64,000 nt of DNA, taken from positions 243,679 to 307,678 of the forward strand of contig CAVQSP010000010.1 of the NCBI GenBank assembly GCA_963715985.1, given 5' to 3'. This stretch comes from an uncultured Thermoleophilia bacterium (GTDB lineage Bacteria; Actinomycetota; Thermoleophilia; UBA2241). Numbering within the stretch: the first letter of the stretch is position 1; every line of letters starts with the position of its first letter. The position numbers and the translations under genes are program-made. The notes below the pieces were generated by a model, which had not been told where the DNA came from, did no database searches, and saw nothing but the letters and a program-made list of their open reading frames with translations. This document shows, piece after piece, positions 1-64,000 of this stretch.

Positions 1-123
1 CTGCGCTGACGAGCTCTTCACCTGTGCGACCCCATTGTGCGGGGTCGTCGCTCGTCGTAGCCTGCCACCGCGGCATGCGACGTACGCCGCGGTGCACCGT
101 CACGAGGCCGGACAGGAGCCGCC

Positions 124-981
124 ATGGCAGACCCACCCTTCGTCTCGAACTCCACCGGGCGGCTGCGCAAGGTCCTCCTGTGTCCCCCCACGTATTTCGG
201 CTTCCTCCCGATCAACGAGATCACCAAAGGCGTGCTCGCCCACGGCGAGACCCCGGACCTCGAGGCGTTCGCGCGCGAGCACGCCGAGCTCGTCGAGGCC
301 TATCGCGCGGCCGGGGTGGAGGTCGTGCTCGCCGACCCCGTGCCCGGCCTCTCGTACATGGTCTACGCCCGCGACTTCGGCGCCTGCCTCGCCGAGGGCG
401 TGCTCATCGGCAGCTTCAAGGAACCGCCGCGCCAGGGCGAGGAGCTCCACTACGAACGCACCGTCCGCGATCTGGGCCTGCCGGTGATCGGGCACGTCAC
501 GCGGGGCGCCTTCGAGGGCGGCGACTTCTGGTACCTGGACGACGCCACCATCGTGCAGGGCGTGGTCGCGCGCACCACGTGGGACGGCGTCCGCAGCGCG
601 GCGGCCATCCTCGAACCGCTGGGCTACACCGTGACCGGCGTGCAGCTCGCCTCCAGGAACCTGCACCTCGACATGGCGTTCAACATCGTGGCCCCCGGTC
701 TGGCCGTCTGCGCCACGGAGCAGATGCCCGCGTTCTTCCTGCGCATGCTGCGCAAGCGCCGCTTCGAGCTGATCGACGTGCCCAGCGAGGGGGTCTTCAA
801 GCACCACTGCAACGTGCAGTGTCTCGGCGACGGCCGCGTGCTCACCTTTGCCGGCAACACTGCCGTCAACGCCAGGCTCAAGGCGCTCGGTCTCGAGGTG
901 CTGACTCCCGAGATCACGCACATCCTCAAGGGCGGGGGCGGCCCGCACTGCATGACGTTCCCGCTCCTTCGCGACCCGTGA
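124..981 (+). CDS. Amidinotransferase/dimethylarginine dimethylaminohydrolase (pentein) family protein
   Basis: Motifs YARD, FEGGD, LHLD and C-terminal GGGPHCMT with catalytic Cys; AGGAG RBS upstream. Confidence 0.85.
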   Translation: MADPPFVSNSTGRLRKVLLCPPTYFGFLPINEITKGVLAHGETPDLEAFAREHAELVEAYRAAGVEVVLADPVPGLSYMVYARDFGACLAEGVLIGSFKEPPRQGEELHYERTVRDLGLPVIGHVTRGAFEGGDFWYLDDATIVQGVVARTTWDGVRSAAAILEPLGYTVTGVQLASRNLHLDMAFNIVAPGLAVCATEQMPAFFLRMLRKRRFELIDVPSEGVFKHHCNVQCLGDGRVLTFAGNTAVNARLKALGLEVLTPEITHILKGGGGPHCMTFPLLRDP

Positions 982-995
982 GCGGGGAGGCACCT

Positions 996-2234
996 GTGGA
1001 CGTGCGCGGCCTGCGTGTCGACGGTGCGCGCCTGCGGGAGAGCCTTGAGCGGATGGCGCAGATCGGGGCGACGCCCGGTGGCGGCGTCCAGCGCCTGGCG
1101 CTCTCCGACGAGGACAAGCGCGCACGAGACCTGCTCGTCTCGTGGTTCGAGGAGATCGCCCTCGAGGTCACGGTCGACGAGATGGGGAGCATCTTCGGCC
1201 GCCGCCGCGGGCGTGATGACGACGAGCCCCCGGTGATGATGGGGTCGCACGTGGACAGCCAGCCCAGGGGCGGCCGCTTCGACGGCATCCTCGGCGTGAT
1301 GGGTGCGCTCGAGGTGCTGCGCACGCTCGCCGACAACGAAGTGCACACGCGGCGGCCGCTGGTGGCGGTCGACTGGACCAACGAGGAAGGGTCCAGGTTC
1401 GCCCCGGCCATGATGGCCTCCGGCGTCTGGTCGGGCCGGCTCGAACGGGACTGGGTGTGGGAGCGCACCGATCTCGCCGGCACTACCGTGCTCGGCGAGC
1501 TGGAACGGATCGGCTACAGGGGCGGCGAAGCCTGTGCGCGCCGGCCCTTCGCCGCCTACTACGAGCTCCACATCGAACAGGGTCCCAAGCTGGACCGGGA
1601 GGGCGTGACCATCGGCGTGCCCAAGGGCATCCTCGGCATCCACTGGTACGACGTCTACGTCGACGGCCGGGCCAACCAGGTCGGGCCGACGCCCATGGCG
1701 GGACGTGCCGACGCGCTGGTCGCGGCCGCCGAGATGATCGTGAGGGTGCGCGAGCTCCCGTCGCTGATCGGCGGAGACCTGGTGGCCACCGTCGGCGCGA
1801 TCCACAACGAGCCGAACTCCCGCAACGTCATCCCGGGTCACGTCCACTTCACGGTGGACATCAGGTCGTGGGACGACGCTCTGGCGCTGCGGGCGTGGCA
1901 CGAGCTCGGCGCCGCGCTGGAGTCGATCGCGACGGTACACGGCTGTGCCATCCGCATGGAGGAGACGTGGCGCGTGCAGCACGTGGAGTTCGCCGCCGAC
2001 CTCGTGCAGCGGGTGGAGGGGTGGGCGCAGGCCCTGGGCTACTCCACGCTGCCCATGGTGAGCGGCGCCGGGCACGATGCGAGCTACATGGCGCTCACGG
2101 GCCCGACGGCGATGATCTTCGTGCCCAGCATCGACGGGCGCAGCCACGTGGAGGTCGAGGACACCACGTGGGCCGACTGCGAGGCCGGCGCCAACGTGCT
2201 CCTGCAGTGCGTGGCGCAGACGGCCGAGGAGTGA
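996..2234 (+). CDS. M20 Zn-dependent N-carbamoyl-amino acid/allantoate amidohydrolase
   Basis: GSHVDSQPRGGRFDG, NEEGSRF, ELHIEQGP, SGAGHDA; GTG start after GGAGG. Confidence 0.9.
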   Translation: MDVRGLRVDGARLRESLERMAQIGATPGGGVQRLALSDEDKRARDLLVSWFEEIALEVTVDEMGSIFGRRRGRDDDEPPVMMGSHVDSQPRGGRFDGILGVMGALEVLRTLADNEVHTRRPLVAVDWTNEEGSRFAPAMMASGVWSGRLERDWVWERTDLAGTTVLGELERIGYRGGEACARRPFAAYYELHIEQGPKLDREGVTIGVPKGILGIHWYDVYVDGRANQVGPTPMAGRADALVAAAEMIVRVRELPSLIGGDLVATVGAIHNEPNSRNVIPGHVHFTVDIRSWDDALALRAWHELGAALESIATVHGCAIRMEETWRVQHVEFAADLVQRVEGWAQALGYSTLPMVSGAGHDASYMALTGPTAMIFVPSIDGRSHVEVEDTTWADCEAGANVLLQCVAQTAEE

Positions 2235-2238
2235 AGGC

Positions 2239-2270
2239 GAGGGCGGCGGGCCTCACGCCCCGCCGCCCTC
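2239..2270. terminator. GC-rich hairpin between convergent genes
   Basis: gagggcggcggg...cccgccgccctc inverted repeat; no U tract. Confidence 0.45.
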
Positions 2271-2303
2271 ACGCCCCGCCGCCCTCCCGCCGTTCGACGT
2301 GAG

Positions 2304-3394
2304 CTAGCCGCGGTCGGCGAGCCTGGTCTGGCCGGCCAGTACGTCCTCCCGCAGGATCTGGCGCATCTTCTCGGGCTCCTCGTAGGCCGGGCTGTGGGCC
2401 GACTGCTCGAACGTGTAGAACCCCTTGACCGGCGCCTTCAACAGGGCAAGGTAGTCCTTGGCCTGGGTGTAGGAGACGGTGCGGTCGTAGATGCCGGACA
2501 CGAAGTAGACGGGGATCTCGAGTTCCGTGATCCGTCCGGTCAGGTCGTCGCCCTGCATCTCATCCCATAGGCCCAAGCCCTTGACGGCGAACTTGCCGCG
2601 CCAGATGTCGAGCTTCTCGCCGACCGTGTATTCACGGTCCGACCAGGACGGCAGGAAGATACCGGTGATCACCGATCTCATGTCGTGCGTCGTCCCGACG
2701 CCGAGGCCGTGCATCGCCGGGTCACGCAGCGCCATGTACTTGCGCGACATCGGCAGCGTCCAGGTGCAGGGGGAGGCCACGAGCTTCCGCACCATCCTCG
2801 CGTCGCCCTTCTCCCCGTACGTGTCGAGCATGTACCGGTACGTGGCCATCTCCGACTTGAGTTGGTACGAGACCTGACCCATGCCGATGTAGGCGCGGTA
2901 CAGCTGCGGATGCTCTGCGGCCGCCTGGATGCCGATGTAGCTGCCCCACGAATGCCCCAGGAGGTAGATCCTGTCCTGGCGGAAGCGCTCTCGGAGGTAG
3001 TTCGTCACGGCGATCGTGTCGGACACGAACTGCTCGCGCGTCATGGTCTCCCGGGGCACGCCGTCGCGTGAGAGCCCCGCGCCGCGCTGGTCCCACCACA
3101 CCACGGTGAAATCGTCCTCGAGACCCGTGGGGTACTTGTGCTCGAGGACGTATCCCGGCATCCCGGGCCCGCCGTGCACGAACAGGAGCACGGGATGCGC
3201 CTTGTCCTTGCTGCGGATGATCATCCCCTGGTCCACGCCGTTGATCTTGACGTGCAGCCTTCTCGTTGATGCTGTCCGGGAGCGGCTTGCCGTTGCTCGT
3301 CGAGGATGGGCCGCAGCTTGCCCGGACTGACGAGCAGGAGGACGACTGCGCAGACGGCCGCGGCCGCGGCCAGGAAGACGACGACGATCACCAT
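2304..3394 (-). CDS. Alpha/beta hydrolase (proline iminopeptidase-like) with N-terminal membrane anchor; frameshifted near 3260-3295
   Basis: HGGPG, DQRGAG, GHSWG nucleophile, SAHSP; hydrophobic N-terminus in another frame from ATG 3394. Confidence 0.8.
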
Positions 3395-3406
3395 GATCCG
3401 TCCTGC

Positions 3407-4159
3407 CTATCGTGCCGGCGACGGAGAGGCGTATCGCTCGAGGCGCCCCATCATGGGGGCCTCGCCTCCGATCTCAGAGTCGGACGGCGCGAGCGTGCCG
3501 GCCGCGTGCAGCGCGTGCAGGCCCAGGGCGAGCGCGCGCATGGCGCGCTCGAACTCGAGACCGGCGCCGAGGGAGGCGCCTGCCGGGAGCATCCGCGTCA
3601 GGTTGGGGTACTGGCCGGGCGGAAACGCGTCCGCAGTGAAGTCCGTCTGACTCGTCTCCTGCTCGTGGTACTCGTTGCGCGTGAGCGAGGCTGCGTGCAG
3701 GTTCGTCGCGCCGAGGATGGTCGTGCCGCAGGTGTCGACGGCGATCATGGCCTCGACCGGGCTGAAGCCGGCGTCGAAGAAGATGCGCGAGAAGGCCTCG
3801 ATCGGGCGCAGCTGGGCGGGCGTGCGGAGAGCGCGGACCGCCACGAGCGGGACTGCCCTGGGGTGGCGCAGAAGCGCTCGCCGGTACTCCAGCCCGGCAG
3901 TGACGACACGCTCTTCCAGACTCGCCGACGGATCGTCGACCGAGAGGTCGATGCCGCTCAGGACTTCGTCAACGACGAGGTCGTAGAGCGCGGCCTTGCT
4001 CGGGACGTGGTAGTAGATGGTGCTGGGGTCGACGCCGAGCTCTGCACCGAGCCGGCGCATCGAGTGACCGGCAAGGCCGAGCTCGTCGATGAGCCCCATC
4101 GATGCCGAGACGATCTGCTCCTGCGTGAGCAGCGGCTGGCTGGCCTTGCGAGGAGCCAC
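3407..4159 (-). CDS. TetR/AcrR family transcriptional regulator
   Basis: HTH SMRRLGAELGVDPSTIYYHVPSK and TetR_C-like C-terminal domain. Confidence 0.9.
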   Translation of the reverse strand: MAPRKASQPLLTQEQIVSASMGLIDELGLAGHSMRRLGAELGVDPSTIYYHVPSKAALYDLVVDEVLSGIDLSVDDPSASLEERVVTAGLEYRRALLRHPRAVPLVAVRALRTPAQLRPIEAFSRIFFDAGFSPVEAMIAVDTCGTTILGATNLHAASLTRNEYHEQETSQTDFTADAFPPGQYPNLTRMLPAGASLGAGLEFERAMRALALGLHALHAAGTLAPSDSEIGGEAPMMGRLERYASPSPAR

Positions 4160-4186
4160 TTCGAACCACCTCCGACGTGTCGTGTA

Positions 4187-4232
4187 TCCAACGACGTTGG
4201 AGAAGGTATCAAACGATGTTGGAATACGTCAA
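4187..4232 (-). promoter_or_regulatory. tetR promoter with two palindromic operators
   Basis: TCCAAC-gac-GTTGGA (4187-4201) and TCAAAC-gat-GTTGGA (4209-4223); minus-strand TTGACG -35 at 4227-4232. Confidence 0.7.
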
Positions 4233-4263
4233 GAGGTGGTGGTCGGTCACGTCGCAGCGAGCA

Positions 4264-4299
4264 GAAGGGCGGCGGGGCCTCTCGGCCCCGCCGCCCTTC
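4264..4299 (-). terminator. Perfect 16-bp hairpin downstream of trpB2
   Basis: gaagggcggcggggcc-tctc-ggccccgccgcccttc. Confidence 0.6.
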
Positions 4300-4401
4300 G
4301 CGACGTCTCGCCTCACGTCACCTCTCCGGGTGACGATCTCGTCTGCGTCTCGGTGTGCGGTGTGCCTTCGGCGCACTCGCACGGTAGGCTCGCTTCGTCG
4401 T

Positions 4402-5768
4402 CTACTCGACCTTCGGAAGCCTGGCGATGGACGCCGCGATGGCTTCCTCCGGGTGGTCGTAGTCTTCGAGCTGGCCGCTGAGGTAGCTGTCGTAGGCGCC
4501 GAGGTCGAGGAAGCCATGGCCGGTGAGGTTGAAGAGGATGTTCCTGCTCACGCCCTCTTCCTTGGCCTTGAGCGCTTCGTCGATCGTCGTGCGGATCGCG
4601 TGGGCGCTCTCCGGCGCCGGCACGATGCCCTCGGTCTGCGCGAACAGCCGGGCCGCATCGAAGACCTTGGTCTGCGGCACGGCCACGGCGTCGATCAGAC
4701 CCAGGTCGTAGACGTGGCTGAGGAGCGGCGCCATGGCGTGGTAGCGCAGCCCGCCGGCGTGGATGCCGGCCGGCATGAAGTCGTGGCCCAGCGTGTACAT
4801 CTTGAACAGCGGCGTGGTCTGCGCCTCGTCGCCGAAGTCGTAGCGGAACTGGCCCTTGGTGAGTGAGGGGCAGGCCGTGGGCTCGACGGCGACGAACCGG
4901 GTGTTCGTCTTGCCGGCGAGGTTCTCGCGCAGGAAGGGGAAGGCGATGCCGCCGAAGCTCGAGCCGCCGCCCACGCAGCCGATGACGACGTCCGGGTACG
5001 CGTCGGCGTCCTGGCACTGCAGGATGGCTTCCTCACCGATGATCGTCTGATGCAGCAGCACGTGGTTGGTGACGCTGCCCAGCGCGTACTTGGAGCCGGG
5101 GTGCGTGACGGCGTCTTCCACGGCCTCGCTGATGGCGATGCCGAGGCTGCCCAGCGAGTCCGGGTCCTCGGCCAACACTGCGCGGCCGGCGTTGGTCTGG
5201 TCACTGGGGCTGGGGATCACGATCGGCGCCCCAGAGCTGCATCATGCTGCGCCGGTACGGCTTCTGGTGGTAGCTGACCTTGACCATGTAGACCATGCAC
5301 TCGAGGCCGAACATCTGGCAGGCCATGCTGAGCGCGCTGCCCCACTGGCCGGCGCCGGTCTCGGTGGCAAGGCGCGTGGTGCCGTCGAGCTTGTTGTAGT
5401 ACGCCTGCGCGACGGCGGTGTTGCTCTTGTGCGAGCCGGCCGGGCTGACGCCCTCGTACTTGAAGAAGATCTTGGCCGGCGTGTCGAGCGCCTTCTCGAG
5501 GCCGGTGGCGCGGATCAGCGGCGACGGCCTCCAGATGCGGTAGATCTGGTGGACCTCTTCGGGGATCTCGATGTAGCGCTCGGCCGAGACCTCCTGCGCG
5601 ATGATGCTCGGCGGGAAGATCGGCGAGAGGTCGTCGGGACCGGCCGGCTGCAGGGTGGCCGGGTTGAGCGGCGGCGCCGGCGGCGTCGGGAAGGTCGGGC
5701 ACGATGTTGTACCAGGCCTTGGGGATCCTCTCCTCGTCAAGGACGAACTTCTTCTTGTACTCGCTCAT
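4402..5768 (-). CDS. trpB2: TrpB-like PLP enzyme (TrpB2); frameshifted near 5215 and 5690
   Basis: [15 protein letters not shown] lysine, [26 protein letters not shown]. Confidence 0.9.
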
Positions 5769-5916
5769 GACCTACCTCCTTTCGCGGAACGCGCGTCCGT
5801 GTGATGGGCGGTATCGGGATGCACTGATGCTGCTCTCCGTGTCCGGGTACGGGACGACCACACGATGTGGTCCGGGGGTGCGGGCAGGGCCCGCGCGGGT
5901 GTCGAAGAAGGGCGCG

Positions 5917-5991
5917 CTACGCGCGCCAGAGCCAGCGACGCCACGTGGCGCAAGCGGTGGTGCTGCGGCTATGGGCGTCGCGGGTCGGCAT
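5917..5991 (-). CDS. Putative trp attenuation leader peptide (24 aa)
   Basis: MPTRDAHSRSTTACATWRRWLWRA* has three Trp codons and ends 149 nt upstream of trpB2. Confidence 0.65.
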   Translation of the reverse strand: MPTRDAHSRSTTACATWRRWLWRA

Positions 5992-6001
5992 CGTGGGCGG
6001 G

Positions 6002-6029
6002 ATTCTACCATCGTGAGGGGCGCGCGCAA
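6002..6029 (-). promoter_or_regulatory. Sigma-70-type promoter of trp leader/trpB2
   Basis: TTGCGC-16nt-TAGAAT with extended TG; ATG lies 10 nt downstream. Confidence 0.6.
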
Positions 6030-6053
6030 GCGCGCGCCCTGCCGGAGCGTGCG

Positions 6054-7732
6054 TCAGAGCGGCATGGGGGCCGCTGGTCGCGGCGTCGTCCACCCCCGGC
6101 TCGATGACGTCGCGCAGCGGGTAGGGCGAGCCCGGCCGCGCGAACAGGAACCCCTGGCCGTGGACGATGCCGAGGTCCAGCAGGGCGTCCAGCTGCGCGC
6201 GTGTCTCGATGCCCTCGGCCACCAGCCCGATGCCGGCCTGGTCGCAGAAGTCGCGCAGGGTGCCCACCAGCTTCTGCTTCACGTGGGACCGCTCGATGCC
6301 TCGCGTGAGACTCATGTCCAGCTTGATGAAGTCCGGCTCGATCTCGACCATCGTCTGGAGGCCGGAGTACCCCGCCCCCGCGTCGTCCACGGCGATGCGG
6401 AAGCCGCGTTCGCGGAGCCGGCGCACCACGTCGCGCATGTGGGCGAAGTCCTCGATGACGCTCTTCTCCGTGATCTCCATGACGGTGAGCTTGCGCAGGT
6501 CGTGAGGCGTGGCCGCGACGAACTCCTCCGTCCACAGCTCCCCGACCATGTGCGAGAAGAGCGCGCTGGGTTCCGTGTTGATGAAGCGCAGGCACGCGGT
6601 GCGGCAGGGTGGCGCTGCCGCGCGCTGCCGCGATGCGGCAGACGCGGTCGAGCTCGTGCAGGCGGTGTTCCGCGCGCGCCGTCTCGAAGAGGGCGTCGGC
6701 GAAGTGCAGCTCGCTGCGCACCGGCCCTCGCGCGAGCAGCTCGTAGCCCAGCACGGCGAAGTCGCTGAGGGTCACGATGGGCTGGTACACGCAGCTGATC
6801 TGGCTCCCGGTGAGTACCCGGTCCAGCTCCTCGCCCAGCCGGTGCCTGGTCTGGCTGCGCTCGTGCTCGATGCTGAGGGTGGCCTGCTCGATCGCCTCGA
6901 GCAGCGCGCGCCTGAACCGGACCTTGGGCGACTGCACCAGGCGCGCGCAGCCCACGTAGAGGTCGATGGGCGCGAAGAGCCGCTCCTCGAGCTCGCTCCG
7001 GAGGTGGTCGGTGAGCTCACGCTCGAGACGCTCCTTGACGAGGAGCAGGTCGTCGTCTTTCACCGGGCCGCTCTCGCGGGGGGGTGCGAGGACGAGCAAG
7101 AAGGCGTCCCCGAGACTCGCGGCCGAGAGGTAGTCGTCCTCGCGGACGAGGCGCCCCGGCGTCTCTTTGAGGCGCCGCGAGACGGCGCGGAAGACCTCGT
7201 CGACCGCCTCGAAGCCGTGCTGCCGCTCGAGGGCGTGGATACCGTCGATGGTCACGTACAGCAGGCCGAGCTGGGCGTGGTCCTGGGCCTGCCTCTGGAT
7301 CTGGACCTGCACGCTGGCCAGCGTCGGCAGGCCGGTGATCTCGTCGTGGTACACGGAGGCGTCGCGCAGGACGTCCTTGACCGTCTGCAGGAGGCGCTCC
7401 GTCTGGAACGGCTTGGTGATGTACGCGGAAGCCCCCGCGCGGTTGGCCTCGACCATGTTGGCCAGCTCGGTCTTGGCCGTGAGGAACACCACCGGGATGT
7501 CCTTGGTGTAGCCGAACTGCAGCTCGCGGCAGACCTGGTAGCCGTCCATGCCCGGCATCATCACATCCAGCAGGATGAGGTGAGGGTGTCCGGTGAAGGC
7601 GAGCTCGAGGCCCCTCTCGCCGCTGTGCGCGGCCAGCGCCTCGTAGCCGTGCGCGCGCAGGATCTCGCAGACCAGGGATGTGAGGTCCGGGTCGTCGTCG
7701 ATGATCAGCACGCGGATCGCGTCGGTGGCCAT
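6054..7732 (-). CDS. Response regulator REC-degenerate GGDEF-EAL phosphodiesterase; frameshifted near 6600, 3' end approximate
   Basis: LIIDDD/LLDVMMP receiver; SLGDAF at the GGDEF position; ELLAR, AVDDAGAGYS, IKLD, AEGIE, QGFLF. Confidence 0.85.
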
Positions 7733-7855
7733 TCCCCTCCCCCGGAGGCCCCTGGGTTCTACCCACGTCCTCTCTTTCGGCCTGTCGTCCCCAAAGGTTG
7801 AGCCGACAAAGTACACTAGCTGCGGTACGGAACCGTGAGGCTGCAGGAGGCGCAC

Positions 7856-8815
7856 ATGAAAGGGTACGGCCCGGCGGACCCGCTGCAGACGCCCCGCTTT
7901 GCCGGGATCTCCACGTTCCTGCGTCTGCCGCACACCACGCATCTGGACGGGGTGGACGTCGCCTTCGTCGGCCTGCCCTTCGACACCGGCGTGAGCTTTC
8001 GCGCCGGCGCGCGCTTCGGCCCCAAGGCCATCCGCGAGGGGTCGCTCTCGTTGCGCCCGGCGTACAACATGGCGCAGCGCGTCGCCGTGTTCGACAAGGT
8101 CTCGGCCATCGACTACGGAGACTCCGGGGTCGTGCCGGGGTTCACCGAGCGGTCCTACGAGCGCATGGTGGCGTCCCTGCAGCCGATCTGCGAGGCCGGC
8201 GCCGTGCCCATCGGCTTCGGCGGCGACCACAGCGTGCTGCTCGCGGAGCTGCGCGCCGTTGCGGCCACGCACGGCCCCGTCGCCCTCGTCCAGTTCGACG
8301 CGCACTCAGACACCTGGGACGAGTACTTCGGTGAGAAGTACACGCACGGCACCGTTGTGCGGCGCGCCGTGGAGGAGGGCCTCATCGACCCCAAGCGGTC
8401 CACGCTGATGGGCATGCGCGGCGGTCTGTACGCGCCGGACGACCTCGACCAGGCCCGCGACATGGGGTTCACCGTCCTCCCGTGGGAGGATCTCGCGCAC
8501 CTCGGTACGGGGGCCGTGGCGGCGGCCGTGGACCGCGCCACGGGCAAGTCCTTCCTGACGTTCGACATCGATTTCGTGGACCCGGCGTTCGCGCCGGGCA
8601 CGGGCACGCCGGAGTGCGGCGGGCCGACCTCCATGCAGGCGCTCTCGCTGCTGCGCGCCTGCCGCGGCCTGCACATCGTGGGCGCCGACGTGGTGGAGGT
8701 GCTGCCCGACCTGGACAGCTCGCATCTCACCGGCACGCTGGCGGCCACAGTGGCGTGGGAGATCCTCAGCCTCATCGCCGCCGAGTGGCCCGCCGAAGAG
8801 GGCGCCACGTCGTGA
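7856..8815 (+). CDS. speB: Agmatinase / ureohydrolase
   Basis: GGDHS, FDAHSD, DIDFVDPAFAPGTGTP; GGAGG RBS. Confidence 0.85.
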   Translation: MKGYGPADPLQTPRFAGISTFLRLPHTTHLDGVDVAFVGLPFDTGVSFRAGARFGPKAIREGSLSLRPAYNMAQRVAVFDKVSAIDYGDSGVVPGFTERSYERMVASLQPICEAGAVPIGFGGDHSVLLAELRAVAATHGPVALVQFDAHSDTWDEYFGEKYTHGTVVRRAVEEGLIDPKRSTLMGMRGGLYAPDDLDQARDMGFTVLPWEDLAHLGTGAVAAAVDRATGKSFLTFDIDFVDPAFAPGTGTPECGGPTSMQALSLLRACRGLHIVGADVVEVLPDLDSSHLTGTLAATVAWEILSLIAAEWPAEEGATS

Positions 8816-9663
8816 GCGGTCCGCTGCTGACCGTCGCCTGCGTGCAGATGAACACGCGCGACGACGCGGCCGCCAACCTGCGCTCGGCGGCCGCGCTTGT
8901 GGAGGAGGCGGCGGGCGCGGGCGCCCGCCTCATCGCCCTGCCGGAGACGTGGCTGTTCAAGGGCCGCAGCGCCGGCATCCGTGCCGGCGCGGAGGCGGTG
9001 CAAGGGCCGGGCAACGCCGCCCTCGCGCAGCTGGCGGCGCGTTTCGGCGTCTACGTGCTGGCCGGCTCCATCTACGAGCCCGCCGGCCCGGACGGCCGGG
9101 TGTACAACACCTCCGCGCTCTTCGGCCCCGACGGCGGCCTGCTCGCCGCGTACCGCAAGATCCACCTCTTCGACGTGGTCGCCGGCGACAAGGTGTACAG
9201 CGAGTCGGAGGACGTGCGCGCCGGCGCGGACTTGGTGACGGCGACCATCGACGCCGGCGCCGGACGGGGCGAGGCCGCGCCCGTCACGCTCGGCCTCTCG
9301 ATCTGCTACGACCTGCGCTTTCCCGAGCTCTACCGCAGCCTCGCGCTGATGGGGGCGCAGGTGCTCTGCGTGCCGTCGGCGTTCACGGCGCTCACGGGCG
9401 CGGCGCACTGGGAGGTGCTGCTGCGCGCCCGGGCCGTGGAGAACGGCTGCTTCGTCGTCGCCCCGGGCCAGGTCGGCGAGCACCTGCCGGGGCGTGCCTG
9501 CTTCGGCCACAGCATGATCGTCGACCCGTGGGGCGAGATCCTCGCCGAGCTGCCGGACGGTATCGGTATCTGCCTCGCCGAGATAGACCTCGGACGCGTC
9601 GCCGCCGTGCGCGGGCAGATACCGTCGCTGCAGAACCGGCGTCCGGACGCCTACCGGCTCTAG
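8812..9663 (+). CDS. Carbon-nitrogen hydrolase (Nit1/deaminated glutathione amidase-like)
   Basis: LPE, YRKIHLFD, ICYDLRFPE, HWEVLLRARAVEN; GTGA overlap with speB. Confidence 0.85.
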   Translation: MSGPLLTVACVQMNTRDDAAANLRSAAALVEEAAGAGARLIALPETWLFKGRSAGIRAGAEAVQGPGNAALAQLAARFGVYVLAGSIYEPAGPDGRVYNTSALFGPDGGLLAAYRKIHLFDVVAGDKVYSESEDVRAGADLVTATIDAGAGRGEAAPVTLGLSICYDLRFPELYRSLALMGAQVLCVPSAFTALTGAAHWEVLLRARAVENGCFVVAPGQVGEHLPGRACFGHSMIVDPWGEILAELPDGIGICLAEIDLGRVAAVRGQIPSLQNRRPDAYRL

Positions 9664-9715
9664 GCGGGGGCTGCGGCCGGCGTCGCGCCGGCTCAGGACT
9701 GTGTGGTGGCCGGGG

Positions 9716-10594
9716 TCAGGCCGCGGCCGGCCGGCGCTCCGCCAGCCGGCGCCGCACGAACGCGACGATGATGCCCACCACGAACCCCACGAGCACGCCG
9801 GCGGCCACGTTGAGCGACATGCTCGGGCCGCTGGGTGAGTCCGGCGGCACCGCCTCGTGGAGGATGCGGGGCTGCTCCACCTGCTTGGCGGTGAACAGCA
9901 TGAGCTCGGTCTTCTGGTTGGAGGAGGCCAGGGCCTCCTGCTCGGTGGCGGCCGCCTGGACCACGGCCACGTAAGGGGCCGAGGCGGCGGCCCTCTCGGC
10001 GGCACTGCCGCCGCCCTTGGCGATGGCCATCAGGGCCGCCTGCGCCGCCACGACGCGGGCGTTGGCGGCGGTGAGCTGCTTCTGCCCCTGCGCCAGCTGT
10101 GCCTCGAGCAGTGCGATCTTGCCGGACACGCCGGGGCTGATGCGGTCGACGAGCACCTCGGCGAGGGCGTTCGCCCCGGCCGTGGCACGCAGCTTGTTGG
10201 AGTCGGTCACGGTGATGACGACGATGTTGACCACCGACGTGGACGTCTTCACCGTGGACGACGGTGTGACCACCGTGGTCTCTTTGCGCAGGCGCTTCGC
10301 GGTGATCTCCACCTCGCTCCGCTTGGCCGCCTCGTTGAGCACCGCCTGGCTGGCGAGCAGCTGGGTGGCCGCCTTGGAGTTGGAGTTCAGACCGGCCATG
10401 GGGTTGCCGTTGGCGTCGGTGGTCTGGCCGATGTACACGGTGGAGGTGGCGCTGTACTCCTTGGGCGACGCCATGGTGACGACGGCGCCCACGACGCCGC
10501 CCAGCACGACGAGGCCGAGGATGATCCACCAGTTGCGCAGCAGGGTGGAGAACCAGGACCCGACGTCGATGGTGGTGCCGTTGTCGCTGCTCAT
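9716..10594 (-). CDS. Wzz-like polysaccharide chain-length determinant
   Basis: Two terminal TM helices, PKEYSATSTV, coiled coil, Pro-rich motif before TM2. Confidence 0.7.
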   Translation of the reverse strand: MSSDNGTTIDVGSWFSTLLRNWWIILGLVVLGGVVGAVVTMASPKEYSATSTVYIGQTTDANGNPMAGLNSNSKAATQLLASQAVLNEAAKRSEVEITAKRLRKETTVVTPSSTVKTSTSVVNIVVITVTDSNKLRATAGANALAEVLVDRISPGVSGKIALLEAQLAQGQKQLTAANARVVAAQAALMAIAKGGGSAAERAAASAPYVAVVQAAATEQEALASSNQKTELMLFTAKQVEQPRILHEAVPPDSPSGPSMSLNVAAGVLVGFVVGIIVAFVRRRLAERRPAAA

Positions 10595-10681
10595 GCGGTC
10601 CTTTTCGTGAGAGTCACCGGGACATCCTACCGCAGGCGCCCCGTGGCGCGCCGCCGGGGGCGCGCTGAGAGGGCGGCGCGC

Positions 10682-11927
10682 TCAGTGACGCGGCGCCGTG
10701 CGCACGCGTTCGAGGATGTCCAGGTAGTCGTGCGCGAGGGCGCGGCGGTCGAAGCGCTCCAGCACGTACCGCCGCCCGGCGGCGCCCATGCGGGCGCGTT
10801 CGTCCGGGTCGTCGGCGAGCCGCACGGCGGCCGCGGCCAGCTCGGCGTCGTTGGACGGCTCGAAGGCGATGCCGCAGCGCGGCCTCCTCGAGCATCGCCC
10901 TGGCGTCGCCCTCGAAGCCGAGCAGGATCGGCCGCTCCATGGCCGCGTCCTCGAAGAACTTGCTCGGGAGGATGGTGCCGAAGAGGTCGTCCTTGCGGAA
11001 GTGCACGAGGCAGGCGTCGCTGCTCGCCAGGTAGCGCGGCAGCTCGGGGCGCGGCACCAGGCCGGTGAAGACGACGTTGTCGAGGCCCTCGGCGCGCGCC
11101 CGCTGCTCGAGCCCGGCGCGTACCGCGCCGTCGCCGATCAACAGGAAGGCGATGTCGGCGCGACCTTGCGCTTTGAGGCGCGCAGCCGCGTCCAGCGCCA
11201 CCTCGAGCCCGCTCGCCATGCCGATGGTGCCGGCGAACGTGACGACGAACGTCTGAGGTCCGAAGCCGAGGCGCGCCCGCAGCTGCGCGTCGGGCGGGCG
11301 CGGCGTGAAGAGGTCGGCGTCCACGCCGTTGGTGACGACCGAGATCTTGGACGGCGGCACGCCTTTGCGGACCATGTTCATGCGGTAGCCCTCGCCCACG
11401 GCGACGATGTGGTCGGCGCCGTCGTACAGGGCCTTCTCGAGCTTGCCCAGGGCGCGCACCACGCGGCCCTCCCTGAGCGCGCCGACGGCCGTGATGGAGT
11501 CCGGCCAGATGTCGCGGATCTCGAGCACGAAGGGGGCGCCGTGGGCCCGTGCGACCGGCCAGCCCGCCCAGCCGGCGAAGAACTGCGGGCTGGTGGCGAT
11601 GACCACGTCGGCGCGCGGCCGCAGCAGCGGGCCGGCCGCGCCGGCCGCGGCCAGGTACGACAGGTAGTTGAGGCCGCGGCGCCCGCGGCCGCGGTTGGCG
11701 GCCAGGTACGTCCACACGCGCACCGTGCGGATGCCGTCGATCCACTCCTCCTGGAAGAGCTTGTTCTCGTAGCCCTCGTACACCACGCCGGCCGGGACGT
11801 TGGGCGCGCAGGTCAGCACGGTGACGCTGTGCCCCACGCGCGCCCACTCCTTCGCCATGGCGTGCACGCGCGCCGCCGGGGCGTTGTTCTCGGGGACGAA
11901 GTAGTGGGTCAGAAAGAGGATGTGCAC
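10682..11927 (-). CDS. GT4 glycosyltransferase (WbuB-like); frameshift near 10880
   Basis: HYFVPE, EIRDIWP, NGVD, ILPSKFFE. Confidence 0.85.
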
Positions 11928-11972
11928 GATGCGGGGCTCCCGGTCGGGGAGGGCAGGTCGGGTCGGGTGGGC

Positions 11973-13017
11973 CTAGTCGTCCCAGAACACCTGGTCGTAG
12001 TACCGCACCGAGCGGCGGCTGGAGCGCACGCGCGCCTGGATAGCGGCCACGTCGTCGGCGCTCAGCTCGCCGAGCGCGTACTTGATGCCGAGGTACGGGA
12101 TGATGAAATCCTCCTGGTAGACGAACGTGCTCACGCGCGGGTTGATCTCCAGGAGGCGGCCGCCGATCCACTGCACGCTCTGGTAGTAGTCCAGCTGCAG
12201 GTGGCGCACCACCTTGCGTGTGAGCTCGACGAGCTCAGGTCGGTCGATGGTCTTGAACGCCATCGCCAGGCCGGTGAGGAACTCCTCGCGGGTGCGCGTC
12301 TGGTGGAAGACGACCTCGCCCTTGTCGGCGAAGAGGTCCACGGTGACCTCGGGCGCGTCCACGTACTCCATCAGCATGAGGTCGGGGAAGGGCTCGTAGC
12401 CGCGGAAGAGGTCGACGAAGTCGTCGAGCGTCATGTAGCGGTTGATGGGCCTCTCGTGCAGGAGGTCGTGCACGCGGTCCACGTGCGCGGAGAGGATGCG
12501 GAACCCGCGCGAGCCCTTGGCCACCGGCGGCTTGAAGCACACCGGCACGTCCGGGTAGCCGAGCTGCCGGGCGCCGGCGACGAACTCGTCCAGGCTCGCC
12601 GGCCGGATGAGCTGCGGCTGCGGCACGGGGATCTCGCTGCAGGCGGCGTGCATCACGGCCTTGTCGCCGGCGATCTCGATGCCGCGCACGCCGTCGGCGA
12701 GCACGCGCGCGCCGAGCGCTTCGAACACGTCGCGGTGGCGCGCCACCGTCTCGATCTCGTGCGAGGACTGTACGAAGAGCAGGTCCGGACGCTCGCGCCC
12801 GACGCACCGCGGCGAGCCCGGGGATGTACTCGGGCGACGCACCGGCCGGCACCAGGCTGAAGCCGTCGCAGAGGAAGCGGCCCACAGCGTCCGCGCGCAT
12901 GTCCACGCCGTGGATGTGGATCTCACGCTCGCCGTTGGCCTTGAGCATGCGGATGAGCGTGCTCGCGCCGGGGCAGCCGGCGGCGGTGAGGACGAGCTTG
13001 AGCGGCGGCAGGGTCAT
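11973..13017 (-). CDS. ATP-grasp ligase; frameshift near 12810
   Basis: LTAAG N-terminus, DKAVM, FKPPVAKGSRG, MEYV, LLEINPR. Confidence 0.8.
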
Positions 13018-13054
13018 GCGCGGGCGCAACGCGGTGCGTCGCCGGTGCGGGGAG

Positions 13055-13693
13055 CTAGAGGATCCAGCGGTACACCTCGAACACCTCGGCGTACTCGCAA
13101 CCGATGTTGATGCCGCGCGTCAGCGCCACGTTGCGGATGTAGTCCTCGCGCGTGTAGTTGCGGTGGCCCTGGCTCTCGTAGCAGGCCAGGGCCTGCACCT
13201 TCTTCTCCACGTGGCGCTCCTCCAGCCGCACGTACGCCTGCTGCTGGAAGTTGAGGTTGTTCCAGGGGATCTCGTAGGCCATCACGGTGGTGCGCTTGAA
13301 GGCGCGCAGCCCCTCTTCCGCGATGGTCTTGTGGTCCTGGTGGAGGTCGATGAGCGCCGGCATGAGCACGCAGTCGGGGTCCAGCGTCTGCTGGAGCACG
13401 ATCATCTCCTCGAGGATGTCCTGGCGGAGCGTGGGGAACATGCGGACCTCGAAGTCGTACACCTTGAGGTCGGCTTCGGGGATGCCGAGCAGGCCGGTGG
13501 CGGCGCGCACCTCGTGCTTGAGGACGTCCTTGGGGAAGCCTTCGGGCACGCTCTTGGCAGCGGTGCTGAAAGCCGCGTAGGTGACCTTGACGCCGCTCTC
13601 GATGAGGCGCGCCATGGTGCCGCCGCAGCCGAACTCGCCGTCGTCGGTGTGTGGTGCGAGGACGAGGACGTTGTGGAACCGTTCGATGCTCAC
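13055..13693 (-). CDS. PIG-L/LmbE family N-deacetylase
   Basis: APHTDDGEFGCGGT and HQDH metal motifs. Confidence 0.9.
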   Translation of the reverse strand: MSIERFHNVLVLAPHTDDGEFGCGGTMARLIESGVKVTYAAFSTAAKSVPEGFPKDVLKHEVRAATGLLGIPEADLKVYDFEVRMFPTLRQDILEEMIVLQQTLDPDCVLMPALIDLHQDHKTIAEEGLRAFKRTTVMAYEIPWNNLNFQQQAYVRLEERHVEKKVQALACYESQGHRNYTREDYIRNVALTRGINIGCEYAEVFEVYRWIL

Positions 13694-13753
13694 GTGAGGT
13701 GCTCCCCTCGGTGAGGCGTTTCGTGGGTCGGGCCGCGAGGCGCCGGGCGGCCG

Positions 13754-14887
13754 TCAGGCGAGCCCGGCGCAGAGCGAACCGTAGAAGTCTACCAAATCGC
13801 CCTGCACCGCCTCCCAGGAGTAGGCGCGCTGCACAGCGCTGCGGCCGCGCGCGCCCATCTCCGCAAGGGCCGGACGGTCCGCCAGCAGGCGCCGCACGCC
13901 GTCCAGGTGGCCTTCGACGCCGGGCGGCACGGCGAGGCCGCAGTCCTCGCGGCGGACCAGGTCGCCGCGCCCCGGCATGTCGCTGACCAGCGCCGCGAGC
14001 CCCACGGTCATGCCCTCGAGCAGCTTGGTGGGGATCGTCGGGTGGCTGTACTGGCGGTCGGGCTGCGACGGCACCCAGACGACGTCGGCGGCCGCCAGAT
14101 AGCGCGGCAGATCAGCGGGGGCGATACGGCCCAGCAGTCGCACACGGTCGTCGAGGCCCTCGGCGAGCCGCCGCTTCACCTCCTGCTCGATCGCCGGCGA
14201 GGCGAACGTGCCGCCGAGATACAGCACCGCGTCGGCGGCGGCCAGCTGCTCCATCACATCGAGCATCTGCGCGGTGCCGCGGCTGTGAGACAGGCTGCCC
14301 ACGTAGATGAGCTTGAGCCGCGGGTCGGCCGCGAGGTCGGGCAGCGGCTCGGCGCCGTCGAAGCGCTCCAGCCGTGGGTAGTTGGGCAGCACGCAGCGCA
14401 GGGTGGGCCTTGCGCCGAGGGCCTGCAGCTGCTCGTCGGTCACCACCACCACGCCGTGGGCCATGGCCGCCAGGCTCCTCTGCGCCGTCGCGGTCGCCTG
14501 GGAGGCCAGGGGCCGCACGGCTCCCGGGATGTAGTGCTTGCCGGCCACTGCCTCGGGCACGTACTCGTGCATGTCGTACACCAGACGCGGCACGAACGCC
14601 CTGACCGCCGGGAAGAGCGTGAGCAGCTCGGGGTCGTGCACGTGCAGCACGTCCGGGCGCAGGGCGCGCAGGGCCCTGGTGATCTCGACGCTGCTCAGGA
14701 AGCGCGTCGTACGCCCGCGTACCGGCAGTGGGGCGAGCAGCACGCCCGCGTCGTCGCGGCTCCTCCGGGCGCCGGGCACGAGGTACATCACCTGGTAGCC
14801 GGCCCGCGCGAGGGTGCGGCACTCGCGCTCGTGGATGCGCGGGTCGTCCGGTCTGTGCACCACGCTGAGGTGGAGCACGCGGGTCAC
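13754..14887 (-). CDS. GT4 glycosyltransferase
   Basis: HRPDDPRI, HVHDPELL, YDMHE, PTKLLEGM. Confidence 0.85.
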   Translation of the reverse strand: MTRVLHLSVVHRPDDPRIHERECRTLARAGYQVMYLVPGARRSRDDAGVLLAPLPVRGRTTRFLSSVEITRALRALRPDVLHVHDPELLTLFPAVRAFVPRLVYDMHEYVPEAVAGKHYIPGAVRPLASQATATAQRSLAAMAHGVVVVTDEQLQALGARPTLRCVLPNYPRLERFDGAEPLPDLAADPRLKLIYVGSLSHSRGTAQMLDVMEQLAAADAVLYLGGTFASPAIEQEVKRRLAEGLDDRVRLLGRIAPADLPRYLAAADVVWVPSQPDRQYSHPTIPTKLLEGMTVGLAALVSDMPGRGDLVRREDCGLAVPPGVEGHLDGVRRLLADRPALAEMGARGRSAVQRAYSWEAVQGDLVDFYGSLCAGLA

Positions 14888-16353
14888 GCTGTGGCCTCCT
14901 GCCAGCGGGCCACGATGTCCGCCGCGCGGCCGCAGACGGCGCCGTGCGCGAGCGCCTGGTCCACCAGGCGCCAGTACACGGCGTCGTACCCACGCGAGAT
15001 GCGCGGGTCGAAGCGGTTGTTGTGCCAGAGCAGGCTGACCGCGCCGCCGCTGCGCAGGGCGCGGGAGAGCGCGGAGGCGGCGGCGTGCTCGGCCTCTGCC
15101 GCCGCCAGGCCGCGGTAGTGCGGCTCCTGCAGCGTGCCGTCCATCACCGCCAGCGGCAGCTCGACGAGGCGCAGCGGCCGGTCCTTGGCCAGCGAGTACG
15201 GGCGGAAGGGGAACGAGCAGGCGCAGCGGAAGCCCTCGTGCTCGGCGAAGGCCAGCGACGTGTCGTAGGTGAAGCCGGCTGTCTCCAGGAACGGCAGCGT
15301 CTCGTGGTACAACGCCCGCAGGTAGTGGTAGCGGATGCCGGTCACGTCGACGCCGGCGTGGCGCCCCAGCGCCTCGCGGTCGCGGCCGACCTCGTCCGCG
15401 CCAAGGCGGTCGGCGTCGTTGCCGTGCAGGCCCACCTCGCGCTCCCCCTTTCGCAGGAGGCGCAGTGCTGCGGGGAGGCGCTTGTGGTAGGTCTCCGGCT
15501 GGTTGCCGTCCCGCTTGTGGGTGTGCCGCGCGATCACGAAGAAGGTGGACGACACGCCGCGCGCGTCCTCCCCCTCGATGATCTGCGGGAAGGTCCAGAA
15601 GGGGTCCGTGCCGCGCGGCAGGTGACGGACCAGCCAGTCGGCGCCGTCGCCGAGCTCGCGGCGCAGGGCGCGCGCGTCGCGCGCCTTGACGGCGCGGGCG
15701 CTGCGGTAGCCGGCGGCGGCCAGGCCGCGCGGAGTCCAGCGCCACAGGTTGTCGAGGTCGTGCGTGAGGGCGACGGCGAAACCGGCCTCGCCCTCCCACA
15801 TCCAACCGGCCCGAGGCAGTGGCTCGAGCCCGAGCTCCGCCAGCCGCGGGGCGAGGACGGCGCGCAACACGCCCACGTAGCGGTCGACCTCCGGCTCCTC
15901 CAGGCGCAGCGCCGGGTTGGCCGCGAAGACGCTCGCCGCCATCGGCAGCCGTCCGTACTGGTCGCGCTCGGTGCTGGTGCGCTCGTCCCAGCAGGCCAGC
16001 AGCACGAAGGCGGAGGCCACAAGGTCGAACGGCAGGGCGAAATCGGCGCCGGGATCGGCGGCGAAGGCACCCACGGCGAAGCCGTGGTCGCTCCGCCGCA
16101 CGGTGAAGGCGCCGGGGGGCAACGGCCGCGCGGCCGCGAGGAGCTCCATGCCGGCCGCGCCGCAGGGGATCGTCGGCACACCCGGCACGGGCTCGGGCGC
16201 ATACGCAAAGGCCGTGCCGCCCGCTTGCGCCGGGTCGGTGACGATGCGGGCCCGGCGCCCCAGCGGCGCGAGCATCGTGGTCAGCGCCCAGGCGGCGCGC
16301 GGCACGAAGCCGGCGGGCGCGCCCACGAAGACCTGCAGCTCGGGCAGGCTCAC
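14884..16353 (-). CDS. Polysaccharide deacetylase (NodB/CE4-like)
   Basis: LTHDLD, EVGLHG, RYHYLR, YDTS, LLWHN. Confidence 0.75.
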   Translation of the reverse strand: MSLPELQVFVGAPAGFVPRAAWALTTMLAPLGRRARIVTDPAQAGGTAFAYAPEPVPGVPTIPCGAAGMELLAAARPLPPGAFTVRRSDHGFAVGAFAADPGADFALPFDLVASAFVLLACWDERTSTERDQYGRLPMAASVFAANPALRLEEPEVDRYVGVLRAVLAPRLAELGLEPLPRAGWMWEGEAGFAVALTHDLDNLWRWTPRGLAAAGYRSARAVKARDARALRRELGDGADWLVRHLPRGTDPFWTFPQIIEGEDARGVSSTFFVIARHTHKRDGNQPETYHKRLPAALRLLRKGEREVGLHGNDADRLGADEVGRDREALGRHAGVDVTGIRYHYLRALYHETLPFLETAGFTYDTSLAFAEHEGFRCACSFPFRPYSLAKDRPLRLVELPLAVMDGTLQEPHYRGLAAAEAEHAAASALSRALRSGGAVSLLWHNNRFDPRISRGYDAVYWRLVDQALAHGAVCGRAADIVARWQEATA

Positions 16354-17564
16354 ACGTCTGCCCTGGCGCGCGGCGCGCGTGTCACGATCTGCCTGGCGAC
16401 CGTCCAGGCGTTGAGCAGCCCGGGCACTGGGTCGTCCAGCGCGTGCAGCCCGTCCATGCGCGTGCCGCGCAGCGAGCGCACGTAGGCGACCGGGTCGCGC
16501 TGCCGTTTGGCGACCTCGAGCAGCGCCAGCGGAACGTCCTTGTTCGCGACGATCCACTTGACGCCGTCGACCTGGTGCGGCGCCACGAACGGCCTGCCGA
16601 CGGCATCGCCGTACGCGGCCAGCGAGAGGTTCACGCCGCAGGCCGCGGCCAGCCCGTGCCACTTCCAGTGGCGGGCGTTGACCTCCATGAGGCGGAAGCG
16701 CCCGTCGCGCGGGTCGCGCTTGAACTCCACCTGGCTCACGCCGTGAAAGCGCAGCTCCTGCAGGAGGCGGAGCGCCGCGTCGGCGAGGTCCTCGTCCCAG
16801 GCACTCACTCCCGCCAGGCAGCTGCCGCCCGCGTGCGGGTACTGGCGCAGCTTGTGACCGGTGAACACGGCCAGCGGCCGCGAGCCCGCGTCCAGGTACG
16901 AGCCCACGGTCCAGAGCTCGTGCTCACCGCCGGGGATGCGCTCCTGCAGCATGAGCACGCCGAGGTCGTCGACCTTGTCGTAGATGCGCCGCAGCTCGGC
17001 CGGGCTCTGGATGTCGAGGATGTGGCGGTGGAAGCGCAGCTTGAAGGCCAGAGACTCCACGGGCTTGAGTACGGCCGGGAACGGCACCTCGCCGGCGGCG
17101 GCCTCCAGCTCGGCGCCGGAGCTCACGAAGACCGTCCTGGGCAGGTCCACGCCGGCGCGCGCGGCGGCGTCCATCTGCGCGCGCTTGTCGTACACGCGCT
17201 GCATGACGTCCCAGCGCGAGAACGGCACGATGAACCAGGGCTCGAGCCGTTCGGCGTTGCGCGAGAGCGGCCAGATGTACTCGTCGTGACTGGGGAAGAC
17301 CACGGCGCGCTGCGGCAGGCGCGCGCCGAAGCCCTCGAGCCAGGTGAGGAAGGCCTCCTCGTCGGCGAGCGGGTCCGGGCACACGGCGCCCGCGGCGAAG
17401 CGCGAGCTCAGGCCGATGGCGGAGGGGTCGGCGTCCAGGCCGATCACGGGGACGCCGTGACGTCCCAGGTCGCGCACCACGTCGAGGCCGCAGGCGTAGC
17501 TCACCTGGAAGACGGCGGCGGGGGGCTGCGCCGCCGCCGCGCCGATGAAGCTCGTGAACCTCAA
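16350..17564 (-). CDS. ATP-grasp ligase (D-aspartate ligase-like), paralog 1
   Basis: DKRAQ, LKP, QERIPG, QVEFKRDPRDG, MEVNAR. Confidence 0.8.
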   Translation of the reverse strand: MRFTSFIGAAAAQPPAAVFQVSYACGLDVVRDLGRHGVPVIGLDADPSAIGLSSRFAAGAVCPDPLADEEAFLTWLEGFGARLPQRAVVFPSHDEYIWPLSRNAERLEPWFIVPFSRWDVMQRVYDKRAQMDAAARAGVDLPRTVFVSSGAELEAAAGEVPFPAVLKPVESLAFKLRFHRHILDIQSPAELRRIYDKVDDLGVLMLQERIPGGEHELWTVGSYLDAGSRPLAVFTGHKLRQYPHAGGSCLAGVSAWDEDLADAALRLLQELRFHGVSQVEFKRDPRDGRFRLMEVNARHWKWHGLAAACGVNLSLAAYGDAVGRPFVAPHQVDGVKWIVANKDVPLALLEVAKRQRDPVAYVRSLRGTRMDGLHALDDPVPGLLNAWTVARQIVTRAPRARADV

Positions 17565-17598
17565 CGCGCCTCACCTTCGCCGTGGTCGAGGCGGCGCC

Positions 17599-18819
17599 TC
17601 ACGGCGCCTCCCCCTCGTGCGGCTCCCCAGTGCGGGTGACGATGCGCTTGAGCTGGCGGCCGGTGATCAGCAGGCCCGGCACAGGGTCGCGCAGCGAGTA
17701 CAGGCCGTCGACCTTGACGCCCCGGTACGAGCGGAGCCACGGGCCGAGCTTCTCGTCGCCGCGCCGCCACCGCGAGAGTGCGTCGCGCGCGTCGGTGAGC
17801 GCGACCACCCACTTCTTGCCGTCCACCTGGCGCGGCGCCATGTACGGGTCGCCGATGGCGTCGCGGTAGGCGGCCAGCGAGAGGTTCACGCCGCACGCGG
17901 TCGCCAGGCTGTGCCACATCCAGTGCCGCGCGTTGACCTCCATGAGGCGGTAGCGCCCGTCGCGCGGGTCGCGCTTGAACTCCACCTGGCTGACGCCGTG
18001 GTAGCCGAGCTCGTGGAGCAGGCGCAGGCCCGCCTCCGCGAGCTCGGGCACCCAGGCGCTCACAGCCATGCTCACGTGCCCGAAGCGCGGGGGGTGCTGG
18101 CGCAGCTTGTGCCCGGTGAACTGCGCCAGCGGGCGGCTCTGCGCGTCCAGGTATGAGCCCAGCGTGTACAGCTCCTCGTCACCGCCCGGCACGATGTCCT
18201 GCAGCATCAGCGTGCCGCAGTCGCGGACCGCGTCGTACACGCGCAGCAGCTCGTCCCTGGAACCGATCTCCAGCACGTGCCGCCGGAACCGCACCTTGAA
18301 CGCCAGCGACTCGACCGGCTTGAAGATGGCCGGAAAGCCGATCTCCTCGGCGCCGCGCTCGAGGTCGTCGTCGCCGTCCACGAACACCGTCTTCGGGGTG
18401 TCCACCCCGACCCGCCAGGCGGTCTCCAGCTGCTCGCGCTTGTCGTGCAGGCGCCGCATGGTCTCCCAGTGAGAGAAGGGGATGATGAACCACTTCTCCA
18501 GGCGCTCGGCGTGCCGCGAGATCGGCCAGATGTACTGGTCGTGCGTGGGGAACAACACCGGGCGCCGGCTGAAGCGCCCTCCGAGATCCTCGAGGAAGCG
18601 CAGGAACTCAGCCTCGTGCTCGCGGGGATCGGGGCACACCGCTCCGGCCGCCAGGCGCGAGTGCAGGCCGAGGGCGCGCGCGTTGGAGTCCAGGGCCAGG
18701 AGAGGGACGCCCGTCTGGGAGAGGTCGCGGATGATGTCGAGGCCGTTGGCCCACGACACCTGCATCACGATGGCCGCGTTGCGTTCCTCAGCCGCTTTCA
18801 TGAACCTGTCGAAGCGCAT
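17599..18819 (-). CDS. ATP-grasp ligase (D-aspartate ligase-like), paralog 2
   Basis: Colinear with 16350-17564 (KPVESLAFK, FTGHKLRQ, GVSQVEFKRDPRDG). Confidence 0.8.
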   Translation of the reverse strand: MRFDRFMKAAEERNAAIVMQVSWANGLDIIRDLSQTGVPLLALDSNARALGLHSRLAAGAVCPDPREHEAEFLRFLEDLGGRFSRRPVLFPTHDQYIWPISRHAERLEKWFIIPFSHWETMRRLHDKREQLETAWRVGVDTPKTVFVDGDDDLERGAEEIGFPAIFKPVESLAFKVRFRRHVLEIGSRDELLRVYDAVRDCGTLMLQDIVPGGDEELYTLGSYLDAQSRPLAQFTGHKLRQHPPRFGHVSMAVSAWVPELAEAGLRLLHELGYHGVSQVEFKRDPRDGRYRLMEVNARHWMWHSLATACGVNLSLAAYRDAIGDPYMAPRQVDGKKWVVALTDARDALSRWRRGDEKLGPWLRSYRGVKVDGLYSLRDPVPGLLITGRQLKRIVTRTGEPHEGEAP

Positions 18820-18828
18820 GTCTCCCTC

Positions 18829-20004
18829 TCAGGTCTCGCGGCGCAGCACGCGCTCGTACACTTCGCGGGTGAGCCGCGCGTTGCGCTCCCAGCTGAGGGC
18901 CAGGGCGGCGGCCTTGCCGGCGTCGCCTACGGCCGCCGCCTTCAGCGGATCGTCCAGCACCCCGGCGATGATATCTGCCAGCGCGGCCGGGTCGCGAACC
19001 GGGACGAGGTAGCCGCTCACCCCGTCCTCGATGAAGTCCTCGGGGCCTTCGCCCTTGCCCGCCACCACCGGGGTGCCCTGTGCCATGGCCTCGGTGTAGA
19101 CGAGACCGAAGGCCTCGTCCCAGCTGGGCAGGGCGAAGAGGTCGGCGCGCGCCATGAGCGACAGCACGCGCGCGTGCTCCACGCGGCCGAGGAAGTGGAC
19201 GCTGTCGGCCACGCCCTCGGCGGCGGCCTGTTCGGCGAGAGCGCCGCGCAGCGGGCCGTCGCCGACGACGGCGAGCTGGACGCGGCGGCCGGCGCGGCGC
19301 AGCCGCCCGGTGGCCGCCACCAGCTCGCGCAGGCCCTTGCGCTCGATCAGGTACCCCACCGTGAGCACGAGAGGCTCGCCGGGCAGGTAGTCGTCCGCCG
19401 GCGTGACCGCCTGCCCGAGGCCGGTGGTGCCGTTGAGCACCACGGTGAGGCGCTCGGGCGTCACCGTGCCGGCCAGCAGGCGCGCCACGGCGCTCGAGTT
19501 GGCCATCACGGCGTCGGCGCCGCCGAGCACGCTCCTGGCGCGGCGCTCCACGGCGCCGCCCATGCGGAAGTGCTGGTACACGTCGGCGCCGTGCACGGTG
19601 ACCACGTACGGCACGCGCAGGTCGGCGGCCAGGCGCTGCGCGAGCGCGCCGTCGGGCAGCGCCTGGTGCGCGTGCACGAGGTCGTACCGACCGGCCGTCA
19701 CCGACGGCAGCGAGCAGACCTTGCGGTAGGCGAGGTCGCCGAGGCGGTCGAAGAGCAGGCGCCTCGGCGGCTGCAGCACGCGCGGATACTCGGCCACGAT
19801 GCCGTCGCGCACCGCCTCCCTGGGCTTCTCGGCGCGGCGGCGCTGGCGCGGGTCGCGGCGCAGCACCGGCGGCACCCACGGTGTGGGGCTGATGACGTGC
19901 GCCTCCACGCCGAGCTCGCGCAGCGCCAGGAGCTGCTCGTGCACGAAGAGGTGGCGCTCCACGCCGGGCGACGGGTACAGGTGCGAGATGACGAGGATCT
20001 TCAC
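18829..20004 (-). CDS. GT4 glycosyltransferase (TuaC-like)
   Basis: ISHLYP, VTVHGAD, KGL, EAFGLVYTEAM; GTG after GGAGG. Confidence 0.8.
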   Translation of the reverse strand: MKILVISHLYPSPGVERHLFVHEQLLALRELGVEAHVISPTPWVPPVLRRDPRQRRRAEKPREAVRDGIVAEYPRVLQPPRRLLFDRLGDLAYRKVCSLPSVTAGRYDLVHAHQALPDGALAQRLAADLRVPYVVTVHGADVYQHFRMGGAVERRARSVLGGADAVMANSSAVARLLAGTVTPERLTVVLNGTTGLGQAVTPADDYLPGEPLVLTVGYLIERKGLRELVAATGRLRRAGRRVQLAVVGDGPLRGALAEQAAAEGVADSVHFLGRVEHARVLSLMARADLFALPSWDEAFGLVYTEAMAQGTPVVAGKGEGPEDFIEDGVSGYLVPVRDPAALADIIAGVLDDPLKAAAVGDAGKAAALALSWERNARLTREVYERVLRRET

Positions 20005-21547
20005 CCCTCGGCCTCCGCCCGCTCGACGGTGCGACGCTCGCGCAGCGCCGGGCGCGAGGTCATGCCCCGGCGCGGCCGCCGCCGCCAGCCGCGACCGCGA
20101 GATCACGGCGAGGCCCAGCCCATACAGGATCCACAGCGGCGCGAAGCTCACCGAGCTGCTGGGGCCGACGGCTCCCACCGTCCAGCCCAGCAGCGCCAGC
20201 ACCGTGCCGCTGGCCAGGTAGCGCGTGAACGGGTCCGGGTCGCCGCGGGCGATGGGCCACAGCCCCACCACCAGGAGCACGAAGAAGGTGAGGTGCAGGG
20301 CGAAGCCCACGAGCCCGCCGTTCGCGTAGGTCTCCAGCCACCAGTCGTGCAGGTTGGAGATGCCGAGGGCGTTGGTGCCCGACGAGATGATGCTCTCCGC
20401 CTGCCCGGGGCCCGCGCCGAGCAGGAAGGTGCTGCCGGCGATCTGGAAGCCGCGGCTCGTGAGGCTGGAGCGGATCTCACCGGAGCCCTTGCCGGCCTGG
20501 GCCTGGTCGAGCAGCGCCTCCAGACGGAACTGGCGCAGCATGTCGCTCTGCGAGTCGTTGAACAGCAGGTAGCCGGCGCTCGCCACGAGCACGACGGCCA
20601 CCACGGCCGTGATGATCTTGCCGGTGCGCGGCGAGAAGCGGGCGCTCAGGTGCCAGAACAGGACGACGGCGGCCAGGGTCGAGATGCCGGCCGCCACCAG
20701 GCTGGAGCGTGAGCCGGTGCGCACGAACGCGGCGGCGCCGAGCAGGATGAGCAGGACGTCGAGAGCCAGCCAGCGCAGCTTCCTCGTGAAGAAGAAGGCG
20801 CACAGCATGAACGGCCAGCAGAAGGCGAGGTACGTGGCCAGGTCGTTCTGGTTCACGAAGACGCTGGTCACGGCGTAGGTCTGCGAGGTGACGGCGGTGA
20901 TGAGACGCGAGGTGGGCAGGCGCACGCCGAAGCGTGCCTCCAGCATGCTGAAGCCGGCCACGAAGAGGTAGGCGAGCACGAGGAAGCAGCCGAGCCAGAT
21001 CAGGCGACGGCGGGTGCCTCCGGCCGCCGCCGTCGCCAGCATGAGCGCCATCATCGTGACGACGATGGCGAGGTAGTCGAGCGCGCCCGGCTTGTCCGCC
21101 GACCAGGCGAGCCCGATGAACAGCCAGGCGAACCAGAGGACGATGGGCAGGGCCACGTCCTGCGCCGCGAACGGCAGCGGCTCGCGGCGCACGATGAGGT
21201 AGGTCACGCCGAGCGCCACGATGCCGGCGAGCACGAGGCGGAAGAGGAAGAGCTGTGGGAACGCCGGCACCGCGAACGACGGCCCCAGCAGGGCCGCGGC
21301 CGGCAGCACGACCAGGCCGGCGACCAGCAGCGAGCTCACGCGCAGGCGCGCCAGGCGCGGGCGCGCGAGCAGGACGAAGGCGATCACGGCGAGGACGACC
21401 GAGCAGGCCCAGCGCCGGGAGCGGCTTGCGCGCTGCGGCCGCCGCGAGCAGCGCGGTGAGCGCGACGCCCGCGGCCACGACGGCCGCGTCGGTGCGCGTG
21501 AAGCGGGCCCGCGGCGCCGGGGCGGCGCCCGGAGCGCGGGCGCTCAC
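20001..21547 (-). CDS. O-antigen ligase/polymerase (Wzy/TuaE-like); frameshifted
   Basis: Multi-TM; NQNDLA, TGSRSS, GAGPG, NLHDWW. Confidence 0.75.
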
Positions 21548-22763
21548 GCCGGCGCCTCCTCGCGGGCGCGACCGTCCGGTCGTCCGGCGACGAGGCCGTC
21601 CAGGATGCGCCGCCAGCTCGCCGGTGAGGCGGCCCAGCTCGTAGCGCTGCAGGGCCGCCTGGTCGGCGACCGGGGCGGAGCCGTCGCGGACGGCTGCGAC
21701 GAAGGTCGCCAGAGGCGTGCTCATCGGGTCGTCGGGCAGCACGCAGGTGCCGCCGCCGACCTCAGCGAAGAGCGCGCGTGCCGCGGAGCCGGCCGGTGAG
21801 ATGGCGAAGACCGGCGCGCCCGCCTGCAGGTACTCGAACACCTTGCTCGACATCGCCTCGGGGCGGCGGCCGTTGACCAGCAGCAGCGCGTCCGCGGCGC
21901 GCTGGTAGCCCAGGGCGCGCCCGTGCGGCACGAGGGGCTCCACGCGCACGCGCGCGCCCAGCCCGAGCCGATCGGCGCCGGGCCGTACGCGGCTCTCGTC
22001 GACGCCGACGAACAGAGCCTTAACATCCGGCGGTTGTGCCGCGAGGGCGGTGAGGAACGCCTGCCACCTGCTGCTCGCGGCCGTAGAGGCGGCCGGTGTG
22101 CACGATCCAGAAGCCTTCGCCGAGGGCGACCTCGTCGGCCCGCTCGGCGAGGTCGAAGCCGTTGGGCAGCACGTGGGCGCGGCCGGCGAGCCAGGGGTGC
22201 CGCGCCACGAGGTCGTCGACGATGGGCTTGTTCACGGCGGTGACGGCGGCGGCGCGGCTCAGCGCCCACGCCTCAAGGCGTGCGTGGGCGGCCCTGTGCG
22301 CCGCGGTCGGGTACCTGCGGAACATGTAGGTCGTCCACGGATCGCGGTAGTCGGCCAGCCAGGGCAGGCCGCTCGCCCGCGCGAGCAGAGCGGCCACCAG
22401 GTGCACCGAGGGGCGCGGTGAGCTCGAGAAGATCGCGTCGAAGCGCTCGCCGCGCAGCAGCTCGCGACCCCGGTACGCGGCGGCCCCGACCCAGCCTACG
22501 TAGGGGTCGGGCACGGCGATCCAGCTGTTCACGCGCGTGCTCCGCCTGCCGCCGCCGAGCAGTCGTCGCGGCCACGGTACCGGCGCGCGGACCACGCGCA
22601 CGCCGGGCGGCTCTGCCGCCGGCCCGGCCGCCCGCGCCGCGAGCACCGTGGGCTGCCAGCCTTCGTCGGGGAGGTGCCGCAGAAAGCGCACCACGCGCGT
22701 CGTCCCGGCGCTCGCCATGGGCGGGTACGGGTTGGCGATCACGAGCAGCTTGTGTGACCGCAT
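21544..22763 (-). CDS. GT4 glycosyltransferase; frameshifted
   Basis: ANPYPP, ADYRDPW, PNGFD, SSKVFEY across frames. Confidence 0.75.
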
Positions 22764-22791
22764 GCTCACGGTCCGGCGCTCGCGTGCGGGG

Positions 22792-23835
22792 TCAGCGGCC
22801 CGATCCGGACGCCTCCGCGAACGCTTGCGGACTGTGCGCCACGACGGCGTCCACCAGCCGGCGCGCGTTGGCGCGCCGGAAGTGGAAGCCGTCGTAGAAC
22901 GCGTCGGGGTCGCCGCCGATGGTGGAGAGCTCGCTGAAGTCGAGGAGGGTGAAGCCGTAGGCGGACTGCTGGCGGCGCAGGTAGGTCATCACCTCGCGGT
23001 GCCGCGCGTTCCAGCCCGCTTTGCGCACGGCCGCCAGCAGCTTGGGGTGCATGGGCGTGAGGACCACCGTCTGTGTGGTCCCCATCTCCGAGAGCAGAGT
23101 TAGCGTCTGCTCGAAGTACTGCGTGGACCGTGCGTACAGGGCCGGGCTGCTTGTGGCGTAGCGCTTGAGCGCCGTGTCGATGGACCAGGCCAGCGCGTGC
23201 TTGAGCGTGCGGCCCTTCTCGGCGGCGATGTCGTAGCGGTTGCGCATCACCACGCCGTCGCTCGCGAACTGCGTGAGTGCGAGGTCGGTGCCCTTGGGCA
23301 GGTCGGCCTCGGTCCGCGGCAGCTTCGCCTGCTCGGCAGCTACAAGCTCGGGCGGGAACCAGCGGCTCAGCTCCGGCTCCTGGATGAGGCCCGGCGAGAG
23401 GCCCTGCTTGCGGAACGCCTCGACGTGGAGGAACCAGACGATCTGGATGGGTGCTTGGGGGTCGCGCTCGTGCAGGAGATTCACGTAGGCCCACGCGTCC
23501 TCGGGGCGGCCGTTCTGGAGGGCCAGGTTGAAGCCCGGCAGCCCGGTGAGGCGCTCGAAGCGAGCCGGTTCGATGCGGGCGGCTCGCGAGCCACCGAAGA
23601 TGAGCAGGCGCGGCTGCACGGTCTGCTTGTCGAGAAGGCGCAGCTTGACGGTGCGGTCGGTGAGGACGAAGGGCGTCTTCTCCTTCTGCATGATGGCCTG
23701 GAACGGCCGCGACACCGCCACGCCGGCGCAGATGCCGGCGATCAGCACGACGAAGACGAAGAGGGATCCTCTGGTAGGACGCGCCAGACGGCGTCGTCGC
23801 GGACTCTCAGTGATGTCGTGTGTGCGGTTCCCCAT
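22792..23835 (-). CDS. Membrane-anchored SGNH-like protein
   Basis: N-terminal TM, FGGSR, FYDGFH (DxxH); homologous to 29635-30924. Confidence 0.6.
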   Translation of the reverse strand: MGNRTHDITESPRRRRLARPTRGSLFVFVVLIAGICAGVAVSRPFQAIMQKEKTPFVLTDRTVKLRLLDKQTVQPRLLIFGGSRAARIEPARFERLTGLPGFNLALQNGRPEDAWAYVNLLHERDPQAPIQIVWFLHVEAFRKQGLSPGLIQEPELSRWFPPELVAAEQAKLPRTEADLPKGTDLALTQFASDGVVMRNRYDIAAEKGRTLKHALAWSIDTALKRYATSSPALYARSTQYFEQTLTLLSEMGTTQTVVLTPMHPKLLAAVRKAGWNARHREVMTYLRRQQSAYGFTLLDFSELSTIGGDPDAFYDGFHFRRANARRLVDAVVAHSPQAFAEASGSGR

Positions 23836-23934
23836 GTCTGACCAACGAATGATTCTACTATCGCGGGCGCCTCGAGGCTCCCGGCCGCCCTCTGAGCTTT
23901 CGGCTGTGGCTCGTGCCTTCCTCCGCGGCGGCGC

Positions 23935-25640
23935 TCACACCTGCACGCTCCCGCCCTCGGCGATGTCCACTTCGGCCTCCAGCTCCGTCTCCTCCGCTTC
24001 GGCCTCCAGGTCGTCCTCCGAGAGCTCCTCATCACAGGCGTGGTCGCACGGCGCGGTCGCGGCGGCGGTGCCGGCCACGGCGTCCGTGGCCACGGCGCCC
24101 GCGGCCCCGGCGCCGGCCAAGGCCGGCGCCGGGGCTCGCCGGCCGGTGAGGCGCCGGCCCGCGCCGGCCAGACGCCGGCGCTCGGACGGCGTGAAGAAGC
24201 GCCCGGCCCACAGCACGAGCGGGAAGAGCAGCAGCGCCGGCGTGACGGCCAGCTCGCGCACGATCAGGTCGCTCAGCGGGACGTCGACGGCCAGGCCGAC
24301 CGCCCTGCCGATCGCCCAGGCGACGACCAGGGTGACGGCCGTGGCAGCACCGAGGGTGATCAGGCGTCGCCACTCGTAGGGGATCGGGTACCAGCGGTTG
24401 GAGATGAAGTAGACGAGCACCGCGAGGATGCCGAAGCCGATCGTCGTCGTCCACGCCGCCGCATACATCCCGTACACCGGGACGAGCAGGAAGTTGAGGC
24501 CCACGTTCACGCCCGAGGCGATCAGCGTGATGACCGGGATCAGGCGGTTCTTCTTGGCGACGTTGGCCCCGATCCAGAAGATGAAGTACAGGTTGTAGAG
24601 CGCCACGGAGAGGGTGAGCACGAACGTGGTCGGCCCCACCGACCAGAACTTCTCGTTCAGCAGCACGTGGATCACGAGCGGCAGGTAGAGCCCGACCAGC
24701 GCCAGCAGGATGCCGTTGAACGCCATGAAGTACGTCGACGAGCGCGAGACCATGTGCTTGTGCCTCTCCGGCTCGTTCAGTTTCGCGTAGTGCCACTGCG
24801 GCCAGGCCATGCGGAAGGCCATCCCCACGATGTAGAGCGGCTGCGAGAGCGAGTTGGCCACCGTGTACAGCCCGACCACGGCGATCCCCTGGTAGTGAAG
24901 CAGGAAGAAACGGTCGCTCAGCTTGAGGAAGAAGAACGAGACGGCGGTGAACATCGCCGGGATGGCGAAGGCCAGCATCGAGCGCATCAGCGCCCTGTCC
25001 CAGAGAAAGCGCAGCCGGGGTGCGTAGAACGGCAGCGCCGCGAGGTTGAGCAGCACGGCGGTGACGAGATTGGCGCCCAGGTAGCCGGCGGGCCCCCAGT
25101 GGAAGACGGCGAGGAAGACGACCGCCATCGGTACCTGGATGAGCACCCGGGCGATGGTGAACGAGGTGAAGGTCCACGGCCGGTGCTCGAGTCGCATGAG
25201 CGTGAACGGCAGGTCGCTCAGGTTGGTGAAGAACAGCGTGGCGACGCCGATGTCGAAGTAGATGGCGTAGCCGTCCCCGCCCATGAGCAGACTCGAGATC
25301 CACGGCATGAAGGCCATCAGGACGCCCAGCAGGAGTGCTCGGGTACAGGCACTTCACGTAGAAGACGTGGGTGATGACATCGCTGCGGTGCTTCGGGCTC
25401 TTGTCGTCGAAGTAGAAGCGCGTGAAGGCGACGTCGAAGCCGAGGGTGACGAACACGTCGAGCAACGTGGTGACGGTCACGACCATGCCGACGATCCCAT
25501 AGTCGCTCTTCGTCATGAACGCCGTGAAGAGCGGCAGCATGAGCGCCGTCAGGAACTTCTGCAGCATCCGGCCGCCGCCGTAGATCGTGGAGTCCTTGAG
25601 CAGCACCGAGTAGGAGTGGCCCTTGGGCTTGGCGGCTGAG
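23935..25640 (-). CDS. Wzx polysaccharide flippase; frameshift near 25335, start uncertain
   Basis: LLKDSTIY, DYGI, SDRFFL, VGLY, many TM helices. Confidence 0.8.
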
Positions 25641-25900
25641 GCCGCGCGTCGGCGGGGGAGAAGGTTCGTGGCGCCTCCGGGTGCTGGGGTGCGGCCCCGG
25701 CGGGTGGTGCCGCCGGCCGCCGGTCGGCGTGGTCGGCTGGCTATTCTACCATCGGGGCCGTGGACCTCCGGCGCACCGTGTACGGGCGACGGGCTCGAGC
25801 GTGCGGCCTGCGGGAATGAAGAACCGGATCTCGTGAGCGGCCGGCGCCGGCTCAAGCGCCGGCCATCTTCGGCCGCCCTTCGGTCCCGACGCGGCCCCCG

Positions 25901-27025
25901 TCAGCGGCCCGCGCCCGCCAGGTCCTTGGGCAGCTGCTCGGCGTGCGCCTCGGCGGCGGCGAGCTGCTCCGCCGCGAGCGGCGAGGAGCCTCGCCGCCGG
26001 GCGCGCGTCATGGCTTCGCCGACCTTGAGCCCGGCCGCGTGCAGGTCGATGAGCGGCTGCGGCAGCAGCTCGAGCGGCTGGGGGTCGCCCGGGCCGGGCC
26101 AGCAGCGCAGCCCTGCAGCGGCCAGACTGCTCCTGTCCGCGTCGCCGCTCAGGCTCACGACGGCGAGGTGCGGCGCGGCCGCCGCCAGGGTGGCCGCGTC
26201 GGTCCAGCCGCGCGGGCCGATGGTCCTGGCGCCGGGCGTGCCGGCGCACAGCACCAGTGCGTCGGCCTCGCCGAGGCGGCCCACGACGCCGTCCCCTGCC
26301 AGGCCGTCGCCGATCTTCTCGCCGCCGCACAGGCTCACGCGGCCGTCGCCGTCCGGGCTCGCCACGAGCACGCGTGCGCCGGCCTGCGACAGCCCGTGCA
26401 CGACCTTGCCGGAGGCCGGCCCATCGCCGGCGACCAGCACGGTGGCGCCCACGACCTCCACGGCCAGCTGCAGCAGACCCCAGGTGGCCACGGCGGCCAG
26501 GTAGCGGTAGTAGTCCACGCCGTCCTCGTCCACGCCCGCCACGGCGATGGCGCCGCGCCGGCAGGTGGCGACGTCCACGTCGGCGGCACGCCAGTGGGCG
26601 ATGCCGCGCATCAGCGTGACGGCGGCCGTGTCGCGCACGTTGCGGATGATGGAGTCGTCGATGGGCCGTACGCCGGGCAGGTCGGTGACGACGTCCACGT
26701 CCGAGAGCTGCGCCTGCAGGCGGTCGGGCACGATGTGCACGCGGTCCTGCAGGCCGGCGAGCTCCACGAGGTAGGCCGTCTGCGCCTCGGCGTCGCGGCG
26801 CGCGGCCTCGGCGCTGTCGCGCGCCACGGCGTACACGGCGGACGCGCCGGCCAGGCCGGCGATCACCGGCGTCACGCGCCGGTAGCCCACGCCGGCCTCG
26901 GTGAGCACCGTCAGCCCGGCGAGGTCAAGCCGGTGGCGTGCGATGGCGCGGCGCACCAGGCGCAGCACCTGGCGCCCGGGAAAAGCGTCGTCGCAGGCGG
27001 ATCTGGGATCACTGGTCTGAGTCAT
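25901..27025 (-). CDS. Hypothetical Rossmann-fold protein (2-hydroxyacid dehydrogenase/AdoHcyase-like layout)
   Basis: LAGLTVLTEAG and VLVAGDG nucleotide-binding-like segments. Confidence 0.5.
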   Translation of the reverse strand: MTQTSDPRSACDDAFPGRQVLRLVRRAIARHRLDLAGLTVLTEAGVGYRRVTPVIAGLAGASAVYAVARDSAEAARRDAEAQTAYLVELAGLQDRVHIVPDRLQAQLSDVDVVTDLPGVRPIDDSIIRNVRDTAAVTLMRGIAHWRAADVDVATCRRGAIAVAGVDEDGVDYYRYLAAVATWGLLQLAVEVVGATVLVAGDGPASGKVVHGLSQAGARVLVASPDGDGRVSLCGGEKIGDGLAGDGVVGRLGEADALVLCAGTPGARTIGPRGWTDAATLAAAAPHLAVVSLSGDADRSSLAAAGLRCWPGPGDPQPLELLPQPLIDLHAAGLKVGEAMTRARRRGSSPLAAEQLAAAEAHAEQLPKDLAGAGR

Positions 27026-27146
27026 GCGACCCATCCTATCGCGCGCACTGCCGGGTCGCATCCCGCGGCGCCGCCGCCGGGTCGGAACGCAGTCGGCCTC
27101 CCTTCGACTATACTGGAGCCCGCGCCAGTACAGAAAGGACCGCGTC

Positions 27147-28131
27147 CTGCGCGTCTCTCTCCGCCTCGCAACCCCCATCTCCCTCACCCTCGCGCTGCTC
27201 ATCGTGGTCGCGGCCGCGCTGGTCGTGGCCGGCCTCGGCCTCGCCGGGTCGGCCGCCGCGGCGCCCAGACGCCTCCCAGATCGACGACTTCCTGGCGCTG
27301 CACGGCTCACCCATGACGGGCAGCGGCGCCGCCTTCGTCGCCGAGGGGCAGAAGAACGGCGTGGACCCCGCCTTCCTGGTCGCCATCAGCGGCGCCGAGT
27401 CGAGCTTCGGGCAGTTCCTCTACTCGGAGGGCGGTGACCAGTGCACGTACAACGCCTTCAACTGGTTCTACGGCGCCACGTGGCCGCAGAGCGACTTCAG
27501 CTCGTGGGACGAGGCCATCGCGCGCGTCGCCCAGGGCCTCGCCGGTCGATCTGTACTTCGGCTCCGGGCTCTACTCCGTCCAGGCGATCGCCCCGCGGTA
27601 CTGCCCGGACGGCACGGCCAACTGGGTCGCCAACGTGACCTCGTTCATGATCCAGCTCGGCGGGGAACCCGCTCGACACGCCGCCTCGCGGGCGCAGCTT
27701 CCTCCGGACCGCCGTCCACGGACCCGTCGCTGCTGGGCGTGAGCGGCGCAGTCGAGCTCTCGGGCGAACCGTTCGACGTCGGCCGCGAGGTCACGGCGCG
27801 GTTCACGCTGACCAACAGCGGCGACCAGCCCGTGGCTCTCGAAGGCATCCGCCTGACCGCGGTCGGGCCGGGACGGCGCCAGCGCCGCGCTGGTCTCCGA
27901 CCAGGCGGTCACGCTGGCGCCCGGTCAGCCCCTGGCCGTGACCGCCGTCTGGCCGCTCGACACGGTCGGGCGCTGGAGCGGCTGGATCGAGGTCGTACAG
28001 AACGGTCAGGCGAACCTGGTCGGTCAGAAGACGGCGTTCACGCTTCCTCGTCATCGCTGCCCAAGGACGCGCTCTGCGTCGCTGGATCCGCGCAGACGCC
28101 GTGCTCTCGCCCGGGCGGCAGCGCACGCTGA
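27147..28131 (+). CDS. Secreted lysozyme-like/glucosaminidase-type protein with Ig-like C-terminus; frameshifted
   Basis: Signal peptide; GVDPAFLVAISGAESSFG, YNAF, IAPRYCP; TATACT at 27109. Confidence 0.55.
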
Positions 28132-28178
28132 GCCCGTGCGGCGCGGCTTCGTCGCCGCGCCGCCCGCCCGGATCCGCC

Positions 28179-29575
28179 TCAGAACTGGAAGTACAGGAAG
28201 GGGCTCGGCGCGCTCAGCGTGAGCAGTGACGCTCCCCACGAGGATGCCGATCACCAGCGCGTAGCGCAGCTTGGGCTGCGGCTTGATCTGCCAGGTGTTG
28301 GGGGCGAAGTTCACCCACAGCAGCCCGGCCACGATGAGGAGCGCCAGCACCGGCGCCAGCGGCAGCAGCGCGCCGCCCTTGACGCCGTTCAGGCCGATCA
28401 TCGCGCGCAGCACGTCGAACGCCTCGCTCATGGACGCGGCGCGGAAGAACACCCAGGCCAGCACCGCGGCGAGGAACGTGAGCAGGCGGTTGAGCCACAC
28501 CCAGCTCGGCGTGAGGCCCCACTTGCGCATCAGCACGTGGAACGACTGGAACACGCCCCACAGCAGGCCCCAGAACACGAAGGTCCAGGCGGGCCCGTGC
28601 CACAGGCCGGCGAGCAGGAAGGTGATCAGCAGGTTGCGCACGGTCGCGAAGGTCGTGCCGCGCGACCCGCCCAGCGGGATGAAGAGGTAGTCGCGCAGCC
28701 ACGACGAGAGCGACATGTGCCAGCGGCGCCAGAAGTCCGAGGGGTTGACCGCCTTGTAGGGCGAGTCGAAGTTCTGGGGGAAGCGCAGGCCGATCAGGAA
28801 CGCCACCCCCACGGCCATGTCCGAGTAGCCGGAGAAGTCGAAGTACAGCTGCAGCGTGTAGCCCAGCGCCGCGCCCCAGCCGGAGAGCAGACCCAGGTGG
28901 GCATGGCCGGCGAACAGGCTGTTCACGTAGGGCGCCATCATGTCGGCCACGAGCAGCTTCTTGGCGAGGCCCATGGCGAGGAAGAAGACGCCCGTGCCGA
29001 TGAGGCTCAGGCGGAAGCGCTGCTGCGAGCTCTCGAGCTGCTCGCCCACGTGGCCGTAGCGGATGATGGGGCCGGCCATGAGGTACGGGAAGAGCGTGGC
29101 CCAGGCGAGGTAGTGGATCACCGACCTGGCCGGGCGGATCATGCCGCGGTACACGTCCACCACGTACGAGATGGCGGCGAAGGTGTAGAAGGACACGCCC
29201 ACCGGCAGCAGCACCTTGAGCACCGGCAGCGGCTCGCCGGCTGCCCACCAGTTTGAACAGCCCGTCGAGGGAGCTGAAGAAGAAGCCACGGTACTTGAAG
29301 TAGGCCAGGAGCCCGAGGTTGACGGTGATGGCGGCGGCCAGGAGGAGCTTGCGCCGCCGCCCCGGCGCCATCTTCGCGATGGCGTGCCCGGCCGCCCAGT
29401 CCACGAGCGTGGTGACCAGCAGCAGGGCGACGTAGCGCCAGTCCCAGAGGCCGTAGAAGACGCACGAGGCGACGATGAGGAAGGTGAGACGCGGGTAGCC
29501 GCGCGGGATCAGCCAGTAGAGGACGACGACGACCGGCAGGAAGACGAAGAGGAAGCCGAAGCTGTTGAAGAGCAC
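28179..29575 (-). CDS. MBOAT O-acyltransferase (AlgI/PatA/DltB family); frameshifted
   Basis: LPVGVSFYTF, AGPI, YFDFSGYSDMA, FWRRWHMSLS, LWHG, FLYFQF. Confidence 0.9.
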
Positions 29576-29634
29576 GGCTTCCTCTCAGGCTCGGCGCGGC
29601 GCGGGCGGCGGGCGCGGCGCGGCGGGCGGGCGCG

Positions 29635-30924
29635 TCACTTGGGCAGCCCGCCCGTCTGCTCGAGGACGTAGTCGACGGCCCTGCGCGTGTTGATGGTCGT
29701 CATGTGGACGCCGTCGTAGAACTGCTTGGGGTCGGCGCCCCACCTGGTGATGTCGGTGATGTCGATGAAGACGAAGTCGTACTTGTCCTTGAGCGACTCC
29801 ACGTAGTCCACGACCTGCTGGTGACGCTCCGGCCAGCCCAGTGGCCCCACCGTCTTGAGCAGCTTGGGGTTGATGGGCGTGAGCACGATGAGCGGCGTGG
29901 CGCCCTGCTCGTTCATGAAGGCCAGCGTCTTCTCGAAGTACCACTGCGCCTTGGGATCGAGCTCCTTGTAGGCGTTGCGGTACAGGTCGCCGTAGCGCTT
30001 GACCGACTTGGGCCAGCGGCGGTCCCACTCCTTCTGGGTCCAGGGACGCTCGACCTGACCGCCGTCGGGGAGGAACTTCTCGCGATACTTGTCGTAGGTG
30101 CGCTTGACCTTGTCGCGGTTCATCATCACGCGCACCGCGTCCTTGGCCGTCACCCAGGAGAACACCGAGGAGCGGTTCTGCCACACCTTGCGGGCCACGT
30201 TGGCCGGCGTGCGCTTGATCGTGCCCGAGCCCTCCACGTACTGGGCCAGGCGCGGCTCGTTGGCGGTGCGGCCCTGGATCTTGAAGGGCACGAACGACTC
30301 CACGTCGAGGAGCCAGAGGTACTTGGGGTCCGCCATGGGCCACGTGTCGTGGATGAAGTTCACCATGGCCCAGGCGTCGGCGGTGCCGCCGATGCCGTTG
30401 ACGCCGGCGTTGAAGGTGCGCAGGCCGGTCTTCTGCTCCAGGTAGCTGGGCTCGTAGCGCAGGGAGCGCGAGCTGCCCAGCACGACCAGCTCCGGCCCCT
30501 GCTTGAGGTTCTGGATGGCGTCGGCCTTGATGGTGCGGTCCGACGTGGTGACGGTGGGCAGCAGCTTCATGCCGATGAGCCCGTAGGGGTCGGCCAGGGT
30601 GTTGAAGGCGCCGACCGCCGCCATGACCAGCAGGGCCACCACGACGACGCCGAGCAGGAACCACAGCGTCTTGCGGCCCTTGGCCTGGTCGATCTCCGGC
30701 GGGTCCGGGATGACGCGCTTCTTGAGACCCGTGGGCGCCGGCTCGCCGGGGGCGCCTTCGGCGGGGCTCGCGGCCAGCGGCGTCTCGCCGCCGCCGGCGT
30801 CGCCCGCGCCGCTCAGTCCCTCGGCCTTGTCCAGAGACTGGGCGCCCGGCAGCAGCTCCGGCGGTACGCCGGGGCCTTCGTCCTCGGGGGACAGGGCGAA
30901 CGGTTCGTTGTCGCGTGGGTCCAA
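29635..30924 (-). CDS. Membrane-anchored SGNH-like protein (MBOAT partner); start uncertain
   Basis: TM then DPYG, LGSSR, FYDGVH. Confidence 0.65.
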   Translation of the reverse strand: MDPRDNEPFALSPEDEGPGVPPELLPGAQSLDKAEGLSGAGDAGGGETPLAASPAEGAPGEPAPTGLKKRVIPDPPEIDQAKGRKTLWFLLGVVVVALLVMAAVGAFNTLADPYGLIGMKLLPTVTTSDRTIKADAIQNLKQGPELVVLGSSRSLRYEPSYLEQKTGLRTFNAGVNGIGGTADAWAMVNFIHDTWPMADPKYLWLLDVESFVPFKIQGRTANEPRLAQYVEGSGTIKRTPANVARKVWQNRSSVFSWVTAKDAVRVMMNRDKVKRTYDKYREKFLPDGGQVERPWTQKEWDRRWPKSVKRYGDLYRNAYKELDPKAQWYFEKTLAFMNEQGATPLIVLTPINPKLLKTVGPLGWPERHQQVVDYVESLKDKYDFVFIDITDITRWGADPKQFYDGVHMTTINTRRAVDYVLEQTGGLPK

Positions 30925-31009
30925 GAAGGTGGCGGAAGCGCCGGATGATGGCGAGCAGGAGGCTGAGAATACCACAGGCGGGGACGCGGCCCGGCCGGCG
31001 GCGGTTCGC

Positions 31010-31607
31010 TCAGACCGGGGCTTCCAGCGCTTCGCCGATGCGTTCTTCCAGTCCGTCGGCCGGTACTTCGTCAACGCCGCCGTTGACGGTGCTCGAGTCG
31101 TGGAACGCGGCGATGCCGCGTCCGTCGAAGAGGCAGCGCACGAGGCGGATGCTGCCGCCGTGCGTCACCACCAGCGTGGGCCGGCCGTCACGGGCCACGT
31201 CGCGCAGCGCCGCCAGCACCCTGCGCTGCTGGTCGACGAGGCTCTCGCCGCCGGGGAAGCGGAAGGTCTCGGGATGCTCGCGGTACTCGCGCCAGATGAC
31301 GGCGTCCTCCACCATGATCTCCGCGAACAGGCGCTGCTCCCACTCGCCGCGGTGCGACTCGGCGAGGCGCGGGTCGAGCACGACCGGCAGGCCACCCAGC
31401 TCGTCGCGGACGATCTCCGCGGTCTCGCGGGCGCGCCGCAGGTGGCTGCTCACGATCAGCTCGAGGCCGCGCCCGACGAGCTCGCGACCCTGGTCGCGCG
31501 CCTGAGCGCGGCCGGTCTCGTTGAGGCTCGACCTCTGCCCAGCCCAGGCAGCGCGCCGGCTCGCGGTTCCAGTCGGTCTCGCCGTGCCTGATCAGAAGGA
31601 TCGTCAA
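31010..31607 (-). CDS. Histidine phosphatase (phosphoglycerate mutase family); frameshift near 31525
   Basis: LIRHGETDWN, SSHLRRARET, GGES, VTHGG; TTG overlaps comA stop. Confidence 0.85.
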
Positions 31608-32356
31608 TGAAAGTGCAGCAGCGTGTCGCCGCGCACGCCCAGGCGGAGCGTCTCGACCGAGATCACCTCGTCGGGCGGGATGTTGCCGAGGTTCACGTTG
31701 GCGCCGAACTGCTTGATGAACCAGGCCTGCTGCTTCTTGATCGGCGCCTCGAACAGGAGCTGCGACGTGTCGAACGCCGTGCGGATCTCCTCGAGGAGGC
31801 CGTCCTTGACGTCGCCCGTGGGGCGGTAGATGCCCACGGTCCCGGACTCGCGCCCCTCGGTGATGACCTTCCAGGCGCCGGCCTCGAGCTCGCGCTTGAT
31901 CGAGTCGACCCACTTCGTCGGGGTGATCACCACGGCTTCGTCCTTGCTGCCCACCTCGCTGAGCACGCGGAACTCCTTGGAGAAGCGGCGCAGCAGGGCG
32001 AGCTTGTCCTCTTCGTCCATGGCGACGGTGCCGTCGGAGATCTCCACGCACGTCATCTCACAGGCGCGCACGAGGGCCAGCCACTCCTCGAGCTTGTTCT
32101 GGCGCAGGCAGACCTCGAAGAACGTGCCGCCGAAGCACACCGGCACATCGTGGCTCCGGTACAGGGCGACCTTCTCCTTGAGGTTGGGCGTCACGGCCGC
32201 CGTGCCCCATCCGAGCTTGACGATGTCGACGTAGTCGCTCGCGACTTCCATGAACTGGCGTACCTGGTCCAGGCTGAGACCCTTGTCGAGTACGTGCGTC
32301 AGCCCGCTCTCGCGCGGCCTGCTCGTGCGCTGCGGCAGGGTGAGAAAGTCGAACAT
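31604..32356 (-). CDS. comA: Phosphosulfolactate synthase
   Basis: GLTHVLDKG, KLGWGT, EISDG, SEVGSK, EGRESG, FEAP, NLGNI, ETLRLG. Confidence 0.92.
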   Translation of the reverse strand: MFDFLTLPQRTSRPRESGLTHVLDKGLSLDQVRQFMEVASDYVDIVKLGWGTAAVTPNLKEKVALYRSHDVPVCFGGTFFEVCLRQNKLEEWLALVRACEMTCVEISDGTVAMDEEDKLALLRRFSKEFRVLSEVGSKDEAVVITPTKWVDSIKRELEAGAWKVITEGRESGTVGIYRPTGDVKDGLLEEIRTAFDTSQLLFEAPIKKQQAWFIKQFGANVNLGNIPPDEVISVETLRLGVRGDTLLHFH

Positions 32357-32494
32357 CGGTCGTCCTCCGTTGGTCAGGCGCCGCTCACGGCGGCGCTCGC
32401 AGAATGCTACCAGACGCGCCCGCGACCGGTCGGCGGCGCGGCGCTGGAGGCCGCAGGCGCTCCAGCGAGTGGGGCGCCGCAGGCAGACCGCTCA

Positions 32495-33514
32495 TTACCC
32501 CTTGAACAGCAGCGCCAGGCCGCTCAGGAACAGCACCGCGGCGAGGATGCCGCGCAGCACGCGGGTCGGCGCCTTGACGGTCAGCTGGGAGCCGAGAAGC
32601 ACGCCGGGGATGGAGCCCATCAGCAGGGCGGCGACCATCCAGAGGTCCACGTTGCCCACGCCGATCTGCGCCAGGCCGGTGACGAGCAGCAGGATCATCG
32701 CCTGGAAGACGTCCGTCCCGACGATGCGGTCCGTCGTGAGCGGATAGAAGAGGATCAGGAACACGCCGATGAGCGTGCCGCTGCCGACGGACGTGAGGCC
32801 GATGATGAAGCCCACCACGAGGCCGAGGCACACGGTGCCGAACTTCATACGCCGCGACATCTTGATGTTCTCGCGGCGGTACTTCATGTCGACGTGGAGG
32901 ACGATCTTCACGACCAGCAGCACGCCGACCATCATCAGGGCCGAGCCGATGGCCCGGTACAGGATGACGTTGATGAGGTCGCCGTAGTGGTTCTTGACGT
33001 AGGTGACGGCGGCCACTCCGGTGAGCGCCGCCGGCACGCTGCCGAGGCACAGCCAGAGCGCGAGCGGGATGTCCACCGACCCCTGGCGCCAATGCTTCCA
33101 GGAGCCGGCGATCTTGGTGACCGCGGCATAGGTCACGTCGGTGCCCACGGCCATGGTCGGCGAGAAGCCGAAGACGAAGATGAGCACCGGCGTCATCAGT
33201 GCGCCGCCACCCATGCCCGTGAGGCCCACGAGGAAGCCGACCATGAGGCCGGCGATGCTGAGGTAGCCGTTGAGGTTGGCGCCCAGCGTCAGGTACATGA
33301 TGAGGACGAACACGCCCCAGCCGGCGAGGCCGATGCCCCAGCGCTTGAGCCACGTGCGGGTGGACATCGCCTCCGGCTCGGGGCCGGGGCGGAACGGCGG
33401 GATCGTCTCGTCGATCTGCGGGTCGAAGATCTCGCCGTCGCTGTCGAGCTCGTGGATGCCCGGGAGCAGGTGACCGGCGTCGATCGCCGCGGCGCTGCGT
33501 TCGCTGTCGCTCAT
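32495..33514 (-). CDS. TauE/SafE sulfite exporter
   Basis: GLTGMGGGALMTP, AVGTD, GLTSVGSG. Confidence 0.88.
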   Translation of the reverse strand: MSDSERSAAAIDAGHLLPGIHELDSDGEIFDPQIDETIPPFRPGPEPEAMSTRTWLKRWGIGLAGWGVFVLIMYLTLGANLNGYLSIAGLMVGFLVGLTGMGGGALMTPVLIFVFGFSPTMAVGTDVTYAAVTKIAGSWKHWRQGSVDIPLALWLCLGSVPAALTGVAAVTYVKNHYGDLINVILYRAIGSALMMVGVLLVVKIVLHVDMKYRRENIKMSRRMKFGTVCLGLVVGFIIGLTSVGSGTLIGVFLILFYPLTTDRIVGTDVFQAMILLLVTGLAQIGVGNVDLWMVAALLMGSIPGVLLGSQLTVKAPTRVLRGILAAVLFLSGLALLFKG

Positions 33515-33590
33515 GATCTCCCGACCGTCGCCCGCGCTGCAGCTGTGAGGCTGCCGGCGCCTGAATGGGCGGAGTATGGGCAGCCCGCAC

Positions 33591-33605
33591 TTATCTGTCA
33601 AATAA
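33591..33605. promoter_or_regulatory. Candidate LysR-type binding site upstream of tauE
   Basis: TTAT-N7-ATAA (T-N11-A) in an AT-rich patch. Confidence 0.5.
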
Positions 33606-33743
33606 GGTCAGGCTATGGATATCCGACCCGAGCCGGGGTCCCATCGAGCCGCGAGCCTGAGCGGGGCGAGGGGTATCAGCTCAGCTGATGCGTGGCGCTC
33701 CGCTCATGCGGAATACGAATGACGTGTGGCCCTGCCGGAGCGG

Positions 33744-34942
33744 TCAGCGCACGTACGCGTCGAGGAAGCTCCACCAGGCGACGCCGATGGGCTGCGGCTG
33801 CGCGAAGGCGGCCTGGGCGTAGTACGCCGCCTCGCTCGCGTCCCACGAGTCGCGGCTGGGCCACCAGACGCTGAGGCCGGTGGCCCTGGCGGACGCCGGC
33901 CCCGTGTCCTGGGCGATGAGCGCCGCCGCCACGTCCGCCGCGACCCGCCGTGACGCGGCCTTGAGCGCCGGGTCCGCGATGCCGCTGTCCGCCGCCAGCT
34001 GCCGGCACAGGTCGCCGAGGTCGGCGTAGTCCGTGGCCCATGCGAACCAGGACGTGCTCGGCGGCCGCGGTGATCCCCTCCCTGGAGGCCGCCAGATCGA
34101 TGCGCAGCAGTGTGGCCCAGTTCTGCAGGTCGGCGGTGGCGCTGTCCAGCCTGGCCAGGTCGATCGCCGCGAGGTGGGCGCCGGGGGCCCACGTCTGTGC
34201 GTCGTAGTAGGTCTTCCAGCCGGCCACCATGTCGGCGCCCACCTGCGCCGGCGTCCGTGTGGGATCCGCCGCCACCGGCGCGAGCATGAGGTCGTAGGGG
34301 TAGCCGTTCTGCGGCACCGTCTCCTCCGAGGCGACAAGGATGCCCACCTTGCCGCTGCGCGCGGCCTCGTAGGCGACCTCCGTGTTGGCCATGTTGCAGC
34401 AGTCGAAGGCGAGGAGGTCCACCGTCACGCCGGCGTTGGCGAGCGCGCTGCGGAACTCGTCCATGGTGATGCGGTCGCCGCCTGAGGTGTCGTCGGCGGC
34501 GAAGTAGCGCCAGCCGTAGCCGTGGTCCCACACACTCACGGCCAGCCGCCCCGAGGGATACCTGGCGCGGACCTCCTGGATGAACCACTGGAAGGTGGCG
34601 CCGTCGCCGAAGTCCTTCTCCGGGTACACGGCGACGAGCGACTGCGTGGAGCCCTCAAGCTCGACCAGCTCGCGTGCCCGTCGCGCCGCTGCGGTCCATC
34701 ATCGCGACGATCTCGAATCCCTCACCGGCGGGGATCCTGAGCAGGGCGGGGAGACTGTACTGCTCCCAGTACCTGTCGAGGCTGTTGTCGCCGTCCATGT
34801 AGATGGCGTAGACCCACTGCGTGCCGGGCGCGGCGAGGGCGGTGGTCGCGGGCGCCGGGCGCGCGAGGGCGGCGGTGGACGCCGCGAGGAGCGCGACCAC
34901 GGTGAGCATCGCGAGGATGACGAGAGATCGCCTCGAGCGCAT
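33744..34942 (-). CDS. Secreted clostripain-like (C11) peptidase; frameshifted
   Basis: Signal peptide, YMDGDN, WDHGYGW, FDCCNM, VASEE. Confidence 0.75.
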
Positions 34943-35073
34943 GGCTCCTCCGTTCCTGTGGCCGCACAGGGCGCAGGCCCGTTCTGCGATGGTCCCGAGT
35001 ATTCGCCGCCGGGGCGGCGAGCGCAAGCCGGGGCGCCGCAGGGATGAACGGACGAGAAGGGTCCGGCCGGCCG

Positions 35074-35136
35074 CGCGGAGGGCCGCGGAAGGCCGCGCGG
35101 AGGGCCGCGGAAGGCCGCGGAAGGCCGCGCGAAGGG
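35074..35136. repeat. Short tandem repeat (ggaaggccgc-like units)
   Basis: About five imperfect 10-12 nt units. Confidence 0.5.
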
Positions 35137-36039
35137 TCAGCCGGCCGCCGCGTACTGCTCGCGGAAGAACGCGAGCAGGGCCTCGGCGGCCCGGCTCAGC
35201 ACGCGCGTCTTGGAGCGCACGCTGTAGAAGTCGCGCAGCACGCGGAAGCCCTCGATGGGCACGACCGCCAGTGTGCCGTGCTCCACCTCAGGTCCGATGG
35301 CCCAGCGGCTCACGAAGGTCACGCCGCCGCCGGCGATGGCGGCCTGCTTGGCGGACTCCATGAGACCCATCTCCATGACCACGTTGAGGCGCTCGGGGCG
35401 GACGCCGGCACGGCGCAGGTGGTCCTCCACCACGATGCGCACGCCGGCGCCCTGCTGCTGCATCACCTGCGGCTCGCCGACGAGCTCGTCCAGGGTGACC
35501 TGCTCGCGCGAGGCCCACGGGTGCGAGGGGCTGCACACCAGCACGATCTCGTCGCGGGCCAGCGGCTCGGCGACCAGCTCCGGGCGCGGCGTGACGGCGC
35601 CCACGGCGCCGATCTCGAACTCGCGCGCCAGCACCCGCTCCACCACAGCGTGGGTGTCGTCCACGTGCAGCGAGATGGTGACGCCGGGGTAGGCGTCCTT
35701 GAACTGCGTGAGCATGCCGGGCAGCACGTGCTCGCCGGGACCGGTGGAGGCGCCGACCACGATGCGCCCCGCGATGAGCTCGCCGAGGTCGAGGATCTCG
35801 GTGCAGGCACGCTCGTGCAGGTCGAGGATCTCGCGACCGTACCGGTAGAGCACCTGGCCGGCGTCGGTGGGCACCACGGTGCGGCGCGAGCGGTCGAGCA
35901 GCGTGGTCTTGAGCTCGCGCTCGAGGCTGTGCACCTGCTGGCTGGCTGCGGGCTGCGTGATGTGGAGCTCGTCGGCCGCCAGCGAGAAGCTGCGCCGGTC
36001 GACGATGCGGCAGAAGAGCCGGATCTGACGGATATCCAT
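35137..36039 (-). CDS. LysR family regulator (CysL-like)
   Basis: SFSLAADELHITQPAASQQ HTH; GASTGPGEHVLP. Confidence 0.9.
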   Translation of the reverse strand: MDIRQIRLFCRIVDRRSFSLAADELHITQPAASQQVHSLERELKTTLLDRSRRTVVPTDAGQVLYRYGREILDLHERACTEILDLGELIAGRIVVGASTGPGEHVLPGMLTQFKDAYPGVTISLHVDDTHAVVERVLAREFEIGAVGAVTPRPELVAEPLARDEIVLVCSPSHPWASREQVTLDELVGEPQVMQQQGAGVRIVVEDHLRRAGVRPERLNVVMEMGLMESAKQAAIAGGGVTFVSRWAIGPEVEHGTLAVVPIEGFRVLRDFYSVRSKTRVLSRAAEALLAFFREQYAAAG

Positions 36040-36228
36040 GCACGTATCTTATCTCATGGATTCTGCGGCGAGGAGCCGCGCCACAGCACGTGTTGCGCAG
36101 AGGCGCGTGCCGCGCCAAAGCGCGTGCTGCGTAGGGGCGCGTGCCGCGCCGGAGCGAGGAGCCGCGCCAAGGCGCGCGCCCTGGCGCGCCGAGGTGTGCG
36201 CCCTCCCAACCGGGAGGCATACTCGGAT

Positions 36229-36275
36229 CCGCGATTTCAAGCAAAGGTGTCGTTGGACGTACGCCCGGTTGAAAC
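36229..36275. repeat. Intergenic hairpin repeat C, copy 1
   Basis: ccgcgaTTTCAAgcaaag...TTGAAA; matches 42492-42538. Confidence 0.7.
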
Positions 36276-36392
36276 CGCCGAACGGAACAGGCCCGCGGCG
36301 CGGTGTGACGCCTGCGAGCTCGGCAGAGGATGGCAGCGCCGGAACGGCACGCATCGCCGTCGCTCAGACGAGCGGAGGCGCATCGCCGGCGG

Positions 36393-37508
36393 TCAGACGA
36401 GCGGAGGGGCCTCGCCGTCGCCGACGTCGCTCACCAGGCGGCCCAGGCGCGCCCGGCGGGAGCGGGGCTGCGCCAGGTCGATGAGCCGCTCGACGAAGAT
36501 GGACGGGTCCCGCGGCTGCACGGCGGCCAGGCGGTCGTCCTTCTTGCGCAGCACGATCTCGGCGGCCGTGGCCGCCGGGCGCAGGCGCCGGTCGGCGAGC
36601 AGGGCAGCGTCCACCGCCGAGGGCGGCCGCTGCGAGACGGTGTAGGCCGGCGTGCCCAGGGCGGCCGCCTCGCGCGCCATCACCCCGCCGGCGCCGAGCA
36701 CGAAGTCGGCGGCGGCGAGCAGGCTGACCGCCTCGGGCAGCGGGCCATCCGGCGCGGTGAGCCCACGCGGCACACGGGCCAGAAACCGGGCGCGCTGCTC
36801 GGCGTCGCGGGCCACCAGCACGAGGGCCACGTTGCGGCGCCCGGCCAGCTCGCCGGCGAGGTCCAGCAGCGCGGCCTCCGAGCGCGCCGCCTCGCCGGAC
36901 GGCAGGGCGGCGCGCTCCGCGCGCACGCGCGGCGGCCGGGGCGGGCGCAGCACGCCCACCACGTGCCGGCGGTCCACGCCGAGCCGAGCGAGGACCTCAG
37001 GGTCCGGGCGCAGGTCGTAGAGGTAGTACTCCTCCTTGAAGCCGGGGTAGCGGAAGAGCTTGTCGGGCGACGCCCCGAGGTCGGCCAGCGTCGCCTGCGG
37101 GATCGCCTCCGGCACGGCGACCTCGTCGACGAGGCGCACGTTCACGGAGTTGCTGCGCCGCGAGCGCTCGTCGTCCAGAAAGGTGAGCTGCGGGATGCCG
37201 AGGGCCCAGGCGGCGAGCACGAAGTCGCTGGCGTGGCTGCCCGCCGCCACGTCGAAGCGGCCGCTGGAGGCCGAGCCGATGAGCTGCGCCGTGCGGTTCA
37301 CGAGGCCCACGGCGCGGGTGCCCAGCCCTCCGCCGCGGTGGCCGGTGGTGAGCACGCCGCCCAGCCCGTGGCGGCGCAGCACGAGGTCGGCGCCGGCGAA
37401 GCGGCGCGCCGTCACCGTGACGGTGTGCCCGGCGCCCTCCAGACGGCGGACGATGGGGGCGAAGAACACCACGTGGGAGGCGTCGGTGATGTCGACCCAC
37501 ACGCGCAT
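36393..37508 (-). CDS. DUF354 family GT-B-like protein
   Basis: MRVWVDITDASHVVFF, YPGFKE, GVMAREAAALGTP. Confidence 0.75.
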   Translation of the reverse strand: MRVWVDITDASHVVFFAPIVRRLEGAGHTVTVTARRFAGADLVLRRHGLGGVLTTGHRGGGLGTRAVGLVNRTAQLIGSASSGRFDVAAGSHASDFVLAAWALGIPQLTFLDDERSRRSNSVNVRLVDEVAVPEAIPQATLADLGASPDKLFRYPGFKEEYYLYDLRPDPEVLARLGVDRRHVVGVLRPPRPPRVRAERAALPSGEAARSEAALLDLAGELAGRRNVALVLVARDAEQRARFLARVPRGLTAPDGPLPEAVSLLAAADFVLGAGGVMAREAAALGTPAYTVSQRPPSAVDAALLADRRLRPAATAAEIVLRKKDDRLAAVQPRDPSIFVERLIDLAQPRSRRARLGRLVSDVGDGEAPPLV

Positions 37509-37550
37509 GGTGTCAACCTTCTGCGGCCGCCGCCGCCCGCGCGGCGAGCG

Positions 37551-38648
37551 TCAGGCGAGCCCCGCGGCCACGGCGTCCGCCACTTCCTTCACCTGGTCCT
37601 CGCCGAGGTTGGGGTGCATGGGGATGGCGAGGTTCTGTGCGGCGGCCTCGTCGGTGTTGGGGAAGTCGCCGAGCTTGTGACCCTGGCCGGCGAAGGCCGG
37701 CTGCAGCTGCAGCGGCGTGGTGTAGTAGGCGGCGCTGTCCACGCCGCGCTCCTTGCAGGCGGCGGCGATGGCGTCCCTGCGCGCGTGCCGGATCACGTAG
37801 AGGTGGTACACGTGCGTGAGACCGTCGGGTACGGCCGGCCGCGCGACTTCCGCGGGGAGGTAGTGGTCGTACCAGGCGGCGACCTGAGCGCGCCGCGCGT
37901 TCCACTCGTCGATGACCTCGAGCTCCAGGCGCAGGATGGCCGCCTGCACCTCGTCGAGGCGCGAGTTGAAGCCGATGTCGGTGAAGGTCTTCTTGTCCTT
38001 GCTGCCGTGGAAGCGCAGCTCGCGGGCGCGGTCCACCAGCACCTTGCTGTGGGCGGTGACCAGGCCACCGTCACCGTAGCCGCCGAGGTTCTTGGTCGGG
38101 AAGAAGCTGAACACGGCCATGTCGCCGAGGCTGCCGGCGCGGCGGCCCTTGTAGGTGGCGCCCCAGGCCTGGCAGGCGTCCTCCACCACGGCCAGGCCGT
38201 GCGCGTCCGCCACCGTCTTGACGGCGTCGGCGTCGGCCGGCAGGCCGAAGAGGTCGACCGGCATCACGGCCTTGGTGCGCGAGGTGATCGCGGCCTTGAT
38301 GGCGGAAGGGTCGATGCACAGCGTGTCCGGGCGGATGTCGACGAAGACCGGCTTGGCGCCGGCCTGAGCGATGGCCTCCGGCGTGGCGAAGAAGGTGAAC
38401 GGCACGGTGATGACCTCGTCTCCGGGGCCGATGCCGAGCGCCCGCAGGGCGATGGTGAGGCCGTCGGTGCCGTTGGCCACGCCCACGGACCCCGTGGTGC
38501 CCATGTAGGCCGAGGCCTCCTCTTCGAAGCCCTTGACGTTGGGCCCAAGGATGACGCGTCCGCTGCGCAGCACGTCGAGGACGGCCGCCTCGATGCGCTC
38601 CTGAAGCTCCGCGTACTGTCCCTTGATGTCCATGAGTCCGACGGCCAT
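37551..38648 (-). CDS. DegT/DnrJ/EryC1/StrS sugar aminotransferase
   Basis: ANGTDG, EDACQ, SFFPTKNLG, NSRLDE. Confidence 0.92.
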   Translation of the reverse strand: MAVGLMDIKGQYAELQERIEAAVLDVLRSGRVILGPNVKGFEEEASAYMGTTGSVGVANGTDGLTIALRALGIGPGDEVITVPFTFFATPEAIAQAGAKPVFVDIRPDTLCIDPSAIKAAITSRTKAVMPVDLFGLPADADAVKTVADAHGLAVVEDACQAWGATYKGRRAGSLGDMAVFSFFPTKNLGGYGDGGLVTAHSKVLVDRARELRFHGSKDKKTFTDIGFNSRLDEVQAAILRLELEVIDEWNARRAQVAAWYDHYLPAEVARPAVPDGLTHVYHLYVIRHARRDAIAAACKERGVDSAAYYTTPLQLQPAFAGQGHKLGDFPNTDEAAAQNLAIPMHPNLGEDQVKEVADAVAAGLA

Positions 38649-38812
38649 GCTGACGCCTCCTTGCGGCGGGGAAGTCGTGAGGGGTGGTGGCGAACCTACC
38701 ATACGCGTGCGCGGGCGGGCCACCGGAGCGGGACGCGCGGCGCCGGTGACGGGCCGTCGAGGGGCGGGCGAGGCGTTAGCACCCGCGCCCGCCGTGCGGT
38801 ACTGTCTGCCGC

Positions 38813-39458
38813 ATGCAGTCCATCATCAACGACGTGGTGCAGTGGGCCACGCATCTCATCGGCGCGTGGGGCCTGCCGGCCGTGTTCTTCCTCATGCTGC
38901 TGGAGAGCGCCTGCATCCCGGTGCCCAGCGAGGCCATCATGCCCTTCGCCGGCTTCGCCGTGAGCGAGGGCACGCTGACCTTCCTGGGCATCGTCGTCGC
39001 GGGGGTGGCCGGCAACCTCGCTGGGCTCGTGGATCGCGTACGCCGTCGGCTACTACGGCGGCCGCCCCTTCGTGGACCGCTGGGGCAAGTACGTGCTGCT
39101 GCGGCCGCATCACCTGGACACGGCGCAGCGCTGGTTCGACCACTACGGGGCCCCGGTCGTCTTCTTCGGGCGCATGCTGCCCATCGTGCGCACCTTCATC
39201 TCCCTCCCTGCCGGCTTCGGCAAGATGAAGTTCTGGAAGTTCACGCTGTACACCGTGCTCGGGTGCGTGCCGTGGGTGGCCTTGCTGGGCTACGTCGGCG
39301 TCAAGCTGGGCGGCAACTGGGAGAAGATCCGCCCGCTGCTGCACTACGTGGACTACGTCGTGGTCGCGGCGCTGGTGGCGCTCGTGGTGTACGTATTGGT
39401 GCGCTGGCGCCGTCGCAAGGCCGTGGCTGCGGCCGCCGCGGCGCCTGACGAGGACTGA
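38813..39458 (+). CDS. DedA family membrane protein; frameshift near 39020
   Basis: LESACIPVPSE, FGRMLPIVRTFISLPAG. Confidence 0.88.
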
Positions 39459-39485
39459 CGTGGGCGCGCCGCGGGGGGACGCCGC

Positions 39486-40398
39486 ATGAGTACGGCCTCG
39501 TGCCGGGTGCGGGTGCCGGCCACCACCGCCAATCTCGGCCCCGGCTTCGACTGCCTCGGCCTCGCCCTGGACCTGTGGAACGACGTCCACTTCTCGCTGG
39601 AGGGCGACGGCGTCGTCGTGACGTCCAGCGGCACCGGTGCGGAGGCCCTGCCGGCGGACGAGACCAACATGGTCGCCAGAGCCTTTCTGCGCCTGTGCGA
39701 GGAGGCCGGACGCGCAGCGCCCGCCGGCCTCCGCATCCACAGCGAGCTCGCCGTGCCGCCGTCCTCGGGGCTGGGGTCGAGCGCCGCCGCCGTGGTGGCC
39801 GGCCTGCTCGGCGCCAACACGCTCCTCGGCCGGCCCCTCGACCGGGCGAACCTGCTTGAGCTCGCCGCCGCCATCGAGGGCCACCCCGACAATGTGGCGG
39901 CCACCGTGCTCGGCGGCCTCACCATCGTGGTGCGCCGCGGCGACAAGCTGCTGACCAAGAAGATCCTGGTGCCGGAGGTGCACGTGGCGCTCGCCGTGCC
40001 CGAGCTGCCCTTCAGCACCGGCGCGGCGCGCGCGAGCCTGCCGAGCGAGGTCTCCATGCAGGACGCCGTGTTCAACCTGGGGCGCACGCCGCTCGTCGTC
40101 GAGGCGCTCCGCACCGGCGACTACGAGCTGCTGCACGAGGTGATGGAGGACCGTCTGCACCAGGCCGCCCGCCTCAAGCTCATCCCGGGCGGCCCGACGG
40201 CGTGGCTGGCCGCCCAGCATGCCGGGGCGGCGGCCGTGGCCATCTCCGGCTCCGGCCCCAGCCTCGTGGCCTTCGTCGAGCCTCACCACCGACGCGATGC
40301 GGGTGGCTCGGGCGATGTCCGAGGCGTTCGCCGGCGAGGGCGTCACGGCGCGGCCGCTGGGCCTGAGGGCCTCGACGGCCGGCGCGACGGTCGCGTAG
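39486..40398 (+). CDS. thrB: Homoserine kinase; frameshift near 3' end
   Basis: VPATTANLGPGFD, GLGSSA, EGHPDN, ISGSGP. Confidence 0.9.
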
Positions 40399-40475
40399 CC
40401 GTCAGGCGGGTCGCCTGCGCGTCTGCACTCATCGGCCGCGCGTGGCCGTTTCTGCAGGGTGGGTATAGTCGGACC

Positions 40476-40895
40476 ATGAACGCCGGCTACGAACTCGTTG
40501 ACCACACCGCCGACATCGGCGTACGCGCTCGCGGCCACACGCGCGAGGAGGTCTACGAGCTGGCCGCCGAAGGCATGTTCTCGCTCATCTGCGACCCCAT
40601 GACCATAGCCGGCACCGAGACGGTGGACGTGGAGGTGGAGGCGGCCCAGCCGGACCTGCTCCTGGCCGCCTGGCTCAACGAGCTGCTCTACCGCTTCGAG
40701 GCGACCCGCGTGCTCTTCGAGAGCTTCGAAGTCACGGCGCTCACCGACACCAGCCTGAAGGCGCGTGTCGGCGGAGAGCCGCTCGACCCCAAGCGCCACG
40801 CCGTGTGCGGCGGGGTCAAGGCGGCCACCCTCCACCAGCTCTCCCTCGCCCCGTGCGAAGGCGGCTGGGAGGGCTTCGTCCTGCTCGACGTCTGA
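40476..40895 (+). CDS. Archease
   Basis: DHTAD, WLNEL, VKAATLH, LLDV C-terminus; TATAGT 6 nt upstream (leaderless). Confidence 0.9.
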   Translation: MNAGYELVDHTADIGVRARGHTREEVYELAAEGMFSLICDPMTIAGTETVDVEVEAAQPDLLLAAWLNELLYRFEATRVLFESFEVTALTDTSLKARVGGEPLDPKRHAVCGGVKAATLHQLSLAPCEGGWEGFVLLDV

Positions 40896-40902
40896 GGGCC
40901 GC

Positions 40903-42336
40903 ATGCGCGTCACGCGCACCGGGACCCACACCTACGAGATCGCCCGCGAGGGCGCCATGCGCGTGCCCGGCCGCGTGTATGCGGACGAGAGCCTGTTCAC
41001 GCAGGCGGGCCACGAGGAGGCCCTGCAGCAGGTCGCCAACGTGGCTACGCTGCCCGGCATCGTGAGCGCGAGCATCGCGATGCCGGACATCCATTGGGGC
41101 TACGGCTTCCCCATCGGCGGCGTGGCGGCGATGGACGAGCGCGACGGCGTGGTCTCGCCGGGTGGCGTGGGCTTCGACATCAACTGCGGGGTGCGCCTGG
41201 TGCGCACCGGTCTCGGCGTCGAGGAGGTGCGCCCCAGGCTGGAGCAGCTTCTGCAGGAGCTGATGCGGCGCGTGCCGCAGGGGGCCGGGCCGCGCGGCGC
41301 CCTCGAGTTGGGCGAGCGGGAGCTGGCCAGGCTCGTCGAGTGCGGCGCGCCGTACCTCGTGGACCGCGGCTTCGCCACGACGGACGATCTGGAGCACATC
41401 GAGGAGGGCGGCGCCATGGCCGGCGCCGATGTCTCCGCCGTGAGCGCGAAGGCCATGGCGCGCGGCCGCTCCCAGGTGGGCAGTCTGGGCTCCGGCAACC
41501 ACTTCCTGGAGCTGCAGGTGGTGGACGAGGTGCTGGACGAGGAGGCGGCGAGCGCCTTCGGCGTCGCCGCCGGCCAGGTGATGGTGATGATCCACTCCGG
41601 CTCGCGGGGCTTCGGGCACCAGGTGTGCACCGACTACCTGGCGCGGATGGCGCAGGCGGCGGCGCAGGCCGGCATCGAGCTGCCCGACCGGCAGCTCGCC
41701 TGCGCGCCGCTGGACTCGGCCGCCGCGCGCGAGTACCTGGCGGCCATGGCGTGCGCCTGCAACTTCGCGTTCGCCAACCGGCAGATGATGCTGCACGAGG
41801 TGCGCGGCGCGTTCGAGCGCGTGTTCCGCGCGAGCTGGGAGCGCCTGGGCATCGAGCTCGTCTACGACGTGGCGCACAACATCGCCAAGCGCGAGGTCCA
41901 CCTGGTGGAGGGCGCCGAGCTGCCCGTGTGGGTGCACAGGAAGGGGGCGACCCGCGCCTTCGGCCCCGGTCGCCCCGACGTCCCCGCCGCCTACCGCGCC
42001 GTCGGCCAGCCGGTCATCATCCCCGGCAGCATGGGTACGGAGAGCTGGCTGCTGGCCGGCACGGAGACGGCCATGCGCGAGACCTTCGGCTCGACGTGCC
42101 ACGGCGCCGGCCGGGCGCTCTCGCGGCACGCCGCCAGGAAGCTCAAGAGCGGCGCCGACGTGCGCCGCGAGCTGGAGGCGCGCGGCATCGTCGTCAAGGC
42201 CGGATCGGTGGGGTCGCTGGCCGAGGAGGCGCCGTACGCGTACAAGGACGTCGCCGGCGTGGTGGACGTGGTGCACGACGCCGGCCTGTCGCGCAAGGTG
42301 GCGCGCCTCAAGCCGCTCGGCGTGCTGAAGGGGTGA
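40903..42336 (+). CDS. rtcB: RtcB RNA ligase (archaeal/eukaryotic-like clade)
   Basis: MPDIHWGYGFPIG, GFDINCG, GSGNHF, HSGSRG, HRKGAT, HGAGR, YKD. Confidence 0.95.
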   Translation: MRVTRTGTHTYEIAREGAMRVPGRVYADESLFTQAGHEEALQQVANVATLPGIVSASIAMPDIHWGYGFPIGGVAAMDERDGVVSPGGVGFDINCGVRLVRTGLGVEEVRPRLEQLLQELMRRVPQGAGPRGALELGERELARLVECGAPYLVDRGFATTDDLEHIEEGGAMAGADVSAVSAKAMARGRSQVGSLGSGNHFLELQVVDEVLDEEAASAFGVAAGQVMVMIHSGSRGFGHQVCTDYLARMAQAAAQAGIELPDRQLACAPLDSAAAREYLAAMACACNFAFANRQMMLHEVRGAFERVFRASWERLGIELVYDVAHNIAKREVHLVEGAELPVWVHRKGATRAFGPGRPDVPAAYRAVGQPVIIPGSMGTESWLLAGTETAMRETFGSTCHGAGRALSRHAARKLKSGADVRRELEARGIVVKAGSVGSLAEEAPYAYKDVAGVVDVVHDAGLSRKVARLKPLGVLKG

Positions 42337-42491
42337 GGCGCGGGGCGGCTTCGCCCGCCGCGCCCCGCCTCACTGCCGCCCGCCGCCGCGCCGCGCCGCC
42401 CGCCCACCACCAACCGCCCGCCCACCACCCACCGCCCGCCCGCCGCCGCCCCCCTGGATGCGGAAGTGCCCACCCGCAAGCAGTGTCCCGA

Positions 42492-42538
42492 CCGCGATTT
42501 CAAGCAAAGATACCGTTGGAAGTACCGTTGCCTGAAAC
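42492..42538. repeat. Intergenic hairpin repeat C, copy 2
   Basis: tttcaagcaa...ttgcctgaaa stem; same 40-nt span as copy 1. Confidence 0.7.
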
Positions 42539-42691
42539 ACGAGACGGGACATTCCCTCCGGCTCAGGTGAGGCGCGACGGGAGGAGGCGGCGCGAGTCCG
42601 CCGGTGCAGACGAGGGCGCACCGGCGACCCGCTGGCCGGCGCGAGTGGGGGTGCGCGGGCAGATCAGCCGCCGAACGCGGCACGGTGCAGG

Positions 42692-42795
42692 CGGCTCGGC
42701 CGCCGTCGCCCAGCCGGGCAGGGACGCATGCGGCTCAGCCCTCCGCGCCCAGCCGCGCGGGGACGCGTGCGGCTCAGCGACCGTCGCCCAGCCGG
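42692..42795. repeat. About 39-bp tandem repeat at the 3' end of chorismate mutase
   Basis: ggctc(a/g)gc...gcccagccg repeated three times. Confidence 0.55.
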
Positions 42796-43067
42796 CCCGC
42801 CTCTTCCTTCGTCACCTCGACGATGGCGCGATACACGCGCTGGAGGGCGTCTGCGCTGAGCGGGCCCTTGTTGGCTCGCGCGAGGAAGGTGAGCATCCAC
42901 TCCTCGCGTTCCGCGTTGTAGACCTCGATGCCGTGCTCGGCCTTGTAGCGCCAGAGCTTGTCCACGAGCGAGAGGCGCTTGTTGATCAGGTCCACGATCT
43001 TGAGGTCGTTGTCCGAGATCTGATCGCGGAACTGCTTCATCACAGGGTCGTCACCGGGGTTGCTCAA
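42774..43067 (-). CDS. Chorismate mutase (AroQ type)
   Basis: FRDQISDNDLKIVDLINKR, YK, ERE, NKGPLS. Confidence 0.75.
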   Translation of the reverse strand: MSNPGDDPVMKQFRDQISDNDLKIVDLINKRLSLVDKLWRYKAEHGIEVYNAEREEWMLTFLARANKGPLSADALQRVYRAIVEVTKEEAGRLGDGR

Positions 43068-43122
43068 GGCTGGTTCTCCGTTCCGGGGTGGCGGGAGGCA
43101 CGGGCGCGCCGGGCGCCGGGCG

Positions 43123-43755
43123 TCAGTTGTGAGGGTGCCCCTCGTCTTCGTCGTCTTCGTCTTCGTCGTCGAGATCGTCCTCGTCCTCGTCGTCCTCTTC
43201 GTCGTCCTCGTCCTCGTCGTCGACGGGGCCGTCCACGGCCTCGGCAATCTCGTCGGGCGTGCCCTCCGCGCTGAGGAAGTCGTCCGGCGAGACGCTCTCG
43301 AGGAAGTCGCGGAAGCTGTCCACGATCTCCTCGGTGTCGTCCACCTCGCGCTCGAACTCGATGGCGTTCTCGTCGATGAGCGCTGTGGAGGCGAAGATGG
43401 GGGCGTCGGTGCGCACCGCCAGGGCGAGGGCGTCGCTGGGCCGCGAGTCGATCTCGATGAGCTCGCCTTCCTTCTCCAGCGTGAGCGTGGCGTAGAAGGT
43501 GCTCTCCTTGAGCTCGGTCACGGTGATGCGCGCCACGTCGGCGTCGAAGCGCCCGAGGATGCTGGCCAGGAGGTCGTGCGTCATCGGCCGCGGGAGCGCC
43601 GTGCCCTGCAGCTTGATGAGAATGGCGGCGGCTTCGGGGTGCCCGATCCAGATGGGCAGGAACTTGTTGCCCTCCATCGTCTTGAGCAGCACGATGGGCT
43701 GCTTGCCGATGACGTCGAAGCTCACGCCGTAGATGACCATTTCCTGGACGTCCAT
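43123..43755 (-). CDS. Bifunctional nuclease (DUF151) with acidic tail
   Basis: LPIWIGHPEA, RPMTHDL, DSRPSDALALA. Confidence 0.88.
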   Translation of the reverse strand: MDVQEMVIYGVSFDVIGKQPIVLLKTMEGNKFLPIWIGHPEAAAILIKLQGTALPRPMTHDLLASILGRFDADVARITVTELKESTFYATLTLEKEGELIEIDSRPSDALALAVRTDAPIFASTALIDENAIEFEREVDDTEEIVDSFRDFLESVSPDDFLSAEGTPDEIAEAVDGPVDDEDEDDEEDDEDEDDLDDEDEDDEDEGHPHN

Positions 43756-43936
43756 GATGAACTGAGTATACGGCAACGGCGTCCGGGCTCGCACGGCGAC
43801 CGGCGCCGATGGCCGAGGGTCTCGCACTCTGCCGAGGCGCCACTGCAGCACGGACGTATGATGAGGCCTCGGGTCGTCCGTGCCGACGGGCGGTCGCAGG
43901 GCCGCGGGCCGCGCCCGCGGTGGCGGAGGAGGGACC

Positions 43937-45204
43937 ATGGGGGGCATAGGCAGGACCGTTGGGCGGCGGCGCCTGAGAGGTGCGTGCATCGCCGCAGTCT
44001 GCGCTGCGGTCCTGCTCAGTCTCGCGGTCGCGGCTCCCGCTCTGGCGCGCAGCGGCCGCGTCGGCCCGGATCGCTCGCCGGCGTCCTGGGCGCCGGGCGA
44101 GACTGTCGCCCGGCTCATGGAGAGCGACCTGGGTCAGGCACGGCATCTGGGACGCTCAGCCGACGGGCGCGCTCACGTACACGATGACCGAGGTCGCCCC
44201 CGAGTTGACCATGACCGCGACCGACGCCGACGGTGCATCCGTCTGGTCGGTCGAGGCCGGCGACGTGTCGGCGGCCACGGGCACGCTGCCCGCCGCCTTC
44301 GTCGCCGTGTACACAGACCCCGACCCGAACGTCCTGCGCTCCGGGGAGCTGCGTGCCTACAACGCCGACGGCTCGGTACGCTTCCGCAAGACGTTCACGG
44401 ACAGGCTTCGTCGAGCCACTGTGCGACACGCCGACGCGCCTGGTCTGGGCTGAGGTGTCGGCCAAGCGAGTGACGCGAGTGTTCGTGCGGCAAGGCTCCA
44501 GGACGCGTTCCGTCGCGCTCCCGTACCGCCCGCCGAGGGCAAGCTTCGTCAACCCGGCCGCGTCGTCCGCCGGCGGCGCTCGCCTCGCGGTCGGCATCTA
44601 CATGCACAAGACCGACAGATGGCGCACTATGCTGTACTGGCTGCGTGTGGACGGCTCCGGCGCGCCCAGGATCGTCTCGGGTAAGGTCACCGACTGGCCG
44701 TACCTGGCGCTCAGCCCGGACGGCTCTCACGCCGCCGTGATGAGCTCCCGCAATGCGCCTGTGGCAAGCCCCAACCTCTGGGTGGAGTTCGGCAAGTTCG
44801 GAGGTCGGCTGCTTCCAGGAGACGGGGCCGCCGAGATCGGCGTGGCGAAGTGGCGCATCTTCGAGCAGGGTGGCTACTCCTATCAGGGTGACGCCGCCTC
44901 GTGGAGCACGACGTCGGTCTCGGTCGTCGACTGGGGCATGCAGTACATGTACCAGCGCGCGTGGGTGTGGGACGACGCCTCCAGCTCCATCTGGTTCCGC
45001 CACGACCCCGGCATCTTCTACCTGGCGGGAGTGGACAGTAGCGGTGGGCTCACGGTGATCAACGTCGACACGTGGGCGCTGGCGCGTGTGCCCGGGACCT
45101 ACGCCGACGCCGTGCCCATCGACGGCGGCACGATGGCGGTCATGACGACGGGCGGTGCGCTGAGCTTGATCGCCAACCCCGTGGTGGCGCCTCAGGACGA
45201 GTGA
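43937..45204 (+). CDS. Secreted hypothetical protein (beta-rich); frameshifted
   Basis: GGAGG RBS, signal peptide ending APALA, coding frames join across indels. Confidence 0.55.
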
Positions 45205-45253
45205 ACCGCAGGCGCTGAGCCGGCCGCGCCCGAGCCGGCGGCCGGCAGGTCGG

Positions 45254-45707
45254 CTACTCGAGCGGGCCGCCGAGCGTGGCGAAGCCCTCGCGCTCGGCGG
45301 CCTCGAGCAGCCGGCGATCGAAGGCGGCGAAGGCGACGTCGGCGGCAGGTTCTCCCGTCGCCCCGGCGCGCAGCCGATCGCGCAACGTGACGGCTGCTGC
45401 CAACTGCACGGCGTCCATGCCGCGCAGCCTGTGGACGAGAGCCAGCTGACCCGCGCGCCGTGCATCAACTGGAATCGTCACGGTGCGACGCCAGCGGTCG
45501 TCGATCTCGGCGACCCAAGCCCTGAGCCGAGCTTCGTCCGGTCCCTCCAGGCGATCGCGCCGACCCACAGCGGCGCAGGCCTCCGCGTAGGTGACGACAC
45601 TCGAAAAGGCCATGCGCTGCCGTGTCGAACCACGCGCGAGCGTCGGAGTCTCCGGACTCATCGACGACCAGCTTCACAAAGGCGCTCGTGTCCAGATACA
45701 CGATCAC
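45254..45707 (-). CDS. vapC: VapC PIN-domain toxin; frameshifted
   Basis: YLDTSAFVKL, LRGMDAVQLA, FDRRL. Confidence 0.85.
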
Positions 45708-46000
45708 GTCGGCTCAGTGTCCGGATCGTCCCAATACGGACCGCGGTCTTCCAGCACGATATCGGAGAGCATGCGTCCAGTGTTGATGGGAAGATCCTTG
45801 GGGATGACCATGTCCTCGCCACTCCACTCCGCCTCGCCGGCCTCGACCATCCGCCATATTGCCGCCCGGACGGGGTCCGGCGGCACGAGATCCGCCACTT
45901 CCCTGCCTCTGTAGGTGATGTGGAGGGTCTCCCCGCCCTCGACACGGCGCAGGAATTCGGCAAGATGCGCTTTGAGCTCAGTGATGCCCACGGAAGCCAT
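45704..46000 (-). CDS. Phd/YefM-family antitoxin
   Basis: VGITELKAHLAEFLRRVEGGE-ITYRG; GTGA overlap with vapC. Confidence 0.85.
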   Translation of the reverse strand: MASVGITELKAHLAEFLRRVEGGETLHITYRGREVADLVPPDPVRAAIWRMVEAGEAEWSGEDMVIPKDLPINTGRMLSDIVLEDRGPYWDDPDTEPT

Positions 46001-46128
46001 GGTACTCCCTTCGGGAGAGCCGAACCAGTCAGTCAAGCCAATGTAAACAGGTCAGCTCACGAACGCAAGACCAGTCTGTTTGACTGCATGGTTTGCATCG
46101 GCAAGGTACGGCGGGCGCATTCGTTCGG

Positions 46129-46157
46129 TTGACGCCCCGCCCTCGCTTTCTTAGACT
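46129..46157 (+). promoter_or_regulatory. tRNA-Ile promoter
   Basis: TTGACG-17nt-TAGACT. Confidence 0.75.
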
Positions 46158-46171
46158 CCAATACCCCTCGT

Positions 46172-46248
<77 letters not shown>

Positions 46249-46296
46249 GTGATTTGCAGGTACTTCTCCCGCTAGACCCTCCGCTCAGACCCCGTT

Positions 46297-46320
46297 CTGC
46301 AACCATTCTGCAACCCAAAT
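46297..46320 (+). repeat. Boundary repeat A1 (CTGCAACC x2, 11-bp phase)
   Basis: ctgcaacc-att-ctgcaacc-caaat. Confidence 0.8.
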
Positions 46321-46526
46321 GCCTGCGTTTGGCTGGCACGCAAAGGGACTCGCTGGGCCCAATTGGGAGCGCGAACGACAGCACGTGGGGCCCGCCTGCC
46401 CTCCAATGCAGGCTCCTCGCACTCCTGAATGCACGGGCTCCGCAGTAGAATCGCGAGAACAGCTCCGAGGGAGGGTCGGATGCGGTGCCGGGGGCCGGGA
46501 GTCATGAAGCTCAAAGGGCGACAGAG

Positions 46527-49500
46527 ATGATCGCCTGCCCATCCTGCGCTCGCGAAAGCCCCGCCGACTTCGCCTTCTGCCCGGGCTGCGGGACGAAGCT
46601 CGGCGCCGAGCCCCGGCCGTTCACCGACGAGCGCAAGGTCGTCACGACCCTGTGCTGCGACCTCGTCAGCTACACGGCCCACTCCGAGGCCGCGGACCAC
46701 GAACTGATCGACGAGCTTCTGCGCCGTTACAACGACCTCGCCCGCAGGCTTGTCGAGGGCCACGGCGGCGTCGTCGAGAAGTTCATCGGCGACGCCGTGC
46801 TGGCCGTCTTCGGCTTCCCCCACGCCCACGACGACGACGCCGAGCGGGCGGTGCGCTGCGCCCTGAAACTCACATCAGAGGCCGGCGAGCGCGCCTGGCC
46901 CGACGGCGACACCGTGCAGGTACGCATCGGCGTCAACAGCGGCGAGACCTACGTGCACACCGGCGTCGACCCCGCTTCGGGCGAGACCTTCCTCACCGGC
47001 GACGCGGTCAATACCGCGGCGCGTCTGCAGACGGCTGCCCCCATCGGCGCCGTCGTCGTCGGCGAGCTCACCCACTCGCTGACCTTCAAGGAGATCGCCT
47101 ACGAGGAGCTCCCGCCGGTCACCGTGAAGGGTAAGCGCGAACCGCTCGCCCTCTGGCGCGCCGTGGAGCCGAGGTCGCGCACCGGAACGCGCACGAGCGG
47201 CGCCACGGCGACGCCCTTCCTCGGCCGCGCCGCCGAGCTGCGCAGGCTCCAGCAGGCCTTCGAGGCCGCCTCCGCCGCCAACCAGGCTCAGTTCTTCCTC
47301 CTCGTCGGCGAGCCCGGCATCGGCAAGAGCCGCCTCGTGCTCGAGCTCGCCCGCGCCCTCGACGAGCGCCCCGAGCTCATCACCTGGCGCCAAGGAAGAT
47401 GCCTGCCCTACGGCGAGGGCGTCCGCTTCGCGGCCCTCGCCGACGTCCTCAAGGCGCACGCCGCCATCCTCGACTCCGACGACGTCGCAACGGTCGAGCA
47501 GAAGCTCGACGCGGTGCTCCCCGAGGGCGACGAGAGGCCCTGGCTGCGCCAGCGCCTGCGCCCCCTGCTCGGCCTCGAAGCAGTGCAAGCGTCCCGTGAG
47601 GAGAACTTCGCCGCCTGGACGCTCTTCTTCCGGCACATCGCCTCCTCCGGCCCCACGGTGCTCGTCTTCGAGGATCTGCACTGGGCCGACGAGGGCATGC
47701 TCGCCTTCGTCGAGCACCTCGCGTCAGAGAAGCTCGACGTCCCGCTGCTGATCGTCGGCACGGCGCGACCCGAGCTGCTCACGAAGCACCCGGACGCGTT
47801 GAAGCCGGCCGATGGTGTCGGCCGCCTCGTCCTGTCGCCGCTGCGTCGCAAAGACGCCGCCCGACTCGTGAGCTCCCTCCTCGACGAACGTCTTGCCGCC
47901 TCGGTCCGTGGCCCTGTCCTCGAACGCATCGGCGGCAACCCGCTCTACGCCGAGGAGTACGTGAGCCTGCTCCTCGACCGCGGTCTGCTGCTCAAGACCG
48001 AAGGCGTCCTCCAGCTCAGAGAAGGCGAGGAACTGCCCCTGCCCGACAGCGTGCAGGCCGTGCTCGCCGCGCGCCTCGACACACTGCCGCCCGAGCACAA
48101 GGCGCTGCTCTGCGACGCCGCCGTCTACGGCCAAAGCTTCTGGTGTGGCCGCGTGGCCGCCCTCGCCGGGTGCGGCCCGGAGGACGTGCGATCTGGCATG
48201 GCCTTCCTCGCCGAGCGTCAGCTGGTGCGCGTGGTCGTGTCGTCGTCCCTGGCCGGCGAGACCGAGTACTTGTTCTGGCACGCCCTGGCTCGCGACGTGG
48301 CCTACGCGGAGCTTCCGAAGCGCGCCCGGGCCGGCAAGCACCGCGCCGCCGCCGGTTGGCTCGAGGCCGGCGCCGGCGAGTGCGTCGAAGATCTTGCCGA
48401 GGTCGTCGCGCACCACTACGTCACAGCTCTCGAGCTCGCCGAGGCGCTCCGGGACACCGCGTTGCGCGGGTCGTTGGTCGAGCCTGCGGTGCGGACTCTT
48501 TCGCTGGCGGGCGATCGTGCGCTTCGGCTCGACGTCGCCGCCGCGGTGAACGCGCTTCGCAGGGCGCTTGAGCTGTCGCCCGAACCTGGCGTACCGCGTT
48601 CTCGCCTGATGATGTCTCTCGGCAAGGCTCTGTTCATCCATGGAGACGTCAGGGAATCCGCGGTGGTGCTGGAGACGGCGGCGCACGACTTCGAGGTCGA
48701 GGGTGAGCGGCGCCCGGCGGCTCAGTGCTGCTGCTGGCTCGCGAGTGCCCAATTCCTACAGTGCGATCCGCGTGAGGCGGCGACCGTCGCCCGCGCCGCC
48801 GAGCTTGTCGCCGATCAAGGTCCGTGCGCGGAGCGGGCAGAGGCGCTTGAGCTGCAGGCCCGGATAATGTGGGGTCACGGCGATCCGGAGGAAGGAGTTC
48901 GGCTGCTCGATGAGGCGGTGTCGATGTTCCAGGCTGTCGGCATAGAGGAGCCCATCAATGCTCTCGGGCGGCGCGGCGGCGCGCGGTGTGCGGCCGGCGA
49001 CCCGGGAGGTCGGGACGACTACATGAGGGCCCTGACCGCCGCGCAGTCTCTCGGCCTCGGGCTCGAGGTCACCCAGCTCTGGGTCAATTACCTCGAAGAC
49101 CTGCTGTGGATCGAAGGGCCGGAGGCCACGCTCTCGGCCAGTCGTGAGGTGTGCGGCTTCGCGCATAGTCGCGGAATCGAAGGTCATGCTCGAAATATCC
49201 ACACCATGACCGTCTTTTCGCTCGCCTGGGTTGGCCAGTGGAATCTTGCTTTGCGCGAAGCGGCGTCGATGTTGGCTCTCGAAGAACTCGGGGAGGATCG
49301 CTGGGACGTGGCACAGCTCCGGAGCACTCAGGTCTTGGTGAGGACCTGGCGTGGCGCACGCACGGACGGCGAGGTCGCCGCTCTGCTCGGCCTCGTCGAG
49401 ACGGCGGCCGCAGAATCGGTGCCGCCGTATATCGCTTCTCGCTGCCTTTTGCCGGCGGCAGTGGCGATGTGCCGCGACGATGTGGCCGCCGCGGCACGGC

Positions 49501-49946
49501 TGGTCGAGAAGTGGGCCGCGCTGCCTCCTGCGGGAGGGAACTCCGGCTACTCCGGGGTGTTCGTGCCCGGCGCGGCGCGCGTGGCGCGGGCGGCGGGCCG
49601 TAGCAGACTGATTATGCGCCTCGCAGGCACGATCCGCACCGAACTGCCCCTCGATCAGCACGCCCGCGTGACCGTCCAGGCGCTTCACCATGAGACCAGC
49701 GGCGAGCACGAGGCGGCGGCGGCCGGCTTCGCCGCCGCCGCCGCCCGTTGGCACGACTTCGGCGTGCCCTACGAAGAGGGGCACGCCCTGCTGGGCCAGG
49801 GGCGCTGCCTGATGGCGCTCGGCAGAACGCCCGAGGCGGCAGCGCCGCTGAGCGCGGCCCGGGAGATCTTCGCTCGACTCGGTGCGAAGCCTGCGCTGAT
49901 AGAGGTCGACCGACTTCTCGACGACGTCAGCGCTGCACCTTGCTAA
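46527..49946 (+). CDS. Zn-ribbon - class III adenylate/guanylate cyclase - STAND (AAA) ATPase - TPR-like protein
   Basis: CPSC/CPGC, EKFIGDAV, GDAVNTAARL, GEPGIGKS, FEDLHWAD, GGNPLY. Confidence 0.9.
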   Translation: MIACPSCARESPADFAFCPGCGTKLGAEPRPFTDERKVVTTLCCDLVSYTAHSEAADHELIDELLRRYNDLARRLVEGHGGVVEKFIGDAVLAVFGFPHAHDDDAERAVRCALKLTSEAGERAWPDGDTVQVRIGVNSGETYVHTGVDPASGETFLTGDAVNTAARLQTAAPIGAVVVGELTHSLTFKEIAYEELPPVTVKGKREPLALWRAVEPRSRTGTRTSGATATPFLGRAAELRRLQQAFEAASAANQAQFFLLVGEPGIGKSRLVLELARALDERPELITWRQGRCLPYGEGVRFAALADVLKAHAAILDSDDVATVEQKLDAVLPEGDERPWLRQRLRPLLGLEAVQASREENFAAWTLFFRHIASSGPTVLVFEDLHWADEGMLAFVEHLASEKLDVPLLIVGTARPELLTKHPDALKPADGVGRLVLSPLRRKDAARLVSSLLDERLAASVRGPVLERIGGNPLYAEEYVSLLLDRGLLLKTEGVLQLREGEELPLPDSVQAVLAARLDTLPPEHKALLCDAAVYGQSFWCGRVAALAGCGPEDVRSGMAFLAERQLVRVVVSSSLAGETEYLFWHALARDVAYAELPKRARAGKHRAAAGWLEAGAGECVEDLAEVVAHHYVTALELAEALRDTALRGSLVEPAVRTLSLAGDRALRLDVAAAVNALRRALELSPEPGVPRSRLMMSLGKALFIHGDVRESAVVLETAAHDFEVEGERRPAAQCCCWLASAQFLQCDPREAATVARAAELVADQGPCAERAEALELQARIMWGHGDPEEGVRLLDEAVSMFQAVGIEEPINALGRRGGARCAAGDPGGRDDYMRALTAAQSLGLGLEVTQLWVNYLEDLLWIEGPEATLSASREVCGFAHSRGIEGHARNIHTMTVFSLAWVGQWNLALREAASMLALEELGEDRWDVAQLRSTQVLVRTWRGARTDGEVAALLGLVETAAAESVPPYIASRCLLPAAVAMCRDDVAAAARLVEKWAALPPAGGNSGYSGVFVPGAARVARAAGRSRLIMRLAGTIRTELPLDQHARVTVQALHHETSGEHEAAAAGFAAAAARWHDFGVPYEEGHALLGQGRCLMALGRTPEAAAPLSAAREIFARLGAKPALIEVDRLLDDVSAAPC

Positions 49947-50012
49947 CTGCTGCCGGCTGCGTCTGCTTCGTCTTCTGCGTCTTCGGCCCCGCCGCTGAGC
50001 CCTCGTCATCGT

Positions 50013-50161
50013 CGCTCATGTGATCGCGTCCGCGTACAAGTATGAGTCGTGGCACCCTGAGCGTGTTCCGGGCCTTCCGCCGGGGGTCTCGGCCTCGGCC
50101 GTGATCAGCTGACACACTCGACAGAAGCGACGATTCCCGCCGATCAGTCGGTTCTGTCGAT
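50013..50161. repeat. Boundary repeat B1 ending in imperfect hairpin
   Basis: Colinear with 56914-57062; cgacagaagcgac-gat...atc-a-gtcggttctgtcg. Confidence 0.75.
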
Positions 50162-50367
50162 TCTGGCGCTCATCCCGCCAGTGCCGCCCGTAGCCCCGTG
50201 TCGATCTTCTCCGCGGCCTCCCACGTCTCCGCCTCGCGCCGCACGCGGCCACCAGGCGCGCCTTTGCCTCGGCCGGCCATCGGCGTCCAACGGCCACGAC
50301 GAAGAAACGCCCCCCTCGCTCGGTCTGTAGGGATGGAGAGACATCTCCAGCCACACGGGGAGGGGAC

Positions 50368-51429
50368 ATGGACGCCACGCAGCCCACTCAACGGCGTTCC
50401 GCCACAGCCACCTGGACGCTAGCGTTCGTCGTCCTGCTGCTCTGCGCGAGCGCGGTCGTGAGCGCCTGTGGCGCTGCCGGCACGACGACGTCGAACTCAT
50501 CGTCGCCCTCGCCCGGCGAGGTGGCCGCCTCGGTGGCGGCGTCGCCGAGCACGACTCCTCTGCCGAGGGGCGCCGGCCGCGGCACCATCGCCTTCACCAA
50601 GGCCCTCTGGTCCCGCGAGGACTCGGCTGTCCCCCCGTTCGACATCTACGTCGTGCGCAGCGACGGCAGCGGGCTCCGGCGCTTGGCCGCGGGCGCGAGG
50701 GGACCGGCCTGGTCGCCGGACGGCAGCCAGATCGCCTACACCTCGCTCTCCGCCCGCGGCGGCGTCTGGGTCATGAACGCGGACGGCTCCGGCAAGCGGC
50801 GCGTGACGCCCGCCCCGGGCGGGGCGGAGTCGGTCGCGTGGTCCCCCGACGGAAGGCAGATCCTCTTCAGCAGCACCAGCTTCGGCGGCGCCGCCGCCTT
50901 GGGCGGCGCCGACACCCTGGTCGTGGTGGACAGCGACGGCAGCGGCCTCGAGTCCGTGTTCGCAGACACTTCCCGCGGTTCCGGAGTGACGGGCTACCCT
51001 CTCGCCTGGACGCCGGACGGGAGGATCTTCTTCGGCAGGAGGAGCGGGAGCCTGGGCGAGATCTGCTCGCTCGATCGCGGCGGCCGCGGGCTCACCGTCG
51101 TCACGGCCACCCAGGTCCCGCCGAGCTTCTCGCTCTCACGGGACGGCAAGTGGCTCGCGATCTGGGATGGGGACGCAGACCGCCTGCTGCGCATGGCGGC
51201 CAGCGGCCGGGGGCTGGCGGTCGTGCTCGTCGAGGAGGTGTCGCAGTACGAGGGTGGGGGCGGCCTGTCGTCCTGGTCACCGCACGGCGGCCAGCTCGTG
51301 TTCGGCAGGGACTCACGGGGGTCGCTGGCGCCCGGGTCTGTCCTCCACGTCGCCAAGGCCGACGGCTCGGAGGTGTGGGAGGTGCCGAACACGGAGGATG
51401 CCTACGATCCGGCTTGGCGGCCGGAGTAG
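50368..51429 (+). CDS. TolB-like PD40 beta-propeller lipoprotein
   Basis: Lipobox VSAC; repeated WSPDG; ends PAWRP. Confidence 0.8.
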   Translation: MDATQPTQRRSATATWTLAFVVLLLCASAVVSACGAAGTTTSNSSSPSPGEVAASVAASPSTTPLPRGAGRGTIAFTKALWSREDSAVPPFDIYVVRSDGSGLRRLAAGARGPAWSPDGSQIAYTSLSARGGVWVMNADGSGKRRVTPAPGGAESVAWSPDGRQILFSSTSFGGAAALGGADTLVVVDSDGSGLESVFADTSRGSGVTGYPLAWTPDGRIFFGRRSGSLGEICSLDRGGRGLTVVTATQVPPSFSLSRDGKWLAIWDGDADRLLRMAASGRGLAVVLVEEVSQYEGGGGLSSWSPHGGQLVFGRDSRGSLAPGSVLHVAKADGSEVWEVPNTEDAYDPAWRPE

Positions 51430-51490
51430 GACCTGTAGCCAGCAGGACGGCCTGAAAGTAGACGTAGACCGGCTCCGGGGGATAGGCCGC

Positions 51491-51533
51491 GGCACGGCGG
51501 AGGTCAGGGGTTCGACTCCCCTGCGGTCCACCA
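51491..51533 (+). pseudogene. 3' half of tRNA-Ala (att-like remnant)
   Basis: ggcac-ggcgg-aggtc-agggg-ttcgact-cccct-gcggtcc-acca; U70 pairs with G3 of the 5' halves. Confidence 0.88.
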
Positions 51534-51566
51534 CGACTTTCAGGTAGATCGTGTACCGCGATTCTT

Positions 51567-51621
51567 CCGCGAGACCCTCGAAACGGCCGTCTGCAACCCC
51601 CCTGCAACCCAAATCCGTGCG
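51567..51621 (+). repeat. Boundary repeat A2
   Basis: ccgcgagaccc..gaaacgg..ctgcaacc-ccc-ctgcaacc-caaatccgtgcg. Confidence 0.8.
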
Positions 51622-52854
51622 CCTCGATGGGAGCGGACGGGGCTCGCCAGCACCCAACGGGACTACTTCCCCCTTGGACGGGCACCGCCCAAGGATACGG
51701 GACTCCTGACAAGTGCAGCGCCATGCACGGTAGGCTGTCATCCGTCGAACCCAGCACTGTGGTCACCACACAGCGTCGGGGGGCCACTGGTGAGACCGAC
51801 GCGCGGGCTGGTCTGCGTGCTTCTTGGGGTCGTGCGCTGCTGGAGCCAAGGGGCCACGACGCAGGAGGGGTCGCGATGAAACGACATGGGTTCAAGCCCT
51901 GGCTGCTGGTGTCGGTCGTCGTGCTTGTCTTCGGGCTGGGCGGTCTCGTTGCCGGGTGTGGCGGCACAAACGCGACGACCACCGCCACGGCCACCCGGAC
52001 GCCGCTCGAGATCAGGGTCTCCCCAAACGTCCGCTACATGACAGAGAGGGAGGGAGACAATCGCCCCCTGCTCGATGTGTGCGCCCCGGAGCAGGTGGGT
52101 CCCTGGCCCCTGGTCGTGATGCTCCACGGCGGCTCGCTGAACAAGGAGTCGTTGAGAGACTGGGCGTACATGGCGGCAGGACGGGGCGCCGTGGTGTTAG
52201 TGCCCGACTGGCCCCGCTTCCACGGCACCATGGAGGAGGGCTTCACCCTTGCGCAGCTGCGGGCGGCGCTCGTCGGGCAGATCGGCGACGTCGCTGCCGC
52301 CGTCCGTTTCGCCCGCGGTACCGCCGCGCGCTATGGCGGGGACCCCGGACACCTGACCCTCTTCGGCCATTCATACGGGGCCATGGCGGCGGCGATGGAA
52401 GCCTTCAGCGCGGCTCCCGCATCCGAGGGTGGCCTCAAGGGCGCCGGCTCGACGATCCCGGAGTCGCTCGTGGTCTTCGACGGCGACTACCTGCTCGCAC
52501 AACAGGACCCCTGGGACGCTGAACTGAAGGAAGACCCCGGCATCATGCAGGTCTACACGCCGTGGCAGCACCTCGGGCGGCGGGTGGACTTCCCTATCAC
52601 CGTCATCGGAGCGGGCGATCCCAGCTTGAGCCGGCGGCTCGGCGACCCGTGGGCGAAGGACTCCTGGTTCGTCGTGCGCGACCCATCCGGGGAGATCCGG
52701 CGAGGCCTGCAGGAGCTCGGGGCTTTCGACAAAGACGTCTACCACACCCGCTATCTCAACGAGGATCTGCTTGAGCTGTTTGCGCAGCGACTGCGGGCGG
52801 ACGGCGACACGGTGAACTACGTCAGACTCACCGACTCATCCCACGTCCTACTAG

Positions 52855-54509
52855 CCTCGATCTTTCACGAGTGCTCTCTGGTTCTCCTTCGCAGGCCTTT
52901 GCTGGCCCCGTCACACGCTGACGCCCGCCTGCAGGCATCGCCGCGGACGTGGCCGAGGCCTGGCAGCGCCGGCGCGGGTCCTCGGCACCGGGTGCGGCCC
53001 GTTTGAAGGCATGCTGCGGCCGGCCGTGGCACGCCTTGCGTCTGCTCCGGCGGCCGACCAGACGTCAACCTTAGGGCAAGGCCTGCAGGCGCCTGAAGGC
53101 GGCGACCACCTCCTTCGCCCAGGGCCAGCGGCGCGGCAGGCGCAGGCGCACGCCGCGAGCGTGCCGCACGATCCGGCCGGCGACGTGCAGGAGGCGATAG
53201 CGCAGGCGCTTAGGCTCGCAGGCGGCGAGCTCCGTGCCGGCAAGCAGCAGCCTCCGTGCCCAGGCCAGCAGGTCGCAGCCGCAGAGCACGAGCTCGAGCC
53301 AGGCCGCGTTCAGGGCGTAGGCGTGGAAGGGCAGGTTGCGCAGGCCTGAGGCCTTGGCGCAGCGGATCGCGTCCTCGATCGCGGCGCGCTGCCGGTGCAG
53401 CTGCTCGAGGCGCGCGATGCGCTTGCCCTGCTGGTTCGTGAGCATGACCTGGAAGCGGTGGCCGTCGGCGTCAGAGAAGCTGAGCTGCGCGCCCGGATGG
53501 GGGCGCTCACGGCGGCAGAGCGCGCGCGTGCCCGGCGGCCAGCCCGGCAGGGGCAGGGGCAGCTCGGCCACCCAGGCACCGTCGCGCTCTGCTCCCTCGG
53601 CGTCCAGGGCCGGCAGCCAGGCGCTCTCGGGCACGGCCAGGCACGCGGCGCGCACGCGCTCCGTGAGGTCGTAGCCCACCGAGAAGGCGAGCCCGCGGGC
53701 GGCGACCGCCTCGAGGAAGTCGTGCGTGGCGCCGCCCGAGTCGCAGCGCACCAGGGTGCCGCGGCCGAGCGAGTCGGCGGGCAGCTGGGCGAGCGCCGCC
53801 TCGAGCACGGCGATGTGGTCGTCGGCGGTGTTGGCGCCGGCGTTCCCCGGGCGCAGCACGCCGGCCAGCGCCTCGCCCGTGGTCGCCTCGAAGCAGAGCA
53901 GCGGGTGGAAGCCGAAGCCGCCCTTGTAGGTGCCGGCGGCGCCCTCCTTCTCGGAGTGGGCCGTGACGAGCGTCGCATCGATGTCGAGGACGAGGCGCCG
54001 GGGCATCTCGCCGAGGCCCCAGGCGCGCGCCCGGGCCGCGGCGCGCGCTTCGCGGACAGCGGTGAGCTGCTCCGCCCCGAGACGCTCAAGGCAGCGGTAC
54101 GCCGTGGCCTCGGAGGCGACCGCGCCGAAGAGCACCTCTTGGTCTCTGAGCGCGCCCAGGTCGCTGAGGCAGTCGCCGCCGTCGGCGAGCATGACGGCCA
54201 GGTCGCGCACCACGCGTCCGGGCTCGTGGCGCACCTTGCGTGAGTGGACGCGCAGGGCCTCGCTGAGCGCGCTCGTCAGGCCCAGCGCGTCGGCCAGGCC
54301 GGAGAGCAGCGCGGTGCCGGAGCGCGAGGTGAGGCCGCCGGCGTCGCAGGCCACTTCAATCCGGGAAAGCGGCGTGGTAGCGTGCACCTGCACGGTGATC
54401 CTCCTGGGCGCGGTCCTGCGGGTCTAGTCAACACGCATTATCGCTGCTCAGGAGGATCTTTAACAGGGCGACTCAGCGAAACCTCCGGGGTCTTCGTGAA
54501 GTATCGAGG
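52855..54509 (-). mobile_element. IS1380-family insertion sequence
   Basis: 16-bp IRs cctcgatctttcacga / tcgtgaagtatcgagg; CTAG target duplication. Confidence 0.92.
53071..54393 (-). CDS. IS1380 transposase
   Basis: LTSRSG, LDIDAT, GFHPL, LRPGNAG, RCDSG, RAAIEDAIR. Confidence 0.92.
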   Translation of the reverse strand: MQVHATTPLSRIEVACDAGGLTSRSGTALLSGLADALGLTSALSEALRVHSRKVRHEPGRVVRDLAVMLADGGDCLSDLGALRDQEVLFGAVASEATAYRCLERLGAEQLTAVREARAAARARAWGLGEMPRRLVLDIDATLVTAHSEKEGAAGTYKGGFGFHPLLCFEATTGEALAGVLRPGNAGANTADDHIAVLEAALAQLPADSLGRGTLVRCDSGGATHDFLEAVAARGLAFSVGYDLTERVRAACLAVPESAWLPALDAEGAERDGAWVAELPLPLPGWPPGTRALCRRERPHPGAQLSFSDADGHRFQVMLTNQQGKRIARLEQLHRQRAAIEDAIRCAKASGLRNLPFHAYALNAAWLELVLCGCDLLAWARRLLLAGTELAACEPKRLRYRLLHVAGRIVRHARGVRLRLPRRWPWAKEVVAAFRRLQALP

Positions 54510-54689
54510 CTAGGCTGCGAGGGCGAGGTGAGCCTGCTTGACGCGCTCGTACCGGACACGCAGCCATGAGGCCACCGTTGCGTCTATGGAGGCGCTGATC
54601 TGCCGGCGGCACGCTAGCGGCCACCACACACCGGCGGGGAGCCACTGATGGGAGCGGCCCTCTCGGGAGCCGGGGGGAAGGGGCAGGCC

Positions 54690-55226
54690 ATGAAGAGGTC
54701 GGCAGGATCCCACCTACGCGCAGCCATCGCCGTCGCACTCTCGCCACTGCCGCTGGTCGCGACGCTCGGGCTCACCGCGTGCGGGGGCTCGAGCACGACT
54801 GAGTCGACCTCGCCTCGCGCGAACACTGCGCTGGCCGCGGGTGAGGCCATCTTCCGAGCGGGCGTCTTTGACGGCCGGCCGATTCCCCGCTCGGACGGCA
54901 GCGCCGGCGGGATGATGGGGGGCGGCGGCATGGGAGGCGATATGATGGCCGGCGGCTGCGCGACTTGCCACGGCCCCGATGGGCGCGGTCGCACCACTTC
55001 GTCCTTCTCGGCTCCCAACATCGCGTACACGAACCTGACAGACCGCGCGGGCATGCTGATGCCTGACGGCACGCGCGGACCGGCCTACACCGACGCCTCC
55101 ATTCGCAGCGCCGTGGTCCAAAGCACAGACCCCAAGGGCGACAAGCTCGCCCGACCGATGCCTCAGTGGCGGCTCTCCGACGAGGAGTGGGGCGCCCTCC
55201 TCACGTACCTGAAGACGCTCAGGTGA
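54690..55226 (+). CDS. Monoheme cytochrome c lipoprotein
   Basis: LTAC lipobox, CATCH heme motif, MP axial-ligand motif. Confidence 0.8.
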   Translation: MKRSAGSHLRAAIAVALSPLPLVATLGLTACGGSSTTESTSPRANTALAAGEAIFRAGVFDGRPIPRSDGSAGGMMGGGGMGGDMMAGGCATCHGPDGRGRTTSSFSAPNIAYTNLTDRAGMLMPDGTRGPAYTDASIRSAVVQSTDPKGDKLARPMPQWRLSDEEWGALLTYLKTLR

Positions 55227-55353
55227 CGGTCCAGCTGCAGGCCGTGATCACGTTGGCCGGACAGCAGGGGCCGGGAGCGCGAACTGGTTCGCAACGTTGA
55301 AGGGTGGGCATACGGGAAGCATCGCTCGCCTGCGTCTCAGCGGAGGTTGACTT

Positions 55354-55686
55354 ATAGATCCCGGTGAGCCAGAGCCCTACGAACCGGAGACTGCGCAATC
55401 GGCGAGTCGACCGGTCGTCGTCACCGCGGCTGAGACAGGCGGTCAGCGTCTCGCCCGGGGCGCGCATCGGACGCTGCTCTATGCCTACGTCGTTGCGGCG
55501 GTCGTCCTCCTCGTCATCCTGATCGCGCTGATCGTTGCGAACACCGGCGCCGTCACGGTGGGCTGGGTGTTCGGCAGTTCGTCCGTCTCTCTGGTGTGGC
55601 CGGTGATGGGCGCCGCCATCCTCGGCCTGTTCTTGGGCATGATCATCGGTGCGCTGTTGCGTCATCGGACGCGGCGGCCGCGCTAG
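55354..55686 (+). CDS. LapA (DUF1049)-like small membrane protein with ATA start (absent from ORF track)
   Basis: GGAGG-7nt-ATA; two TMs around ANTGAVTVGWVFG; basic C-terminus. Confidence 0.55.
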   Translation: MDPGEPEPYEPETAQSASRPVVVTAAETGGQRLARGAHRTLLYAYVVAAVVLLVILIALIVANTGAVTVGWVFGSSSVSLVWPVMGAAILGLFLGMIIGALLRHRTRRPR

Positions 55687-55756
55687 GCCTGTGGGGCGCG
55701 GCCGCGAGGAGGAGAAGCCCCGTTGCAGGGCAGAGGCATCCTTGGGAGACCCTGCC

Positions 55757-55917
55757 CTGCGAGCCCTCCGCGAGACCCCCGAAACGGTCGTCTGCAACCA
55801 TTCGTTGCAGCCCAAATCCGTGCGTCTGCATGTGTGCGTTTGGATGGGACGCGATGGTGCCGTCTGGGACTGGGTGGGACAGTGGTGGTCGGCTGGCGAG
55901 CTCGGCTGACCTCCGCT
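55757..55917 (+). repeat. Boundary repeat A3 (no tRNA half)
   Basis: cctgcgagccctccg...ctgcaacc...cccaaatccgtgcg...ggctggcgagctcggctgac shared with A2/A4. Confidence 0.75.
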
Positions 55918-56098
55918 TTCGGGGTATGGGCACGTGGAGCATCGTCAGCCCCCGACAGGGCATTCCAGGAGGCACCAGCACGAGATCGCGGCTGCCCCGC
56001 ACCCGTTCACGACCCCGCCCCCGCGGCTCAGGCTGCAAGGGCTCCCCGCTTGCAGGTAGTCTCTACGCAGTCGACGCAATCGCACAAGGAGATCGAAG

Positions 56099-56845
56099 GT
56101 GGCCCTGCTCCTCGACCCCGTGAACCTGCTCGCCCTGCTGACCCTGACGCTCCTCGAGATCGTCCTCGGGATCGACAACGTCATCTTCATTGCCATCATC
56201 ACCAACGCGCTGCCCAAGGAGAAGCGCGGTCTGGCGCGCCGGCTGGGCCTCGGTCTCGCACTCGGCGGCCGGGTCGCCATGGTCCTCGGCGTCTCGTGGT
56301 TGCTCTCGCTCGAGCATCCGCTGTTCAGCGTCTTCGGCCGCGAGATAGGCGTGAGCGATCTCATCCTCATCGCGGGCGGCTTCTTCCTGCTCTACAAGTC
56401 CGTGCGCGAGATCTTCAACACCACCGAGCTCCGCGAGTCGGAGCAGACCGAGGTGCGCCGACGCACGTCGCTGGTCGCCGTGATCCTGCAGATCGTGGTC
56501 ATCGACATGATCTTCGCCATCGACTCCGTGCTCACGGCGGTCGGCATGACCGGCGAGGTCATCCTCATCATCATCGCCATCGCCATCGCCATCGCCGTGA
56601 TGATGTTCTACGCCGGCCCCGTGGCCGAGTTCATCAACGGGCACGTCAGCGTCAAGCTGCTGGCGCTCGCGTTCCTCGTGCTCATCGCCGTGATGCTCAT
56701 CCTCGAGGGCGTCGGCGAGCCCGTCGACCGCACGATCGTCTACGTCGCCATCCTCTTCGCCGTCGGCGTCGAATACCTGAACTACCGGCGCCGCCGCAAC
56801 CTCGAACGCCGCGGCGGCGTGATCCCCGGCCAGGAAGGGGTCTGA
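56099..56845 (+). CDS. TerC family membrane protein
   Basis: LEIVLGIDN, IDMIFAIDSVLTAVG. Confidence 0.9.
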   Translation: MALLLDPVNLLALLTLTLLEIVLGIDNVIFIAIITNALPKEKRGLARRLGLGLALGGRVAMVLGVSWLLSLEHPLFSVFGREIGVSDLILIAGGFFLLYKSVREIFNTTELRESEQTEVRRRTSLVAVILQIVVIDMIFAIDSVLTAVGMTGEVILIIIAIAIAIAVMMFYAGPVAEFINGHVSVKLLALAFLVLIAVMLILEGVGEPVDRTIVYVAILFAVGVEYLNYRRRRNLERRGGVIPGQEGV

Positions 56846-56913
56846 GCGGGTGACTGTCGCCGCTGTCCGGCTGAGGATCGAAGCGACGCGATCGACCGAT
56901 TCCCCGACCACGC

Positions 56914-57062
56914 CGCTCATGCAGGGGACCCGCGCGTACTACTGAGAGTCGTCGCACCCGAAGCGTGTTCGGGAGTGCCTGCGGGGGTCTCGGCCCAGCG
57001 TGATCTGTGCGACGGAATTGACAGAACCGACGATCCGGCCCAGATCTGTCGGCGCTGTCGAT
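56914..57062. repeat. Boundary repeat B2 ending in imperfect hairpin
   Basis: gacagaaccgac-gat...atc-t-gtcggcgctgtc; colinear with B1. Confidence 0.75.
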
Positions 57063-57413
57063 CGCGGGACCGACTGGCCAGCGCCACCCCTGGCCCCCGC
57101 CGGTCTTCTCAGCGGCGAGAGCGACGACCCGTTCGAGCCCATCGGTCGTGTGTGGAGCTCGGGCGTACCTCCAGGAGCTGCGGCACCCTGACCGCGTCCC
57201 GACCTGCCCGAGCCGATGCCGGTGTCGCATCGATCTCTCGCCGGCGTCCTCCCGCGCGTCGGCGTCCTCGTGGTTCGGCGCCTCCGCGGCAAGGTGCTAA
57301 ATGCGGACGATCGCGGAACGATACGGAATGACCGCAGGGGGCGTGCGCCAGCGTCGTCACCGCGAGTCAGGGATGCTCTCGCGGGCATACGGGTTCCTCG
57401 AGGGAGGCGCATC

Positions 57414-57989
57414 ATGAGCGTTGTTGACGAAGCGACGGAAACGCAGATCCAGAACATTCAGACACGCACGGGGAAGACGCTCGACGAGCTGTTCGACCTC
57501 ATCCGTGAGAGCGGCCTGATCAAGCACGGCGAGATCCGGGAGATGCTCAAGCGTGACCTCAACATGGGTCACGGCGACGCCAACGCGCTCGCCGCCGCGT
57601 TCCTGAAGTCCGTTGGTCAGAGTGCCACTCCAGCCGCGGGAGTGGCGACGGAAGACGCCGTCGGTGCGATCTACGCCGGTGCCAAGGGCGAACTGCGGCC
57701 GATCCACGAGAAGCTGATGGCGGCCATCGCGGCGCTGGGGCCGTTTGAGATCGCGCCGAAGAAGGCGTACGTCAGCCTGCGCCGCAAGAAGCAGTTCGCC
57801 ACTGTCGGGCCGGCGACGAAGACGCGGGTCGACGTAGGACTCAACATGAAGGGTGTCCCAGCTACAGAGCGCCTGATCGAACTGCCGCCCGGCGGCATGT
57901 GCCAGTACAGAGTCAGCCTGACCGAGGTCAGCGAGGTTGACCAGGAGGTGATGGGTTGGGTCCGGTCAGCCTACGAGGGCGTGGGCTGA
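57414..57989 (+). CDS. DUF4287/DUF5655-type protein
   Basis: NIQTRTGK, KHGE, GHGDAN; PKKAYVSLRRKKQF. Confidence 0.75.
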   Translation: MSVVDEATETQIQNIQTRTGKTLDELFDLIRESGLIKHGEIREMLKRDLNMGHGDANALAAAFLKSVGQSATPAAGVATEDAVGAIYAGAKGELRPIHEKLMAAIAALGPFEIAPKKAYVSLRRKKQFATVGPATKTRVDVGLNMKGVPATERLIELPPGGMCQYRVSLTEVSEVDQEVMGWVRSAYEGVG

Positions 57990-58080
57990 GCCGGGAAACG
58001 CGGCACCTGATTGCGATGAGCCCGCGGAGTTGGATGAAGTCGCGCGTCAGCGCGACCGCACCCATCGAACGCCCCGAACC

Positions 58081-58123
58081 GGCACGGCGGAGGTCAGCGG
58101 TTCGAACCCGCTGAGGTCCACCA
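58081..58123 (+). pseudogene. 3' half of tRNA-Ala, variant 2
   Basis: ggcac-ggcgg-aggtc-agcgg-ttcgaac-ccgct-gaggtcc-acca. Confidence 0.88.
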
Positions 58124-58145
58124 CACACTCGCGGGTAAGTCGCGT

Positions 58146-58306
58146 CCTGCGAGCCCTCCGGAAGACCCCTGGAATGGCCGCCGACAACCCGCTGACAAAC
58201 AGACTGAGTGCAACCCAAGTCCGTGCGTCTTGATGGGCCTTGCTGGCGTCGCCTGGGACTGGATGGGACGGTAGCGGCCGGCTGGCGAGCTCGGCTGACG
58301 TCCGCT
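58146..58306 (+). repeat. Boundary repeat A4
   Basis: Homologous to A3; gtgcaacccaagtccgtgcg. Confidence 0.75.
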
Positions 58307-58476
58307 CTCGCACCACAGCCGAGCACGCGTCAGCACCCAATGGCTGCAGCCCATCTCGGCCTCCAACGCACCGGAACGAGCGGGCTTCGCAGTAGACTCG
58401 TCTCGAGCAGCTCCGAGGGGGTCGGTCGGATGCAGCCGCTGGAGCCAGGGGACGGGCAACACAACGGGCGACGCAG

Positions 58477-58582
58477 ATGATCGCCTGCCCCAGCTGCGGC
58501 TTCGAGGCTGCCGACGATGCCGCCTTCTGCTCCAAGTGTGGAGCGAGGCTCGCGAGCCCTCCTTCTGCGCACGAGGTGGAGT
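58477..58582 (+). pseudogene. N-terminal stub of a second Zn-ribbon cyclase-STAND gene truncated by IS3
   Basis: MIACPSCGFEAADDAAFCSKCG; upstream region homologous to 46440-46540. Confidence 0.75.
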
Positions 58583-58615
58583 TGGAGTTGCCCCGCTTCT
58601 GTGGACAGGTCAGGG

Positions 58616-59507
58616 CTACGCAGTCGTAGCCTCCAGCGGGGCGGTGGCGAGCATCTTCTCGTAGTCGGCAGGGCTCATCTGGCCGAGCGCCGAGTGGCGC
58701 CTGCGTGGATTGTAGAACGCCTCGATGTAGCTGAAGATCACGGTCCGCGCCTCGTCCTTGGTCTTGAAGCGCCGACGGTTGATGAGCTCGGTCTTGATCG
58801 AGGCCATGAAGCTCTCCATGGCGGCGTTGTCATAGGCGTCGCCGCGCGAGCCCATGGAGGGCAGCAGGCCGCTGTCCGCGAGCAGCTTGCCGAAGACGAG
58901 GCTGCGATACTGGCTGCCGCGGTCCGAATGGTGGATGAGGTCTGCATCCGGCCTACGTCGCGTCACGGCCATGCCAAGGGCGTCGTAGACGAGGTCGGCC
59001 CTCAGGTCGTCGCGCATCGACCAGCCCACGGAAGTAGCGGCTGCAGGCGTCGACCACGGCCGACAGGTAGAGCCAGCCCTGCCAGGTGGGCACGTGGGTG
59101 ATGTCGGCGAACCAGAGCGCGTTGGGCCTCTCGGCGCTGAAGTCGCGCTGCACGAGGTCGGGGGCCGCCGGGGCTTCGCCGCCGGGGCTCGTCGTGCCCA
59201 CACGGTAGCGCCGCCGCGAGACGCCCTCGAGGCCGGCCGCGCGCATGAGGCGGGCGACGCGCTTTCTGCCCACGTGCACGTCGTGTGCGTCCGCCAGCTC
59301 GGCATGGATGCGCGGGGCCCCGTAGATGCCGTCGGTCTCGTCGTGGATGGCCTGGATCCGCTCCGTGAGCGCAGCGTCGCTCCTGGCCCGATGCGAAGGC
59401 GGCCGCCTCTGCCAGGCGTAGAAGCCCGCGCGGCTCACACCGAGCACGCGGGCAAGACGGGAGACCGGATGGTGTGGCTTCTCTTCGGCGATCAGGCGAT
59501 AGCTCAT
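58616..59507 (-). CDS. IS3 OrfB (rve integrase core); indel near 59030
   Basis: YGAPRI, WFADIT, HHSDRGSQY, DNAAMESF, YNPRRRHS. Confidence 0.9.
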
Positions 59508-59800
59508 CGCGACGGATCGCTCTCCCGGGCGAAGAAAGCCGCGGCCTTCTTGAGGATCTCGCGCTCCTCACGCAGGACCCGGTTCTCGCGACGCAGACGG
59601 CGCAGCTCGTCGCGCTCGTCCGTGGTCAGGCCGGGGGCCTCGCGGGCGTCGACCTTCGCCTGCTGCACCCAGTGGCGCAGGCTCTCCGTCGAGCAGCCGA
59701 GGTCGGCAGCGATCTCCGACAGGCGCAGGCCGCTGGTGCGCGCCAAGCGCACCGCTTCAGCACGGAACTCCGGCGTGTAGGGGGGCTTGGTCTTCCCCAT
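59504..59800 (-). CDS. IS3 OrfA
   Basis: YTPEFRAEAV, ELRRLRREN, ILKKAAAFF. Confidence 0.9.
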   Translation of the reverse strand: MGKTKPPYTPEFRAEAVRLARTSGLRLSEIAADLGCSTESLRHWVQQAKVDAREAPGLTTDERDELRRLRRENRVLREEREILKKAAAFFARESDPSR

Positions 59801-59866
59801 GTGAACTCCTTTCGCGGGAGCTTGCGCTCCCTATCGTCAGGTGTCCACGAAACCGGGGCAACTCCA

Positions 59867-60202
59867 GGCAAGCACGAGCTCCCAGACGACGGGAAGCAGC
59901 TTCGCGTCGTCAGCCCGGGCTCCGAAATCGCATGCCCAGAGATCGTGGAAGCGCTTCTCTGCAAGTGCGTCGACGACGCCGCGATGCACCGTGTACGCGT
60001 GCTGAAGGAGGAAGCTGGAGCCGCGGTACATACCCCAGCTCGCGAGGTAGAAGCCTAGCTGCAGCGCTGCCTGGTCACGGTCAGCGGCTAGCCCCCCAGG
60101 TGTCGTGCGCTGGAAGTACCCGTAGCAGTGCTCCCAGGAGCGGTAGCGGTGGTGCTCCCCGGCGACGCCGAGATAGGCGCAGATCTCACGCTCAATGGTC
60201 AT
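59867..60202 (-). pseudogene. Hypothetical protein truncated by IS3
   Basis: RYRSWEHCY, LGFYLASWGMYRGSSFLL; frame runs into the IS end. Confidence 0.65.
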
Positions 60203-61145
60203 GGTGGGCGTCAGAGGGGCTCGGCGCATCGACGGGGAGCGGGCCGAAGAGCTCCCCGACCGTGCTCGCGGACAGGAGCCTCGCAAGGTTCGTGTAGCGT
60301 GGCCCCTGCATGGTGCCTGGGGTGGCGTCGCCGTAGGGAATTGGCGCGATCCCCTGTGCCGGCTCGGCGAAGATGAGCTTGTACTTGCCCGCGTCGCCGT
60401 AGGGCTCAATGCGCTCGACGGGTGCGTAGTGCGTGATCGCCGACACGGGTGCGGTGCGATATGCGGCGATGAACTTGATGCGCTGCAGCATGCCGCCGCT
60501 GATGCGGATCGCGTACCAACAGCCCTCGCCGATGAAGACCTCCTGGAAGCCCTCCTCCTGTGCCGGCACCACGATCGTGTCACGCTCGTCCGTCCCGGGT
60601 TGGGGGACAGGGACGTCAACGGTCACCACTGGCGCAGGCTTCTCGAACACGCGCACGCCGAGGAGGGGGAGGATGCGCAGCATCTCGTCCAAGAACCCCT
60701 TGGTGTCAGCGCGCTCCCACTCTGAGAGGCTCGGCTCCTTGGGGTGCGTCGCGTTGTCGAGGTGACACTGCTCCGCCTTGTGCGCCAGGTCGATGAGCGC
60801 GTGCTCCAGCCAGGTCGTGTGGGCGCGATTGAGCGCCGTCCCCTTGGAGACGAACGCGTAGCCCCAATCCCAGAAGTCCTTGTTCGCGTAGTGCGAGTCG
60901 AGGCGCGTACGGATCTCGTCGCCCTGTCCGACGTAGACAGTGGGCAGATCATCAGCTGCGCCCTCGCCCGGGCCGCTGAGGATGTAGACGCCAGGCGTGC
61001 CGAACTCCTTGCGCTTGCTGATGCTCGGCCACAAGGAACGAGGAAAGGCGATGCCCCAGCCGGTCCAGTTCTGCCGATCGACGATCTTCACGCCGTCGGG
61101 GTCGCCGTCGACGACGAAGATATGAATGGTATATGGCTCAGCCAT
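60192..61145 (-). CDS. GIY-YIG nuclease with accessory C-terminal domain
   Basis: PGVYIL...VYVGQG, RLDSH, LE, N motifs. Confidence 0.8.
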   Translation of the reverse strand: MAEPYTIHIFVVDGDPDGVKIVDRQNWTGWGIAFPRSLWPSISKRKEFGTPGVYILSGPGEGAADDLPTVYVGQGDEIRTRLDSHYANKDFWDWGYAFVSKGTALNRAHTTWLEHALIDLAHKAEQCHLDNATHPKEPSLSEWERADTKGFLDEMLRILPLLGVRVFEKPAPVVTVDVPVPQPGTDERDTIVVPAQEEGFQEVFIGEGCWYAIRISGGMLQRIKFIAAYRTAPVSAITHYAPVERIEPYGDAGKYKLIFAEPAQGIAPIPYGDATPGTMQGPRYTNLARLLSASTVGELFGPLPVDAPSPSDAHHDH

Positions 61146-61340
61146 CAGGACCCCCAGACTCCACAGCCGCGCGCACCGAGCAGGCAGACTGTTCTTGGGG
61201 CGACGGTATCACCCTTGGGGGACGGCGGGGAGGAACTGATGGCACCGCCGACTCAGCTGCGACCGAGGCGACGAAGGCGACCGAGCTCGGGTTGCGGATC
61301 GCCTTCGTCCTCAACGTCTTCACGGTCTTCATGGCTCCGT

Positions 61341-61359
61341 CTGCAACCCGTCCGCAACC
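61341..61359 (+). repeat. Boundary repeat A5
   Basis: ctgcaacc-cgt-ccgcaacc. Confidence 0.75.
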
Positions 61360-61426
61360 CGCGGGGCCGGGGCTTAAAAACTCCTTATTTTACCCTTTAT
61401 CCTCGGCTTATACTTGTCCCCTTCGT

Positions 61427-61458
61427 GGGCCGCTAGCTCAGTTGGGAGAGCGCCGCCT
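61427..61458 (+). pseudogene. 5' half of tRNA-Ala with own -10 (TATACT 61409-61414)
   Basis: gggccgc-ta-gctc-agttggga-gagc-g-ccgcc-t, breaking in the anticodon loop. Confidence 0.88.
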
Positions 61459-61489
61459 CACAGCCGTCCCTGGACGCCATCATCACTCC

Positions 61490-61852
61490 ATGAAGTCGCG
61501 GAACGTCATACTGGCTCTGCTGGGCGTGGCGGTGCTGGTCGGCGCGAGTCACTACGCCGGACCTGGAGAGCAGTTGGTGCACGCCTACGCGGGCAACGTC
61601 GCCGTCTCCTTCGCCCTGTACTTCGCGACGCTCTCGGCGACGCAGCGCTGGCCACGTTCTCGACTTGGCGCAGCGCTCATCACGCTGTTCGCCGTCACGC
61701 TCTTCGAGATTAGCGACGGGTTCGGCGTCATGGACAACGTGTTCGACCAGTGGGACTTCGTCGCGAACGGCGCCGGCCTAGCCCTCGCGGTCATCACAGA
61801 CGTTGCCACCGCCAGGCCCACTGAGGGGCCGGGAGCGCCGGGGACTCCATAG
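61490..61852 (+). CDS. Small membrane protein (120 aa; VanZ-like DxWD motif)
   Basis: About four hydrophobic segments; FDQWDFVANGAG. Confidence 0.6.
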   Translation: MKSRNVILALLGVAVLVGASHYAGPGEQLVHAYAGNVAVSFALYFATLSATQRWPRSRLGAALITLFAVTLFEISDGFGVMDNVFDQWDFVANGAGLALAVITDVATARPTEGPGAPGTP

Positions 61853-61910
61853 ACTCGGCGGAACGTCTGCTCGGCCTCGTGGAGAACGCTGAAGGTCTTC
61901 ACGGCCGCAT

Positions 61911-61929
61911 CTGCAACCATTCTGCAACC
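61911..61929 (+). repeat. Boundary repeat A6
   Basis: ctgcaacc-att-ctgcaacc, identical to the A1 core. Confidence 0.8.
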
Positions 61930-62000
61930 GAGATGCTCGTGACTGGATAGACCTTGGACGGGTCTTCCCTGATGTCCCGGGGTATACTTGACCGCTTCGT

Positions 62001-62043
62001 GGGCCGCTAGCTCAGTTGGGAGAGCGCCGCCTTTGCACGACGG
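62001..62043 (+). pseudogene. 5' half of tRNA-Ala(TGC) with own -10 (TATACT 61983-61988)
   Basis: gggccgctagctcagttgggagagcgccgcc-tttgcac-gacgg, then no T arm. Confidence 0.88.
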
Positions 62044-62295
62044 CTCCAGCGACGAGCCACCCCCCAAGACGCAAGAGACGAAGCGACGCACCGGGCGGAC
62101 CGGCGCAACTGGACTCCCGCATAGACGATCCCTGCAGGCACCCTCGCCCTGCTCGTCGTGGAGTGCGCACCCGCACCGATTCGGTCTGAGGAGCACTCGA
62201 CGAGAGAAACCGCCGGGCGACCGTGAGGTCGCCGGGCCGTTTCTTCGTCCTGTGCCGCGTCCAGGCGAGTGCCGGGCAGCCGGGCTCGCCGGCCG

Positions 62296-62746
62296 TCACT
62301 GGCGGTCGAGTTGCAGGAGCGGATAGCCCGCTGCCTCCCAGGCCTCGAAGCCGCCGTCGAGGTTGGAGATGTTGGTGTAGCCGGCCTCGACCCACGCCTG
62401 CGCGGTGAACCGGCTGATGCGGTCGCTGCGGCAGTAGACGACTATCTCCGCCGCCTTGTCCTGCGGCAGTTCGCCGACGAGCTCGACGGCCTCGTCGTAC
62501 GGAAGGAAGAGGTCGGTCCGCTCGATCTCCCCGGCGTAGGGGATGTGCGTGTTGATCAGCACGAAGTCCTTCTGCTTCAAGCATGTCGGCCAGCTGGGCC
62601 GGCTCGATGTCGGTGTAGCTGGCCGGCGACGAGCCCACCGAGGATCCGGAGGCGTCTCCCTGGGCCCCGCCGCATCCGGCCAGCAGCGCGACCACCGCGA
62701 AGGACACGGCGAGCATCGCCAGCCGCCCGCGCGCTCCGCGGGACAC
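62296..62746 (-). CDS. Rhodanese-domain lipoprotein; frameshift near 62580
   Basis: LAGC lipobox; VVYCRS, NLDGGFEAW. Confidence 0.75.
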
Positions 62747-62916
62747 CAGTTACCACCGACTCTGCCGAGTGGGTGCGGTCGGCTCCGCGACCTTCACGTC
62801 GCGCTGCCTTCGCCTGTAGGGCGGGCTCTTACGTCACCGCTCATACGTCTTACGTCCGGACCTTGATCTTGCCCCACAGAACCGGGGCCGGCGCGCCGTG
62901 CGCGTGAACGCCGGCG

Positions 62917-63337
62917 TCAGTTCATCAGGGAGAACAGGTGGGGACTGCCGTCGATCGCCACGCAGTGAACGAACTTGCCGACCAGCGAAGGATCGTTCGA
63001 CTTCGTGATCGGCCCTCCGAAGTGGACTTCCGTCGCGGAGTGGGCGTGGATGTGTTCCACCGACGCCGTGAACGCCAGGCCGTTCTGGATCTCCAGTTGC
63101 AGGCCCCGTTCGCCGGCTGGTGCTCCTCGCCAGGGGCAGCGGGTCCATCGCACGGGCCTCGAACGCCGTCGCCGCCGTGCTTCCCCCATAGTCGAACCCG
63201 ACCTCACCTTTGACAGACACTCGCGGATAGCTGGCCGGATCGGCGCTCGCCGCCGGGGCGAACGCAGTCGCTGCCAGCAGAAGAGCGAGAGCGAACGCCA
63301 GGGCTGCCACGGGCAGCAGTCTCTGCTTGGTGGCCAT
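62917..63337 (-). CDS. Secreted hypothetical protein; frameshifted
   Basis: GAGGAGG RBS; signal peptide ending ASA. Confidence 0.5.
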
Positions 63338-63685
63338 GAGAACCTCCTCGAATGACGCATCGTGAGATGATGTGTCTTGACGGGCAGCTGCCCGCTGCAG
63401 TCATGTGCCCGAAGATCGGTGTGCCCAATCGCTCTAAACCGCGCCGGGGCGAGGTGTTCGTCTTGACGGCGGCGTGCTGCCGCCCTTCCGCTTCCGTCTT
63501 CCAGAGGCCCACGATCGCAGCCGCGTCGGGTGTTCCCAGGTCGACGACGCGACCAGGAAGACGCCTGTGGGGAGGACGAGACGCACGGCTTCACCCACAC
63601 GGCGACCGTGATGCACGCGGGAGCATCAGATGCGGTTGGGCGCCGCTGATCGCATGCTCGGTCGCGCGCAGGCCACGCGGCGCTC

Positions 63686-63734
63686 TACTTGTCCCCTTCG
63701 CGTGCCGCCAGCTAGCTCAGCTGGGAGAGCGCCG
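63686..63734 (+). pseudogene. Degenerate third tRNA-Ala 5' half with leader
   Basis: tacttgtccccttcg...gctagctcagctgggagagcgccg matches 61411-61454. Confidence 0.75.
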
Positions 63735-64000
63735 TGAAGGGTCCGTTGGTATCAGCGCCTGACGACCGTGCAGCCGTGCCTGCACGGGTCGGCCCGTGTG
63801 CGTGGCAGGCGACGTCTGGCCTACGCCGTGGGTCCCTCTTCTCCGCCGCTCATGGGCGAGTATCTCCTCGAGAACCTCAAGTTCACGGAGCTCTATCTCC
63901 ACTTGAGCTTGCCGGACGCGCGCGGCGTCGGGTGCCCCCAGGGCGCGGATCGCCGCGAACCTCCGTCTGCACACGAGCGTCCCACGAGTAGGGGCACGGA

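Follow-up and report, generated by a model that had tools for sequence, protein, structure and literature searches.

The window analysed here is a 64,000-nucleotide stretch that ends with contig C10 of an uncultured Thermoleophilia bacterium, and it contains the 3' half of a tRNA-Ala gene upstream of a 5' half on the same strand, raising the question of whether the two belong to one mobile element, to a permuted gene, or to separate insertions. The earlier note proposed that a single 10.5-kb element bounded by the halves would rebuild a promoter-driven tRNA on circularisation, with the meeting of a 3'-end array and a 5'-end array as the alternative. Comparison with relatives supports the alternative: the halves are very likely attachment-site scars of repeated mobile-element insertion into tRNA genes, with a 3'-type trail meeting a 5'-type row, and the apparent permuted tRNA would be an ordinary by-product of these integration scars.

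The 3' half (51492-51533) starts with GCACG and ends with CCA, and the 5' half (62001-62039) ends with GCACG, preceded by a promoter-type box. Each half occurs as a single copy in the window, where chance alone would give 0 matches. When the two were joined in a script, ARAGORN called the product as tRNA-Ala(tgc), 76 nt long, in which all four stems pair and G3:U70 is present. The tRNA-Ala(UGC) that the earlier note had assembled through the shared GCACG is confirmed, as is the upstream placement of the 3' half. The 3' halves begin with GCACG at anticodon position 35, and 5' halves of the BOX class end with ...TTGCACG(G); as in islands of the Islander type, the fragments are end pieces of a tRNA gene broken at the anticodon loop. 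The joined sequence is identical (76/76) to the intact genes of relatives G006, G007 and G018, and the 62001 half gave a valid tRNA-Ala(tgc) with all 3' halves tried, its own or others (4/4); the perfect fit is therefore non-specific. An identical 3' half at C17:32528 fits the 62001 half equally well. The promoter claimed for the 5' half is a TATACT box lying some 12 nt ahead of position +1; it is conserved and also precedes the intact genes of relatives, but a sigma-70 and terminator consensus scan of 61250-62200 returned no full promoter and no terminator. The halves of the proposed nested pair, beginning at 58083 and 61427, exist but do not match, as the 61427 copy ends near position 32 and its trial join with the 58083 half through a two-letter filler was not called as tRNA-Ala, showing a G6.A67 mismatch.

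The features from 46172 to the contig end are the following.

46172-46248 (+): intact tRNA-Ile(GAU), ARAGORN; Rfam tRNA 74.2 bits
46249-46480 (+): p' arm (the integrase-proximal one) following tRNA-Ile; double motif CTGCAACCATTCTGCAACC at 46297-46315
46485-49946 (+): cargo, 1153-aa adenylate cyclase/AAA/TPR protein (Pfam)
50368-51429 (+): cargo, PD40 beta-propeller protein (Pfam)
51492-51533 (+): displaced tRNA-Ala 3' half, position 35 to CCA, identical to the 3' half of the intact G006, G007 and G018 genes
51534-51830 (+): p' arm with double CTGCAACC at 51591-51609, then riboswitch-like leader at 51721-51808
51627-53006 (+): cargo, alpha/beta hydrolase (Pfam)
53071-54393 (-): IS, DDE_Tnp_1_4 transposase (Pfam)
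54648-55226 (+): cargo, cytochrome c (Pfam)
55744-55921 (+): orphan p' arm without a 3' half in front, a further unit boundary between the two halves
56099-56845 (+): cassette, unnamed protein, in segment 55977-57990 (Pfam scan)
57216-57989 (+): cassette, DUF4287/DUF5655 protein, in the same segment (Pfam)
58083-58123 (+): second tRNA-Ala 3' half, also displaced; variant form with a T arm like that of the tRNA-Ala(CGC) on an island in G002
58124-58310 (+): p' arm of the second 3' half, then the beginning of a truncated gene paralogous to that at 46485
58953-59800 (-): broken IS3-family transposase (HTH_Tnp_1, HTH_21, partial rve; Pfam)
61341-61459 (+): 5' unit 1, with CTGCAACC motif at 61341-61359, TATACT box at 61409-61426 and tRNA-Ala 5' part at 61427-61459
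61911-62085 (+): 5' unit 2, with motif at 61911-61929, TATACT box at 61983-62000, 5' half at 62001-62039, hairpin at 62040-62064 and BOX CAAGACGCAAGAGACGAAGCG at 62065-62085
63684-63735 (+): 5' unit 3, with degenerate TATACT-type box and degenerate tRNA-Ala 5' part (63706-63735)

Three or more arm-bounded units and two IS elements make up the mosaic of the 10.5-kb interval between the halves, and a signal-peptide ORF begins at 61490, after 5' unit 1. Several parts recur in relatives. The p' arm at 46249-46480 also lies behind tRNA-Ile in G002 and G013. Homologues of the PD40 gene lie upstream of tRNA-Ala arrays in G017 and G009, and the junction of PD40 gene, 3' half, arm and leader recurs with 70-79% identity at G064:C4:1183001-1183337, immediately after a tRNA-Ala copy that is full-length but slightly degenerate and belongs to the array downstream of the intact gene. 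The stretch 55977-56846 is 94% identical to G064:C4 at about 1,200.7-1,201.6 kb, in the downstream array, and 80% identical to G017:C24 at about 122.4-123.2 kb, inverted in an upstream array. The stretch 57337-57990 is 81% identical to G064, and most other stretches common with G064 in that comparison reach 65-89%, against 94% for the one cassette.

Pfam scans of the interval revealed no recombinase between the halves. PF00589 and PF00239 had no match on C10 or in C17:1-46 kb, the whole genome has no PF00239 match to a serine recombinase, and the units thus lack the tyrosine integrase that the Islander definition places inside each island. No integrase adjoins the arrays in G006, G009 and G017, and those adjoining the C8 and G002:C1 units are only truncated, which counts against the array reading as regards current activity. 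Integrases may have acted on these units in trans.

Repeated flanks accompany the fragments. A CTGCAACC-bearing arm lies behind 3' halves and in front of 5' halves, and a hairpin and BOX follow the BOX-class 5' halves, placing conserved attP-type arms beside the fragments. With up to two mismatches, the double motif has 9 matches in the genome, all of them beside tRNA genes or halves; it lies on both sides of a displaced 3' half in G060 and just upstream of a full-length integrase gene in G045. Since they flank the halves and precede a full-length integrase, the double CTGCAACC repeats, which sit some 100-120 nt to each side of the crossover, probably serve as arm-binding sites for the integrase. 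The hairpin and BOX to the right of 62039 recur at 19 other 5' units, 18 in nine relatives and one at G000:C8, and also in G064, with homology limited to about 300-400 bp, as would suit a junction of the attP type; the DNA to the right of 62039 is a conserved element arm and not target DNA. The hairpin between GCACG and BOX is clearly stable (z < -1) in 10 of 20 units, with a mean z of -1.1, which is suggestive of a stable structure. To the left of the 3' halves no conserved arm was found, a point against the array reading. The arm was also considered as the 3' end of an integrase gene on the other strand, a candidate rejected on six-frame translations without an integrase motif.

Displaced promoter and 5' halves lie upstream of one intact tRNA-Ala(UGC), on the same strand, in 10 of 12 congeneric Thermoleophilia loci (G002, G006, G009, G011, G013, G015, G017, G018, G021 and G064; exceptions G004 and G007), with 1 to 21 copies per locus and the maximum of 21 contained in 33.5 kb. 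Displaced 3' halves lie downstream in G002, G006, G010, G011, G015, G017, G021 and G064. The arrangement sought by Islander, a cognate intact gene on the same replicon and strand with a 5' fragment upstream or a 3' fragment downstream, is thus present in 10 of the 12 loci, and in relatives the newest 5' copy is fused to the intact 3' half. The 3'-before-5' order of the window differs from the layout of the ten canonical loci, which counts against the array reading; a 3' half ahead of 5'-half sequence occurs only in G064 and G020, where the 5' part belongs to a full-length degenerate copy. Promoter capture by cassettes was rejected on a weak orientation bias: co-oriented ORFs number 68 of 104, and among the 44 units that contain an ORF, 27 have a co-oriented first one.

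These observations are consistent with a mechanism in which tyrosine-integrase elements would insert in the anticodon loop of tRNA genes, leaving halves as scars. One element type would bring a 3'-half copy and push the old 3' half downstream, while a rarer mirror-image type would bring a promoter and 5' half and push the old promoter and 5' half upstream, with both types presumably accumulating at tRNA-Ala(UGC) in this Thermoleophilia genus. In the order of events that we infer for the window, 3'-type units (51492, the orphan arm at 55744, and 58083) would have come to abut a 5'-type row (61427, 62001 and 63706), which is expected to run up to an intact tRNA-Ala located past the end of the contig. 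The whole arrangement probably lies within a large composite island, with the tRNA-Ile at 46172 as its probable anchor (attL side) and everything downstream held inside.

The window ends with the contig, 265 nt past the third 5' half, and the expected intact tRNA-Ala is consequently unassembled. The intact identical tRNA-Ala(UGC) that the earlier note proposed to look for elsewhere in the genome is absent from the 22-contig, 88.8%-complete assembly, so the canonical layout is visible in relatives only, and the intact downstream gene named in that note as refuting its circle is supplied by analogy with them. The tRNA-Ala locus is scattered over the contig ends of C10, C17, C8 and C5, with further displaced 3' halves on C17 at 6137, 32538, 38042 and 38995, a degenerate full-length tRNA-Ala copy at C17:4453-4528, and more 5' halves on contigs C5 and C8. 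The 3' half of a displaced tRNA-Ile at C17:44034-44066 (+), with 3 mismatches, is the sole sign that C10 may continue into C17; synteny with relatives gave no usable matches as proof of this adjacency because the islands are too variable. In G007 and G002, where the tRNA-Ala loci are simple, the flanking DNA maps to C4, C5 and C8, not C10; the row on C10 may accordingly be a second locus or island-borne. Public sequencing runs contained at most 0.09 of the sampled words of 60800-64000, and the four best of them matched the conserved modules (tRNA halves, arms, IS) through short contigs that come from other organisms; among the 15 of 67 joints listed, none led from 62039 back to 51492.

A single element spanning 51492-62039, with attP inside its own tRNA-Ala and excision rebuilding the promoter-driven gene on a circle, is very improbable on this evidence. 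Its perfect join through GCACG is matched by the identical half on C17, and the CTGCAACC motifs, although roughly equidistant outside the joined gene like two attP arms, are accompanied on the right by the conserved element arm of 19 other units in place of target DNA and on the left by a junction that sits in an ordinary downstream array in G064. Complete motif-promoter-tRNA-Ala-motif modules are known from G002:C1 and G015, the genome has no assembled copy of tRNA-Ala(UGC), and integrase-mediated recombination between two scars is formally possible, but the interval lacks a recombinase and, far from being a coherent element, contains two IS elements, an orphan arm and a further half of each kind, and these inner halves (58083/61427) do not match. 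Nor did an empty site emerge, as in relatives that possess the left-flank gene the sequence does not run on into the right flank, and the circle favoured in the earlier note is accordingly not supported.

The order on C10 could also stem from a strain-mixed bin in which 3'-half and 5'-half arrays were wrongly joined through repeated arms. The repeated arms of the window, 60-93% alike over 30-90 nt, are too short and too divergent to have caused a misjoin, relatives show counterparts of the unit boundaries, and a 3' half ahead of 5'-half sequence is also present in the 5-contig assembly G064, making such an artefact very improbable despite a contamination of 7.29%, many contig ends overlapping the interiors of other contigs at 95-98% identity, and the dispersal of the locus among several contig ends. 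A genuinely split or permuted gene, its halves transcribed apart and joined as RNA, is scarcely credible: the break in the anticodon loop, the TATACT box retained upstream of the 5' half and the absence of an intact gene from the assembly would suit it, but the ordinary intact genes of relatives are identical to the join, many halves are surplus, no complementary sequence follows the 5' half or precedes the 3' half, and the halves lie 10.5 kb apart in an incomplete assembly.

On the favoured reading of integration scars, repeated tRNA-gene insertion has built unusually long rows of small gene cassettes in these uncultured soil and sediment actinobacteria. The genus displays the extent that scar build-up can reach, with the promoter-bearing 5' halves on one side, 3' halves opposite and almost no integrases, and the locus serves as a caution that perfect half-tRNA joins in draft genomes are easily over-read. 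It is conceivable, though unlikely, that tRNA-Ala(UGC) acts as a two-sided, integron-like gene-capture platform with integrase-less cassettes moved in trans, the 3'-before-5' scars being able to yield a circle with a complete promoter-driven tRNA-Ala. Each cassette would then be bounded by a tRNA half and a CTGCAACC arm, and integrases acting in trans would insert and excise the cassettes and pass them between strains. If cassettes still move, tRNA genes would form a general gene-capture platform in uncultured soil and sediment actinobacteria, one that island finders demanding an integrase and a 2-kb minimum would miss.

At title and abstract level, the literature contained no description of long integrase-less rows of tRNA 5' fragments or of Thermoleophilia islands. 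The permuted tRNA genes of Cyanidioschyzon merolae and the split tRNA genes of Nanoarchaeum equitans exist as sole copies with halves that are adjacent or carry complementary leaders; the window resembles them in the upstream position of the 3' half and the break in the anticodon loop, but its halves are distant and redundant, lack complementary flanks, and have normal counterparts in relatives. Integrons combine an IntI-type integrase, attI and a common promoter at one end with attC sites and co-oriented cassettes. The arrays here similarly consist of many small units, mostly of one to three genes, with a short recombination site between them and content varying among close relatives, but they have no adjoining IntI-type integrase or attI and do not qualify as integrons, their sites are tRNA halves with about 300-bp arms instead of attC hairpins, and their gene orientation is only weakly biased.

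Islander covers tyrosine-integrase islands of at least 2 kb in tRNA and tmRNA genes, each leaving a displaced tDNA fragment, and documents both fragment orientations and tandem arrays, with 3760 of 3919 islands carrying a 3' fragment, 159 a 5' fragment, and only 4 tandems of three or more (PMC4383910). The likeness lies in co-oriented copies of tRNA gene ends that begin or end in the anticodon loop, in attP-sized conserved arms, and in the intact gene of relatives at the expected array end. The differences are that the window's units have no integrase in or near them, that units mostly measure 0.5-4 kb, many below the 2-kb minimum, that no cognate intact gene is assembled, and that the 3'-fragment-upstream order is rejected by Islander's filter. 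An island type that displaces the 5' fragment and brings in a new promoter and 5' half was reportedly described in 2002 in the Journal of Bacteriology as an 'Integrative genetic element that reverses the usual target gene orientation'. Each 5' unit here likewise comprises an arm, a TATACT box and a 5' half, but almost all lack an integrase, and rows reach 21 units in 33.5 kb against the 4 tandems of three or more in all of Islander. Tandem ssrA-specific islands of Dehalococcoides similarly arose by repeated site-specific insertion at one small RNA gene, giving islands parted by gene-end repeats, but they duplicate the ssrA 3' end and carry their own integrases (PMC3146451). Here, in contrast, both tRNA gene ends are duplicated and integrases are missing or truncated. 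The mechanism is a known one, in an unusually extensive and integrase-poor form.

The tRNA-Ala 3' half and 5' half are each present as a single copy in the window, where chance predicts no match. In the source genome (G000) the window covers C10:243679-307678, up to the last base of that contig. Together with the further copies in G000, the tRNA-Ala pieces are as follows.

51492-51533, window: 3' half, beginning with GCACG and ending in CCA
62001-62039, window: 5' half, with GCACG at its end
58083, window: 3' half
C17:6137: 3' half
C17:32538: 3' half, identical, with TTT directly before it
C17:38042: 3' half
C17:38995: 3' half
61427, window: promoter-led 5' half
63706, window: promoter-led 5' half
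C8:180869(-): promoter-led 5' half
C5:44356(-): promoter-led 5' half
C17:4453-4528: full-length degenerate copy, no ARAGORN call

Joined through GCACG by script slicing, the halves at 51492 and 62001 form a 76-nt tRNA-Ala(tgc) with G3:U70 present (ARAGORN), confirming the observation of the earlier note. At 76/76 positions this join matches the intact tRNA-Ala(UGC) of the relatives G006, G007 and G018, and each of the four 3' halves tested completes the 62001 half to a valid tRNA-Ala(tgc); the perfect fit thus shows only that both are unmutated copies of the tRNA-Ala gene of the genus. Because GCACG starts at anticodon position 35, the 3' halves are not assignable to UGC over CGC. The copies at 58083 and 61427, previously described as a nested pair, are not a pair: the 61427 copy ends near position 32, and their trial join has a G6.A67 mismatch and receives no tRNA-Ala call from ARAGORN.

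ARAGORN identified two tRNA-Ala(CGC) genes and one tRNA-Ala(GGC) gene in the 22 contigs of G000, with no intact tRNA-Ala(UGC) among them; the missing gene probably fell into a gap of the assembly at this repeat-rich locus. The full-length copy on C17 carries changes at the normally invariant U8, U33 and T54, a T-stem mismatch, and the CTGCAACC motif upstream, and looks like a decaying tRNA-Ala copy. Other calls in this genome include tRNA-Pyl(cta) at C13:555126-555198 and tRNA-SeC(tca) at C13:139538-139635.

A conserved, non-coding arm of ~200-250 nt lies after every 3' half and contains the double repeat CTGCAACCnnnCTGCAACC ~60 nt beyond the CCA; the intact tRNA-Ile (46172), tRNA-Glu(CTC) of G013 and G006, and a 3' half on C8 from a different tRNA have this arm behind them too. 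The same repeat lies ~65 nt upstream of every 5' half, each of which is preceded by a TATACT box, as are the intact genes of relatives. With at most two mismatches allowed, the double repeat has nine matches in the G000 genome, each of them adjacent to a tRNA gene or half. A displaced 3' half in G060 has the repeat on either side, the two ~240 nt apart. In G045 (C69) the repeat is found immediately upstream of an integrase gene of full length, whose identity to the truncated integrase at the C8 unit is 69%. These CTGCAACC repeats are probably arm-type integrase sites. No integrase remnant is encoded on the reverse strand of the arm. At C8:174350-174560(+), a short ORF joins the CTGCAACC motif region, in reverse complement, to a C-terminal motif of tyrosine integrases (...RLGHASLGITLDTYSHV); it resembles what a deletion would leave of an integrase adjoining its arm.

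The stretch between the halves is not an element; it holds the following features.

Alpha/beta hydrolase, DDE transposase and cytochrome c genes
55744-55921: orphan arm, with no 3' half
Two small cassettes, then the second 3' half and its arm
Broken IS3 transposase, an unnamed gene and the second 5' unit

Searches of C10 and of C17:1-46 kb found neither a tyrosine nor a serine recombinase. The leaders preceding the hydrolase and cytochrome c genes match the c-di-GMP-II-GAG riboswitch model below threshold, with 33.6 bits at 51721-51808 and 36.0 bits at 54579-54668, respectively (gathering score 40); homologous leaders occur after other 3'-half arms (C17 ~32.7 kb; G064 ~1,183.2 kb) and beside 5' units in G009. 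The tRNA-Ile arm is followed by a 1153-aa zinc-ribbon/adenylate-cyclase/AAA/TPR protein (window 46485-49946). After the arm of the 58083 half come a homologous leader and the opening codons of a paralogue of this protein (~58470 on), which breaks off ahead of the broken IS3.

The main inference of the earlier note was that excision of the DNA between the halves would build a promoter-driven tRNA-Ala on a circle. Both junctions speak against this. To the right of 62039, a short hairpin and then CAAGACGCAAGAGACGAAGCG follow, a combination repeated at 18 units in nine relatives, on C8 of G000, and in G064, with homology around the 5' half confined to ~300-400 bp; this recurrence and limit identify the right flank as the element-side arm of a 5'-type junction rather than target DNA. 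On the left, the junction made up of PD40 gene, 3' half, arm and riboswitch-like leader is also found in G064 at 70-79% identity. There a full-length but slightly degenerate tRNA-Ala copy with its arm stands directly upstream of it, and both lie in an array downstream of the intact gene, the canonical position for a displaced 3' half. The circle-borne tRNA-Ala is unsupported. Of the sequencing runs searched, none contains the sequence of this locus, and the contigs that matched parts of it came from other organisms.

Between crossover and CAAGACGCAAGAGACGAAGCG lies a segment of 20-28 nt with variable sequence, both at window 62040-62085 and in 19 other units. It often folds into a hairpin with GGC of the former anticodon stem in its outer pairs, clearly stable in half of the 20 units. 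One speculative role for this hairpin would be to shield the element from the displaced tRNA promoter. Obligate promoter capture by the cassettes is not supported, since the bias of their ORFs towards the direction of the displaced promoter is weak (68/104 co-oriented), as it is for the first ORF (27 of the 44 units having one).

G000 and its relatives are metagenome-assembled genomes of uncultured Thermoleophilia. Displaced promoters with 5' halves lie upstream of one intact, same-strand tRNA-Ala(UGC) in 10 of the 12 relatives' loci fetched, in the following numbers.

G006: 21 (in 33.5 kb)
G009: 7
G011 and G021: 5 each
G017 and G018: 4 each
G013: 3
G002, G015 and G064: 1 each
G004 and G007: 0

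On the downstream side, displaced 3' halves are present in G002, G006, G010, G011, G015, G017, G021 and G064. Window 55977-56846 is 94% identical to a G064 unit downstream of tRNA-Ala and 80% identical, inverted, to a unit within the upstream array of G017. Downstream of its intact gene, G064 (C4:1179442-1181011) has a 3' half called tRNA-Ala(tgc) by ARAGORN, its 5' part being unlike the 5' half, and the full-length copy, lacking one T-arm base and CCA; whole-gene copies therefore also travel with such elements.

The order of the window, 3' halves ahead of 5' halves, could arise where the 3'-scar trail from one tRNA-Ala copy abuts 5' scars leading to the next. Ordinary scar arrays of G064 and G020 contain 3' halves that precede a degenerate tRNA-Ala copy of full length, and the tRNA-Ile island of G002 combines a truncated integrase with two complete tRNA-Ala(CGC) genes that the motif flanks. 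On C17, a tRNA-Ile 3' half displaced to 44034(+), with three mismatches, and a contig start bearing the motif, the degenerate tRNA-Ala and more 3' halves suggest that the end of C10, a gap and the start of C17 belong to a single composite island, >62 kb long and with tRNA-Ile as its anchor. Some findings make this less certain. Synteny comparison gave no confirmation of the C10-C17 link; the regions flanking the simple tRNA-Ala loci of G007 and G002 have their matches on C4, C5 and C8. The G000 bin reaches 88.8% completeness at 7.29% contamination, and its contig ends are redundant at strain level: many of them match other contigs' interiors at 95-98% identity (e.g. C2/C15, C3/C9, C6/C11, C14/C20), indicating a strain mixture or haplotigs.

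Both halves are genuine scars left by integration through a known mechanism. What deserves attention is the genus-wide, two-sided, largely integrase-less build-up of tRNA-Ala scars, of which a literature search in titles and abstracts found no description. In Islander (PMC4383910), 3760 islands carry a 3' fragment and 159 a 5' fragment, with only four tandems of three or more; the relatives' loci match both of the fragment orientations catalogued there.
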